Shown: positions 1 to 64,000 of the stretch, piece by piece
How positions within the stretch are numbered: the first letter of the stretch is position 1
How the letters are laid out: each line of letters starts with the position of its first letter
Source of the DNA: Marsupella aquatica
Lineage: Eukaryota > Plantae > Marchantiophyta
Assembly (NCBI GenBank): GCA_973895155.1
Contig: OZ316899.1
Span: forward strand, 12,339,834-12,403,833
Direction: 5' to 3'
DNA length: 64,000 bases
Position numbers and translations under genes: made by a program
The notes under the pieces: generated by a model
Databases searched by the model: none
Told to the model about the DNA's origin: nothing
The model's input: the letters and a program-made list of their open reading frames with translations, nothing else

Positions 1-2885
1 TTGGCGGTTATGTGGACCTCCTCTGCGTCCCTCAGCCCCTGCTTCCACTTTTCCCTGTCCTTGACCGCGTTGGCCAACTCTCCTTGGGTCCGAGTCAGTT
101 TATCCTTGATAATCTGATTGCCAGACTGAGCGGCATCCAATTGTCCTTGCATGATGTTTAGCTCATGCCGCTTAATCCGCAGCTCATCTTGGGCTTTCTT
201 GGCCGCCTGCAGGACTTCCACCTTGGCTTCCTTCTCCCTAAGCCGCCAGATGACCTCGTCCTTCTTGCTTCTCTCCAAAGCCACCGCTTCTTCTAATCGG
301 TGCTTCTCCAACATCTCCCTCTGGAAAAAAGGTCCCTGCTCCAACTCCTCTCCAAAGATGCTGAGCGCCAGGTCCCCACACATCTCCCCGTACTCCATGG
401 CTCTATCTTTAGCATAGGTGGAGTAAGTAGAAGTCATTGGCATCAACCACCTCGACCTCTGTTCCCAAGCCGCCTTGCAGATTTCTTCTACGGTGGCAAG
501 AGGGTTGCTTCTTTTTTTGGCAAGCCGCCTGATGTCCTCCGGCCAATCTCCTCCTGGTAAATCTTTCTCCCTAGCCAGGGCTGCTTTCACTTCCTCCCTA
601 AGTTGCTCCTGAAATTCTTGTGCCGTCTGCTTTATGCCGTCAAAGCTCGGGGGAGCAACCTCTGGTGGGGGAGACTTGGGGCTACTCTGCTGGGTGGGGT
701 CCCCTCGAACTACACTTGGAAGCATGGGGATAAACCGGCCACAGGTCCTTACTCTTGGAACATGATGATCCGACCCATAGCCGGAGTTATCATTGCTGTA
801 GTCCTCCACCGCCTCCTCCACTGCTTGGACTCCCGGCTTCCCCCTCTATTCCCCTGGTCCTGCCGTGAAAACGGCCTCACAGATCATGGGCTCTTGTTCT
901 TCCTCTGGGTTCCAGGTTGTCCTCTCCCTCTGCTCTCCGCGGGAAGGAGCCTTAGGCTGCTCTGCCTCCGATTCGGGGCTTGAGGCTCCCACATACATTT
1001 GCACTCCCGGCTTGTGTTCCGGCCTCCTTCTCTCCTTGGCTCCGGTAAAGGGGTTTTCCCTCCTGAGTCGGCTTAGGCCGGCCTCTAGGGCAGTGTCCTG
1101 TACCGGTGTCGTTGTCATTGCTGGTGCCGTTCTCTCCTTCTCCAGCAGTTTCAGTAGATTCTACATGCCTGATTGCTGCATCGGCAAGTCTTCTTTCCTT
1201 GGCCGAAACACCTGCTCGATCGTAGGACTGGCAGGCTGGTTGGGCTCTTCTGTTGCCGGCCTCTGCTCCGGAACCTCCTCTGGTGCCCTTGCCGATAGGG
1301 GAAGTACTGGGGCAAAGATTTGACTTTTGGCATATCGGCACAACAGCGGCATGTGATAGCCAAGCCGAGACACGCTTCCCACGCCGATCACCTGCTGTTC
1401 CTCCTTCAAGATCTTCTTCAGTTGGTTGAGGAGGTACCCGTTGTAATCCCGGCTTGGGTCTGGCCTTTCTGCCAGGTAGACTTGAGCCTTGCCGATCTCT
1501 GCCCTTGGCAAGTTACAATGCATGGTCACCCGCAAGAAATCGATCATCTCTCCGATGTGTGGGTTGGTGTAGGTGTTCCGAAAGAAGCCATTCTTTGTTG
1601 ATGGTCTTGGGAACGACCGGAACTCCTTGTCAGGTAAGGTCTTCCTGGTATCAACCTTGGTCTTATTACCCATCGGCAAGCCAAACACCTTGGCAATCAC
1701 CCGGGGAGTGAGATAGAAATCCTTCCCATACACCCTCGTGGAATTGGTCTCGGGTTCCCATGATCCCATGAATTCTAATAAGTCTGAGTCTGGCACCTCC
1801 GGCTTCAGCCATGGTAATCTTACAAAGGTTTCCAAGCCGGATCCGGCCATGAAGCCCTGGTACTTCTTGGTTTGCATGGCCGTAAAGCATGCATCCTCCT
1901 CCCGTGCAAAATGTAATTGCACTTCCTCTGGTAGGGTCGCCGCCCAGCCTTTCCAGGTGTCATCCCTTGTTGGAATGGCATTGATGGGATCGACCTCCTC
2001 CTCTTTGGCTTCTCCTTGCCTCCTGTTCTGCTGCTCTGCTGGTTTCCTTGGTGCCGCCGACCTCGTTCTTTTTGCCGGGGTGGGTCCCAACGTCGGCCTA
2101 AAGATCTGCGCTATTGTGGGGTTGTTGGGCAGTTTGGGCTTCCTTACTGCCGGCCTCGGCTCCAACTCCTCTTCCGGCACCCATGCCTTTAGAGGGAGTA
2201 ATGGCGCAAAGATCTGACTCCGGGCATACCGACACAACAGCGGCATGTGATAACCAATCTGGGACGCACTCCCCTGGCTTATCACTTGTTGTTTCTCCTT
2301 TAGTATTTTCTTCAGTTGGTTAAGGAGGTACCCGTTGTAGTCCCGGCTTGGGTCTGGCCTCTCTGGCAGGTAAACCTGTGCTTTGTCGATCTCCGGCCTT
2401 GGTAGGTTGCAATGCATTGTCACCTACAAGAAATTGATCATTTCTCCAATGTGCGGGTTGGTGCAGGTATTTTGGAAGAAGCCGTTCTTTGTTGATGGCC
2501 CGGGGAACGATCTAAACTCCTTGTTCGGTAAGTTCTTCCGGGTTTCTACCTTGGTCTTGTTGCCCATTGGCAAGCCAAATACTTTGGGAATCACATTGGG
2601 AGTGAGATAGAAGTCCCTCCCATAGATCTTGGTTGAGCTGGAGTTGTGGTCCCATGATCCCACGAATTCTAGCAAGTTTGAGTCCGGCACCTCCGGCTTC
2701 AGCCACAACAATCTAACAAAGTTCTCCAAGCCCGATCCGGCCATGAAGCCTTGATACTTTTTGGTCTGCATGGCTGTAAAGTATGCATCCTCATCTTGTG
2801 CAAAATGCAATTGTATTGCCTGCGGTATTATTGTTGCCCAACCCTTCCATGTGTTGTCTCTAGTAGGGATGGCATTGACTGGGTC
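1..2885 (-). pseudogene. Two fused, truncated pieces of the family-A LTR ORF (1-~2083 and a more diverged piece ~2084-2885), giving a tandem PMD-like domain
   Basis: ORFs 2424-2810, 1161-2423 and 846-1118 match the 56536-59829 protein. The MHCNLPR..YAxSQIFAP block occurs twice in ORF 1161-2423. There is no LTR terminus at the junction. Confidence 0.85.
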
Positions 2886-3983
2886 AAGAGTAAAACTAGA
2901 TCTCCTGTCTAGATACTAACTGATTTCAGCTTTTTGTCGTATTGTTGCTTCATGGTGTTCTGCCTATGTTCTACTCTTTATGCTGAAATCATTCTTTCGT
3001 CTTCTAAGGCCTCTAATTTATATTCTTGCTCTCTTAGAGTTTCTTCCTGTGACAATCTCTCCTTAATTGTAACTTGAAATGTGTCACGTCGTCAGCCTAG
3101 GCCTTAACCCAAGCTTTGGCTTAGACAGGCATATCCTCCGTTAGTATGAGGGTTCGGACAAGGAGGGACGCACAGACTGCACCTAACTCCCGTAATCTAG
3201 CGCTAAGTGCGACTACTATCACTTACATACACTTCCTAGGTATGATTTGTGTTCCGCTGCCGGAACATACCTTAGTCGATAGTGGGATCGACCTCGGCTT
3301 AGGGCTTCTAAGCCTTTGTGCTATCCGCCTTCAATCCGGATCCAATGATACGAGCATTCAACCCGGACTCATAGCCACTCCTCCACGACCTGCAGTCCAT
3401 GCACGGCTCGGGTAGTGTGCTCGGCCAAGCATTGGCACCCATACATGAGATTAATACATGAACACACACACACAAGCATACAATCTTGGTTTACACGAAG
3501 GAAATAATGGGAAAGGATTTTACTTCACAAGTCAACACACACTTATACTTGGTTGACCCAATAGCTCTTGAATGAACAGGTCCAAGGCCGAGGGGCGCAC
3601 ACTACAACGGAGCCCGACTCCGCACTCGCCCAACAAGCTTAGTCGTACCCCCTCCCCTCGGTACTCTTTCACTCACAGAGATCAGGACTCCCCGCACATA
3701 CTGCGGATGTCCAACTCTGAGACTAAACCCCCCCCCCCCCTTGGCTCTACCAAGGGGTGCACTAAATACTAAGGGCTGAGGACCGGAGTGGCCTTGTGCC
3801 CAAATATTCACTAACTAAGATCCTAACTAAGCTGGCTGTGAGGCCGGAAAAGGGTTTGTCTTATTAGAAGATTCTAATCTACGCAGGCCAGACAGCATGG
3901 CAACACCGCTTTAACTAGGGCAGGCGCTTGTCCCTATAGCCTGATTTAGCTACACCTAACTCTATTTTAATCTTACTCCACCG

Positions 3984-6527
3984 CTAATGCCTGGCACGCT
4001 TGCCAGAGCCGCCCGAGTGGGAGCGGCTATCCCGCTGCCTTTTGAGTCTGTCGGCGTCCTGCTTGAGTAGCTCTACCTGGTCCAACATAGATTTGTTCTC
4101 TTGCTTTGCCGTTTCCTCCGCGGCTTCCTGGGATGCCTCCTCTAGTTGCTGTGCATCGCTCGTCAGCTTATCCACCAACTGGGCTTCTTTGTGGCTTCTC
4201 CTTGGATCCGTGCCACTTCCGCCTTCAGGGCGTCTATCTTGGTTGCGTCTTGTTGGGACCGAGCATCGGCCTCCTCTACATCCTTTTGTCAGCTAACAAC
4301 TTGCCCCTTCAAACCGTCAATCTGGGTCCGAAGCAATCTTGGAGTCTTTTCCAAACCCGACCTACTCTGCTAAGGCTGCCTGGGCCCTGGCCTTGGCAAC
4401 TTGATCCTCCGTGGCTGATACCTGAGGTCATAGTTGTTGGAGTTGAGTCTCTAGGGCCACCACTTTGTCCTTCAGGTACGCTGACTCAACCCGGTACCGC
4501 TCTATTCTTTGCATCATCTCAGCCTGCGCATGTCCTGCCTTTACAACGGCAACCAACTCCTAGTTGAAGAAGTAGGCCACCTTCCGTGCCATGTATTCCC
4601 CGGTATCCCGTGCAATTTGTTGAGAGAAATCTCCCAACAACCCGTTCAGAAATGTGCTTGGCGCAAAGAGTTTCGGGTGGTCCAGACTATGCCCTCTAGA
4701 TTTGGGCAAGGACAGACCCCAGCCCGTGCGGGAGTTGGAGTGGAAACGTCCAGCCCTTGAGGTAAGTTGGTCGAAGGGGCTGGTTTCACTGGAGCTGGGC
4801 GGTTCTCCTGCATAGCCGTGGGGGGTGGCGGGATCTCCTTGGCCACCGTAGTGTCGGGTTTGGGTCTGGTCTCAGCCGGCCCGACATCAATCGCGTTGAT
4901 CTGGTTAATTGCATCCAGGGTCGCAATAACTGTGTCTACGGGTATGCTTGGCGGGGCGGTAGCAACTGGTTGCGGGGCCGGGGTAGCAGGGCTTGCGGCT
5001 GCCAGGCTTTGGGCCTCGGCTGCGGTCGCTTCTCCTGAGCTGGGAATACCTACTTTGATGGGGTCAATTCAGTCTCATTGCTACGGGGAAGGCTTCGGCG
5101 GTTGAAACGGGCATACCACTCGATGATGATCTCGATGTGGCTTGCAAAGTACGCCTTTTCGCCAAGGTATAAGGTCTTCCTTCTCCGCTCCATCTCCTCA
5201 TGGAACTTCTTGACAAAGAAGGATGCCCACCTCCTAGGCCAAAAGTTATCTACTTGTATGACCTGGGCGGCGGATATTTCACCCCGTGGTTCCATCATGT
5301 GGAGGGCATACCGCTGGAACTCTAGGCGTTCTGCTACCTCCGGGATGAGGCACGTCCTCATCAAGAATCTGTTGTCCACTGCTCCCTTGGTCGGGAAGCT
5401 AGAAGACTGGTATTTAGCTCCCTTGCCCCCAGGAGCCCGCAACTCTACCCGGTTTATTCCTTCAGGTAGCCCTAAAATCATCTTCAAACGTGCCTCATTG
5501 AGACACATCACTCTCCTGTGCGCTCGGGTTTGTTGGCGGGCCTCGTCAAAGTTCTCTCAATGAACTGCGTCATATCCTGCCCGTAGTACCTGCTTCCATT
5601 CCAAGGGAGAGAGGCGAGATGCTCAAACCCTTGAGTCTTCAGGTAGCATGCATGCTTGGGGTGGAGGATGTTCTTGTGAACATTCTCCCCCATGCAATGC
5701 ATGGCCAGGTTGGCCATTGCAACCGTGGCCAAAGGCAGCCCGGATACAGCTACGGGTTCCTTTCTCTTCCTAACCTGAGATTGATTCCCGGGGTGGCTAG
5801 AAGAGGGGCACATCTCCCCATCCTCCCAGTTGGGTGGCGGTAGCGCTACCGCCGTGCGTATTGGTGCGGGGGCCGCTACAGTTACTGTGTTATCCCCTCG
5901 GGCTTGTTGGAGTGGCACCGGGTTGCTTGGAGCATGCTGATTTGTATCCCGCGGCCGTCGGTTCAGGGGAGGGTGAGCCTCCTCGTCTTCAGAGCTAATA
6001 TTTACCGCATTTACCATGGATCGCACCCGAAGAGGTGGTTCAACAGGTGGTGGAGATTGGCTTGACTGAGGCCGAGGTGGTGGTGGTGCAAGTACCAACG
6101 GATTGGCGCCAATTGCAGCTAGGGGAGGTGCCATTAGATTCAAGAAGTCCCTGGGGAAGTCGAGTGTCATTAAGATAGGAGTCTCGGTTGTTTGGGCAGG
6201 GCCAAACTGACAATCTATGGATGCTTGAACTCGAGCGAGGATATGGTCGTAGTGGTGCGGCTGCAAGTCTATTGTGCCCAGGAGACGATAAACCCTGTCC
6301 GAAAGCCAAAGGAGCGCTTCCCAAAAACCAACGTACTTCTTGTCGACAAAGAAGTACTCGCTGATTTTGTTGACTCGGCAAAGCTCACTCTGGAATGGGA
6401 GGTCAAAATTTCCGTTATAGTGATTATGGCCGGCTAAGTGAATGGCTCTCTCATAAGCTTGTTTGGTCTCGTTCGGCGCGGCTTGACCTTGGCTAAGTGA
6501 CTTCCCACGGATAGGAATTGCAGCCAA
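3984..6527 (-). pseudogene. Decayed LTR-encoded protein of family B (PMD-like domain + C-terminal coiled coil), homologue of the family-A LTR ORF
   Basis: ORFs 5508-6527, 5050-5511, 4646-4846 and 3984-4178 are linked by frameshifts and stops. GFEHLASLPW, ILGLPEG and RTCLIPEVAERLEFQRYALHMMEPRGEISAAQV align to GLEAFVRLPW, VFGLPMG and NTCTNPHIGEMIDFLRVTMHCNLPRAEIGKAQV. The true start codon is uncertain. Confidence 0.75.
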
Positions 6528-6662
6528 AATTGAAGGGCCAAACTAGACAATATCGTGATAAACACCCAGGAGTGACGGTGGGCGACCAAGGATGGACAAA
6601 GTGGCTGAGATCAAAGCTGGCGCGCGGAATGGAGTGTGGGTGTAATACGAGAGAATGGCCCT

Positions 6663-6671
6663 CCTTTTATA
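6663..6671 (-). promoter_or_regulatory. Candidate TATA box of the family-B LTR
   Basis: TATAAAAGG on the minus strand, ~355 nt from the LTR 5' end and ~135 nt upstream of the ORF. Confidence 0.5.
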
Positions 6672-9600
6672 CTCTGAGAGCGCATCATTTGACAGGCCCC
6701 TCCTCCTTCCCTATAGGTCAAGCTTTTCACGCTCATAGTGTATTGGCCACTCGCAGGTCCGGTTCAGAGCGTGTCAGTGGCCGCCTCCGAGAATTTGTTA
6801 TACAGACCCGAAGGGTCCCTTACACGCTTGTAACCCGGAAGTACAAATGGCGCTCCGCCGCCATCCCGAACATAAATGCACCTTATTAACTAATGATTCC
6901 CTAGTCATAAGTACTACCTAATTAGTGTTGTTATGCTAATAACTATGGCCTACGATGCCCCTAATGCGCGTGTTAAGCATGGGCTAGGCCAAATCAATCA
7001 TTAACCGTCGTGCTGGCGGCGTCACAAAATGTAGGAATCTCAAGTTGTATGGGTACTAAAGCTTCCTATCCGAAGGTTAAGAAGAAAGGTGTGTGGCTGA
7101 TGGTTGACTTGTAGGCTAAATTGTAAGCAAAGACAGCAGCAAAAAATTTGTCATCCCAATCGATTTTGTTTTGGGCCACTGTCTTGTTTTAAGATCTTAG
7201 CAATGATGCCATTTGCTTGTTTGGTCAGCCCATTTTCTTTTGGGTGGTAAGGGGTGGTAGGCCAATGACATACTAGGTACTACTCATTTAAACGGTTGAC
7301 TATATCATTCAAGAAATGAGGTCCTCTATCACTCACTAATTCTAGGGGTGCTCCATACCTGGTAAAGATTTGCTCATATACAAAACAAGTCGTGGTGACG
7401 TCATCATCCTTTGGCGTTGGCCTGGCAGACAGACTTGGCATTTGAACAGCCTAGCAGAGGACTTGGCGTTTGAAATGCTTCTCAATGGCATACCTTCGCG
7501 GATTGGTATCAGCGAGAAAAGCTGCAAGATGGCTTCCTATCAAAAGAAATTGATACCAAAACCGGACAGCTGAACTGGAAAGGATAGGGCCGGTCATATG
7601 GCAAGGTGTGTTGGGTTGCTAAGGGGGAGATGGAGGAGCTGATAAGTTGCAAAACTCAACTACCTTAACACTTAGCTCCAACGTCGTTGACTCCAACGCC
7701 AAGCTCCCTTATGGTCTAGGCCCGGATAGGCCATTTGGGGAGGACTTAGCATGAGGAGACTTGTGGGCAATGGAATGTGGCACTAGCGAAGGCAAGGCGC
7801 CAAGATGGTGACACACACTAAGGACTTTGACTAGCTGAGAGCTGGTTGGGTCAAGGGGAAAGGGGCGGGCTCAAGGTTGACCGTCCGGACTCTCGGACAG
7901 ACTTTGAGTTCAAAGGGCTTGAGTGAGAGCTCCTCTTGGGCCCAAGGCCAATGGAGTTGACGCCATGAGCAACGGATGCTTGGGGCGCGAGTTATGGCCT
8001 GATCCAGGTTTGGCTGATTGGGGGCCCCGAGCGGCAATGAGACCTGAGGGCCTAGGCATGAGCACTGGATTGGCCTGGTCATAACGGGCTAAGGCACTCC
8101 GCTTGCAGACGCCTAACTAGGAAGTTATGGGCGTTGCTAGTTGGTGGTGCACCCAGACATGCGTGATAGAATCCGGGTTGTGGCCCAAAAAGTTGAGGAC
8201 CAAAGTTTGTTTGAGGGTGGAAGGTCCCCAGAATCATATATGAGGGGAGTGGTGTCTCCCTGGGGGCTAAGGGCGAGCCAAAATTGTGAGCCGCAGCGGT
8301 TGCGACACTAAGGGAAAACGCCAAATTAACTGAAACAACGATAACTTCCCAACGGAAAGTCTGTTGGAAGACTCCTTGGATGCTTGGAAAGCTCTCAAGG
8401 AGGACTACATCCTCCTGAGCTTATCTGGGTCTGGGGGCGCCATAGGTTCTCAAGGTTTGCGGATGTTATCATGCCCGCGTGCCAAATCCTGCCGAAACAG
8501 TAGCCAAGCTGAGTTCAGTCTCTCAAGGGAGCTTGCATTGGGGAGACAAGGCCAAGTAGGCATGGAGGTTAAGTTCCAAGGGCACTTGGCCCCTAGAACA
8601 TCAGCAGGGCAAGAACCGGGAGTTGGTTGCTAGAGTCGGGGCCATTCTGGTCCCGATGCGTTGGGACAATCTTGGGACAAGCTACGCTATTTGGGCCATG
8701 AACATGTCTTGGGGCCAGGGCGGTCAGTTGGTGATGGATAGGTACTATGACGGGGTCCTCGACCCCGAAGACCAACATTAACTGTCTACCGAAGGTGTTT
8801 TTTGGTAAATAAACCAGATGTGAATTTTCTTTAATTTTCATTTCCTTAGCACAACTACGTTAATTATGTTATTATGAGTCATGGCGGGCCAAGGGGCAGA
8901 TGAGGGAATAAAATTAGGCATCTCAAGGGGATACCACCAATTAATATTTGGAGACCCCGACAGTTTTCTAGGCCCCGATGTAATATTGGGGAGCAGTTAG
9001 TTTTTTTTTGGGGGGGGCGGCTATGGGGACCCTTTGTGGAGGCCCATTTTAGTGGGGAGGTTTTTAAGGGGGGTTTAAAACCCCTCTATTGGAGGACGGG
9101 AGGCGCGAGCCAAAGCCCACCTATGGAGCGAGCCGGGAGTCGAGCCCTACATAGGGCCGCAAGCCGGGGGGCATTATGTGTCCTGGGAGGCGCCAGAGCC
9201 CACGAGAGGGAGCCGGGGCAGGTGGGCGCAGCAGCCGCAAGCAGGAGGGGCAAGCCATAAGGGCAGTCGCGAGCTGGGAGGTCAGTGAGTTAAGGAGCTG
9301 GGAGGCAGGAGGCAGGTGGCAGCCGGATAGGCATTAAGGCTCCCGAGAGCCAGGAGCAAGAAAGGGCAAGAGGGAGGGGGGAGACGGGCACAAACCTCTA
9401 CACTATGAGCCAGGAGCAGGAGGAGCGCGCCAGGTGGAAGCCATGCAGGAGGGCCGCGAGCCAGGAGGGTGCGGGCCCAAGGTGGGAAGTACGCGTGTGT
9501 GTGTGAGGGGGTTAAATCCCCCAATCCTGGGGGGTAGGTACAGGGCCGGTGGGAAGCAGGGCAAACCATCCCCCCCGGGGAAGCAGCTAGACAAGGGCGA

Positions 9601-11057
9601 GGCACCAGGGTGACCCCCTCATGTTTTTTTCCCTCATTCTAGCCATTCCCTTAGAGTGCTGAAAGCTTCATGTGGTGCGTCCCATGGCTCCCTGAACCCA
9701 AGAAACCCCCCTGCACAAGCCGATTCCCGCAGGTTTTGCTCTTGCCGAGGCCGGTTTTGCGGCTTAGCGGCATGGGACGCTGCTAACTTTGACTAACATT
9801 TTACACACATATACTGGACAGATCCTTCATCGGGTCATGAGATGTGAAGCCGGCCTCTTCTATGCCTTCCATTGTCCTCCTCTCCTGGTCTCCCTTTAGG
9901 TATGTTTGGATTCCGCCATCGGAATTATCCCCAACTGGCTTGGGTAAGCCGCTAAGACCTCTCTCAGCTCGACACATCCAACTCTTACTACCTTGCTTAC
10001 TCCCTTCTTGGTTGATGTGGGCATCTTCAAACAAGTTAATGCGACACACAAATAGCAAAATGACTCCTTCTGACTGAGTTATACCATGCACTTGCCATAC
10101 AAATAGTACTTCTCATACACAAGATCTGCGAACTAAGCCGTGAGGCCAACTCTATTCATCTCTTAAGTATGAGGAAACATGAATATACACACGGGTCACA
10201 ACATAACTAACCGAGAGCTTCTTTAACTACTTGATCCCAGCCCTGCTGGTGCACTAAAAACTTGCTAAGGAAGAAGGCTCTAAACCTCCCCACTGCCCAG
10301 GTACTTATCCTGGCAGTGGATCCGCCCAATTCCTTGCAACGTAAGCCTAATCTAACCTGACCGTAATCTACCTATGTACAGCAAGGCAGGAGCACAAGTG
10401 TTGCTCTTACCAATGGATCCGCAATCCCACTAAGCTAAGTGTCAGGGCCGCCTCCTGGTCCTGATCCTAATTCTAAACTTGGAGATCTGAGCCCGCCTTG
10501 CCCACTCACGCCTCCTCCCTCCACGTCCGCCCTCCTTAAAAGGAGCGGCCCTCCACCACCGTCATGGTAGTGGTGGCTGATCCTCAATGGACGCCCCCAA
10601 CACTTCCTCCGTAGCCACTACCGTAGGTCCATCATCTAACAGATTACCTGCTCTGGACCGAGTCAACTCTCCATCGGCCTGACTGGGTCCACCCTCAGCT
10701 TCGGCCTCAGCATCGGCCATGGCCTCCAATATGGTTCCGGCTTCCCCGGCCTGTTCAAGTGGTGGATTTGGTACACCGGCCTCATCACTGAGCATTCCGG
10801 CTTCGCCCTTGCCATCCCGGCCTTGTAGGACAGTTGGATCCTCTGTCGTGACCCTGCCTGAGGTTGGTGCCGGGTTTACCTCCTTGGTCACGATGGCTTG
10901 AGAAGCCGTGTTACTCCCCGACCCAAAAGGTTTTCGCTTTTTCTTCTTCCTTGTTTCGGCAACTAGTCCCTTCCCCTTGCCACTTACCTCCGGCACCGGT
11001 GCGAGTGTCTCGGCTTGTCCTTCGGCCAGTACTACTTCTGGCAACTTGGTTTCCCCT

Positions 11058-14000
11058 TGTGGTGCGTCCCATGGCGCCCCATACCCAAGAAACTCCCCCG
11101 CACAAGCCGATTCCCGTAGGTTTCGTCCTCGACGAGGCCGTTTCCACGGCTTAGCGGCATGGGACGCTGCTAATCTCTTCTACTACTACAATTAACATCT
11201 TACACACATATACTGGACAGATCCTTCATCGGGTCATGAGATACTTAGCCGGCCTATTCTAGGCCCTCCCTTGTATTCCTCTCCTGGTCTTCCATTAGGT
11301 ATGTTTGGATTCCGCTGCCGGAATGATCCCCAATTTGGCTTGGTTAAGCCACTAAGACCTCTCTCAGCTCGACACATCCATCTCTCACTCCCTTGCTACC
11401 TGCCCCGGACCGAGTCAACTCTTCATCGGCCTGACTGGGTCCACCCTCGGCTTCGGCCTCAGCATCGGCCACGGCCTCCTCGACATGTTTTAGTAGAGGA
11501 TCTGGTACCTCGGTTTCATTATTGGTTGTCCCGGCCTCGGCCTTGCCATCCCCACTTCCTAGGACTGGTGGATCCACCGCCGTGCCGATGTCGGAGGTTG
11601 GTGCCGGGTTTATCTTCTCGGTCACAACAGCTTGAGAAGCCGTATAACTCCCAGACCTAGAAGGTTTTCGCTTCTTCTTCTTCCCTATTTCAACAGCCAG
11701 TTCCTTCCCCTTGCCACTTACCTTCGACACCAGGGTGAGTGTCTCGGCTTGTCCTTCGGCCAATACTACCCCTGGTAACTGGGTTGCCCCAATTGGAGTT
11801 GGACCGGATGAAGCCAAGCATTTAAATACTGCGGCTTGTTTCTTCAGTCGCTCCGTTTGGTTGTCGGCCCGCCGCTGTAGGTTCTCCATCTTCCTCGTGA
11901 TTTCCTCCAACTCCTCCTGGGTCTCGTCCAGGTCCTTGCGTGCCTCCTCCAGCTCCTTTCTGGCTTCCTCCAATTCTTTCTTTACGGTAGCCCTCTCCTC
12001 CTGGGTTGCTCTTAGCTCCTTGTCCAGCTCTGCTACGACCACAGACTCCATCTTATTCATCTTGGCATAAGTCTGGTCGAGCTGGTCGTCCTTTTCATGC
12101 AGGTCGGCCTTGAAGCTGGCCGTCAGGGATGCAAGCTCCTGCTGCAGCGCAATAATCCCTTGATAGGATTTCCCTAACTCTGCTTCCTTCTGCTCAAGGG
12201 CTCCGCGGATATCTTCGAGCTCTCCTTTCAATGCCCTCTCCCTTCTCTGAGTCTCCGCCATGGCCCGGTTGTTGGCGGTTAAGTGGGCCTCCTCTGCGTC
12301 CCTTAGCTCCCGCTTCCATTTCTCTCTTTCCTTGACTACGCCGGCCAACTCTCCTTGGGTCCGAGTCAGTTTATCTTTGATAATCTGATTGTCAGACTGA
12401 GCGGTATCCAACTGCCCCTGCATGATGTTTAGCTCATGTCGCTTAATCCGCAGCTCATCTTGGGCTTTCTTGGCCGCCTGCAGGACTTCCACCTCGGCTT
12501 CCTTCTCCCTAAGCCGTCGGATGACCTCGTCCTTCTTGCTTCTCTCCAAAGCCACCGCTTCTTCTAATCGGTGCTTCTCCAACCTCTCCCTCTGGAAGAA
12601 AAGTCCCTGCTCCAACTCCTCCCCAAAGATGCTGAGCGCCAGGTCCCCACACATCTCCCTGTACTCCATGGCTCTATCCTTAGCATAGGTGGAGTAAGTA
12701 GAAGTCATCGGCAACAACCACCTCGGCCTCTATTCCCAAGCCGCCTTGTGGATTTCTTCTACGGTGGCAAGAGGGTTGCTTCTTTTTTTGGCAAGCCGCT
12801 TGATGTCCTCCGGCCAATCTCCTCCTAGTAAATCTTTCTCCCTAGCCAGGGCTGCCCTCTCTTCCTCCCTGAGTCGCTCCTGAAAGTCTTGTGCCGTCTG
12901 CTTTATGCCATCAAAGCTCGGGGGAGCAACCTCTAGTGGGGGAGACTCGGGGCTATTCTGCTGGGTGGGGTCCCCTTGAACTACTCTTGGAAGCGTGGGG
13001 ATAAATTGGCCACAGGTCCTTACTCCTGGAACATGATGATCCGACCCATAGCCGGAGTTATCATTGCTGTAGTCCTCCACCGCCTCCTCCACTCCTTGGA
13101 CTCCCTCCTTCCCCCTCTGTTCCCCTGGTCCTGCCGTGAAACCGGCCTCACAGATCACGGGCCCTTGTTCCTCCTCTCGGTTCCAGGCTGTCCTCTCCCT
13201 CTGCTCTCCTGGGGAAGGAGCCTTAGGCTGCTCTGCCTCCGATTCGGGGTTGAGGCTCCCATATACATTCGCACTCCCGGCTTGTGTTCCGGCCTCCTTC
13301 TCTCCTTCTCTCCTTGGCTCCGGTAAAGGGGTTTTCCCTCCTGAGTCGGCTTAGGCCGGCCTCTGGGGCAATGTCCTGTACCGGTGCCGTTGCCGTTGCC
13401 GTTGCCGTTGCTGGTGCCGTTCTCTCCTTCTCCAGCATTTTCAGCAGATTCTGCATGCCTGATTGCTGCATCGGCAAGTCCTCTTTCCTTGGCCGAAACA
13501 CCTGCTCTATCATAGGACTGACAGGCTGGTTGGGCTCTTTTGTTGTCGGCCTCTGCTCCGGAACCTCCTCCGATGCCCTTGCCGATAGGGGAAGTACTGG
13601 GGCAAAGATTTGACTTCTGGCATACCGGCACAACAGCGGCATGTGATAGCCAAGCCGGGACACGCTTCCCACGCCGACCACTTGCTGTTCCTCCTTCAAG
13701 ATTTTCTTCAGTTGGTTGAGGAGGTACCCGTTGTAATCCCGGCTTGGGTCTGGCCTTTCTGCCAGGTAGACCTAAGGCTTGCCGATCTCTGCCCTCGGCA
13801 AGTTACAATGCATGGTCACTCGCAAGAAATCGATCATCTCTCCGATGTGCGGGTTGGTGCAGGTGTTCCGGAAGAAGCCATTCTTCATTGATGGTCCTGG
13901 GAACAACCGGAACTCCTTGTCAGGTAAGGTCTTCCTGGTATCAACCTTGGTCTTATTACCCATCAGCAAGCCAAATACCTCGGCAATCACCTGGGGAGTG

Positions 14001-15134
14001 AGATAGAAATCCTTCCCATACACCCTTGTGGAATTGGTCTCGGGTTCCCATGATCCCACGAATTCTAATAAGTCTGAGTCCGGCACCTCCGGCTTCAGCC
14101 ATGGTAATCTTACGAAGGCTTCCAAGCTGGATCCGGCCATGAAGCCCTGGTACTTCTTGGTCTGCATGGCCGTAAAACATGCATCTTCCTCCCGTGCAAA
14201 ATGTAATTGCACTTCCTCTGGTAGGGTCGCCGCCCAGCCTTTCCAGGTGTCATCATTTGTTGGAATGGCATTGATGGGATTGACCTCATCCTCTTCGGCT
14301 TCTCCCTGCCTCCTGTTCTGCTGCTCTACTGGTTTCCTTGGTGCCGCCGACCTCGTTCTTTTTGCCGGGGTGGCCTCTTCGTTGTTGTTTCCTTTCCTCT
14401 TCATCTCGGCTGTCGTGGATGTTTCTCCTAGCACAGTTACCTTTGTCCACTCTTCCGTGCTACCCTTCAACTCCCAGTGCGCGTCGTTGCAGCGGTTGAT
14501 GGCTTCCCGAATGCCGACGATTCTCTCTTCGCAAAACTGAAGGTCATCGAGCTGATTGGCAGTAGGAGTCCACAAGAACTGGGCCTTGATGAGTTCTCCT
14601 CCTAAGAAGGTAGACTTTTGCAGCTCCCACAGTCGAGCGAGCTCCTGCCGTTCTCGAGCTACTCTCTCTGATTCTTCGTCCTCGTAAGTCCCAATGTACT
14701 CAGTTGCCCGTTCGAACAGGCATCCCCAAAAATGTGCCACTTGATTGATGTTGCTCATACCCTCCTTGACTCGATCGTTGGTATCTGTTCCCACCCAGAG
14801 TGCTTGCCTAAGTAGCTGATTGTATTTGGCCTCCATAGTCGTCTGCTCAGTTCGTGCTTGCAAATGAGCCACTATTCCTCGCGAGCGGTCCTTACCCCTC
14901 TCCTCCTCTGGTCTTCCCTTCCGTTGGTCACCCCTAGCCGTTGACGCTTAGCGCGCCCTAACCCTAATCGTGTTCTCTCCCCCAACGTCCTTACTTCCGG
15001 CCTCGGCCCGGGTTCCATAGTCACCCTTAATTGTTTATATTTTCCTTGTCTTGTTACTATACTAAGGTGTTTCCAGGGTACACTCCTGCTTTTACCATGT
15101 AAACCGGCCTAGTGATTCCTGGCTAGGCATCACA
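11058..15134 (-). mobile_element. Solo LTR, family A, 4077 bp, with a ~640-bp internal deletion at ~11399
   Basis: Termini TGTGGTGCG...GCATCACA; TSD CCCCT at 11053-11057 and 15135-15139; the host LTR ORF resumes after the TSD. Confidence 0.93.
11344..15018 (-). pseudogene. Family-A LTR ORF, disrupted copy
   Basis: ORFs 13772-14872, 13223-13699, 12730-13158 and 11344-12717 are colinear with the 56536 protein; several frameshifts and stops. Confidence 0.9.
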
Positions 15135-17249
15135 CCCCTATTGGAGTTGGACTTGAGGAAGCCAAACACTTAAATACTGCGGCCTGTTTCTTCAGCCGCT
15201 CCGTTTGGTTGTCGGCTCGCCGCTGTAAGTTCTCCATCTTCCGCGTGCTCTCCTCCAACTCCTCCTGCAATTTGTCCAGGTCCTTGCGCGCCTCCTCCCG
15301 CTCCTTTTGGGCTTCCTCCAACTCTCTCTGGGCTTCCTCAAACTTCTTTTTTAAGGTAGCCCTCTCAACCTGGGTTGCTCTTAGCTCCTTGTCGAGCTCC
15401 GTTACAACCTCAGACTCCATTTTATTCATCTTGGCATAAGTCTGGTCGAGCTGGTTGTCTTTCTCACGGAGGTTGGCCTTGAAGCTGGCCGTCATGGATG
15501 CGAGCTCCTGTCGTAGCACAATGATCGCCTGATAGGATTTTCCTAACTCGGCCTCCTTCTGCTCAAGGGCTCCGCGGATATCCTCGAGCTCCCCCTTCAA
15601 CGCCCTCTCCCTTCTCTAGGTCTCCACCATGGCCCAGTTGTTGGCTGCTATGTGGGCCTCCTCTGCGTCTCTCAGATCTTGCTTCCACTTCTCCTTCTCC
15701 TTGATCGTATCGGCCAACTCTCCTTGGGTCCGAGTCAGTTTATCCTTGATAATCTGATTATTAGACTGCGCGGTATCCAATTGCCCCTGCATGATGTTTA
15801 GCTCATGCCGCTTAATCCGCAGCTCATCTTGGGCTTTCTTGGTCGCCTTCAGGTCTTCTACCTCGGCTTCCCTTGCCCTAAGCCGACGGATGACCTTGTC
15901 CTTCTTGCTTCTCTCCAAAGCCCCCGCTTCTTTTAATCGGTGCTTCTCCAACATCTCCCTCTGGAAAAAGGGTCCCTACTCCAACTCCTCCCCAAAGATG
16001 CTGAGCGCAAGTTCCCTACACATCTCCTCGTACTCCATGGCTCTTTCTTTAGCATAGGCGGAGTGAGTAGAAGTCATCGACATCAACCATTGCGGCCTTT
16101 GTTCCCAAGCCGCCTTGCGGATTTCTTCTATCGTGGCTGGAGAGCTGCTTTGTTTTTCTGCAAGCCGCCTGATGTGCTCTGGCCATTCTCCCCCTGGTAA
16201 ATCTTTCTCCCTAGCCAGGGCTGCCTTCTCTTCCTCCCTGAGTTGCTCCTGAAACTCTTGTGCCATCTGTTTTATGCCGTCAAAGCTCGGGGGAGCGATA
16301 TCTGGTGGGGGAGACTCGGGGCTGCTCTGTTGGGTGGGGTCCCCTCAAACTACTCTTGGAAGAGTGGGGATGAACTTGCCACAGGTCCTTACTCCTGGAG
16401 CATGATGGTCCGACCCGTAGCCGGAGTCATCATGTTCGTAGCCTTCTATCGCCTCCTCTACGGCTTGGACTACCGGCTCCCCCCGCTGCTCTCCTGGTTT
16501 TGCCGTGAACACGGCCTCACAGATCACGGGTCCTGGTTCCTCCGGCTTCCACGTTGATCTCTTCTTCTCCCTGTCGCGACCAGGAGCTTCGGGTTGTTTT
16601 TCCTCGGCTTTGGGACTTGAGGCTCCTACATACATTCGGACTCCCGACTCGTGTTCCGGCCTCCTTCTCTCCTTGACCCTGGTAAAGCGGTTTTCCCTGG
16701 TAATTGGCTTAGGCCGACTTTGGGACCAGTATTATGTACCGGTCCCGTTGCCGTTGTCGTTGCCGTTCTTCTTTCCTTCTCCAGCAATTTCAGCAGATTC
16801 TGCATGCCTGGTTGCTGCATCGGCAAGTCCTCCTTCCTCGGCCTAAACACCTGCTCGATTGTAGGACTGTCGGGCTGGGTCGGTTTCTCTGTTGCCAACC
16901 TTGGTTCCGGAACCTCCTCTGGTGCTCTTGCCTGCAAGGGAAGTACCGGGGCAAATATCTGACTTTGGGCATACCGGCACAACAACAGCATATGATAGCC
17001 AAGCTGGGACACGCTTCCCTTGCCGATCACCTGCTGTTCCTCCTTCAAGATTTTCTTCAATTGGGTGAGGGAGGAGGTATCCGTTGTAATCCCGACTGGG
17101 GTCTGGCCTCTCCGCCAGGTAAACCTGTGCCTTGCCGATCTCTGGCCTTGGCAAGTTGTAGTGCATGGTTACCCGGAAGAAATCAATGATCTCTCCTATG
17201 TGCGAGTTGGTGCAGGTGTTTCGAAAGAAGCCATTCTTTGTTGAATACA

Positions 17250-19208
17250 ACAATTACAAAATATGGGCTACAGGAAGTATATGAAGAGAATATATTTCAA
17301 AGTCATATGAAGAGATTGTAGAAATTCATTGTAGTAGTATGGAGTCTTACATTCCAATAGGGCAACTTGTACAGACCAGTAGCCCTCTTCACTCCATGCA
17401 CCTTTATGGGGCATTTCTCATCCTCAACCTTGGTTCCTCCCTTCTTCAAGTATTATGTTGTCTCGTCTCCCACTTCTTTCTATCAGAGCTTGTCATTCTA
17501 CACGGTGCAGGTCAACTCTCAATTGCACCATCAAAGTATTGTGCACTGTCTGGTCTACAAAAAAGATGCCTTGCTGCTAACCATCGACGGTGGCCACTGT
17601 ACTCTAATTTCTGCAAGTGCTTAGAACCACGTGCCACACATTTTGGCCCACAGATGACACATCCTTTGTATCTAGAGTGTTGTTGTCCAGATATTAAACC
17701 ATATGCAGGGTAATCATTGATTGTCCACAATAGCACAGCCCTAAGGTTGAAGTGTTGAGACAATCCTGGGCGTGGCAATTTGTCAAAGCAGGGCACTCCT
17801 TTCTTCCACAACAGCTCCAGCTCCTCATAGAATGGACCCAATATTATGTCCAGCTGTTCCTCTGTTACTGAATCAGGTCCTGGAATCAGCATAGCTAGCA
17901 TGACAAAGAACTTCTTGGTGGTAAGCCAAGGAGGTAAATTGTAATTCAACAATAGTATTGGCCAGGTAGACCAAGCTGTGGAATTATTCCCAAAGGGATT
18001 CACCCCATCAAGTGCCAACCCAAATCGCACATTCCTTGGTTCAACTGCAAAGTTCCGATCAATATTTGTATCCACATGCTTCCAAACCTTCGAATCTGCT
18101 GCATGCCAAACCATGTTGTCTGTGCTTCTATTCTCATGATGCCAAGTCATGAGTTTAGATGTACCAGCAGTGGCATACAATCTCTTCAACCTGGGAATTA
18201 TAGGGAAATACCGCACCACCTTCCTTGCCTGTAATGAATTCCCCACTCCCTTCATCTTGGGCTGCTGACACACTGAACAGTTTTCTAACTTGGCATTCTC
18301 ACCCCTAAAGAGCATGCAACCTTTCTCACAAATAGGGATTCTCTCATAATCCAAGCCAAGCTTTCTCAATAGCTGCTTTGTAGCATATAAGTTCTTGGGC
18401 AGATTATGCTCTGCAGGCATACCATGCTCCCCCATCAAAGACAACAATGCATTCACTCCTTTGTTTGAGAATCCATGGCCATGACAGATGTTCAGTAGAA
18501 GCAACATGAATGACACAACATCTATTTTGTTGCCTGAGAACAAAGGTTGCATTGCTGCATCTAAAGATAACTGTGCAGGATCAGTCTCCACATGAGTTTT
18601 GGAGGTTTCAAGGGGGTTTACAGGATGGGCACCTCCTTCACTCTCATCATCCCCAAGTACAAAATCCAAGTCAAAACGGTCTTGATCATCTAGTTCATGC
18701 TCAGGGGATTCTTCACTGGTTCTCAACAACGTTTCTTCTAGTAGAGCCCTGATATGTTCTTCGACATCTATAGTTGGATGTTCTTGAACATCCACAGTTG
18801 GATACTCTGGAACATCTACAAATAAATGTTCTTCAACATCTACAGTTGGCTGTTGTGCACAGGTTGCCTGTTGAAGGTTTGCTACCCTCAATGCCTCAGG
18901 GCCATGTTGTGACATGTAGTCAGCACCCACTCTTCATTAGAAGAGTCTTGTCCCTCTCCCACCCACACTCGACATGCAGGGTACCGACCATGTTTAATAA
19001 GGTGCAGTCTAGCAGTATTCCGATTAGTCCTATAATTCCCTTTGCAGTTCACACAAGGGCAGTACATCTTATGGTCCCCACTCTTGTGGCAGGCCTTCTG
19101 TTCTTGAACCCACAGAGCATCATCATGATGTTGTACTCTAGCTGGATGGAAGAGCGACAACTTTGGAGTTCTACCCACACCTAACGTATTCTGTGGCAAT
19201 TGTGCCAT
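17250..19208 (-). pseudogene. CACTA Tnp2/TnpD-type transposase (transposase-associated domain + Transposase_21), frameshifted and 3'-truncated
   Basis: Motifs YCPCVNC..HLIKHG, RYFPIIPRLKRLY and EPRNVRFGLALDGVNPF..STWPILLLNYNLPPWL; frameshift near 18920. Confidence 0.93.
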
Positions 19209-19804
19209 GCTAGCTTGATTGAAATTGTATTCAAACTATGATTTTCAAACTGAATCAGTGTGACATGCATACAAAATTGGGCCTACCATCACAGTTGTAC
19301 AACCGATGCCAACCACAGTCCAATTGCTCAAACCCACAGAGCCCAGTTTCTCAAATCCACTGTAGTGGGGCACCTTCTCCTTCTTGCATACAAATAGAGC
19401 ATCACATACAGTGTCATCAAAATGATACTATGAACATAAATCTCTGTGCCTTCATCATTTCCAGTATTTGTTTGCCTATTAGGAATGTGAGCAGACAGGT
19501 CTGGAATAAGTAACGTTTGTGACACCAGTGACAAATTTACAAGTGAAGTTTAGACATCAATATGGAGGAAAGTCACACTCAAAGCACATGCTTGAAAATC
19601 AGAATCCTACCCTGGAAAAGATAATAAAGTTGATTTCTCAAAATTAATTGCCTCAATCTGCAATGCACTGTTGTAGAGTGTGTATACATGAGGAGTTCAT
19701 CAGACTGCATATAAATAGTCCACATGTTTTAGCACTCTGAAAATTGTTTAAGTCCACGTGAAACCATCAAAAAGCTCTATCTCAAGTTTGTGTTCCAGCC
19801 TCAA

Positions 19805-20464
19805 TCAAATCCAAGATATGTGGCTCCTAGCAGGAGTGCCTAGTGTAGGGTCAATGTCATGGTCAGGACAGTAAAACATCCCCTTCTTGGGCTGCCCATG
19901 CGCTGAGTGATCCCAAATTGTTCGATCATCGGCAAATCCCCTCTGCTGGATAAACAGCAGGCAGTCCTTGTGCCATGCCTTAGGACACCTCATGCACTGA
20001 ACCAAAAAGCCATTAGCCCCATCATTGGGTCCCTGTCCACAAGTAAGACAAATATGGAGTCCACGTGATGTTGTGCCAGGAACCAAACACTGCCGACAGT
20101 AAAACCGGGCATAGAGAGGGTCTGGACATTTTCTTACCTCTTCACCAATTTTTCCAGACACATGGCACTTAAAGCAAGAATGTTCCTCATTCTTGCAATC
20201 AACACAAAGCCATTCTCCAACATGGCCATCAGCCAGGGATATAGTTGGGCATAGCCATTGCTAACCCAAAGGACAGGAAACATTCTTATGGAAATGTCGG
20301 TGACAAGGCCCATCACAAACAATGAGATCCCCTCCCTCATCACAAATCGCACATACATGTGGACTATTCTGGTTAATCTCAATGTTTGAATATAAGGACA
20401 ATTGAGGTGCTTGAGAGGATTCACCTCTGCAATGATTCATGGCCTTCTGCTTATTGCGAGCCAT
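19805..20464 (-). pseudogene. EDM2/NSD-type tandem PHD-finger cassette with one in-frame stop (20261-20263)
   Basis: VCAICDEGGDLIVCDGPCHRHFH, WLCVDCKNEEHSCFKC, QCMRCPKAWHKDCL and YCPDHDIDPTLGTPARSHI; the last resembles the end of the plant EDM2 PHD region. ORFs 20261-20476 and 19805-20161 are in the same frame. Confidence 0.8.
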
Positions 20465-23400
20465 GGTCCTGCACACTCAGACCCTACATCAGATTGTGAA
20501 ACACGAAGGAATAACAGGGTGCAGCATGACACAAAAGAATGAGGGTGCAACATAAAATATGGCATGTAACCACAAGGGTGCAACATAAACCAATGCTTTA
20601 TGGATGGCAAAGCACTAGGACTGAGCAGCGCAAATAACCTTGGCCTATGATTGGAAGCAATCACAAATATTGCAACCTGTATGCCTTTGCCTGCTGTCCA
20701 GCAGTGCTCACTCACCCTGCCTTTTTAAAATCTGTAAGGGCAACATAGAACAAATAGCAATTGAGTTTCAGCAAAGCATTGGTTCTCAAGTTTTAAAATG
20801 GACAGACTTGTTTCATTGCCTGCCTTGTGCGCAGCAGGCTAAGACCGATCAGGGCAAATTTATATATTCAAGTAGTGAGAGCTACAAATTTAAATTTGCT
20901 GGGACAGTTTTCCAGTTCTGGATCCTGCTGCGCTTTATATATAGCAGCAACCTGAATTTGTTTTTTATAGACCAGCTTTTGACCACGGCTACTACTTCAA
21001 AACAATCACACAATCAAATCATGACAAATGATAAATGCAACAACTAGCAAAGGAGAAAAATGCAGTGGCCCTGAAGTAAACCTGGGTCAAGGCTGTGAAT
21101 AAAGTTCTCACCTTGTCCCTGCATAGGATCGGGAAATTCTACCCAGAGTCTAAAGCGGGAGATAACCAGGCGATGATCCATCCCAAGTTGCGTCAGGTCT
21201 AGGAAGGTTAGTACTCTCCTAACGTGACAAGACTTCTTCTGGATCATTCTCTGTAACAAAATTTATTCGTTTGAAGTAAAAGACTGAAATCATTTGATGG
21301 CAAATTCTCCCCTTAGTTAATCAAACCTCGCTTGGGGTGGACAGATTTTGCTAGAACTAGCGATAAAGCTTGTTCAAGATAGTTAAATTTCTTAGGTCTT
21401 TCTGAACGAGGACTTTTCCAGCACACTCAAAAAAGATTGGCAAAACATCAGGCTGACTTTCATGGTCAGACACTGCCAATAAAGTTTTCAACACAACAAA
21501 CAGAGCAAACATTGCCAAAAGAATTTTTGGGTACAAGGGTGCTGCATCCTGATTTGCCTAAACTCCATGAACTTACTAGCAGATTCTTATTGTTCAATTA
21601 GGCAGCATTAAACAGACCAGCCTTCCACTCAGGCAGAAACAATCCTGGCCCACTCAGGCATTAAATAGGGTCGAGCCAAAAACTTTTGGCATCAGCCGCA
21701 TAAACACCAAATGTTGCCAATGCTAACACGATGAAATACTGGAAGAGATAGAAAAAGATACAGCAGCATTTGAGGCAATAATTGCCAGACAACAAAAAGA
21801 CAACACAATAACTTATCAAAACTGAACACAGCAGACACAAAAAATTTATGCTAAGGAAGAACTACAGGAGACATACACAAAGTGGGCGCAGTTACATCCG
21901 TAGGATGGCATTCACCATGGGTTGGTTGGCTACATTTAATCACGAGCTCATTTTACCAGACAGAGGCCCAGGTCCCTATTTACTCTTCTCGTACAAGGGC
22001 ATTATGTTCCACAGGTCCCTGAAGTGCTCATTAGCGATCTATGAGGTATAATCATCTCTCTTGCTTGGACTGTAGGCAATATATTGATCAGAATGATGAC
22101 ACGGTTGCTAAGGAAGGGAGATCCTCAGACCACAACAGAAGTTTAATGTTCCACTATAACAAAATCAGAAATCAGAAATCAGCAAATCAATAGCAGACAA
22201 AAAGGAACACTGTCATTTGGAGACAGTAAGCTTTATTTTCTTTTTGCAATTATAAGCTTGAGGTGTATGGTGTTCAATTGTTCTGCAGGGCGGTCCTCGC
22301 ACGAATAGTTTTTAAGACTAATAACATTCAATCTGTCTGGATCCTTTAAGACAACACATATATTGCAGGCACATGTAAAGCTCCATGAACATTGAGACAA
22401 GGTCGGAAAGAGGGTCCAGGTTGTGATTAAGACAAAAAAAACAGAGAGAAACCCCAACTCCAACCATCGCATGATCACACATGCGCTTACCCTTAAAGCC
22501 CAAACTTGCTCCCACAAATGGAAGTCCTTAGTTCCTCCCACCACCGTCCGACAATGGCTGTTGCACTGCAAAGACAGTGCAATGAAGCTCCCACTTCCAA
22601 CAATGGACAGCTACCGTAGCTCCTCAGCTCCCGCAGCTCCTCAACTCCCGTAAGTCCTCCACTCTGGAACCTCCTATAGTTGATTGCCGATTGCAGCTCG
22701 TCCTCACCCGCTCCTCACCACTCCTCAATCACCAGTAGCTTGTTGCCGATTGCAGGTTGTCACGGATTGCCTTGAGCCCTTGAACTCCCGCAGCTCCTTC
22801 CGTGACGGCAGCTCAGTGATAATCTTAGCTGTGCAACCCAAGCCTTGAGCATGCCTCATGCCTCATCTGACCAAGCTACCAAGGCACAATGCAGCCAGGA
22901 ACGATGGCCATGTAATCCGCGTGAGGGGGCCGTCGACGCTACGCAACCCTCACCAATGTGCCAAGCACCCTGAAGCAACGAGCGCTCAGTAACGTGGTGT
23001 GCCAAGAAAGCCAAACATTGAACGTCAAGTCTTGACGGAAGCACAGAGGGGAGGGAGCAGGCGCATGCGCAAGTAAAAGGAACAAATGGATGTGCTTATG
23101 ATGATAACCTAGGCACTTGGGACCGCGCGCAAAACTCCCCTACATTGAACTCCCCACCTCCTAGCAACGAGACCTCACCTCTGCTCAGCTCACCTCTGGG
23201 AAAAAATCAAGCTACAACCGGAAATGTAGCAGCGAATGCGGAGCACACAAACGACATAGCACAAAATGTGGCAAGCAAAGGATCATAGTAGCGTATTGGA
23301 GCATTACCTGTGACCTCCGCCTTGAACTTGCAAGCAGCAGCTTGCGCTCTGTTGCCCCCCACACACTGAAAAAAGCACACTGAAAAAAGCGCAGGCTCCC

Positions 23401-24999
23401 GGGGCAGGCTCACAGTGAAAAGAGTCGCAGACCCAATTGAAGCTCCTCCCCAACAAGTCTTCTTTGACCGCGCAGCACACTTCTCCGCCAACTCGCAGCA
23501 CAATGAACAGAAATGGCAACTAAAAAACCCTTGCAGCCCGGATGGGTCGGAGCTCCACGGAGGCTTGCAATGTGCACACAAAGGTGCTCCAAGAAATGAG
23601 CACATTCAACAAAAGACTCAATGTTTTTTCAGGAAAGAGGGCTCCTGCAAATACGGGAGAACACCTGTGTGAGAGAAAGCATACCATTGGATTGGCCTCG
23701 TCCGCTTCGTTCAAATGACCCAGAACGTCCGTTCAAATGACCCAAAACATACACCCTTCTTCTTGCTCCTTACTTCACACAAGAAGTGAAGTCCCCCCCC
23801 TAAGGCCCTAGGGAAGGCAAGGTTAAATTTAATTTCAGGCTCCCCCGAAAGGCCAACACACTTACCAAACCCCATAAGGCCAAGGCACTTACCAACATGA
23901 ATGACTTAACATCAATGGTCCCTTGCAAGTGCCAAGATGAGTAAAGTGTCCATATCTATACACCAATTTGGGCACTTTCCTTGAAACAAAACGGTTAAGA
24001 ATGTTAAGGACCAATGTTATATATAAAAAAAGGACCAATGTTATATATAAAAAAGGATGCCCATGATATAAAAGGTCCATTTGGACCAAGGGGAAACCTA
24101 TTTGGACCCTAAACCCATAACCCACCCCTCATTTAAACAAATTAATCCTTCATGGGAGGTGAGGATGTTGTGCATTACACTAGTGTAATTAACTATGCAA
24201 CGACCATGTTTTTTGGGTGATAGGTTATGTCCGCAGTCATATATGCATGCATCAATGACCTCCAATATGACAAGATTAATGGCTTCCAATATGACCGCAT
24301 GAATGACCCTAAACTTTTAGACTCAATGAGCTCCCTTGTAACTCCAAAGAGAACCCCCCCAATATGCTTTGAAATGACCACATTTCCTGTCATTTGGTAC
24401 TTTTGACCTCTAGTATGACAGCCAAGATGACCCTAATTTGAGGTGTTTGAATTAATGACACACCATTGTTCCAAAATGACCCAATGAAGATTACACTACC
24501 TCTAGGAGTGGCCCCTTACAATTCCTTTGCAATTTAATAGAAAATACCCTAAATCCAAATATCGGCAAAAACATGACATACATATATAGAAGGACGACAG
24601 CCTTCCACTAGTATTGCACTATATATCTCTTGGAGAGACAAAAACAATATTTCTTTGCCTTTGGATAGGATGGTATGCGTGATGGTGACACTTTTGGCAA
24701 ATCACTCCAAAGTTGTATGACTTGGGAGTGATTTTCCCAAAGTTCCATCATGCCTTAACAATACGCCAAAACACGACATCAAAGTGCTAATAGTGCAACT
24801 AGTGGTTGGAGAATAGTAAATATAGTATTTGGCACCTAGTGGAGGGGTTGCGAGCTCTATGTGGGGCCACATGGCACTCTAGGGCCCACCTTCAGCCCTT
24901 AGCCCCAAATTGGTCATTTATGCTTGTCTTCAATGACTGCACTAGGGACACCTCAAATGACCACAAATCCAGTCATTTGACTTATGTGACAGTCCATAT

Positions 25000-25191
25000 T
25001 GTTGTAATACAAATATTATCCCAAACACAATGGATAGGGAGACCTGAAAGGGTATGAATTAGTAGAAGGGAGATGAATAGGATCATAACTACCCTAACTA
25101 ACATTGTATATATATGACCATGAATTGGTCATACTTTAATTGGAGTTGTTGATGGATTGATTGAGATCTTGATAGAATTAATGTCACAACA
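25000..25191 (+). repeat. Copia 5' LTR
   Basis: TGTTGTAATAC...GTCACAACA, direct repeat of 30241-30432. Confidence 0.97.
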
Positions 25192-25203
25192 CGTTATCAG
25201 CAC
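25192..25203 (+). other. Primer binding site, half-tRNA-Ile type
   Basis: CGTTATCAGCAC directly follows the LTR and lacks TGG. It is complementary to the tRNA-Ile anticodon arm (recalled sequence), as described for Bianca elements. Confidence 0.7.
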
Positions 25204-25347
25204 CTGATGCCTCAGATTTTTTTCTCGAGCTAAAAGAGACCAGACGCGTTGAACTCTGATAATTTCAATACACACCTATCCTCTGAAAGACAAACAATCG
25301 GGAAGACAGACAATTTCCTCTGAATCCCCCGAGCCACTTTATTATAC

Positions 25348-28300
25348 ATGGAGAAATTACAATTCCCAGTATTGAAGATCGATGGATCAAATTTCCTATC
25401 CTGGTCACAAAACGCCGAGATCGTCCTCAATGCGAAGGGACTCGGGGACATAATAATTGCAGATCACCATGGAAACCTACAGACCAAGGCTCAAGCCATA
25501 TTCATCCTTAGACATCACCTAGACCAAGACTTACAGGCCCAATATCTCGACGAATACAATCCGAGGGCGCTATGGGATGCACTCAAGCGGAGATACGACC
25601 ACCTCCGACTGATTTCCCTACCGGCAGCACGAAACGATTGGATACACCTCCGAGTCCTCGATCACCCAACAATAGCAAGCTACAACAGCGCACTATTCCG
25701 GATCACCTCCCAATTGAAGGTATGCGGACAACAAATCTTGGAAGCCGACCAGATAGAGAAGACGCTGTCGACCTTCCCTGCAGCAAACATGACATTAGCC
25801 CAACAGTATCGACAGATGCACTTCACCGAATACTCAGACCTCATTGCCGTAATGCTCCTGGCAGAGAAGAACGACCTACTCTTGATGCAAAACTCTAAAA
25901 CGAGACCACCAGGAACTATCCCGAAACTGGAAATACAATATAACTCCACAAAAGCGGCCGACACATTCAAAGGCAAGGGACGATTCCAGGGACACCACGC
26001 CAAACAATACCCACGATATACGAAGACCAGATTCCAGAGAGGACGATATAACAAACCCCCGATGACACAATCTCCACGAAGGAAGACCTCTTGGCAACGA
26101 GACCCCCAGAAACCACCCATCCAATGCTTTCGATGCGGCGGCCCCGGACATATCAAGCGCGACTGCCGAGCCCAACCACACTTAGTCAAATTATATCAGG
26201 CAAGCTTGCCCACAGCGCAAACAATGACGGTAGCAAACTACCTAGAAATCGATGCAGACCTCAGCAAGTATGTGAACTCTGAGCCACCCCCAGAGATACA
26301 TCTCGCCACAGATGAGAAATTGGCCCCCTCCCTCTCTGACGACAACATATGTATCCTGGACAGTGGCACATCACATACTATATTAAGAGACAAACGTTAC
26401 TTCCAAAAGATATCACCATCGAATCGGCTAGTGACGACCATAACGGGAACCAACAACTTAGAGGAAGGCCACGGCCCTGCAAGAATTCTACTCCCAAACA
26501 AAACACTGATCAACATACATTCTGCAATATACGCACCCAACGCGACCAGGAACCTATTGAGTTTTCAAGACGTCCACGAAAATGGCTACCAGATTCGCTC
26601 AACTTCAGGCCCAAATAATAACTCACTACAGATACTGACAGAAACTGGCGAAGACCCAATTATACATGAATCATTACCATACCACCCACCAGGACTATAT
26701 GCCACCCCGATACACACATACAAGGTGGAAGCAGAGACACCCACAATTACTGAGCTGTGGCACCGTCGCCTGGGCCACCCAGGCACCTCAATGTACCATC
26801 GAATTCTCAAGGACACCCGCGGAATACCCCATACGGTAAAGCCCACATCTATGAAGGAAATCTGCCCAGCATGCGCACAAGGAAAACTCCAGATCAGACC
26901 ATCAGCCTCGAAGACAGTACACAGGATCCCGGCGTTCCTCGAACAACTGAACATTGACGTATGTGGCCCCATCGACCCCCCAAGTGGACCCTTTCGATTC
27001 TTTTTAGTGATGATCTGCTCCTCAACAAAATGGTCCCAAGTATCACTTATCTCAACCCGTAACTTGGTCCTAGCGCGCCTACTTACTCAGATCCTCAGGC
27101 TGAGAGCGCAATTCCCGAACTCACCCATTCGCACAATCCGGATAGATAACGCCGGCGAGTTTACATCCCCGGCCTTCGACGATATCTGCACTACACTAGG
27201 TATAATAGTCCAATACTCAGTGGCTTACGTCCACTTTCAGAACGGCACGGCAGAATCATTCATTAAAAGCATACAAATGATCTCGAGACCAATGCTCATG
27301 CAGACAAAACTTCCCATTACAGCTTGGGGACACGCCATCCTGCATGGAGCGGAACTACTGAAATTCAGACCGTCAGCATTTAATTCATATTCACCATACC
27401 ACATGGCATACGGAACCATCCCAGATGTATCACACCTTAAGACATTCGGATGCTTAGTAATGGTTCCTATACTAGGCCCCAAGAGGACGAAGATGGGACC
27501 ACAGCGCCAGAACGGTATATATGTTGGATTTGATTCCCCCTCGATAATAAGATATCTAGAACCAACGACTGCGGACATATTCCGAGCAAGATACAATGAC
27601 TGTCAATTCCGCGAGGAGATATTCCCTACATTGAGCACCACCGACATACAAGACATACTCAAGCCTACCCAACTAAAGTGGCAAACTACGGACCAGTTTT
27701 GGAATGACCCCAGGACCAAATTAGCCAATGATGAAGTAAAACGCATATTACACCTGCATCAAATGATGGAGAAATTACCCGATGCCTTCAATGACGCCGC
27801 GAATGCAACCAAATCCCACATAGAGGCAGCAAATACCCCTGCCCGGATCTCCATCAACGAACGGCCAGCAACTGCAGCAGCACCCAAAGCAAAAAGAGGA
27901 CGCCCACCAGGTTCCAAGGATCGGACACTAAGGAACAAACGCCCAACTACTACCTTACTCTCAACTATACCGGAACCATGTGCCGACAATGAAGAAATTT
28001 CCCTGAACTATGCACACACAGGGAACGTCTGGATCCGCCAAGACACCGCGATTAATGAGAACTTTTCATTTCTCATATCAGAGACAATTTCCTCCGATCC
28101 AACCGAGCCACACACAGTCAGTGAAGCACGAAAACGAGACGATTGGCCCCTATGGGAAAAAGCCATAAATTCAGAAATCGACTCACTTATCTCCCGTCAG
28201 GTGTTTGGCAAACTTTGTCCAGCTCCACCCGACATGAACCTGACAGGATATAGAATTACACTGGTAAGAAAGCGTAACGCAAAAGGTGAAGTCATTAGAC

Positions 28301-29910
28301 ACAAGGCACGATTGGTTGCAAAGGGATACACACAAATTTGGGGAAAGGACTATGACCTCACCTATGCCCCGGTTATGGACGCCATCACATACAGGTACCT
28401 GATTGCTTTCTCACTGATTCATAAACTTAAGCTGCACCTGATGGACGTCGTCACAGCATATCTCTATGGAGTTTTAGACACAGAGATCTATATGCAGGCC
28501 CCGCCTGAACTCATTAACAGAGTTAAATTCCATATTCAGGGGGAGAAACTTCTCCCATTATCCCCAGATCTAAAGTCTGGCGTAGACCAGATTGTACCTA
28601 CAGAAATGCAGACGAACTTGATCAACCACAGATCAACCCCCACTGTTTTCGAGAAACAGACAGAGCTTGATGCTATACCATCTTGTCCCACCAAGGTTAA
28701 GATACCTGTGAACAAGACTGTCAGCAAAGAGAAATCCAAGAACAAGATTGCTGTACAGGTCCTCCGCTCTCTTTATGGCCTTAAACAGAGCGGGAGGATT
28801 TGGTATCAAAGATTTAAGGCAGAAATGCTCGCTCTTGGGTTCGTGAATCACGATATAGCTCCATGCTTATTTATCAAGCATATGGGAGATGAGTTCATTA
28901 TTATCGCGATCTACGTCGACGACATAAGTATTTTTGGTACACCTGAACTCACTGCCACCATGATAGCAACTCTAAAAGCAGCATTCGAAATGAAAGACAT
29001 AGGCACACCAAATTACTGCCTTGGTATACAGATCGAGACATTACCGGAAGGCATCTTTATCCACCAGTCTACTTACACACGCAAGGTATTAGCGCAGTTC
29101 AATATGGACAAGTCATATCCGGTTACTACACCGATGGACCTTCGATCATTAGACCCTACAAAGGATATATTTCATAAGAGAACAGACTCAGAGCTACTTC
29201 TCGGCCCAGAAAAACCTTACCTCTCCGCCATTGGAGCATTGATGTACCTTGCGAACCAGACCAGACCCGACATAGCGTTCGCAGTGAACTTACTTGCAAG
29301 ACATAGCTCCCAACCCACAATCCGCCACTGGAACGGCATCAAGCGAGTCCTCAGGTACCTGCAAGGCACAATAGATATGGGACTATACTATGCTAATACG
29401 ATTCCTAACAAACTCGTGGGCTATGCCGATGCAGGTTATCTATCCGACCCTGACGATTCTAAATCCCAGACGGGATATGTGTTCCTTCAAGGCGGGACTG
29501 CAGTATCGTGGAAAAGCACCAAGCAGACACTCACCACTACCTCATCGAACCATGCTGAAGTGATCGCACTTTACGAAGCGTGTAGAGAATGTGTTTGGCT
29601 TCGACAACTAGTCAACCACATCCATACCTCTGCCGGAAGACCTAACCTGACAGCTCCAACAACGATCTTTGAAGACAACCGACCCTGCGTCAATCAAATC
29701 ACCAAGGGCTTCATAAAAGGAGACAGAATTAAACATATAGCACCGAAATTTTTCTACACCGCAGAACAACACGGGGATCACATCAACATAGTCTGGATCC
29801 CTTCCAAAGAAAACAGAGCTGACCTTTTCACGAAACCATTACCTAGAATCCTGCACAATGAACACTGCGAGGGCATCGGCATGCGTCGACTCTCAATCCT
29901 GAAACCTTGA
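25348..29910 (+). CDS. gag-pol: Copia gag-pol polyprotein, 1520 aa (Gag, zinc knuckle, protease, integrase, RT, RNase H)
   Basis: CFRCGGPGHIKRDC; ILDSGT; WHRRLGHP..CPAC; IDVCGP, RIDNAGEF, QNGTAES; SLYGLKQSG; YVDD; YADAGY..FEDN..ADLFTK. Integrase precedes RT. Confidence 0.97.
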   Translation: MEKLQFPVLKIDGSNFLSWSQNAEIVLNAKGLGDIIIADHHGNLQTKAQAIFILRHHLDQDLQAQYLDEYNPRALWDALKRRYDHLRLISLPAARNDWIHLRVLDHPTIASYNSALFRITSQLKVCGQQILEADQIEKTLSTFPAANMTLAQQYRQMHFTEYSDLIAVMLLAEKNDLLLMQNSKTRPPGTIPKLEIQYNSTKAADTFKGKGRFQGHHAKQYPRYTKTRFQRGRYNKPPMTQSPRRKTSWQRDPQKPPIQCFRCGGPGHIKRDCRAQPHLVKLYQASLPTAQTMTVANYLEIDADLSKYVNSEPPPEIHLATDEKLAPSLSDDNICILDSGTSHTILRDKRYFQKISPSNRLVTTITGTNNLEEGHGPARILLPNKTLINIHSAIYAPNATRNLLSFQDVHENGYQIRSTSGPNNNSLQILTETGEDPIIHESLPYHPPGLYATPIHTYKVEAETPTITELWHRRLGHPGTSMYHRILKDTRGIPHTVKPTSMKEICPACAQGKLQIRPSASKTVHRIPAFLEQLNIDVCGPIDPPSGPFRFFLVMICSSTKWSQVSLISTRNLVLARLLTQILRLRAQFPNSPIRTIRIDNAGEFTSPAFDDICTTLGIIVQYSVAYVHFQNGTAESFIKSIQMISRPMLMQTKLPITAWGHAILHGAELLKFRPSAFNSYSPYHMAYGTIPDVSHLKTFGCLVMVPILGPKRTKMGPQRQNGIYVGFDSPSIIRYLEPTTADIFRARYNDCQFREEIFPTLSTTDIQDILKPTQLKWQTTDQFWNDPRTKLANDEVKRILHLHQMMEKLPDAFNDAANATKSHIEAANTPARISINERPATAAAPKAKRGRPPGSKDRTLRNKRPTTTLLSTIPEPCADNEEISLNYAHTGNVWIRQDTAINENFSFLISETISSDPTEPHTVSEARKRDDWPLWEKAINSEIDSLISRQVFGKLCPAPPDMNLTGYRITLVRKRNAKGEVIRHKARLVAKGYTQIWGKDYDLTYAPVMDAITYRYLIAFSLIHKLKLHLMDVVTAYLYGVLDTEIYMQAPPELINRVKFHIQGEKLLPLSPDLKSGVDQIVPTEMQTNLINHRSTPTVFEKQTELDAIPSCPTKVKIPVNKTVSKEKSKNKIAVQVLRSLYGLKQSGRIWYQRFKAEMLALGFVNHDIAPCLFIKHMGDEFIIIAIYVDDISIFGTPELTATMIATLKAAFEMKDIGTPNYCLGIQIETLPEGIFIHQSTYTRKVLAQFNMDKSYPVTTPMDLRSLDPTKDIFHKRTDSELLLGPEKPYLSAIGALMYLANQTRPDIAFAVNLLARHSSQPTIRHWNGIKRVLRYLQGTIDMGLYYANTIPNKLVGYADAGYLSDPDDSKSQTGYVFLQGGTAVSWKSTKQTLTTTSSNHAEVIALYEACRECVWLRQLVNHIHTSAGRPNLTAPTTIFEDNRPCVNQITKGFIKGDRIKHIAPKFFYTAEQHGDHINIVWIPSKENRADLFTKPLPRILHNEHCEGIGMRRLSILKP

Positions 29911-30232
29911 CTACAGTACCCACAATAAGTCGACTCACCAACCAACATGACCTAAACCATAATACACCACAAGCAGGAAAGCACAAAGCCTGAAACACAT
30001 ATTTTTCAATACTCGAGAACTTCCATTACCTCTATTTACAAAATAGAGAACACATACATTATAAATTTTTCTGGCCCATCATTGTGGGTGGTAACACTCT
30101 TTTTATCCCTAGAAGAAAGCAGAGGGTTTTTAATGAGGTTACACCTGATGGCAAATCAGATTAGAAATACCACATTTGGATAACTATTTATTACCCATTA
30201 GATTGCACCAAATGATACATTATTAGCAATCT

Positions 30233-30240
30233 AGGGGGAG
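30233..30240 (+). other. Copia polypurine tract
   Basis: AGGGGGAG abuts the 3' LTR. Confidence 0.85.
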
Positions 30241-30432
30241 TGTTGTAATACAAATATTATCCCAAACACAGTGGATAGGGAGACCTGAAAGGGTACGAAT
30301 TAGTAGAAGGGAGATGAATAGGATCATAACTACCCTAACTAACATTGTATATATATGACCATGAATTGGTCATACTTTAATTGGAGTTGTTGATGGATTG
30401 ATTGAGATCTTGATAGAATTAATGTCACAACA
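30241..30432 (+). repeat. Copia 3' LTR
   Basis: Direct repeat of 25000-25191, followed by TSD CATAT. Confidence 0.97.
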
Positions 30433-33400
30433 CATATGATATATGTAATGACCCTATTTGTGGTCATTGGTACTTATGACACAACTTTGTGCAAAAATGA
30501 CCCAATGAAGGTCCTAGTACCTCCCGAGAGAGCCCACTCTAGGTTCGTTGCAAAAATAGAATATTCCTATACCTTTAACCAGCACACACACCATAGAGGG
30601 AAGCGCCACTACCACGCCCATTCCATTGGCGTTGCACTACCTCTTGGAGGAACAAACAAATTGCTCCATTTGCCTTTGGAACATAACATATTCATCCATG
30701 ATGGTGCTTTTGGAAAATCACTCCAATGTTATATGACTTGGGAGTGATTTCCCCAAGGTTGCATCATCCCTTTAGTAATTGCGAAAACATGGCTCCAAAG
30801 TGCTCATGGTGCAACTAGTGGTTGGAGAATAGTAAGTATAGTGTCCTGCACCTATTGGAAAGGTTGCCAGCTCCATGTAGGGCCCCATGGCAGTCTAGGG
30901 CCCACTTCCAGCCCTTATCCCCAAACTGGTCATTTAGGTTGGTCCATAATGACACCATGAGGGACCTCTGTAATGACCAGCTATGCAGTTATTTGGTCCA
31001 AATGACTGCCAATATGACTGTCAAAATGACCCATATGGTAGTCATTGGCTTTAATGATACACCCTTACTCCAAAATGACCCAGTGAAGATTACACTACCT
31101 ATCGGAGTGGCCCATGGCAAATCCTTAGCAATTTAATAGAATATTCCTCACCCAAACGCCAGCACAAACATGACATAGTTAAATCGAAGGACAACAACCT
31201 TCCACTGGTTTTGCGCTTACTCTTAGAGAACAAGAAAACAACTATTATTTAACTTTGAATGTGGTGGTATATATCCATGGTGACACTTTTGGCAAATCAC
31301 TCCAAAGCCGTATGCCTTGGGGAGTGATTTCCCCAAGGTTCCATCATGCCTTAACAAAATGCAAAAACATGGCTCCAAAGTGTTCATGGTGCAACTAGTG
31401 GTTGGAGAATAGTGAGTATAGTACCCCGCACCTAGTGGAGAGGTTGTCACCTTCATGTAGGGCCCCATGGCACACTAGGGCCACCTTAAGCTCCTAGACT
31501 CAAAAGGGTCATTTTTGATGGTCCATAATGACACCATGAGGGACCTCTATAATGACCCCATATGCAGTCATTGTGCACAAATGACTTCCAAAATGACTGC
31601 AAAAATGACCCTTATTGCAGTCTTTGGCATTAATGACACACTATTCCTCCAAAATGACCCAATGAAGATTACAACACCTACTCACAATGCTCCGACACTA
31701 TTCATATGCAAAATGGAGTATTCCCCATCAAAACACCGGCACCAACATGGCACAATTATATCACAGGATGACAACCTTCCATTGGTGTTGCACTACTTCT
31801 TGGAGAGACAAAAAAGGGCTTCATTTGCCTTCGGCACCTATGCTCTGCATCCATGGAGACACTTTTAGCAAATCACTCCAAAGTTTGTATGACTTGGGAG
31901 TGATTTCCCCAAAGGTGCATCATGCCTAAAGTAAACGCAAAAACATGTGTCCAAAGTGTTCATGGCACAACTAGTGGTTGGACAATGATGAGTATAGTGT
32001 CCCGCACCTAGTGGAGGGGTTCTCAGCTCTATGTGGGGCCCCATGGCACTCTAGGGGCCACCTCCAGCCCCTAGCCCCAAACTGGTCATTTCTTTTGCTT
32101 AATGACTGCACAAGGGACCCCTCAAATGACCAAAAATCCAGTCATTTGACTTATGTGACAGCCCATATGACAGATTTAATGACCCTACTTGTAGTCATTG
32201 GTACATATGACACCAATTTTTCAGAAATGACTCAATGAAGATTACACTACCTCCTTGAGTGCTCCGTCACTATTCATTTGCAAAATAGAATATTCCCCAT
32301 CCAAGCACCGGCACAAACATGACACAATTACATGGAAGGACGACAGCCTTGCACTACTTCTTGCAGAGACAAAAAAAATGGCTTCATTTCCTTTTAGATA
32401 GGATGGTATGCATCAATGGTGACACTTTTGGCAAATCACTCCAAAGTTGTATGACTTGGGAGTGATTTCCCCAACATTATATCATCCCTTAAATAAACAC
32501 AAAACATGGCTCCAAATTGCTAATGGTGCAACTAGTGGTTGGAGAATAGTAAATATAGTATTTGACACCTAGTGGAGGGGTTGCGAGCTCTATGTGGGGC
32601 CACATGGCACTCTAGGGCCCACCTCCAGCCCTTAGCTCCAAATTGGTCATTCATGCTTGTCTTCAATGACTGCACTAGAGACCCCCTCAAATGACAACAA
32701 GTCTAGTCATTTGAATTATATGACATCCCATATGACCATTTCAATGACCCTACTTGAGGTCATTGGCACTTATGACATGACTTTGTTAAAAAATGACCCA
32801 ATGAAGGTCCTAGTACCGCCAAAGAGAGCCCCCTGTACATTCCTTGCAAAAATGGAATATTCGTATACCTTTAAACATTAGACACATCATAGAGGGACGC
32901 ACGACTCCCCTGCCCATTCCATTGGTGCAGCACTACCTCTTGGAGAACCCCAAAACAACTTTTTTTTGCCTTTGGATGTGACGGTATGCATCCATGGTGA
33001 CACTTTTGGCAAATCACTCCAAAGTAGTACAACTTGGGAGTGATTTCTCCAAAGGTGCATCATGCCTTAAGTAAATGCAAAGACATGTGTTCAAATTGCT
33101 AATGCTGCAACTAGTGGTTGGGCAATGATGAGTATAGTGTCCCACACCAAGTGGAGGGGTTCTCACCTCTATGTGGGGCCACATGGCACTCTAGGGCCCA
33201 CCTCGAGCCCCTAGCCCCAAACTGGTCATTTGTGCTTTTGCTTAATGACTACACAAGGGACCCCTCAAATGACCACAACTGCAATCATTAGACTTATATG
33301 ATTGCCCATATGACAGTTTTAATGACCTTACTTGTAGTCATTGGCATTTATGACGGTCCATTGCTCACATATGACCCAATAAAGGCCCTACCTCCAAAGA

Positions 33401-34011
33401 GAGCCTGTTTTAGATTCCTTGCAAGGTTGGAATATTCCTCTTCCCTAAACCCGCACCCACACCATACAGAGAAGCACGACTCCCTTGCCCATTCCATTGG
33501 TGCAGCACTACCTCTTGGAGAACCCCAAAACAACTTTTATTTGCCTTTGGATGTGACGTATGCATCCATGGTGACACTTTTGGCAAATCACTCCAAAGTC
33601 GTACGACTTGGAAGTGATTTCTCCAAAGGTGCATCATGCCTTAAGTAAATGCAAAGACATGTGTTCAAATTGCTAATGCCGCAACTAGTGGTTGGACAAT
33701 GATGAGTATAGTGTCCCGCACCAAGTGGAGGGGTTCTCACCTCTATGTAGGGCCCATGACACACTCGGGCCCACCTTAAGCTCGTAGACCAAAAATGGTC
33801 ATTTATGCTGGTCCATAATGACACCATGAGGGATGTCTTGAATGACAACTTATATAGTCATTTGGTCAAAATAACCTCTAGTATGACCGCTGACATTACC
33901 CTTGTTGTAGTCATTGGCATTTTTCAATGACTCTATAATAATGACCGGTGTCTGGAATGACTATTGAGTATTTTAATCTTGATATCTCTTGGGTTCTTTA
34001 ATGTCTACAAG

Positions 34012-34270
34012 TAGTCATTTATGCAATAAGTCCATAATGACTGTATGTTATTGTAAACATTGATATATCATGATTTTTAGATTGACCTTAAATTTAGTCA
34101 TTTATGCGACAAGTCCATAATGATAGTATGTTGTTGTAAACACTAATATATCTTAATTTCAAGATTGACTCTAGAGTTAGTCATTTATGAGAGAAGTCCA
34201 TAATGATGGTATGTTGTTGTAAACACTGATATATTCTTATTTTCAGGTTGACCCTAGATTTTGTCATTTA
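34012..34270. repeat. 83-bp tandem repeat x3 in the CACTA subterminal region
   Basis: TAGTCATTTATG at 34012, 34095 and 34178. Confidence 0.85.
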
Positions 34271-34645
34271 ACACCGTTGGTTAAAATGACGGAAATACAT
34301 TTTTGTCATTTATCACCGTTGTCCAAAATGACCCAAATAGATTTTTGGTCATTTCATTCATTGTCCAAAGTGAATATAATGGTGCTAAACACTGATTTAT
34401 CATTGTTGTTATTTATTGGGTCATTTAGGACATGTGTCTAAATTGACCATTTTAGGAAAATTGTGTCATTTTGGTCGCATCAGTCATTACAGACATTAGA
34501 CAAAATGATGCAAAAGCTATCATTTTGTCATTTCAGTCTATTGGTCATTGTGGACAGTCATTCTCCCGTCATTCTTTTTGTGTCATTAGAAATTTTGGTC
34601 ATTGATTCATTTCCGTCATTGGGTGATTGGTCATAAAGGGCCCTG

Positions 34646-34658
34646 TTTTCTTCTAGTG
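34646..34658 (-). repeat. CACTA terminal inverted repeat
   Basis: The reverse complement reads CACTAGAAGAAAA at the exact edge of the GTCATT-rich region. Confidence 0.85.
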
Positions 34659-35060
34659 CATAAGAGCAAGGAGAGTTGCAACTTCCTTGTGCTGAACTTG
34701 ATATGATACCTTTGAAAAGAGTGCATCAACATCTTTGTGCGTATGACCAACCATTAGAAAAGACATTTGAACAGTTTCAAATACTCCTCTACTCACAAGT
34801 TCATTACAAAATGCCATGACAGTCTGGTTTTTGTTATCCTTTGTTGAATTATCCATTTGCAACGTTAGGTGCCTTGGCAAGGGCTTGAAAGATGGACTGC
34901 CTTGTTCCCCATGCATTTCCCCTCCTTGATCCTCACCATGTTGGGTGGAGACCGTCTCGGTCTGACTCTCGGCTGCATCTTCAGAACCAATATACCTATT
35001 CATTGGAATACTCTTTGGTTCCAAATATCCCTTAAAAAATGCAGAGGGGAGGTAATCCAT
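34659..35060 (-). pseudogene. Sola-like (DUF7869-type) DDD transposase fragment cut by the CACTA insertion
   Basis: LTLQMDNSTKDNKN...FLMVGHTHKDVDALFS matches the DN..NKN / F..GHTH.D.D signature; the N- and C-terminal parts are absent. Confidence 0.72.
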
Positions 35061-35091
35061 CAGTTATCAGTCACCCCCCTTTTTTTCTATA

Positions 35092-35494
35092 ATCTCGGAG
35101 ACCTCTCCGAGATGGCGACAATTTTTTTTGGCAATCTCGAAGAGCTCTTCGAGATCCCTACCATTTTTTTGGCAATCTCGAAGACCTCTCTGAGATGGCA
35201 ACAATTGTTTTTGGCAATCTTGGAGAGGCTCTCCAAGATCCCTACCATTTTATGGCAATCCCAACACACTTCCAGGAGTATGTTGGAGACATGGTAGTTT
35301 GTTTGCTGACCATGTGAGAGAGCCTCTCCGACATACCAAGTCACTCCGTTGCCATCTTGGAGAGCCTCTCCGAGATACCAAGTCTTTTTGTTGACCATCT
35401 TGGAGAGCCTCTCCGAGATACCAAGTCACTTTGCAAACCATCTTCGACTTTCCCACTCCATTTCTAAGACCATCTCAAAGAGCCTCTCCGAGAT
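35092..35494. repeat. Array of ~8 copies of the palindrome ATCTCGGAGAG(G/C)CTCTCCGAGAT, mostly ~41-43-bp spacing
   Basis: Read directly; same core as the arrays at 52101 and 55088. Confidence 0.9.
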
Positions 35495-35620
35495 ACAAAT
35501 ACAAAAAACTTGCAAGTGATACACATCACATTCACTTTTCATATATATGGTAATGTGTACACAGCAACACTTCATTATTGCTACCTTCTCTAAAGCTAAA
35601 CCCTGTTGGCCACTACTTTA

Positions 35621-35783
35621 TTATGTTATCTGATATGTGCATAGATTATAAATAATCTTCTTTCGTAAATTTCCTACCTGGCTGCCATCAAAATCCATAG
35701 GAGCATCTTGACTTATGCGCTCTGCACAGTTAAGGATAAATACCCCACAATTTACACTATCTTCTTGTGATAGAAGGCCTCAC
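35621..35783 (-). pseudogene. C-terminal part of the Ulp1/C48 protease (catalytic Gln/Cys)
   Basis: Joined through TSD CTCAC to 50435+, it reads WPRTSV*GLLSQEDSVNCGVFILNCAERI..LRKKIIYNLC, in frame. Confidence 0.85.
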
Positions 35784-38700
35784 TGTGGTGCGTCCCATGG
35801 CACCCCAAACCCAAGAAACCTCCCGCACAAGCCGATTCCCGCAGGTTTCGTCCTCGACGAGGCCGTTTCCGCGGATTAGCGGCATGGGACGTTGCTAATC
35901 TCCTCTACTACTACGATTAACATTTTACACACATATACTGGACAGATCCTTCATCGGGTCATGAGATACTTAGCCGGCCTATTCTAGGCCCTCCCTTGTA
36001 TTCCTCTCCTGGTCTTCCATTAGGTATGTTTGGATTCCGCCGCCGGAATGATCCCCAATTTGGCTTGGTTAAGCCGCTAAGACCTCTCTCAGCTCAACAC
36101 ATCCATCTCTCACTCCCTTGCTACTTCCCTTCATTGATGTGGGCACTCTTCACACAAGTTAATGCGACACACAAATAGCAAAATGACTCCTTCTGACTGA
36201 GTTATACCATGCACTTGCCATACAAACAGTACATCTCATACACAAGCTCTGCGAACTAAGCCGTGAGGCCAACTCTATTCAGTTCTTAGGTATGAGGAAA
36301 CATGAATATACACAAGGGTCACTGTATAACTAACCGAGAGCTTCTCTTACTACTTGATCCCAGCCTTGCTGGTGCAACTAGAAACTTGCTAAAGAAGAGG
36401 CCCTGAACTCCCCGCAGCCCAGGTACTTATCTTGGTTGTGGATCTGCCTGATTCCTTGCAGCGTAAGCCTAATCTACTTATTGTAATCTACCTATGTACA
36501 GCGAGGCAGGAGCACAAGTGTCGCCCTCACTCGTGGATCCGCAATCCCACTAATCTAAGTGTCAGGGCCGTCTCCTGGTCCTGATCCTTAGTCTAAACTT
36601 GGAGATCAGTGCCCGCCCTGCCCACTCACGCCTCCTACCTCCACGTCCGCCCTCCCTAAAAGGGACGGCTCCCTTACACCGTCACGACCCCGGTGGCTGG
36701 TCCTCAATGGACGCCCCCAACGCTTCCTCCGCAACCACTGTTGTTGGTCCGTCCTCTGACAGATTACCTGCCCCGGACCGAGACAACTCTTCATCGGACT
36801 GACTGGGTCCACCCTCGGCTTCGGCCTCATCATCGGCCACGGCCTCCCCGACATGTTCTAGTGGAGGATCTGGTACCTCGGCTTCATTACTAGTTGTCCC
36901 GGCCTCGGCCTTGCCATCCCCACTTCCTAGGACTGGTGGATCCACCGTCGTGCCGATGTCGGAGGTTGGTGCCGGGTTTATCTTCTCGGTCACAACGGCT
37001 TGAGAAGCCGTATAACTCTTAGACCTAGAAGGTTTTCGCTTTTTCTTCTTCCCTATTTCGACAGCCAGTTCCTTCCCCTTGCCACTTACCTCCGGCACCG
37101 GGGTGAGTGTCTCGGCTTGTCCTTTGGCCAATACTACCCCTGGTAACTGGGTTGCCCCAATTGGAGTTGGACCTGATGAAGCCAAGCATTTAAATACTGC
37201 GGCTTGTTTCTTTAGCCGCTCCGTTTGGTTGTCGGCCCGCCGCTGTAGGTTCTCCATCTTCCTCGTGATTTCCTCAAACTCCTCCTGGGTCTCGTCCAGG
37301 TCCTTGCACGCCTCCTCCAGCTCCTTTTTGGCTTCCTCCAATTCTTTCTTTAAGGTAGCCCTCTCCTCCTGGGTTTCTCTTAGCTCCTTGTCGAGCTTTG
37401 CTATGACCACAGACTCCATCTTATTCATCTTGGCATAAGTCTGGTCGAGCTGGTCGTCCTTTTCACGTAGGTTGGCCTTGAAGCTGGCCGTCAGGGACGC
37501 AAGCTCCTACTGCAGCGCAATAATCCCTTGATAGGATTTCCCTAACTCTGCTTCCTTCTGCTCAAGGGCTTCGCGGATATCTTCGAGCTCTCCTTTCAAC
37601 GCCCTCTCCCTTCTCTGAGTCTCCGCCATGGCCCGGTTGTTGGCAGTTAAGTGGGCCTCCTCTGTGTCCCTTAGCTCCCGCTTCCATTTCTCTCTTTCCT
37701 TGACTACGCCGGCCAACTCTCCTTGGGTCCGAGTCAGTTTATCTTTGATAATCTGATTGTCAGACTGAGTGGTATCCAACTGCCCCTGCATGATGTTTAG
37801 CTCATGCCGCTTAATCCGCAGCTCATCTTGGGCTTTCTTGGCCGCCTGCAGGACTTCCACCTTGGCTTCCTTCTCCCTAAGCCGTCGGATGTTGCCGTTG
37901 TTGGTACCGTTGCCGTTGCTGGTACCGTTCTCTCCTTCTCCATCATTTTCAGCAGATTCTGCATGCCTGATTGCTGCATCGGCAAGTCTTCTTTCCTTGG
38001 CCAAAACACCTGCTCGATTGTAGGACTGACAGGCTGGTTGGGCTCTTCTGTTGCCGGCCTCTGCTCCGGAACCTCCTCCGATGCCCTTGCCGATAGGGGA
38101 AGTACTGGGGCAAAGATTTGACTTCTGGCATACGGGCACAACAGCGGCATGTGATAGCCAAGCCGGGACACGTTTCCCACGCCGATCACCTGTTGTTCCT
38201 CCTTCAAGATTTTCTTCAGTTGGTTGAGGAGGTACCCGTTGTAATCCCAGCTTGGGTCTGGCCTTTCTGCCAGGTAGACCTGAGCCTTGCCGATCTCTGT
38301 CCTCGGCAAGTTACAATGCATGGTCACCCACAAGAAATCGATCATCTCTCCGATGTGTGGGTTGGTGCAGGTGTTCCGAAAGAAGCCATTCTTCGTTGAT
38401 GGTCCTGGGAACGACCGGAACTCCTTGTCAGGTAAGGTCTTCCTGGTATCAACCTTGGTCTTATTACCCATCGGCAAGCCAAACACCTCGGCAATCACCC
38501 GGGGAGTGAGATAGAAATCCTTCCCATACACCCTCGTGGAATTGGTCTCGGGTTCCCATGATCCCACGAATTCTAATAAGTCTGAGTCTGGCAGCTTCGG
38601 CTTCAGCCATGGTAATCTTACAAAGGCTTCCAAGCCGGATCCGGCCATGAAGCCCTGGTACTTCTTGGTCTGCATGGCCGTAAAGCATGCATCCTCCTCC

Positions 38701-39628
38701 CTTGCAAAATGTAATTGCACTTCCTCTGGTAGGGTCACCGCCCAGCCTTTCCAGGTGTCATCATTTGTTGGAATAATATTGATGGGATCGACCTCCTCCT
38801 CTTTGGCTTCTCCTTGCCTCCTGTTCTGTTGCTCTGCTGGTTTCCTTGGTGTCGCCGACCTCGTTCTTTTTGTCGGGGTGGCCTCTTTGTTGTTGTTTCC
38901 TTTCCTCTTCATCTCGGCTGCCGTGGATGTTTCTCCTAGCATAGTTACCTTTGTCCACCCTTCCGTGCTACCCTTCAACTCCCAGTGCGCGTCGTTGCAG
39001 CGGTTGATGGCTTCCCAAATGCCGACGATTCTGTCTTCGCAAAACAGAAGGTCATCGAGCTGATTGGCAGTAGGAGTCCACAAGAACTCGGCCTTGATGA
39101 GTTCTCCTCCTAAGAAGGCAGACTTTTGCAGCTCCCACAATCAAGCGAGCTCCTGCCGTTCTCGAGCTGCTCTCTTCGATTCTTTGTCCTTGTAAGTCCC
39201 AATGTACTCAGTTGCCCATTCGAACAGGCATCCCCAAAAATGTGCCGCTTGATTGACGTTGCTCATACCCTCCTTGACTCGATCGTTGGTATCTGTTCCC
39301 ACCCAGAGTGCTTGCCTAAGCAGCTGATAGTATTTGGCCTCCCGTAGTCGTCTGCTCAGTTCGTGCTTGCAAATGAGCCACTATTCCTCGCGAGCGGTCC
39401 TTACCCCTCTCCTCCTCTGGTCTTCCCTCCCGTTGGTCACCCCTAGCCGCCGACGCTTAGCGCGTCCTAACCCTAATCGTGTTCTCTCCCCCGGCGTCCT
39501 TACTTCCGGCCTCGGCCCAAGTTCCATAGTCACCCTTAATTGTTTATATTTTCCTTGTCTTGTTACTATACTAAGGTGTTTCCAGGGTACACTCCTGCTT
39601 TTACCATGATTCCTGGCTAGGCATCACA
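35784..39628 (-). repeat. 3' LTR, 3845 bp (~840-bp deletion at ~37891, 15-bp deletion at ~39608)
   Basis: Colinear with 45734-50434; TG..CA ends; PPT adjacent. Confidence 0.95.
36682..39527 (-). pseudogene. Family-A LTR ORF in the 3' LTR, deleted and disrupted
   Basis: ORFs 37797-39140, 37507-38139 (part) and 36682-37428. Confidence 0.9.
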
Positions 39629-42600
39629 TAGCTCCCCACTTAATTGTGAAGCGTCCTCGCGAACAACTTCATCTTCGTCCATATAGTATTTCTTGAGGCG
39701 GTCGTAATGGATGCAAACTGGGTAATACAAGATCTCCTGTGTGAATACTAACTAGTTTCAACCTTTTATCATACCGCTGCTTCATGGTATTCTGTCTATA
39801 TTCTACTGTCTCGGCTGAAATCATTCTTGCCTCCTCTAAAGATTCTAACCTATATTCTCACTCCTTTAGGCTTTCTTCCTGTGAGGTTCTCCCCTCAATT
39901 GTAACTTGAAATGTAGGGATCTCAAGTTGCATGGGTACCAGGGCTTCCTGTCCAAAGGTTAAGAAAAAAGGTGTATGACCGGTAGTGGATTTATAGGCTA
40001 AATTGTAAGCAAAAATAGCAGCAAACAATTTATCATCCCAATCGATTTTGTTCTGGGCTACAGTTTTGTTTAATATTTTTCCTATAATTCCATTGGCTCG
40101 TTCTGTCAACCCGTTTGCCTTTGGGTGGTAGGGAGTAGTAGGCCTATGTCTAACTAAATACTGCTCATTTAAACGACTAATTATATCATTCAGAAAATGG
40201 GTTCCTCTATCACTAACTAATTCTATGGGTGCGCCATACCTGGTGAAGATCTGCTCATACATAAATCGAGCCGTAGTAATTGCATCATCCTTTGTTGCCG
40301 GCCTGGCCTCTACCCACTTAGTTGCATAATCCGTGGCCAAGATTATGTACTTGTTTCTTTGAGGATGGGTCAATGGTTTCAGGGGTCCGATGTAATCAAT
40401 ACCCCACTTCTCAAATGGTGCCAGAGGTAGAATAGGGTGCAGTGGATGTCTTGTGGACGCCCTTGATCCTCCTGCTCGTTGACAAGGATCGCATTGTTTG
40501 ATAAATTTATAGACATCTTTGTGCAAGGTGGGCCACCAGTAACCGGCATTTAATATTTTTTTAGAAGTGGTTACTGGAGCGAAATGTCCCCCGGCCTCCT
40601 CTCCATGCATAGCTCGTAAGACTTGTTTTACCTCTCCCTCCTCCAAACACCTTTGAATCGTGCCACTGATTCCATGCCTGTGTAGCATGCCCTTGATGCA
40701 CTGATACTGTCTGAACTTCCGCAAAAAGACTGCGGCTTGCTCTCGGCTTAGCCCGGGGTATAATCTGGAAGTGCTGAGAAATTGTAAAATCTCAGGGTAC
40801 CATGTATCAGCTATTTCCACAACAAATAGCTCCTCGTTGGGAAATCGATCGTCGATGCAATCCATGGCAGGTTCACCTGTGATCCTTGAAAAGAAGTCGG
40901 CATTGGCGTGTAGCTTTCCCGACTTGATTTTTGGCTTGTAGTCAAACTCCTGTAATAGCAAAATCCATCTTGCTACCTTGCTTGTAAGGTCCGACTTATT
41001 TACTAGGTACTTTAAACTTTCATGATCAGTATGAAAGATTACCTTGTACCCTAGCAGATAATGCCTAAACTTTTTACATGAATAAATGACTCCTAATGCT
41101 TCTCTTTTTGTGGTGGAGTAGTTTTGTTCGGCATCGGCAAGCTGGCGGCTTGCAAAGTATATAGGATGGTCCCTTCCTTTCTCATCTAACTGACTTAGTA
41201 CTGAGCCGATACAGAAGCCTGAGACATCTCCAAAGACATGAAAATCCTTGTTCCAGTCTGGTGCTATCATGACTGGGGCCTCTACTAACATCTGCTTTAA
41301 TTCCACCACCGCTGTCACTCGCTCTGGTGTGGGTTCGAAGTCTGCACCTGCTTTGAGCATGTTGGTTAATGGTAAAGCTAGCTTGGCAAAATCCTTGATG
41401 AACCGGCGATAATAACCAATGCAACCCAAGAAGGATCTCACATCCTTTATGTTCTTAGGTTGCATGATATCTAGCCACACTGCTAGCTTACCCTTATCAA
41501 TCTCAATGCCCTTTTTTGATACCTTGTGACCTAGTAGCACACCTTCTGTTACGCCAAAAAAACATTTATCTGGGTGTAACTTGAGGCCTACCTCTCTGCA
41601 TCTCATGAAGGTTTTCCTAAGGTATTTAGCATGTTTTGATGCCTTCCCAAATACTGCAAAGTCATCAATGAAGATTTCCATGAATTTTCTCAAGTAGTCA
41701 TGAAAAATGTTCACCATTAATCGTTGGAACATAGCTGGTGCGTTACAAAGTCCAAACGGCATACGATTGAAGACATAGATCCCCCATTCCGTGATGAAGG
41801 GTGTCTTGATTTGGTCCTCCTGCCTAATCCTGATTTGGTTATAACCAGAGTATCCATCCATGAATGAGTATAGTTCATAACTGGCTACCATGTCTAGTAC
41901 CATATCAGTAAACGGTAAAGGAAAATGGTCTTTTAACGTAGCCTCATTCAACTTCCTGTACTCCTGACAAACCCGGATCTTTGGTTTACCATCGGGTCCA
42001 GCTTTCTTGGGAACTATCACAATTGGAGACACCCAGTCTAAATGCAGGACTGGAGTGATGAATCCGCCTTCCACTAGTTTATCGATTTCAGCCTTGACCA
42101 TCAAAGAATACTTAGGGTTCATCCTTCGAATCGGTTGTCGAAATGATTTGGCCCCTAACATGAGATCGATTCGGTGTTCTCCTAGTTTTGGGTCTACTCC
42201 CTTCAAATCTTGGTGACTCCATGCGAACACATCCTGAAATTCAATTAGTAATTCACTGATCTCTTTCTCAAGCTCAGGTGCTAGATCCCGCCCCAAGTTC
42301 AGTTCCCTTCCTTCTCCTAAGTCTAGCTTCCGGTATTGCCGTGCTTGGATCATATTAATCTGCTTCTTCAAATTCGGGTCCAACTCGACTTCCAGCCTCT
42401 CCAGTCTCATACCTCCATAGACTGGAATCTCGGCAGTACTAGCCGAGTTGGTTGACTTAATTTCTCCCTGGTTCTCAACAGACTGTTCCCTTGCCGTTCT
42501 GCTTGGTTTTGAATTGGTTGTTAGCTCCCCGTCCTGACTCGGCTCTGGTTTCTTCCCGTGCATCTGATCTATTCCTGCTTCCTGAGGGTCAGGCCATCGT

Positions 42601-42767
42601 GCTCTTCCGGCTTCTAGTAGGGCCTCAATTTGTTCTGCCCTTGTGATCGGCTTGTAAGCCGATCCCTTGGTATTTAATTTGTTGCCGATGATAGACGGCG
42701 TTGTGGATCCTGTCGGCTCTGCCACAACGCTCGAGAAAAATCCACTATCTCTGATGTAGCTCCCCAC
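39617..42767 (-). pseudogene. pol: Gypsy pol (RT, RNase H, integrase) with a premature stop at 39858 and a deletion in the integrase C-terminus
   Basis: MPFGLCNAP, FIDD, YFASRQL..NYSTT, H..GGHF..CDPCQ, WGIDYIGP, SDRGTHF, ANGLTER. Confidence 0.95.
39631..39641 (-). other. Gypsy polypurine tract
   Basis: AAGTGGGGAGC lies 2 nt before the 3' LTR; identical at 62410-62420. Confidence 0.8.
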
Positions 42768-45697
42768 CTAGCCGTTTCATCTAGCCGATCCGCCTCTTGT
42801 GTCTCCTCCGGAATTGAAGCTAAAAATGTTGACTCTATGGCAAAGCAATCCTCGGTCTCTTCTTCACCTTCCTCCAGGTTACTCTCCATAGGTTCGTGCC
42901 ATAGTCCGTTGGGGGGCACTTCTGGTCCAAATACATTTTCTTCGGTTAGGTCAGTGAGGCATTCTAGCCAACGTACTTCATCGGCTGACTCCAGTCCACT
43001 GTCGTACCCATCTACTTCCCTGATGCTTTTTCTGCGGTCATCCTTGGTGTCCCAGGATACCGTGATAGATGGGGTCCCAAAGGTGAACTCCTTCTTACCC
43101 CAATCTTGTATTACTTTGGCTAGGTACAGCCATGGCCTGCCAATTAATAGCCGGAACGACGTAGGGTTTACCGGCTTCATTACTACATAGTTAATGCTAA
43201 AGAAGATTCCTCCTATCTCAGTCTTGATGTCGGTTAACATTCCCGTGGGAATGACCTGATACCCATTGGCCATGTTTAACACTCTTCCAGTCATCTCCGG
43301 CGTTAGACCCCATCCTTTTGCTGTTGAATCAATCATAATACATACCCCGGATCCTCCATCAATGGGTACTCGCAATAATATTTCTCCTTGAATCATTAAT
43401 GGTAATGCTGGGGCTCCTTCATCTTCTTCTATCATCAGCACATCGGATTTGGTTGCTACCTTGGGTAATCTCGACTTGCCGAGAATTGCCTTCCTTAACT
43501 GCTTCCAAAAGTACGGGCTATTTTTCAATAGTTGACCTACGGTTGCCGAGACTCTAGTTCTAGCACATCTTTAGCCAGGTCATAGGGAACTATCGGCTTC
43601 TCCTCTGGCGGTGTCTTCATCTTGGCTTCGGCCTATTTTTCCACACTGGTCTCCACAGCCATTGGATCCTCCGAAGCAAACAACGCTTTTGCTCATTTCA
43701 CATCCTTGGCTATAGCTTCGGTATTCTCCAGGGTTTCTAATTCTCGCAATTGTTCCTTAACACTAGCCATAATAGAGGGGTAGAACAACTTAGGGTGATC
43801 TCGATTGAAGTTGCTGTCCTGTGAAGGATTGGGCTCACTGGTGGGCTCATGGCTTACCTGTGTTGCCGGCGCCTTTCCTTCCCCTTCTGTTGATGTTGAC
43901 GAAGAGTCGATTCTTTCTTCCTTATCCTTCCCTTTATTTTTGGCCAGCCCATCCCACCTTTCCTTCCTTCTGGTAGATCGAGTAGAGACCCGGTAGCAAT
44001 CATGATCCAAATCCTCCTCTGAGAAGGTTGATAGGGCCTCGGCCTCATCATCGGATGGTCCAAACTCTGCTTTGGCATCCGTTTGCCATCCAAGTTCGAT
44101 GTGGTTGATTTGAACTCCTCCGGGGGTAGTACCTGGTGGTAAAACCTTGACTGGCAAGAGCTTATGATTTGCGGCCAGGCCTGCCAACCAAGTAGGACAT
44201 TGTCCTAGCATGTGACCCTCCTGTCGGCATCCCATACATAGCTGAGCTGGTTGTCCATCACCTTGTTTGCGTGCATTCGGGCATTCTCTAGCAAAATGAC
44301 CAGGTTGACCACAATTATAGCATGCCGCAAATCTTTGCACATTCGGCCTAGGAGGTACTGACGGATTCTGAATAATCCGAGGATACATCTCTCCCGGATT
44401 GTTCCTTAATCCTAACCAGAGAGATGCAGGTCTGTTGGATAAGTCTCGTGCTCCAGTCTCACTGATGCCGAAAACACTATCAGCGGCATCCCCTAAAAAG
44501 TACTCTACTTCTCCCTGACATGGTCTAGCCTTAGCCACATGCCGAACATGACTAGTATTAAGTTTAGGACATGCATCTTTATGGTGTCCAGTTTTATAAC
44601 ATAAGGCACACCATACAGAGCTATCCTCCTGTACTACCTTCTTCTTCGGTTTTACCTCTACTATTATAGCCTTAAGCTGCTCGGTAAGGGCTACGATGTT
44701 ATCTGGTGTTTTAGCCTCTAGTTTGACTTTCATCTTTCCCCTCCTTCTGCCCTTCCTTGTCCTAGTTTTCTTCTTCAGAACTAGAAGATGACTCACTCTT
44801 GCTACTCCCACTATCCGAGCTTGAGTTATCACTTCTTGACTTCTTAGAATGTTTATTTTTCTTCTCTTTTTTCTTATGGGGTGATCCTTCCTCCGATGAG
44901 GAACTCTCAGACTTAAGCTATTTCTTTCGGCTTGTGATATCTGCATTAATGTATAATTGAATATCCTTAATTGCCTCGGCTAAAGTCTTTGGGTTCTCCT
45001 TCCTAATTGCAAAACTCATCTTCTGTGGCAAAGCATTCACTAACCATTGAAGTTGCATACCTTCAGATGCATTGGTCTATGTACGTCTTACCAGCTTTTG
45101 GAAGCGTTGCAAGAACTTCTTGAAGGATTTGTTCTCCTTGAAACGAAGTCGTCCCAACTTCAGCACTGCTAACTCTGAGGTTCCAATGGGTCCAAACTCC
45201 TTGACAAATAGAGATCTGAAAGTATACCAGATGGCTTGATCTTCTACGTCCAATGCTCTGTACCAAGGCCTAGCCTCACCTTTGAACAGGCCGGGAAGAA
45301 TTTGCATCTTGATGGCTGATTCTCCATTTGCTGCAGCGGTTCCTTTGAAGTCATCCAACCATTCATCCGGATCCTCATCTCCTCTTCCATGAAAGGCCTT
45401 GTAATGAATACGCGACCGTTGGCTCAGTCTGGTCCCTAGCCTCTCGTCTGGTCGTGCCTCTGGTTCCCCCATGTCGGTTGGAGACTCACTTCTCCTTACC
45501 GACCCTTCTTTTGGTATGTCTTCTTCGATGCCACTTTCAGTTACGGAGCTACTAGCTCTTTTTGCCCCTCTCAGTCGCTGTGTATGATGCCACTTGGCGA
45601 GCTGCTGCAGACGAGCTCTCTCCCATTGAATCGCTCTTTCCTCTCTCAGCGTAGTTTCAGTCATTACCCACGCTTCCTTCCTAACTTCATATCTCAC
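42674..45697 (-). pseudogene. gag: Gypsy gag (capsid-like region, three CCHC knuckles) and aspartic protease, frameshifted
   Basis: FHGRGDEDPDEWL..GEARPWY; CALCYKTGHHKDAC, CYNCGQPGHFAREC, CMGCRQEGHMLGQC; protease PIDGGS..LLIGRPWL. Confidence 0.9.
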
Positions 45698-45710
45698 GGC
45701 TTAAGAGCTG

Positions 45711-45729
45711 CCCCCTCCATCTAGCGCCA
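45711..45729 (-). other. Primer binding site, probably tRNA-Asn
   Basis: TGGCGCTAGATGGAGGGG begins 4 nt after the 5' LTR; near-complement of the plant tRNA-Asn 3' end as I recall it. Confidence 0.7.
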
Positions 45730-45733
45730 AAAA

Positions 45734-48700
45734 TATGGTGCGTCCCATGGCGCCCCAAACCCAAGAAACCCCCCCGCACAAGCCGATTCCCACAGGTTTT
45801 GTCCTCGACGAGGCCGTTTCCGCGGCTTAGCGGCATGGGACGCTGCTAATCTCCTCTACTACTACGATTAACATTTTACACACATATACTGGACAGATCC
45901 TTCATCGGGTCATGAGATACTTAGCCGGCCTATTCTAGGCCCTCCCTTGTATTCCTCTCCTGGTCTTCCATTAGGTATGTTTGGATTCCGCCGTCGGAAT
46001 GATCCCCAATTTGGCTTGGTTAAGCCGCTAAGACCTCTCTCAGCTTGACAGATCCATCTCTCACTCCCTTGCTACTTCCCTTCATTGATGTGGGCACTCT
46101 TCACACAAGTTAATGCGACACACAAATAGCAAAATGACTCCTTCTAACTGAGTTATACCATGCACTTGCCATACAAACAGTACATCTCATACACAAGCTC
46201 TGCAAACTAAGCCGTGAGGCCAACTCTATTCAGTTCTTAGGTATGAGGAAACATGAATATACACAAGGGTCACTGTATAACTAACCGAGAGCTTCTCTTA
46301 CTACTTGATCCCAGCCTTGCTGGTGCAACTAGAAACTTGCTAAAGAAGAGGCCCTGAACTCCCCGCAGCCCAGGTACTTATCCTGGTTGTGGATCTGCCT
46401 GATTCCTTGCAGCGTAAGCCTAATCTACTTATTGTAATCTACCTATGTACAGCGAGGCAGGAGCACAAGTGCCGCCCTCACTCGTGGATCCGCAATCCCA
46501 CTAATCTAAGTGTCAGGGCCGTCTCCTGGTCTTGATCCTTAGTCTAAACTTGGAGATCAGCGCCCGCCCTGCCCACTCACGCCTCCTACCTCCACGTCCG
46601 CCCTCCCTAAAAGGGACGGCTCCCTTACACCGTCACGACCCTGGTGGCTGGTCCTCAATGGACGCCCCCACCGCTTCCTCCGCAACCACTGTTGTTGGTC
46701 CGTCCTCTGACAGATTACCTGCCCCGGACCGAGACAACTCTTCATCGGACTGACTGGGTCCACCCTCGGCTTCAGCCTCAGCATCGGCCACGGCCTCTCC
46801 GACATGTTCTAGTGGAGGATCTGGTACCTCAGCTTCATTACTGGTTGTCCCGGCCTCGGCCTTGCCATCCCCACTTCCTAGGACTGGTGGATCCACCGCC
46901 GTGCCGATGCCGGAGGTTGGTGCCGGGTTTATCTTCTCGGTCACAACGGCTTGAGAAGCCGTATAACTCTTAGACCTAGAAGGTTTTCGCTTTTTCTTCT
47001 TCCCTATTTCGACAGCCAGTTCCTTCCCCTTGCCACTTACCTCCGGCACCGGGGTGAGTGTCTCGGCTTGTCCTTTGGCCAATACTACCCCTGGTAACTG
47101 GGTTGCCCCAATTGGAGTTGGACCTGATGAAGCCAAGCATTTAAATATTGCGGCTTGTTTCTTTAGCCGCTCCGTTTGGTTGTCGGCCCCCCCCTGTAGG
47201 CTCTCCATCTTCCTCGTGATTTCCTCCAACTCGTCCTGGGTCTCATCCAGGTCCTTGCACGCCTCCTCCAGCTCCTTTTTGGCTTCCTCCAATTCTTTCT
47301 TTAAGGTAGCCCTCTCCTCCTGGGTTGCTCTTAGCTCCTTGTCAAGCTCTGCTACGACCACAGACTCCATCTTATTCATCTTGGCATAAGTCTGGTCGAG
47401 CTGGTCGTCCTTTTCACGCAGGTCGGCCTTGAAGCTGGCCGTCAGGGACGCAAGCTCCTCCTGCAGCGCAATAATCCCTTGATAGGATTTCCCTAACTCT
47501 GCTTCCTTCTGCTCAAGGGCTCCGCGGATATCTTCGAGCTCTCCTTTCAACGCCCTCTCCCTTCTCTGAGTCTCCGCCATGGCCTGGTTGTTGGCGGTTA
47601 AGTGGGCCTCCTCTGCGTCCCTTAGCTCCCGCTTCCATTTCTCTCTTTCCTTGACTGCGCCGGCCAACTCTCCTTGGGTCCGAGTCAGTTTATCTTTGAT
47701 AATCTGATTGTCAGACTGAGCGGTATCCAACTGCCCCTGCATGATGTTTAGCTCATGCCGCTTAATCCGCAGCTCATCTTGGGCTTTCTTGGCTGCCTGC
47801 AGGACTTCCACCTCGGCTTCCTTCTCCCTAAGCCGCCGGATGACCTCGTCCTTCTTGCTTCTCTCCAAAGCCACCGCTTCTTCTAATCAGTGCTTCCCCA
47901 ACCTCTCCCTCTGGAAGAAAGGTCCCTGCTCCAACTCCTCCCCAAAGATGCTGAGCGCCAAGTCCCCACACATCTCCCTGTACTCCATGGCTCTATCCTT
48001 AGCATAGGTGGAGTAAGTAGAAGTCATCAACAACAACCACCTCGGCCTCTGTTCCCAAGCCGCCTTGCAGATTTCTTCTACGGTGGCAAGAGGGTTGCTT
48101 CTTTTTTTGGCAAGCGGCCTGATGTCCTCCGGCCAATCTCCTCCTAGTAAATCTTTCTCCCTAGCCAGGGCTGCCCTCTCTTCCTCCCTGAGTCGCTCCT
48201 GAAAGTCTTGTGCCGTCTGCTTTATGCCGTCAAAGCTCGGGGGAGCAACCTCTGGTGGGGGAGACTCAAGGCTACTCTGCTGGGTGGGGTCCCCTCGAAC
48301 TACTCTTGGAAGCGTGGGGATAAATTGGCCACAGGTCCTTACTCTTGGAACATGATGATCCGACCCATAGCCGGAGTTATCATTGTTGTAGTCCTCCACC
48401 GCCTCCTCCACTGCTTGGACTCCCTGCTTCCCCCTCTGTTCCCCTGGTCCTGCCGTGAAAATGGCCTCACAGATCATGGGCCCTTGTTCCTCCTCTTGGT
48501 TCCAGGCTGTCCTATCCCTCTGCTCTCCGCGGGAAGGAGCCTTAGGGTGTTCTGCCTCCGATTTGGGGCTTGAGGCTCCCACATACATTTGCACTCCCGG
48601 CTTGTGTTCCGGCCTCCTTCTCTCCTTGGCTCCGGTAAAGGGGTTTTCCCTCCTGAGTTGGCTTAGGCCGGCCTTTGGGGCAGTGTCTTGTACCGGTGCC

Positions 48701-50434
48701 GTTGCCGTTGCTGGTGCCGTTCTCTCATTCTCCAACATTTTCAGCAGATTCTGCATGCCTGATTGCTGCATCGGCAAGTCTTCTTTCCTTGGCCGAAACA
48801 CCTGCTCGATCATAGGACTGACAGGCTGGTTGGGCTCTTCTGTTGCCGGCCTCTGCTCCAAAACCTCCTCCGGTGCCCTTGCCGATAGGGGAATTACTGG
48901 GGCAAAGATTTGACTTCTGGCATACCGGCACAACAGCGGCATGTGATAGCCAAGCCGGGACACGCTTCCCACGCCGATCACCTGCTGTTCCTCCTTCAAG
49001 ATTTTCTTTAGTTGGTTGAGGAGGTACCCGTTGTAATCCCGGCTTGGGTCTGGCCTTTCTGCCAGGTAGACCTGAGCCTTGCCGATCTCTGCCCTCGGCA
49101 AGTTACAATGCATGGTCATCCACAAGAAATCGATCATCTCTCTGATGTGCGGGTTGGTGCAGGTGTTCCGGAAGAAGCCATTCTTTGTTGATGGTCCTGG
49201 GAACGACTGGAACTCCTTGTCAGGTAAGGTCTTCCTGGTATCAACCTTGGTCTTATTACCCATCGGCAAGCCAAACACCTCGGCAATCACCCGGGGAGTG
49301 AGATAGAAATCCTTCCCATACACCCTGGTGGAATTGGTCTCGGGTTCCCATGATCCCACGAATTCTAATAAGTCTGAGTCTGGCACCTCCGGCTTCAGCC
49401 ATGGTAATCTTACGAAGGCTTCCAAGCCGGATCCGGCCATGAAGCCCTGGTACTTCTTGGTCTGCATGGCCGTAAAGCATGCATCCTCCTCCCGTGCAAA
49501 TGTAATTGCACTTCCTCTGGTAGGGTCGCCGCCCAGCCTTTCTAGGTGTCATCATTTGTTGGAATGGCATTGATGGGATCGACCTCCTCCTCTTTGGCTT
49601 CTCCTTGCCTCCTGTTCTGTTGCTCTGCTGGTTTCCTTGGTGCCGCCGACCTCGTTCTTTTTGCCGGGGTGGCCTCTTTGTTGTTGTTTCCTTTCCTCTT
49701 CATCTTGGCTGCCGTGGATGTTTCTCCTAGCACAGTTGCCTTTGTCCACCCTTCCGTGCTACCCTTCAACTCCCAGTGCGCGTCGTTGCAGCGGTTGATG
49801 GCTTCCCGAATGCCGACAATTCTGTCTTCGCAAAACAAAAGGTCATCGAGTTGATTGGCAGTAGGAGTCCACAAGAACTCGGCCTTGATGAGTTCTCCTC
49901 CTAAGAAGGCAAACTTCTGCAGCTCCCACAGTTGAGCGAGCTCCTGCCATTCTCGAGCTGCTCTCTCCGATTCTTCATCCTCGTAAGTCCCAATGTACTC
50001 AGTTGCCCGTTCGAACAGGCATCCCCAAAAATGTGCCGCTTGATTGACGTTGCTCATACCCTCCTTGACTCGATCGTTGGTATCTGTTCCCACCTAGAGT
50101 GCTTGCCTAAGCAGCTGACAGTATTTGGCCTCCCGTAGTTGTCTGCTCAATTCGTGCTTGCAAACGAGCCACTATTCCTCGCGAGCGGTCCTTACCCCTC
50201 TCCTCCTCTAGTCTTCCCTCCCGTTGATCATCCCTATCCACCAACGCTTAGCACGCCCTAACCCTAATTGTGTTCTCTCCCCCGGCGTCCTTACTTCCGG
50301 CCTCGGCCCGGGTTCCATAGTCACCCTTAATTGTTTATATTTTCCTTGTCTTGTTACTATACTAAGGTGTTTCCAGGGTACACTCCTGCTTTTACCATGT
50401 AAACCGGCCTAGTGATTCCTGGCTGGGCATCACA
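45734..50434 (-). repeat. 5' LTR, 4701 bp
   Basis: Minus strand TGTGATGCC...GCACCATA (terminal CA mutated to TA), followed by the PBS. Confidence 0.95.
46633..50318 (-). pseudogene. Family-A LTR ORF in the 5' LTR, full length with a few stops and a frameshift
   Basis: ORFs 49542-50093, 47887-49467 and 46633-47874; the ATG at 50318 corresponds to 56536. Confidence 0.92.
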
Positions 50435-50960
50435 CTCACACTGAAGTTCTAGGCCAGTTGTATGCATCTGGTGAGGGCATGCCTCTTTGACTTGCTTCAT
50501 CCTCGATATACTTTGTTAGAGTATACATGAGATACTCATTTTGAGCCTCCCAAAAGTTTCCTGATTTCTCCCAAAGCGAATCTAGGAACAACACCTCTTT
50601 TCCAGTTAAATCAATCATTGCCAACACCCAATGCTCCCTATTTGCCTGGTGGATAGGGACCAATATCTTGTCATAATCAAATATGTTTTCGGTTTTGGTC
50701 CATCGAGCAACATTGGCAAAATAGTATACAGGCGTTGAGAGCAACGTGTAGAATGTTGTGATGAAAAATGCACACTTTGGATAGCCTCTTGATCTCCCCC
50801 TAGACTGCAACAAGGCCAAGTATGCATCGATGATATCTAAATGTAGCCATTGAGCTGTTGTTCTTCCTTCAGACAAGCATCTCATTGACGGCCTGGTCAA
50901 CTTGTAATCTACAAAGTTGAATAGTACTTCCTCGTCTGGGAGCTCTGTGGATAGACATGT
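50435..50960 (-). pseudogene. Ulp1/SENP-like C48 cysteine protease, N-terminal part (His, Asp)
   Basis: WLHLDIIDAYL, FFITTFY, VARWT, ILVPIH..HWVL..ID, FLDSL. Confidence 0.9.
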
Positions 50961-52100
50961 GGATACTATGTCGGAAAAGTCTTGAGAGTAGACTACTTCA
51001 GCAAATAACCCAGGTATCCGGGTATTCCCACCATGTGCTGCATAGGATTGAATAGCATGGCATTAGGCATCATCTTCATCTGAGCTATAGGTCACAAAAG
51101 AAGGGTGAGCTATCTTGTCACTATCACTGCTGACACTCTCTCTTTCATTGTAGTCTACCTCTACTGCTCTATCATCTACAAATCTAGACTTTTGCCTCTT
51201 TGTGTACTTCTCAGCTACACCCTTGAGCCGTTTGAAGGGGCGTGAATCAACAATCCCTTATGCGTAAGTTGGAAGGCAAAATCTTTCTGGAGAGAAAGTT
51301 TTCGATGCTTCCTCCCATGCTTCACGGACTTTGTCCTTGTCTGATGTGTGCCATTGTTTGGACTCGATGTTCCTATAGTGAATTGCCTATTGGTTATGTA
51401 GACAGTTTAAGGTAATACCATAATAATGTGGAACTTCACATTTTTATTGATCCTCACCATGGCACAATGTAAATTGCAAACTACCTACAACAAATCGGTT
51501 CTTGGATTCAACGTTTACTCACAATCCTGAGCATTCCCACCCTTGCCTTCTGCGGCATCCTCCTCTGAATCAGACTCAAGGACCAGCTTCTTCCGCCCTT
51601 CAAGCTTCTTAGTCTCCTTGGCCTCCTCCTTCTTACTCTCCTCGCCCTCCACCTTGGTCTGATTGCCTTGCTGCGTTGAAAGGAGTTTTCACACCACTGA
51701 AGCTGCTGACTCACCAAAGTAGTCATGCGCTTCCATCCCAAATACTAGTCGCCCACAATTATTGGCAGCTTTGTAGATAGCACCAAAGTGGACATTCCAA
51801 GAAAATATGATATCGCTGGGACTGGTGATGTGCTCTATGATGCATTGTAAGGTTGCAGGCGATAACGTTCCGGCCAATTCATCTCTCACTGCATCATCTT
51901 CCTTTGTAAAATTGGATAGAGCATTGCTCTTTGCTGGGCACAAGTCACCAATAATTGGCTTCATATGTAGCTTTGGGAGGGTCACCTCTGTACCCTTCAT
52001 GGCCAATATATCCAAATGCAGATACTGAGCCTATCACATCATGCAAAATAGATTCACACTTGTTAGCAACACTAATTGCTAAACTTATCCGACATCGGTC

Positions 52101-52673
52101 CTACCTATCTCAGAGAGGCTCTCTGAGATCCATGCTACCTATCTCAAATAGGCTCTCCGAGATGGATCCTACCTATCTCAAAGAGGCTCTCCGAGATGGA
52201 TCCTACCTATCTCAGAGAGGCTCTCCGAGATCCATGCTACCTATCTCAGAGAGGCTCTCCGAGATGGATCCTACCTATCTCAGAGAGGCTCTCCAAGATC
52301 CATGCTACCTATCTCAGAGAGGCTCTCCGAGATCCATGCTACCTATCTCAGAGAGGCTCTCCAAGATGGATCCTACCTATCTCAGAGAGGCTCTCCAAGA
52401 TCCATGCTACCTATCTCAGAGAGGCTCTCCGAGATCCATGCTACCTATCTCAGAGAGGCTCTCCGAGATGGATCCTACCTATCTCAGAGAGGCTCTCCGA
52501 GATGGATCCTACCTATCTCAGAGAGGCTCTCCAAGATGGATCCTACCTATCTCAGAGAGGCTCTTCGAGATCCATGCTATCTATCTCAGAGAGGCTCTCC
52601 AAGATCCATGCTACCTATCTCAGAGAGCCTCTCCAAGATTGATCCTACCTATCTCGAAGAGCCTCTCCGAGAT
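52101..52673. repeat. Intronic 34-bp minisatellite x17 built on the palindrome
   Basis: Unit CTACCT-ATCTCAGAGAGGCTCTCCGAGAT-(GGATC or CCATG); first and last cores at 52107 and 52651 (16 x 34 apart). Confidence 0.95.
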
Positions 52674-55087
52674 GACTTCTATTGAAATGCCAAAATTGAA
52701 GTGAACTTACAGCTTTTTTGCTTGACGCCATGTAGCAAGGTGTGTCATTCCAAATGGTGAATGAGTCAATGTGATCCAACTTCTCAGCCTAGTCAATGTG
52801 AAGGTACTCAAAGATTGAGCCTGTCTGGGCAAATGAACCACTGTGCACGATGCTCAGGAAACCGTCGTTTGTGAGTTGAGAGTCTGCCAATGTCGTCGCC
52901 ACTTCTAGGTCACTGAGCCAAAATCTATTCCACACCGAAACATTATTTTCAGCCTGCGCTATGCGATAATCTGTTCCTAGTTGAACAAAAACCATATCAC
53001 AACCATGGCCCTTAGGTACACCATCAACTATCCAACCTTGTTTTTGCAAGCCAACCAACTTCAATTTCTTACACCAGTCCCGGAATTCCCTCATGAATGG
53101 AGGGAGAGGCAACTTTCCCGTGGTTGGCTGGTATTTGTCCTTCAGCCAAGAAGAACACTCTAGTAAGGTCATATGCTCTTTTGCATGGCAAAATCGCAGG
53201 GCAGATGTAATAGCATGAGAGGGCCGAGATACTCCAAGAATTTTGCAAAGATCATCCTCCGGAATTTCTGGGGCTTCTGTTGAAACTGGCTTCTTTGTGG
53301 GTTTGTCTCTCCTCTTCTCGGCTTTCTTCTTTGGCCGACTGGTTGGCTTACCAGAGATTTGTGGTTTGCTTGGGGTCCCACTCGGGGTCCCGCTTGGGGT
53401 TGAAAGGTCAGGCTCCTCCTCCTCATGGCCCTCTGCATTGTCCCCGATGGCCATCTCATCCTCCTCTCCATTGTCCCCACTTGCCGCTTTCTCATCCTCC
53501 TCTCCATTGTCCCCACTCACCGCTTTCTCATCCTCCTCTCCATTGTCCCTGGTCTTTCTCGGCTCCATCTTCTCATCCATCGAACGACATTTGCTTGAGG
53601 TAGACCCTGGGGTTCCAAACTTTTCTTTACTTTTTTCTGCAGAACAAAGTTAGGAGTTTAGTATACATTTTACAATGATACTATCTTGGAGAGGCTCTCA
53701 AACATAGGTCAGATGTACAATGCAAGCTAGGGTGTAAACCTTACCAGGAGTGCCTTGTTCTGAGGTGGTGTCTTCTGATTCCTTTTCTTTCTTCCCCCGA
53801 ACCTTCTTCCCATCATACTCTGGCTCTCCAAGAGGCAAAATGGCCTCCAAGTCCAATGCAGCCTTTGTCGACTGCTCAAGATCTGCCAACTTTGAAGGCG
53901 CAAAAAGGTTGTCTGGTAATTTCCCCTCCTTTAGGAGGTTGGCAGCTTCCTTCTCTTCAGGCGTAATGAACTCATTCCAATCATTGAACTCCATGAACCA
54001 TGGACAACTTTGTCTCTCCCAGTTTGAAAAGACTCTTGCTGCTGGCTTCAGCGCATCTGTGGATACATTGATAGCGGGCCTTTCTCCGTCATCCATGCAG
54101 TTAGAGCACTTGGTAACACTTTGAAAGTAGAGGCTCTAATGCTCTCCTGATGAAGTAAATATCTGACCACACACCTCTTTGCACGCTTCCTCCACACATC
54201 TTTGCCTTGCTTTGCTGGATTCCACATCTTCTTGCCCTCCTCATAGGACCAAGTTTGTACAAATTGCTTGTACATCTTGTTGTGAAACTCAACAAACTCA
54301 TCTTTGCTTCCATTGAAGTTCTGCCACTCACCAGAATCATATGCACTCTCGGCAAACTCTAACATTATCAAACTTCCAACATGGGCAATGTAACACCACA
54401 TTGACCACACTAGCAACCAAGCTCTCACTGCTGAATCACCATATACATCTGGATGGTGGTGTCGCTTCTTCTCGTCCACGGTTGAGAAATGAACGCGGAG
54501 TAACTTGTTTTGACACTCAGCAAGCATCACCGCACTTGCAAACAATTTAACTCGATCCAACCCCACTTGCACTGGTGGCCGATCTTTCTGTTTACTCTGC
54601 AACTAGTGCATCTCCTCGACAATCTCCAAAAATTCCTCTCCATTTGCTGGATTGACAATCTGAGCAAACTTCTGCATTTTGCCCTCCCAAGACCTACAAG
54701 CTTCACTCGTCATGAGTGCGGTTTCCTTTTGGAACTTATCCAAACTCCAGGCATGGCCAATTGCAGCATCGGCTGCCATCTCCTTCGCAAGACGAATCCT
54801 CCCGTCTTCAATATTATTCCACGACATGATGTACACAGCAACATCCTTTGTCATGCACTTGCTATACCATGTCTTTCCATGCCCATGGCTTCTTGCTGCT
54901 AAGAATCTAGCATAACCATCCGGATGAAGCAATGTCTGATACTCCTCCAAAGGTGTCATCAACAGCTTCTTCACCCTGTCTGCATCGGTCAACCAAGATG
55001 TCTGCACAACGTTTGCGCTTATCCTGCATAAAAGAAGCGACAAATGTTGGCGTCAAAGGCTATGTACGAGCAAATTACATCTCTCTT

Positions 55088-55641
55088 GGCATGGATATCT
55101 CGGAGAGGCTCTCCGAGAAGGCATCGCTCTTCAATAAGGCACTTCGAGAAGGCATCGCTCTTCAAGAAGGCATGGATATCTTGGAGAGGCTCTCCGAGAA
55201 GGCATCGCTCTCCAAGAAGGCATGGATATCTCGGAGAGGCTCTCCGAGAAGGCATCGCTCTCCAAGAAGGCACTCCAAGAAGGCATGGATATCTCGGAGA
55301 GGCTCTCCGAGAAGGCATCGCTCTCCAAGAAGGCATGGATATCTTGGAGAGGCTCTCCAAGAAGGCATCGCTCTCCAAGAAGGCACTCCGAGAAGGCATT
55401 GCTCTTCAAGAAGGCATGGATATCTTGGAGAGGCTCTCCAAGAAGGCATCGCTCTCCAAGAAGGCATGGATATCTTGGAGAGACTCTCCGAGAAGGCATT
55501 GCTCTCCAAGAAGGCATTGATATCTTGGAGAGCCTCTCCAAGAAGGGAAGGTTCTATCTCAGAGAGCCTCTCCGAGATAGCATTTTGAGAGCCAAACATT
55601 GTATGTGTGTATGTATCTATCTCGGAGAGCCTCTCCAAGAT
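55088..55641. repeat. Intronic composite repeat (~50-bp unit) with ~10 copies of the palindrome
   Basis: GGCATGGAT-ATCTCGGAGAGGCTCTCCGAGA-AGGCATCGCTCTCCAAGAA units. Confidence 0.92.
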
Positions 55642-56420
55642 AGGATTGCCTATGTGGGTGCAAAAGAACAACAAATGCAAGAACAATCAAAAACCAAGGG
55701 GGCGGAAACTTACGCATTGAGGCCGTGCATTGCCTGCTCAATCTTCCTGAATCCTTGTTTTCCAGGCTGTAGAAGAGAGAATCTCACGCAAGGGTGGTAC
55801 TTCTGCTCGTCAGGATACTCTTCAGCCACTTGTCTCCATGCATTCAGGCGATGATTTCCATCAAACACCCAAAACATCTTACCCTTCAAAACGTGAAACT
55901 CCTCGTACTCATCACACTCCATCTCAAATTTTGCATTAGCTTGTTCCCATAGAGGGTCCCAATCCGCGGAAAATTCAGACATGGAGTGGGTGGCGTTATG
56001 CGCATTGGTCTCTGATATGTGGAATTCCAAAAACTTGTCCACATACCCATTCTTCACGAAGTCCTTCTTCATCTTGAGAATGGAGCTCTGTTGGAGAGTT
56101 CGAACTGCCTCCATTGTCATCAAACAACATAGTGGAATCCGAGGTGGCTCTCTGGGCTTCCCACTTGGTTCAGCTCCAAATGAAACCAAGTACTCCCCAA
56201 CAATCGCTTTGAATGCACCTTTGTTCAAACGTTCAGCAGACACATTTTCAAAGTTCAGAACCTTCGGCTCTAGCTTCTTCATTGTGTGAGTTTCCCGACC
56301 ATTGGCGGTGCTCTCTGCTATCTTTGATTTGGTCTACCGACCAGACGATGAAGGAGAGGGAGTGGGTTGCTTCCTCTTCCCTATCATTTTCAAATCTCAC
56401 CAACTACTGAATTGCACAAG

Positions 56421-59400
56421 TGTGATGCCTAGACAGGAATCACTCGGCTAGTTAAGTGGGTAAAGTAGGAATGCACCCTGGAAACACCTTAGTATAGGGA
56501 CAAAACAAGGAAAACATAAACAATTAGGGGCGACTATGGAACCCGGGCCGAGGCCGGAGGTAAGGACGCTGGGGGTGAAAACTCGATTAGGGTTAGGGCG
56601 CGCTAAGCGTCGGCGGCTAGGAAGGATCAACGGGAGGAAGGACCGGAAGAGGAGAGGGGTAAGGAGCGCTTGCAAGAGATGGTGGCTCATTTGCGAGCAC
56701 AAACTAGGCAGACGACTACGGGAGGCCAACTACTGTCAGCTGCTTAGGCAAGCACTCGGAGAGAGAGTAGATACCGACGATCGACCTAAGGAGGGTATGA
56801 GCAACGTCAATCAAGCGGCACATTTCTGGGGATGCCTGTTCAAACGGGCAACTGAGTACATCAAGACTTACGAGGACGAGGAATCAGAAAGGGCAGCTCG
56901 AGAACGGCAGGAGCTCGCTCGATTGTGGGAGCTGCAGAAGACGGCTTTCTTAGGAGGCGAACTCATCAAGGACGAGTTCTTGTGGACTCCTACTTCCAAT
57001 CAGCTCGACGATCTTCTGTTTTGCGAAGACAGAATCATCGGCATTCGAGAGGCCATCAAGAACTGCAACGACATACACTGGGAATTGAAGGGTAGCACGG
57101 AAAGGTGGACCCAGGCAACGGTGCTAGGAGAAACCTCCACGGCAGCAGAGATGAAGAGGAAGGGAGCCATCAACGATGAAGCCACCCCGGCAAAAAGAAC
57201 GAGGTCGGCGGCACCAAAGAAGCCAGCCGAGCAGCAGAGCAGGAGGCAGGGAGAAGCCGAAGAGGAGGAGGTTGATCCCATCAATGCCATTCCAACCAGG
57301 GATGACACCTGGAAAGGCTGGGCGGCAACCCTACCGGTGGAGGTGCAACTACATTTTGCACGGGAGGAGGATGCATGCTTTACGGCCATGCAGACCAAGA
57401 AGTACCAAGGCTTCATGGCCGGATCCGGCTTAGAGGCCTTTGTAAGATTACCATGGCTAAAGCCGGAGGTGCCGGATTCAGACCTATTAGAATTTGTGGG
57501 GTCATGGGAACCCGAGACCAATTGCACGAGGATATATGGGAAGGATTTCTATCTTACTCCCAAGGTGATTGTCGAAGTGTTTGGCTTGCCGATAGGCAAT
57601 AAGACCAAAGTTGATACCAGGAAGACCTTGCCTGACAAGGAGTTCCGGTCGTTCCCCGGTCCATCAACGAAGAATGGCTTCTTCCGGAACACCTGCACCA
57701 ACCCGCACATAGGAGAGATGATCGACTTCTTGAGGGTGACCATGCACTGTAACTTGCCGAGGGCAGAGATCGGCAAGGCACAGGTCTATCTGGCAGAGAG
57801 GCCAGACCCAAGCCGGGACTACAACGGGTACCTCCTCAACCAATTGAAGAAGATCTTAAAGGAGGAGCAGCAGGTAATCGGCATGGGGAGCGTGTCGCGG
57901 CTTGGCTATCACATGCCGCTGTTGTGCCGGTATGCCAGAGGACAGACCTTTGCCCCAGTACTTCCCCTGCAGGTAAGGGCACCCAAGGAAGCTCCAGCAC
58001 CGAGGCCGGTAGCAGAGAAGCCTCAACCACCTGTTAGCCCTACGATCGAGCAGGTGTTTAGGCCAAGGAAGGAAGACTTGCCGATGCAGCAACCAGGCAT
58101 GCAGAATCTGCTGAAACTACTGGAGAAAGAAAAGAGATCGGCATCGGCAACGACAACGGCAACGGCAACAATGCAGGACACTACTCCAGAGGTAGGCCTA
58201 CACCGGCTTACAAGGGAAAACCCCTTTACTGGAGACAAGGAGAGAATCAGGCCAGAATCCAAGCCGGGTGTTCGAATGTACGTGGGAGTCTCAAGCTCTA
58301 AATCTGAGGCAGAATTGCCTGAAGCTCCTACCGACGAAGAGGAGAGGGAGAAGCCGGAAGTCCAAGAAGTAGAGGAGGCAGTGGAGGACTGCAGCCATGA
58401 TAACTCCGGCTATGGGTCGGACCATCACGTTCCAGGAGTAAGGACCTGTGGCCGGTTTATCCCCACACTTCCAAGGGTAGTACGAGGGGACCCCAACCAG
58501 CAAAGTAGCCCTGAGTCTCCCCCACCAGATGTTGCTCCCCCGAGCTTTGACGGCATAAAACAGACGGCGCAAGAATTTCAGGAGCGAATCAGGCAGGCAG
58601 AGGAGGCAGTCCTGGCTAGGGAAAAGGATTTGCCAGGAGGAGATTGGCCAGAGGACATCAAATGGCTAGCCGAAAAAGGAAGCAAACCTCTAGCCACGAT
58701 TGAAGAGATCCGCAAGACGGCTTGGGAGCAGAGGCCGCGGTGGATGATGCCGATGACTTCTACTTCCTCCACCTATGCTAAAGACAGAGCCATGGAGTAC
58801 GGGGAGATGTGTGGAGAACTGGCGCTCAGCATCTTTGGGGAGGAGTTGGAGCAGGGACCCTTTTTCCAGAGGGAGATGTTGGAGAAGCGCCAATTAGAAG
58901 AAGCGGTGGCCTTGGAAAGAAGCAAGAAGGACGAGGTTATCCGTCGGCTTAGGGAAAGGGAAGCCGAAATCAAGGACCTGAGGGTGGCCAAGAAATCCCA
59001 AGATGAGCTGCGGATTAAGCGGCATGAGCTAAATATCATGCAGGGCCAGTTGGATACCGCACAATCTGATAATCGGATGATCAAGAATCTACTGACGCGG
59101 ACCCAAGGAGAGTTGGCCGATACGATCAAAGAGAGGGAGAAGTGGAAACGAGAGCTGAGGAATGCAGAGGAGGCCCACATAACAGCCAACAACCGGGCCA
59201 TGGCGGAGACCCAAAGAAAGGAATGGGCGTTGAAGGAGGAGCTCGAGAAAATCCGCGGAGCCCTTGAGCAGAAGGAGGCCGAGTTAGGGAAATCCTATCA
59301 AGGGATTATGGCGCTACAGCAGGAGCTTGCGTCCCTGACGGCTAGCTTCAAGGCCGACCTACGGGAGAAGGACGAGATGCTCGATCAGACTTACGCCAAG

Positions 59401-61096
59401 ATGAACCAGATGGAGTCTGTCATCATTGTAGAGCTCGACAAGGAGCTAAGAGCAACCCGGGAGGAGAGGGCTACCACCAAGAGGGAATTGGAGGAAGCCA
59501 AAAACGAGCTAGAAGAGGCGCGCAAGGACCTGGATGAGACCCAGGAGGAGTTGGAGGAAATCACGAGGAAGATGGAGAACTTCCAGCGGCGGGCCGACAA
59601 CCAAACAGAGCGGCTGAAGAAACAAGCCGCAGTATTTAAGTGCTTGTCTTCATCAGGCCCAACTCCAATTGGGGCAACCAAGTTACCAGGAGAGGTACTG
59701 GCCGAAGAACAAGCCGCGCCACCTGCACCAGTGCCAGAAGTAGGTGGGAAGGGGAAGGGACCAGCTGCCGAACCAGAAAAGAAGAAGAAGCGGAAACCTT
59801 CAGGGTCAAGGAGTAATACGACTCCATAGGCCGTGGTGACCAAGGAGGTAGACCCAGCACCAACCTCCGGCATGAACACGGCAATAGATCCCGCTATCAC
59901 CAAAGGTGGGGATGGTGCGGCCCAAGCCGAACTACTCAGTAATGAGGCCGGTATCCCAGATCCGCCTCTTGAGCAGGCCGGGGAGACCGTAGCCGAGGCT
60001 GAGGCCGTAGCCGAGAATGATTCCCGAGCCGATGCCGATGCCGATGGTGGACCCAGTCAGGCCAATGGAGAGTTGACTCAGTCAAGGGCAGGTAATCTGT
60101 CAGAAAACGAACCTACGGCAGTGGCTGAGGAGGAAGCGTTGGGGGCGTCCATTGAGGATCCACCACCGGTGTCGTGACGGTGCAAGGGCGCCGTTCCTTT
60201 TAGGAAGGGCGGACATGGAGGGAGGAGGCGTGAGTGGGCAGGGCGGGCGCTGATCTCCAAGTTTAGGATTAGGATCAGGACCAGGAGCGGCCCTGACACT
60301 TAGCTTAGTGGGATTGCGGTTCCACTGGTAGGAGCAACACTTGTGCTCCTGCCTTGCTGTACATAGGTAGATCCGGGCAAGTAGATTACTGTTAGGTAGA
60401 TTAGGCTTACGCTGCAAAGAATTAGGCGGATCCACTACCAGGATAAGTACCTGGGCAGCGGGGAGCTCAGGGCCTCTTCTTTAGCAAGTTTTTAGTTTGC
60501 ACTAGCCGGGCTGGGATCAAGTAGTAAGAGAAGCTCTCGGTTAGTCATATAGTGACCCTTGTGTATATTCATGTTTCCTCATGCCTAAGAGCTGAATAGA
60601 GTTGGCCTCACGGCTTAGTTCGTAGAGCTTGTGTATGAGATGTACTATTTGTATGGCCAGTGCATGGTTTGACTCAGTCAGAAGGAGTCATTTTGCTATT
60701 TGTGTGTCGCATTAACTTGTGTGAAGAGTGCCCACATCAACTAATAGAGGAAGGAAAGTAAGCAGGGGAGTGAGAGTTGGATGTGTCGAGCTGAGAGAGG
60801 TCTTAGCGGCTTAACCAAGCCTATTGGGGATCATTCCGGCGGCGGAATCCAAACATACCTAACAAGACGGAGGGGAAGACAAGGGAAGGCCTAGATTAGG
60901 CCGGCTACGTATCTCATGACCCGATGAAGGATCTGTCCAGTATATGTGTGTAAAATGTTAATAGTAGTAGTAGAAGAAGGTTAGCAGCGTCCCATGCCGC
61001 TAAGCCGTGAAAACGGCCTCGCCAAGCGCGAAACCTGCGGGAATCGGCTTGAGCTGGGGGGTTTCTTGGGTTTAGGGAGCCATGGGACGCACCACA
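56421..61096 (+). mobile_element. Solo LTR, family A, 4676 bp, with a near-intact gene
   Basis: TGTGATGCC...GCACCACA; TSD ACAAG at 56416-56420 and 61097-61101; no PBS or PPT adjacent. Confidence 0.96.
56536..59829 (+). CDS. LTR-encoded accessory protein, 1097 aa (1213 aa to 60177 if the TAG at 59827 is a mutation): basic N-terminus, PMD/Transposase_32-like domain, coiled coil, acidic tail
   Basis: Uninterrupted 3.3-kb ORF. Other copies have Gln at the stop position (ASQAVVT) and continue to the equivalent of 60177. Motif LLEFVGSWEPETN..GKDFYLTP.VI.EVFGLP; E/K/L heptads at ~58870-59640. Confidence 0.88.
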   Translation: MEPGPRPEVRTLGVKTRLGLGRAKRRRLGRINGRKDRKRRGVRSACKRWWLICEHKLGRRLREANYCQLLRQALGERVDTDDRPKEGMSNVNQAAHFWGCLFKRATEYIKTYEDEESERAARERQELARLWELQKTAFLGGELIKDEFLWTPTSNQLDDLLFCEDRIIGIREAIKNCNDIHWELKGSTERWTQATVLGETSTAAEMKRKGAINDEATPAKRTRSAAPKKPAEQQSRRQGEAEEEEVDPINAIPTRDDTWKGWAATLPVEVQLHFAREEDACFTAMQTKKYQGFMAGSGLEAFVRLPWLKPEVPDSDLLEFVGSWEPETNCTRIYGKDFYLTPKVIVEVFGLPIGNKTKVDTRKTLPDKEFRSFPGPSTKNGFFRNTCTNPHIGEMIDFLRVTMHCNLPRAEIGKAQVYLAERPDPSRDYNGYLLNQLKKILKEEQQVIGMGSVSRLGYHMPLLCRYARGQTFAPVLPLQVRAPKEAPAPRPVAEKPQPPVSPTIEQVFRPRKEDLPMQQPGMQNLLKLLEKEKRSASATTTATATMQDTTPEVGLHRLTRENPFTGDKERIRPESKPGVRMYVGVSSSKSEAELPEAPTDEEEREKPEVQEVEEAVEDCSHDNSGYGSDHHVPGVRTCGRFIPTLPRVVRGDPNQQSSPESPPPDVAPPSFDGIKQTAQEFQERIRQAEEAVLAREKDLPGGDWPEDIKWLAEKGSKPLATIEEIRKTAWEQRPRWMMPMTSTSSTYAKDRAMEYGEMCGELALSIFGEELEQGPFFQREMLEKRQLEEAVALERSKKDEVIRRLREREAEIKDLRVAKKSQDELRIKRHELNIMQGQLDTAQSDNRMIKNLLTRTQGELADTIKEREKWKRELRNAEEAHITANNRAMAETQRKEWALKEELEKIRGALEQKEAELGKSYQGIMALQQELASLTASFKADLREKDEMLDQTYAKMNQMESVIIVELDKELRATREERATTKRELEEAKNELEEARKDLDETQEELEEITRKMENFQRRADNQTERLKKQAAVFKCLSSSGPTPIGATKLPGEVLAEEQAAPPAPVPEVGGKGKGPAAEPEKKKKRKPSGSRSNTTP

Positions 61097-61101
61097 ACAA
61101 G

Positions 61102-61649
61102 CGCAACTTGCACAGCACTTGCACCACCCACAGCTCAATCGGAGCAAGCTCAATCACTAGCACAACACACAACACTCAATCGCACCGCTTGCACAGCACT
61201 TGCACCGCCACAGTTCACCGCACTCAATTGCACCGCTTCCACCACTTGCACTCACAATCGCACCGCTTCCAGCACTCACACCACCACAACTCAGTCGCAA
61301 CAAGCTCAATCACTGGCAGTGGCACAACACAACACTCAATCGCACCGCCTTAGCTCACCGCACTCAATCGCACCGCTTCCACCACTTGCACTCATAATCG
61401 CACCGCTCCCAGCACTTGCACCACCACAACTCAGTCGCAGCAAGCTCAATCACTGGCAGTGGCACAACACAACACTCAATTGCACCGCCACAGCTCACCG
61501 CACTCAATCGCACCGCTTCCACCACTCGCACTCACAATCGCACCGCTTCCAACACTTGCACCACCACAACTCAGTCGTAGCAAGCTCAATCACTGGCAGT
61601 GGCACAACACAACACTCAATCGCACCGCCACAGCTCACCGCACTCAATT
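61102..61649. repeat. 140-bp C/A-rich tandem repeat, about 3-4 units
   Basis: CAGCTCACCG-like marker at 61211, 61351, 61491 and 61631. Confidence 0.9.
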
Positions 61650-61858
61650 TGTGGTGTGTCCCATGGCTCCCTAAACCCAAGAAACCCCCAACTCAAGCCG
61701 ATTCCCGCAGGTTTCGCGCTTGGCGAGGCCGTTTCTGCGGCTTAGCGGCATGGGACGCTGCTAACCTTCTTCTACTACTACTATTAACATTTTACACACA
61801 TATACTGGACAGATCCTTCATCGGGTCATGAGATACGTAGCCGGCCTAGCGGCATGGG

Positions 61859-62292
61859 TTGATGAGTTCACCTCCTAAGAAAGCCGTCTTCTGCAGCTCC
61901 CACAATCGAGCGAGCTCCTGCCGTTCTCAAGCTGCCATTTCTGATTCCTCGTCCTCGTAAGTCTTGATGTACTCAGTTGCCCGTTCGAACAGGCATCCCC
62001 AGAAATGTGCCGCTTGATTGACGTTGCTCATACCCTCCTTAGGTCGATTGTCGGTATCTACTCTCTCCCCGAGTGCTTGCCTAAGCAGCTGACAGTAGTT
62101 GGCCTCCCGTAGTTGTCTGCCTAGTTCGTGCTCGCAAATGAGCCACCATCTCCTGCAAGCGCTCCTTACCCCTCTCCTCTGCCGGTCCTTCTTCCCATTG
62201 ATCCTTCCTAGCCGCCGACGCTTAACGCGCCCTAACCCTAATCGAGTTTTCACCCTCAGCGTCCTTACCTCCGGTCTCGGCCCGGGTTCCAT
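61859..62292 (-). pseudogene. 5' remnant of the family-A LTR ORF
   Basis: ORF 61927-62292 is nearly identical to the start of the 56536 protein. Confidence 0.9.
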
Positions 62293-62395
62293 GGTTGCCC
62301 CTAATTGTTTATATTTTCCTTGTTTTGTCCCTATACTAAGGTGTTCCTAGGGTGCCTTCCTGCTTTACCCACTTAACTGGCCGAGTGATTCCTGT

Positions 62396-64000
62396 CTAGG
62401 CATCACATAGCTCCCCACTTAATTGTGAAGCGTCCTCGCGAACAACTTCATCTTCGTCCATATAGTATTTCTTGAGGCGGTCATAATGGATGCGAACTGG
62501 ATATACCTCTCCCGTAATGTTGGCCAATTGTACGGAGCCATTGGGGAACATCATGGTTACTCTAAAGGGTCCTAACCAGCGAGTGCAAAGCTTTCCTGGA
62601 AACCTACTATACCTACTGTCATAAAGTAGCACAAGATCACCGGTGTGAATACTAACTACTTTCAACTTTTTATCATACTGCTGCTTCATGATATTCTGTC
62701 TATATTCTACTCTCTCGGCTGAAATCATTCTCGCCTCCTCTAAAGCTTCTAACCTATATTCTTGCTCCTTTAGGCTCTCCTCCGCTGAGGCTCTTTCCTC
62801 AATTGTAACTTGAAATGTCGGTATCTCAAGTTGCATGGGTACCAGGGCTTCTTGTCCAAAGGTTAAGAAGAAGGGTGTATGACCGGTAGTGGATTTATAG
62901 GCAAGATTGTAAGCAAAAACAGCAGCAAACAATTTATCATCCCAATCGAGTTTGTTCTGAGCTACTGTCTTGTTCAATATCTTTCCTATAATTCCGTTTG
63001 CTCGTTCTGTCAACCCATTTGCCTTTGGATGGTAGGGAGTAGTAGGCCTATGTTTAACTAAATACTGCTAATTTAAACGACTAATTATTTCATTCAAAAA
63101 ATGGGTTCCTCTATCACTAACTAATTCTAGGGGTGCTCCATACCTGGTGAAGATCTGCTCATACATGAATCTAGCCGTAGTAATTGCATCATCCTTTGTT
63201 GTTGGTCTGGCCTCTACCCATTTAGTTGCATAATCCGTAGCCAGGATTATGTACTTGTTCCGTCGAGGGTGGGTCAGTGGTTTCAGAGGTCCAATGTAAT
63301 CAATACCCCACTTCTCGAATGGTGCCAGAGGTAGAATAGGGTGCAGTGGATGTCTGGTGGACGCCCTTGGTCCTCCCGCTCGTTGACAAGGATCGCATTG
63401 TTTGATAAACTGATAGACATCCTTGTGCAAGGTGGGCCACCAGTAACCGGCATTTAATATCTTCTTAGACGTGGTTACTGGGGCAAAATGTCCTCCGGCC
63501 TCCTCTCCATGCATGGCCCGTAGGACTCGTTTTACCTCTCCCGTTTCCAAACACCTTTGAATCGTGCCGTTGATTCCATGCTTGTGCAGTATGCCTTTAA
63601 TGCACTGATACTGTCTGACCTTCCGCACAAAGACTGCGGCTTGCTCTCGGCTTAATCCTGGCTGTAATCTGGAAGTGCTGAGAAATTGTAAAATCTCAGG
63701 GTACCATGTATCAGCTATTTCCACAACGAATAGCTCCTCGTCGGGGAATCGATCATCGATGCAATCCGTGGCAGGTTCACCTGTGATCCTTGAAAAGAAG
63801 TCGGCATTGGCGTGTAACTTTCCCGGCTTGATCCTCAGCTCATAGTCAAACTCCTGTAATAGCAAAATCCATCTTGCTACTCTGCCTGTAAGGTCCGGCT
63901 TATTGACTAGGTACTTCAAACTTTCATGATCGGTATGAAAGATTACCTTGTACCCTAGTAAATAATGCCTAAACTTTTTACAAGAATAAATGACTCCTAA
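62396..64000 (-). pseudogene. pol: Gypsy pol, RNase H end + integrase, one in-frame stop at 63068
   Basis: ORFs 63068-63919 and 62396-63013; GPF motif RWLGPFRV; the frame ends SGELCDA* inside the LTR. Confidence 0.93.

Follow-up and report, generated by a model that had tools for sequence, protein, structure and literature searches.

Is the 3945-bp unit at 3082..7026 (minus strand) a solo LTR with a gene of its own, and what might such a gene do for the retrotransposons that carry it? The window, a stretch of 64,000 nucleotides from the liverwort Marsupella aquatica, contains gene-bearing repeats of two kinds, called here families A and B. The initial annotation took the unit for a family-B solo LTR carrying a decayed homologue of the family-A LTR gene, and read the gene-in-LTR layout as an old trait of a lineage. 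We consider the unit likely to be a solo LTR from another Ty3/gypsy family. Our fuller explanation, which we judge to be evenly balanced, adds that its gene, dead in this copy, belongs to a family whose protein has a predicted VANC21/PMD-like fold and would likely act against silencing of its own element.

Family A provides the reference. The full-length Ty3/gypsy element at 35784..50434 (minus strand; duplication CTCAC) has two gene-bearing LTRs around gag-pol. Its 4.7-kb 5' LTR (45734..50434, minus strand) is followed by the PBS-like TGGCGCTAG, which we take to be a PBS from its TGG start and position, with no tRNA matched, and then by gag. A purine tract precedes the 3' LTR (35784..39628, minus strand), which has an internal deletion and is 96.8% identical to the 5' LTR. 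Between the two LTRs and their target duplication the order is gag, protease, RT, RNase H and integrase, where the protease is presumed from a motif, without a Pfam hit. The integrase frame ends 9 nt within the 3' LTR; pol fills the internal region, and family A gave no hit for a chromodomain or an extra RNase H. Family-A solo LTRs lie at 56421..61096 (plus strand; duplication ACAAG), where the gene starts at Met 56797 and its frame is open to 59829, and, nested inside a further A LTR, at 11058..15134 (minus strand; duplication CCCCT). The A gene is under purifying selection. Between A subfamilies that are 87% identical, third positions account for 19 of 27 and 18 of 24 changes in the core and 30 of 43 in the coil, but within the first 300 nt they make up 12 of 48.

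The family-B unit has the ends originally ascribed to it: TG at 3082, CA at 7026 and the duplication AAATG on both flanks (3077..3081 and 7027..7031). Its terminal inverted repeat, read from the sequence, agrees at 12 of 15 positions. The host DNA is a piece of family-A integrase (7027..7426, minus strand) that continues at 2889-3081; joined together, 2889-3082 and 7027-7426 correspond to the contiguous stretch 39722-40307. The empty site is present in public contigs from four of four runs, with 3076 joined to 7027 and 3950 bases skipped. Across 30 of 30 bins, again in all four runs, the contigs show the unit to be multicopy. At the 3' end, which was viewed closely, the copies stop sharply and their flanks are diverse; the flanks must differ, because the loose ends before 3082 agree only at 0.42-0.51. 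Contig depth is higher over the B core than over the flanks, a measure that cannot rank the parts. Neither gag-pol nor a second repeat was found within 3082-7026. The solo-LTR reading is drawn from the TG..CA ends, the 5-bp duplication, the multiple copies, the fixed end, and the A-like orientation and layout; against it, no B pair around gag-pol was seen in the window.

The B gene (3984..6556, minus strand; about 850 aa) is dead in this copy. There are at least six frame breaks and four in-frame stops, and the inferred start has no ATG; the alignment to the intact relative P0065 covers residues 60-847 at 27% identity (E 3.7e-64). All on the minus strand, a conserved N-terminal domain of about 100 aa (6240..6556), split by a frame break and belonging to no Pfam family, is followed by a core domain of about 195 aa (5107..5693) with a frame break near 5560, a Pro/Ala-rich linker (4695..5017), and a helical hinge with a coiled-coil-like tail and a basic motif at its end (3987..4690). 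The linker and the coiled coil, albeit coiled-coil-like, had both been recognised at the outset. The tail aligns to that of P0065 with a score of 89 (shuffle maximum 66). Its Pfam matches (ATG16, WEMBL and others) were rejected as generic coiled coil below the cut-off, and a PDB sequence search returned three coiled-coil matches (E 0.6-2.3) and no match to VANC21. In other B copies, one-base insertions at 5017, 4691-4694 and 4183-4190 coincide with frame breaks of the 3082-7026 copy. Near-fixed differences between this copy and the others, at 28 listed sites, fall 9, 9 and 10 by codon position, a lack of codon bias that is as expected for the decay of one copy.

At the protein level, homology between the B gene and the gene carried in the family-A LTRs is established. 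The claimed colinear match of ~180 aa was recovered as 184 columns with 43 identities and a score of 139 (core, with X at the break), where 1000 shuffled controls gave 37 ± 5 with a maximum of 62, and all four motif pairs quoted in its support are in register. By tblastn the match has E 2e-6, and a profile of 15 hits that was seeded with A only scores B at 107.8 bits (E 4.7e-26). The span had been understated: the gene extends from about 6556 down to 3984, and a further domain, at the N-terminus, is also common to A and B. A profile of the B piece and six relatives retrieves four family-A copies from this domain (iE 1.7e-7 to 4.1e-6), and a profile of four relatives alone retrieves B (iE 1.7e-4). 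The C-termini are alike in architecture only, because their similarity is within shuffles (45 of 500 reach the observed score). The DNA is dissimilar past the first bases, as had been stated: blastn at word 7 of B against the rest of the window gave one match below E 0.2, 36 nt near the 3' end (E 0.001). By eye the A and B 5' ends are alike over the first 9-16 bases only, and the DNA of the B 5' region is no more similar to A or to 7427-9670 than shuffled sequence is.

A full HMMER scan yielded 52 family hits, with named ones in Calypogeia, such as CAM6082161.1 and CAM6090539.1 of Calypogeia fissa, and in Riccia; 12 relatives carry an organism name, in each case that of a liverwort. That scan alone found relatives: word-based protein searches found none, which is weak evidence at their restricted lengths, and metagenome contig scans gave 102 and 592 pattern matches, with 0 confirmed. 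In Pfam, nothing scored above the cut-off for the core domain; PF09331 (DUF1985) had no match among the families shown for 53 members at E up to 5, PF10536 (plant mobile domain) had no HMM match in the family, and Transposase_32 matched weakly in 2 of 53 members. Core net charge ranges from -11 to +21 (A +1, B +8). In a quick FastTree tree of 39 cores of at least 140 aa, from which shorter hits and the repetitive P0020 were left out and which has a midpoint root and low support at deep nodes, A and B are ~2.7 substitutions per site apart. This distance and the 52 hits support an old gene family over a one-off capture. The other half of the original claim, the position within the LTR, is known for A only; for B we infer it.

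The structure models suggest what kind of protein this is. The A core was modelled with pLDDT 94.3 and pTM 0.90, and its top Foldseek match is VANC21 with DNA (TM 0.50, with E 0.48 and 7-11% identity), the next reaching 0.16. Against 48,161 solved chains (VIA), VANC21 bound to DNA is again first, with Z 8.2, rmsd 3.9 and 194 of 201 residues, and the runner-up has Z 2.0. The B core model (pLDDT 93.8) likewise has VANC21 as its top chain, in register, at Z 5.4, rmsd 3.8 and 141 of 150; a Z of 8.2 is at the edge of the tool's 'common' grade and 5.4 is below it. The two models are not independent, because one alignment underlies both. For two relatives, the only named families shown among Atlas neighbours are DUF1985 (13% of members) and PMD (20%), with scores of 0.88-0.90. 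The best Foldseek match among viral models was rejected (E 0.012, TM 0.35, rmsd 14.9). At moderate scores, the core is thus predicted to have a fold like the VANC21 DNA-binding domain, and LTR-borne VANC/PMD-like chromatin factors are our best reading of the family.

On this reading, recombination between two LTRs would have left the B solo copy. A promoter near the LTR 5' end would drive the gene; its putative TATA box, TATAAAAG (6664..6671, minus strand), does precede the ORF as first noted, starting at 6671, 355 nt inside the 5' end and ~110 nt upstream of the inferred start at 6556. TATA-like words occur in the B unit at 6671 and at about 3547; the family-A copy with the longest frame has no TATA box, and three other A copies have TATAAAC ~95 nt from the end. 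The protein would multimerise via its coiled coil, enter the nucleus and bind its own element's DNA, acting in trans on its own family against silencing. VANC is a motif-binding protein that demethylates its own family (PMC5735166) and has been modelled as a coiled-coil oligomer (PMC13547354), and VANC/DUF1985 resembles MAIN/PMD (PMC13547354; 10.1101/2024.09.27.615353). With the whole gene contained in the repeat, every element has two copies, and solo LTRs would remain a source of it while they are young. The gene probably entered the LTR when the plus-strand primer site shifted directly behind pol, making a 3' extra ORF part of U3, as with sag of MMTV. According to PMC5418596, host PMD proteins can act in favour of silencing as well, a role that counts against the anti-silencing reading.

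The protein might instead bind nucleic acid or chromatin in the service of replication, for instance by steering integration into repeat-rich chromatin, by regulating LTR transcription or by chaperoning the very long LTR during reverse transcription, with the solo LTR and fold unchanged. We regard this as doubtful, although it is a serious contender. VANC targets form motif arrays, and exact 6-10-mers in B and A stayed within the null range, the best repeated-word case being reached in 2 of 40 null runs without trimming for many tests; the search covered exact words, in a B copy that is decayed. The absence of arrays also counts against the anti-silencing reading. The elements have no chromodomain and are nested in one another all the same, and fold likeness by itself shows no function. 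On the other side, just one solved structure matches, that of a DNA-binding anti-silencing protein from a transposon, and 10.1101/2024.09.27.615353 describes host PMD-C proteins as working against Polycomb silencing.

It is also unlikely, if credible, that an old gene entered the LTRs of A and B separately, through primer-site shifts or a swap between lineages. A and B fall in different parts of the midpoint-rooted tree with its low deep support, and in the two Riccia relatives with names the protein is predicted to be fused to a DDE domain, which implies that relatives need not all lie in LTRs. The non-coding DNA upstream of the gene is 376 nt in A and 470 nt in B, against at least 2 kb in candidate C. 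The latter, at 7427..7597 (minus strand), is a possible N-terminus of the same gene in a third family, abutting the family-A integrase and cut off there; it scores 80 against the B N-terminus (shuffles 21 ± 4, maximum 49) and is not significant against the relatives' profile (iE 2.1) or P0065. Against separate entry, the A and B LTRs have a common plan of short 5' leader, gene and ~0.9-kb 3' tail, besides their similar first bases. The B unit may also share a short hairpin-like motif (3232..3265, minus strand) with the 3' end of family-A LTRs, a borderline case with a blastn E of 0.001 but a score of 34 that the best of 200 shuffles equalled.

Distinctly improbable is the idea that B is an independent gene cassette bounded by LTR-like ends, or the LTR of a non-autonomous element, moved by the integrase of another family. 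No B partner or internal region was found elsewhere in the window, the loose-end consensus at 3080-3082 is not readable as a PBS, and no B copy was seen beside gag-pol in the window or in contig flanks, the latter without readable letters. Viral contigs gave 0 matches to the pattern of the B end. Family A, in contrast, shows a like unit both solo and paired around gag-pol, and in each of the four runs one listed contig with the B end and a short flank is deeper than the long-flank contigs, a weak hint of a junction common to several B copies. Chance or composition as the source of the A-B similarity can be set aside: identity is only 23%, but 0 of 1000 shuffles came near, the A-seeded profile and the second shared domain refute it, and the predicted order of secondary structure is the same in both.

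If our preferred reading of an LTR-borne anti-silencing factor is right, the value of the locus lies in the protein family, since this B copy is dead. For VANDAL DNA transposons, sequence-specific anti-silencing is an established fact, and PMC12844716 poses its LTR-retrotransposon equivalent as a question; an LTR-borne family without a name, whose best structural match is VANC21, would be a concrete candidate. The confidently modelled core fold, with VANC21 as its best solved match, is what appears to be new here. Hosts usually remove these elements by recombination between the LTRs, which leaves an LTR-borne gene in place, and solo LTRs would then not be inert. PMC5418596 leaves Gypsy-first and host-first origins of PMD undecided and PMC13547354 derives VANC from a captured MAIN; a liverwort retrotransposon family with a predicted VANC/PMD-like fold would add a third, deeper branch. 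Tentatively, it is possible that liverwort Ty3/gypsy LTRs carry an old VANC/PMD-fold anti-silencing family, with the solo LTR as a self-contained cassette that keeps the family active after gag-pol is deleted, and that retrotransposon-borne PMD/VANC folds date to the liverwort-vascular split. If true, this would suggest that host MAIN/MAIL1 and VANC alike came from retrotransposons.

Among known systems, Phygy, Selgy and the aRH-less Tat Z are non-chromoviruses (PMC6317226, PMC10508981), and family A likewise gave no hit for a chromodomain or a second RNase H; the same papers characterise Phygy and Selgy as short elements that lack eORFs, and family A is compared with them by description. Conserved, selected extra genes are known as Athila ORF1/env-like and the Retand/Grande antisense ORFs, and the LTR gene resembles plant extra ORFs listed as having the same sense as gag-pol (PMC7264820, PMC6317226). 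These accounts place such ORFs internally, for the most part after pol and ahead of the 3' LTR, whereas family A lacks a 3' internal region and bears the gene in both LTRs and in solo LTRs.

PMD-A (PF10536) of Ogre/Gypsy, with its host counterparts MAIN/MAIL1 (PMC5418596, PMC6317226), is also a Ty3/gypsy extra gene, and PMD is present in 57% of Ogre elements (PMC6317226). PMD is structurally allied to DUF1985 (10.1101/2024.09.27.615353), and Atlas neighbours of the LTR gene include PMD clusters. PMD-A is described from angiosperms and is not placed inside the LTR in the relevant parts of PMC5418596 and PMC6317226, and the LTR gene lacks a PF10536 match.

VANC21, from the Arabidopsis Mutator-like VANDAL21 (DUF1985; PDB 9LNK/9LNJ; PMC5735166), is likewise a transposon-encoded accessory protein and is the best structural match over the whole LTR-gene core. 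VANC proteins also combine a conserved domain, variable regions and a coiled coil (PMC13547354). Their host is a dicot DNA transposon, whereas here the gene lies in the LTRs of a liverwort Ty3/gypsy element, and its protein has an extra N-terminal domain and a predicted function.

A parallel in layout is sag of MMTV, a whole ORF inside the LTR, in U3, which extra upstream U3 promoters can transcribe (PMC12789967). It encodes the membrane superantigen of an animal retrovirus, an unrelated protein, and in contrast the LTRs here measure 3.9-4.7 kb and their genes have from 850 to over 1000 codons.

The family-B unit spans 3082-7026 on the minus strand (3945 bp), begins with TG, ends with CA and is flanked on each side by AAATG, in agreement with the initial annotation, which had described a TG..CA unit with a 5-bp target-site duplication. 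It interrupts a family-A integrase whose two sides match the contiguous stretch 39722-40307. Public contigs for family B, which come from four runs with two organism codes in two studies, cover the unit in 30 of 30 bins, and an empty-site joint skipping exactly the unit and one duplication is present in all four runs. Contig cover climbs sharply at 3082, the family-B end, and the loose ends before this position agree only to 0.42-0.51; the flanks therefore differ among other copies of the family. The unit is a genuine multicopy element with one end fixed, and we consider it very probably a solo LTR; no second copy lies within the window. Its DNA shows near-zero similarity to family A and, at the 5′ end, the likeness is confined to the first bases, as originally reported; a 36-nt match near the 3′ ends has to be added, which is borderline (E = 0.001, yet the top score among 200 shuffles is just as high).

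The gene in this unit extends from about 6556 to 3984 and encodes a decayed protein, with at least six frame breaks and four stops. Other B copies carry one-base insertions at three of these breaks, and most of the damage is therefore specific to the 3082-7026 copy. The TATA box noted ahead of the reading frame is placed ~110 nt upstream of the inferred start. Homology between the A and B genes is virtually certain. With an X at the break, the core domain of B gives an alignment to the A protein of 184 columns, 43 of them identical, and a score of 139, compared with 37 ± 5 and a maximum of 62 for 1000 shuffles. When 1.84 billion proteins were searched with a profile combining one piece of B with four of A, 52 were recovered at E ≤ 0.001. 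As a check on circularity, the profile was rebuilt from A and 15 matches found by A alone, and the alignment proposed initially proved significant with B left out of the seed (107.8 bits, E = 4.7e-26). Read through with X, the B protein also matches P0065, an intact relative of 906 aa, over residues 60-847 (27%, E = 3.7e-64). The N-terminal domain is common to both families, since a profile of B and six relatives matches four A copies (iE 1.7e-7 to 4.1e-6), and the tails have architecture alone in common.

The core has no Pfam match above the cut-off. Its AlphaFold2 model, built from a 53-row alignment, has a pLDDT of 94.3 and a pTM of 0.90. The top Foldseek hit is DNA-bound VANC21, the anti-silencing protein of the VANDAL21 transposon, with moderate scores (TM 0.50, E = 0.48; second row TM 0.16), and VIA-align against 48,161 chains places VANC21 at Z 8.2 (rmsd 3.9 over 194 of 201 residues); the runner-up scores Z 2.0. 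For the B piece, the model (pLDDT 93.8), which shares relatives with that of A, again has VANC21 on top, in register and aligned over 141 of 150 residues at Z 5.4; the following chain reaches Z 4.0 over 65 residues. All these scores are moderate, but the gap to the next match and the full coverage by VANC21 make the predicted resemblance convincing. In the Atlas, the named neighbours of two relatives are DUF1985 and PMD clusters (0.88-0.90), and Transposase_32 is weakly matched in two of the 53 members. DUF1985 of VANC is described as similar to the PMD of MAIN/MAIL1 (PMC13547354; 10.1101/2024.09.27.615353), and Gypsy elements are reported to carry PMD (PMC6317226; PMC5418596). From these models, a VANC/PMD-like fold of the core is likely. 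Each ingredient is known singly from earlier work: extra ORFs, Gypsy-borne PMD, VANC and a gene located in U3 (PMC7264820; PMC6317226; PMC5735166; PMC12789967). Our search of the mainly open-access literature found no publication describing a PMD/VANC-like gene within the LTRs of plants; the predicted VANC-like fold of a gene so placed would be the new point.

Among 30 representatives looked up, the 12 relatives with an organism name comprise ten from Calypogeia fissa and two from Riccia sorocarpa, which makes a liverwort the likely host. In a quick tree with poorly supported deep nodes, A and B are separated by ~2.7 substitutions per site and each has its own closer relatives elsewhere. The initial view that the gene-in-LTR layout is an old trait is upheld in part: the distance between A and B and the family of 52 proteins speak for an old gene, and its position in LTRs around gag-pol is seen in A and probable for B. 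The two Riccia sorocarpa proteins, P0047 and P0053, are those with the weak Transposase_32 match, and their annotation fuses them to a DDE_Tnp_4 domain; either the gene models are faulty or the two may represent a branch of the family that belongs to DNA transposons. For P0002, P0003, P0013, P0017 and P0065, the longest contigs measure 3.6-4.8 kb, near LTR length. At 7427-7597 (minus strand), a Met-initiated piece of ~55 codons is similar to the N-terminus of B, scoring 80 against a maximum of 49 for shuffles. It abuts the family-A integrase at 7426, and the unrelated non-coding DNA upstream of it extends for 2 kb or more, as far as 9670. Neither the relatives' profile nor the P0065 comparison supports the resemblance; the piece is possibly from a third family of the LTR gene.

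The full Ty3/gypsy element of family A (35784-50434, minus strand; duplication CTCAC) encodes RT, RNase H and integrase between two LTRs (4.7 and 3.8 kb; 96.8% identity), and a PBS-like TGGCGCTAG precedes gag. Its integrase frame crosses the purine tract to end 9 nt into the 3′ LTR (39620-39645), which leaves no 3′ internal region. Family A also has two solo LTRs, each bounded by a duplication of its own, at 11058-15134 and 56421-61096; in the second of them, a frame of 1121 codons is open. When A subfamilies, which are 87% identical, are compared, third positions account for 19 of 27 and 18 of 24 changes in the core and 30 of 43 in the coil; the initial 300 nt (12 of 48) and the final 800 nt lack this bias. 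The gene therefore begins ~376 nt into the LTR; its start, Met 56797, lines up with those of relatives, and it has evolved under purifying selection. Past the stop at 59829, the frame goes on for 115 codons (59830-60177, plus strand), and the gene may be longer than the open frame of this copy.

Transcription from an LTR promoter would yield a protein that combines an N-terminal domain and a VANC/PMD-like DNA-binding core with a linker and a coiled coil; this protein could bind the element and counter silencing in trans. VANC is described as binding short motifs and demethylating its own family (PMC5735166). A search for motif arrays found none in either A or B and the charge of the core varies widely, both of which count against a strict VANC model; we regard the chances of an anti-silencing role as evenly balanced. 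The gene would lie in U3, with genomic RNA made from a second promoter near the LTR 3′ end. Placement in R or U5 is the alternative; U3 is favoured because minus-strand strong-stop DNA then stays short and gag is not preceded by a 3-kb gene. The proposed U3 plan is the same as that described for MMTV (PMC12789967).

Elsewhere in the window, family-A LTR and integrase pieces are joined in odd order at 1-3081 and 61649-64000, including an LTR-gene piece directly adjoining integrase (2095-2887) and a rearranged LTR (61649-62407), which suggests recombination or deletion. The stretch 24367-33946 holds a Copia element whose polyprotein of 1528 codons (25324-29910) is intact, adjoining an array of ~580-bp repeats, one unit of which is also found upstream. 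CACTA transposase (Transposase_21), PHD-finger and Ulp1/C48 protease pieces at 17512-18933, 19805-20260 and 50436-51062 are probably DNA transposon parts. A partly self-complementary 34-bp tandem array occupies 51986-52783; a degenerate array related to it follows after 2.4 kb, at 55088-55584.

Follow-up and report, generated by a model that had tools for sequence, protein, structure and literature searches.

The window analysed here is a stretch of 64,000 nucleotides, and self-comparison identified within it a repeat of ~4.7 kb whose many copies account for ~24 kb. The copies of this repeat (family 1, A to G), the full element to which two of them belong, and a solo unit of a second family (family 2) lie as follows.

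56421..61096 (+): copy A, a solo LTR of family 1 (4,676 bp); TG...CA, TSD ACAAG on both sides
50434 to 35784 (-): full element, LTR to LTR; TSD GTGAG
45734..50434 (-): 5' LTR of the full element, copy B; stops and a frameshift interrupt the ORF
45712..45730 (-): PBS-like TGGCGCTAG..., 4-6 nt after the 5' LTR
39640..45664 (-): gag (from 45664)-protease-RT-RNase H-integrase, with stops and frameshifts
39629..39645 (-): polypurine tract (PPT) directly before the 3' LTR
35784..39628 (-): copy C, 3' LTR of the full element; internally deleted by 763 bp compared to copy A
11058..15134 (-): copy D, a solo LTR with TSD AGGGG, lying within the older copy E
9671..17244 (-): older LTR copy E, 5'-truncated, of a third subfamily; split by copy D
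1..2887 (-): two LTR fragments, F at 1-2083 and F2 at 2093-2887; F2 belongs to a subfamily farther away (dS about 1)
61650..62407 (-): copy G, the 3' LTR of an element extending beyond the window; first 549 and last 200 bp kept (~760 bp)
3082..7026 (-): solo LTR of family 2, 3,945 bp; TG...CA, TSD CATTT; inside a family-1-like integrase

Two LTR families in the window

An earlier note had read the 4.7-kb unit both as the two LTRs of a TSD-bounded gypsy element and as TSD-bounded solo LTRs, and both readings were borne out. The full element combines TG...CA LTR ends and the duplication GTGAG with a PPT and a PBS, which we take to be of the tRNA-Arg type, and copies A and D are solo LTRs within duplications of their own (5 bp in 3/3 family 1 cases). 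For copy A, the empty site, with 56417 joined to 61100, was recovered in contigs from 3/4 public runs. The same note had named short-LTR family members, with the ORF as a separate insertion, as the finding that would speak against it; instead, all 30 bins of the family 1 LTR were covered in 4/4 public runs, indicating that the ORF-bearing LTR is the family norm and not a one-off insertion.

The domain order gag-PR-RT-RH-INT was found in the full element, although the protease match was weak (E 0.08), and neither an aRH nor a chromodomain match was obtained in its gag-pol region. At the window edge, a second element has an integrase frame that continues across the PPT and ends at LTR nt 10-12, which leaves no internal room for an extra ORF and indicates that the unit is a true LTR. 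An extra ORF between pol and the 3' PPT, as in the Athila layout, is thus absent: pol reaches into the LTR, and the accessory ORF lies wholly inside the LTR, in sense orientation relative to gag-pol and present at both element ends (a sag-type layout). The family 1 unit is the LTR of a Ty3/gypsy LTR retrotransposon.

Family 2 was first seen through a match in the window to the family 1 domain profile (E 2e-18), and is known only as a solo unit, without PBS or PPT flanks. Its empty site was found in 2/2 runs, and all 30 bins were covered. The unit carries TATAAAAG at nt 356, followed at about nt 485-3043 by a sense ORF, now decayed, that holds the same domain and then a coiled-coil-like end; a TGTA cluster lies 3' of the ORF stop. 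Domain identity between the two families is about 20%, and DNA similarity is absent outside a short inverted-repeat motif, located near 60834-60861 in the family 1 tail and near the 3' end of family 2. The occurrence of the same layout in a second family strengthens the case for an LTR-borne gene, which is apparently old.

The accessory ORF and its constraint

Within copy A, the LTR can be divided as follows, all on the forward strand.

56515..56520 (+): TATA-box position, LTR nt 95-100; putative promoter element
56536..56796 (+): codons 1-87 of the frame first proposed, unconstrained, probably 5' leader
56797..60178 (+): constrained accessory ORF, 1,126 codons or 72% of the LTR; copy A has a premature stop at 59827-59829
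57259..57960 (+): best-conserved globular domain; codons 301-400 at dN/dS 0.10-0.11
58858..59655 (+): long charged helical region, predicted coiled coil; codons 801-1000 without proline
59779..59796 (+): KKKKRK NLS-like motif, followed by an acidic tail
60179..61096 (+): non-coding tail, 918 bp; 90-91% identity between subfamilies, TGTA-rich, 3'-UTR-like

The earlier description was of a single ORF over ~78% of the LTR, i.e., a frame of 1,213 codons at 56536-60178. Its sense ORF and the selection on it stand, and its start, its length, and its openness in copy A had to be revised. The proposed start 115 nt into the LTR is contradicted by the first 87 codons, in which subfamily-fixed differences number 6 synonymous to 23 non-synonymous and a stop at codon 49 is common to copies B, C, and D. 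Over codons 88-144 the same count is 7 to 3, and the next ATG common to 5/5 copies is the one at 56797 (LTR nt 377). The single premature stop of the copy A frame, at codon 1098 (place 59827), is a sense codon in copies B, C, D, and E and in nearly all public-run contigs. Across the copy A LTR, 19 stops fall in the ORF frame vs 35-85 in each of the five other frames, and 0/8 copies or fragments within the window hold an intact ORF.

Coding constraint, another claim of the note, was confirmed by its own proposed check on a codon alignment, for which a value of ~1 was to count against it: Nei-Gojobori dN/dS between subfamilies was 0.22-0.32, about 0.28 (upper 95% bounds at most 0.40). By the same method the ratio fell to 0.10-0.16 against the distant fragment F2 and reached 0.42-0.60 within the B/C/D/F subfamily; shifted frames of the ORF gave 0.85 and 1.21. 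Differences between the A and B ORFs were distributed 143/113/253 over codon positions 1/2/3, compared to 29/13/63 between two pol copies, which indicates that the ORF is clearly coding and under a constraint below that of pol. Indels common to several copies measured 9, 84, and 30 nt, and each frameshifting indel was confined to a single copy. We are highly confident that the LTR-borne gene is under selection.

Private changes of the window copies were near neutral (35 synonymous to 82 non-synonymous) and concentrated at methylation-type sites, with C>T at 6.8% of CG, 4.9% of CHG, and 1.2% of CHH vs 0.3% transitions at A/T. This indicates that the window copies are methylated and decaying, and that selection acts via replicating elements, not via inserted copies. 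The non-coding tail is more alike between subfamilies than the ORF (85.5%), which points to a tail that is strongly constrained or recombined.

Predicted protein, relatives, and origin

The globular domain shows a weak likeness to Transposase_32/ATHILA ORF1 and to VANC21, and leads to PMD/Transposase_32/ATHILA ORF1 were obtained with Atlas (0.89 and 0.87) and hhalign (E 0.009). Its own profile matches a related locus, L018 (E 0.0006), which itself has a weak Transposase_32 match (E 0.001). The ORF protein returned no Pfam match and no DUF1985 match, and no full-length homologue was found among 7,994 candidates. We consider it probable that the domain belongs to the PMD/DUF1985/Transposase_32-type superfamily. 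The best heptad windows of the helical region are codons 890-930 and 967-1030, and a second NLS-like motif, PAKRTR, lies at codon 218. An env-like membrane protein was rejected since no transmembrane helix was found in the ORF protein (highest 19-residue hydropathy 0.76).

By Pol, the nearest named relatives come from liverworts (Calypogeia, 59-63%; best Riccia matches, 50-54%). In an RT-RH tree of 96 rows (the window, 68/79 loci, and 27/120 proteins, shorter matches dropped; FastTree, midpoint root, built without REXdb or another reference set), the element groups with Calypogeia (support 1.0); Riccia and environmental elements belong to the same clade, which under this midpoint root is sister to the one holding an ATHILA-ORF1 locus. 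As in Athila (REXdb), TSDs are 5 bp and archaeal RNase H (RVT_3) has no match in the family 1 element. The Athila primer site is tRNA-Asp/Asn/Ala; the PBS here, TGGCGCTAG..., putatively of the tRNA-Arg type, differs from the TGGCGCCG type of the relatives L001, L013, L016, and L018. Judged by these sequence features, the element is an Athila-related Ty3/gypsy retrotransposon, and it probably comes from a liverwort. Tat/Ogre/Retand membership was discarded on the archaeal RNase H result, the locus in which that domain was detected (L051) lying on another branch, and membership of Phygy or Selgy (4-bp TSD, short, without extra ORF) was discarded on TSD length.

Two relatives carry internal ORFs. 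L001, a circular contig of the same clade with a 996-bp LTR, has a 745-codon sense frame between two PPTs that matches the domain profile (E 0.001; hhalign 83%, E 8.5e-6), and L013 has an internal ORF with a weak Transposase_32 match between 1.6-kb LTRs. These suggest that the internal position is likely ancestral, and the gene likely moved into the LTR from between pol and the 3' LTR. One route would be a shift of plus-strand priming to an upstream PPT, drawing the internal ORF into U3. A PPT-like tract does precede the internal ORF in L001 and L013, passages of PMC2829016 report one extra PPT for Athila4 and Calypso, and the non-coding tail is about as long as the L001 LTR. We nonetheless consider such a shift unlikely: the working PPT, with its upstream motif and the LTR start, resembles the LTR-adjacent PPT of L001 (37/45 columns, 0/300 shuffles) and not the upstream one, and the PPT-like relic expected 3' of the ORF is unconvincing (122/300 and 9/300 shuffles). 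A rearrangement placing the ORF between the old LTR start and the old LTR end would fit these comparisons better.

Expression, proposed function, and precedent

At LTR nt 95-100, copies B, C, D, and G read TATAAA, as do almost all contigs from 4/4 runs (copy A is one base off); this motif lies 280 nt before the start codon at 56797. A start site ~30 nt past it would put the ATG first proposed outside the transcript. A GTAAG splice-donor-like site occurs near nt 140 in 5/5 copies, within the putative leader, and no conserved splice acceptor was found for it. From these signals we infer that the LTR may form a complete transcription unit, with the TATA at nt 95, a start site near nt 125, the ATG at nt 377, and a UGUA-rich 3' region; each insertion would then deliver two gene copies, one of which is kept by a solo LTR. 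Expression of the gene from young solo LTRs is conceivable, if somewhat doubtful. Should the nt 95 promoter also drive the genomic RNA, R would span about 4 kb, and gag would depend on splicing or a second start.

We give about even chances to the reading that the LTR is a full gene for a nuclear, oligomeric, DNA-binding regulator that helps its family against silencing, the anti-silencing or trans-activating role as such being the slightly more tentative part. In this scheme, the LTR's own promoter would transcribe the ORF in full elements and solo LTRs, the protein would bind DNA through its PMD/DUF1985/Transposase_32-type domain and oligomerise through the coiled coil, and family members would be its targets in trans, as VANDAL transposons are for VANC. 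Solo-LTR formation is the host's main route for deleting retrotransposons. A more far-reaching version, which we hold to be rather unlikely, is that a bryophyte lineage turned the LTR into a self-contained VANC/PMD-type anti-silencing gene with its own promoter and poly(A) signal, such that solo LTRs could de-repress the family in trans; if true, the deletion process would leave many gene copies behind.

The main rival, an improbable one in our estimate, places the ORF in U3 and has it made only from the 3' LTR by splicing, with the 5' and solo copies as passive duplicates forced by reverse transcription. The env-like position of the ORF in L001 and L013, the TATA near the LTR end in L001, and the neutral decay of solo copies are consistent with this, and splicing of env-like RNAs has been reported for Bagy2 and is predicted for Athila (PMC7264820; PMC2829016). 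Against it stand the family-wide TATAAA ahead of the start codon, the independent TATAAAAG ahead of the family 2 ORF, and the 3' tails of copies A, B, and family 2, where TATA[AT]A was not found.

Alternatively, an LTR-expressed gene may serve the replication cycle (RNA export, particle scaffold, nuclear import, or integration targeting) and not anti-silencing. The long coiled coil, NLS-like motifs, and acidic tail would suit an adaptor, such roles are proposed for extra ORFs in part of a review (PMC7264820), the fold match is weak, and VANC-type tandem motif arrays were not found (in a crude test on single copies, three regions gave no 6-mer that exceeded the shuffle maximum). Since chromatin-type domains account for all of the best structural and feature leads, and characterised members of the fold act on silencing according to passages of PMC5418596 and PMC5735166, we consider this alternative unlikely. 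That every window copy is broken, and that the candidate search returned no full-length homologue, could also mark the ORF as a passenger (a captured host gene or nested element) useless to the element, its low dN/dS predating capture. This very improbable reading is largely refuted by the constraint between LTR subfamilies with the same boundaries, by the two divergent families with one layout, and by homologues that sit in related retrotransposons.

MMTV sag and HIV nef are retroviral LTR ORFs of about 200-320 codons with immune functions, and promoter activity within U3 is known for MMTV sag. They share with the present ORF a gene in or overlapping the LTR and duplicated at both ends, but are far from its 1,126 codons and stem from animal retroviruses; no homology is claimed. 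The extra ORFs of plant LTR elements are described as internal in the relevant parts of PMC7264820 and PMC11963269. Those of non-chromoviruses (ATHILA ORF1 PF03078, Transposase_32 PF20167, PMD PF10536 in Ogre, TRP28 in Retand) are likewise sense accessory ORFs and have in common with it a weakly similar domain and a coiled coil, and under the midpoint root this Pol clade is sister to the one that contains Athila; here, in contrast, the ORF lies inside the LTR, pol abuts the 3' LTR, and a direct Pfam match is lacking. Compared to VANC of VANDAL (Mutator-like) elements and to MAIN/MAIL1 PMD proteins, the host is a retrotransposon, identity is 8%, neither a DUF1985 match nor tandem target motifs were seen, and function is predicted only. 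We found no description of an ORF inside a plant LTR in the searched literature, which was short of most subscription journals and may hide a precedent.

What the extra ORFs of plant LTR retrotransposons do has long been an open question. Sequence-specific anti-silencing proteins are already established for VANDAL DNA transposons, and the LTR gene is a candidate here. The candidate gene is compact and clonable from one LTR, and a relative keeps the ancestral layout. Solo LTRs may thus not safely be assumed to be non-coding, and genes of this kind would be overlooked or counted twice in surveys that mask LTRs or place extra ORFs only on the 5' or the 3' side of gag-pol. LTRs of plant non-chromoviruses reach about 5 kb according to part of PMC6317226, and these elements share LTR size and 5-bp TSDs with family 1; theirs are not described as coding, whereas here a selected ORF makes up nearly three-quarters of the LTR.

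Extra ORFs in a second LTR family and in related elements

ORF-bearing LTR sequence in the window extended to a second family and to a distant subfamily of family 1, the Ty3/gypsy element whose ~4.7-kb LTRs each hold a sense accessory ORF:

2093-2887 (-), fragment of a distant family 1 subfamily (dS ~1, dN/dS 0.10-0.16)
3082-7026 (-), ORF-bearing family 2 solo LTR, 3,945 bp, TSD CATTT

The subfamily fragment directly adjoins another LTR fragment, and the same domain is present in both. The family 2 solo LTR is inserted in an integrase sequence resembling that of family 1. On L001, a circular contig from the same RT-RH clade, an Athila-like element (3717-7590) carries a sense extra ORF flanked by two polypurine tracts (PPTs) and has a 1-kb LTR, an arrangement that likely represents the ancestral layout. 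For TatII elements, supplement 5 of PMC6317226 lists extra ORFs at nearly equal frequencies in the 5'-forward (23%) and 3'-forward (26%) classes, as would be expected if LTR-borne ORFs were counted twice.

Other transposable elements

17512-18915 (-), CACTA/En-Spm transposase fragment (Transposase_21 match, E 1e-59)
25348-29910 (+), intact Ty1/copia polyprotein, 1,520 codons

The polyprotein is flanked by 193-bp repeats (25000-25192 and 30241-30433; 99% identity), likely the LTRs of this element, which is embedded in an array of ~600-bp repeats (24367-24999, 30416-33946). The CACTA/En-Spm fragment adjoins the truncated 5' end of copy E, an older family 1 LTR.

Tandem repeats and the solo LTR target site

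52088-52674, tandem array, period ~34 bp, within 52088-53580
55088-55584, degenerate tandem repeats

A 263-codon minus-strand ORF in 52088-53580 had no Pfam match, and the overlapping ORFs at 54932-55854 result from the degenerate repeats. The target site of the family 1 solo LTR at 56421-61096 (flanks 56200-56420 and 61097-61648) is a repeat in its own right, with empty-site contigs reaching a depth of 768; to its right lies a C-rich tandem region (period ~157 bp).
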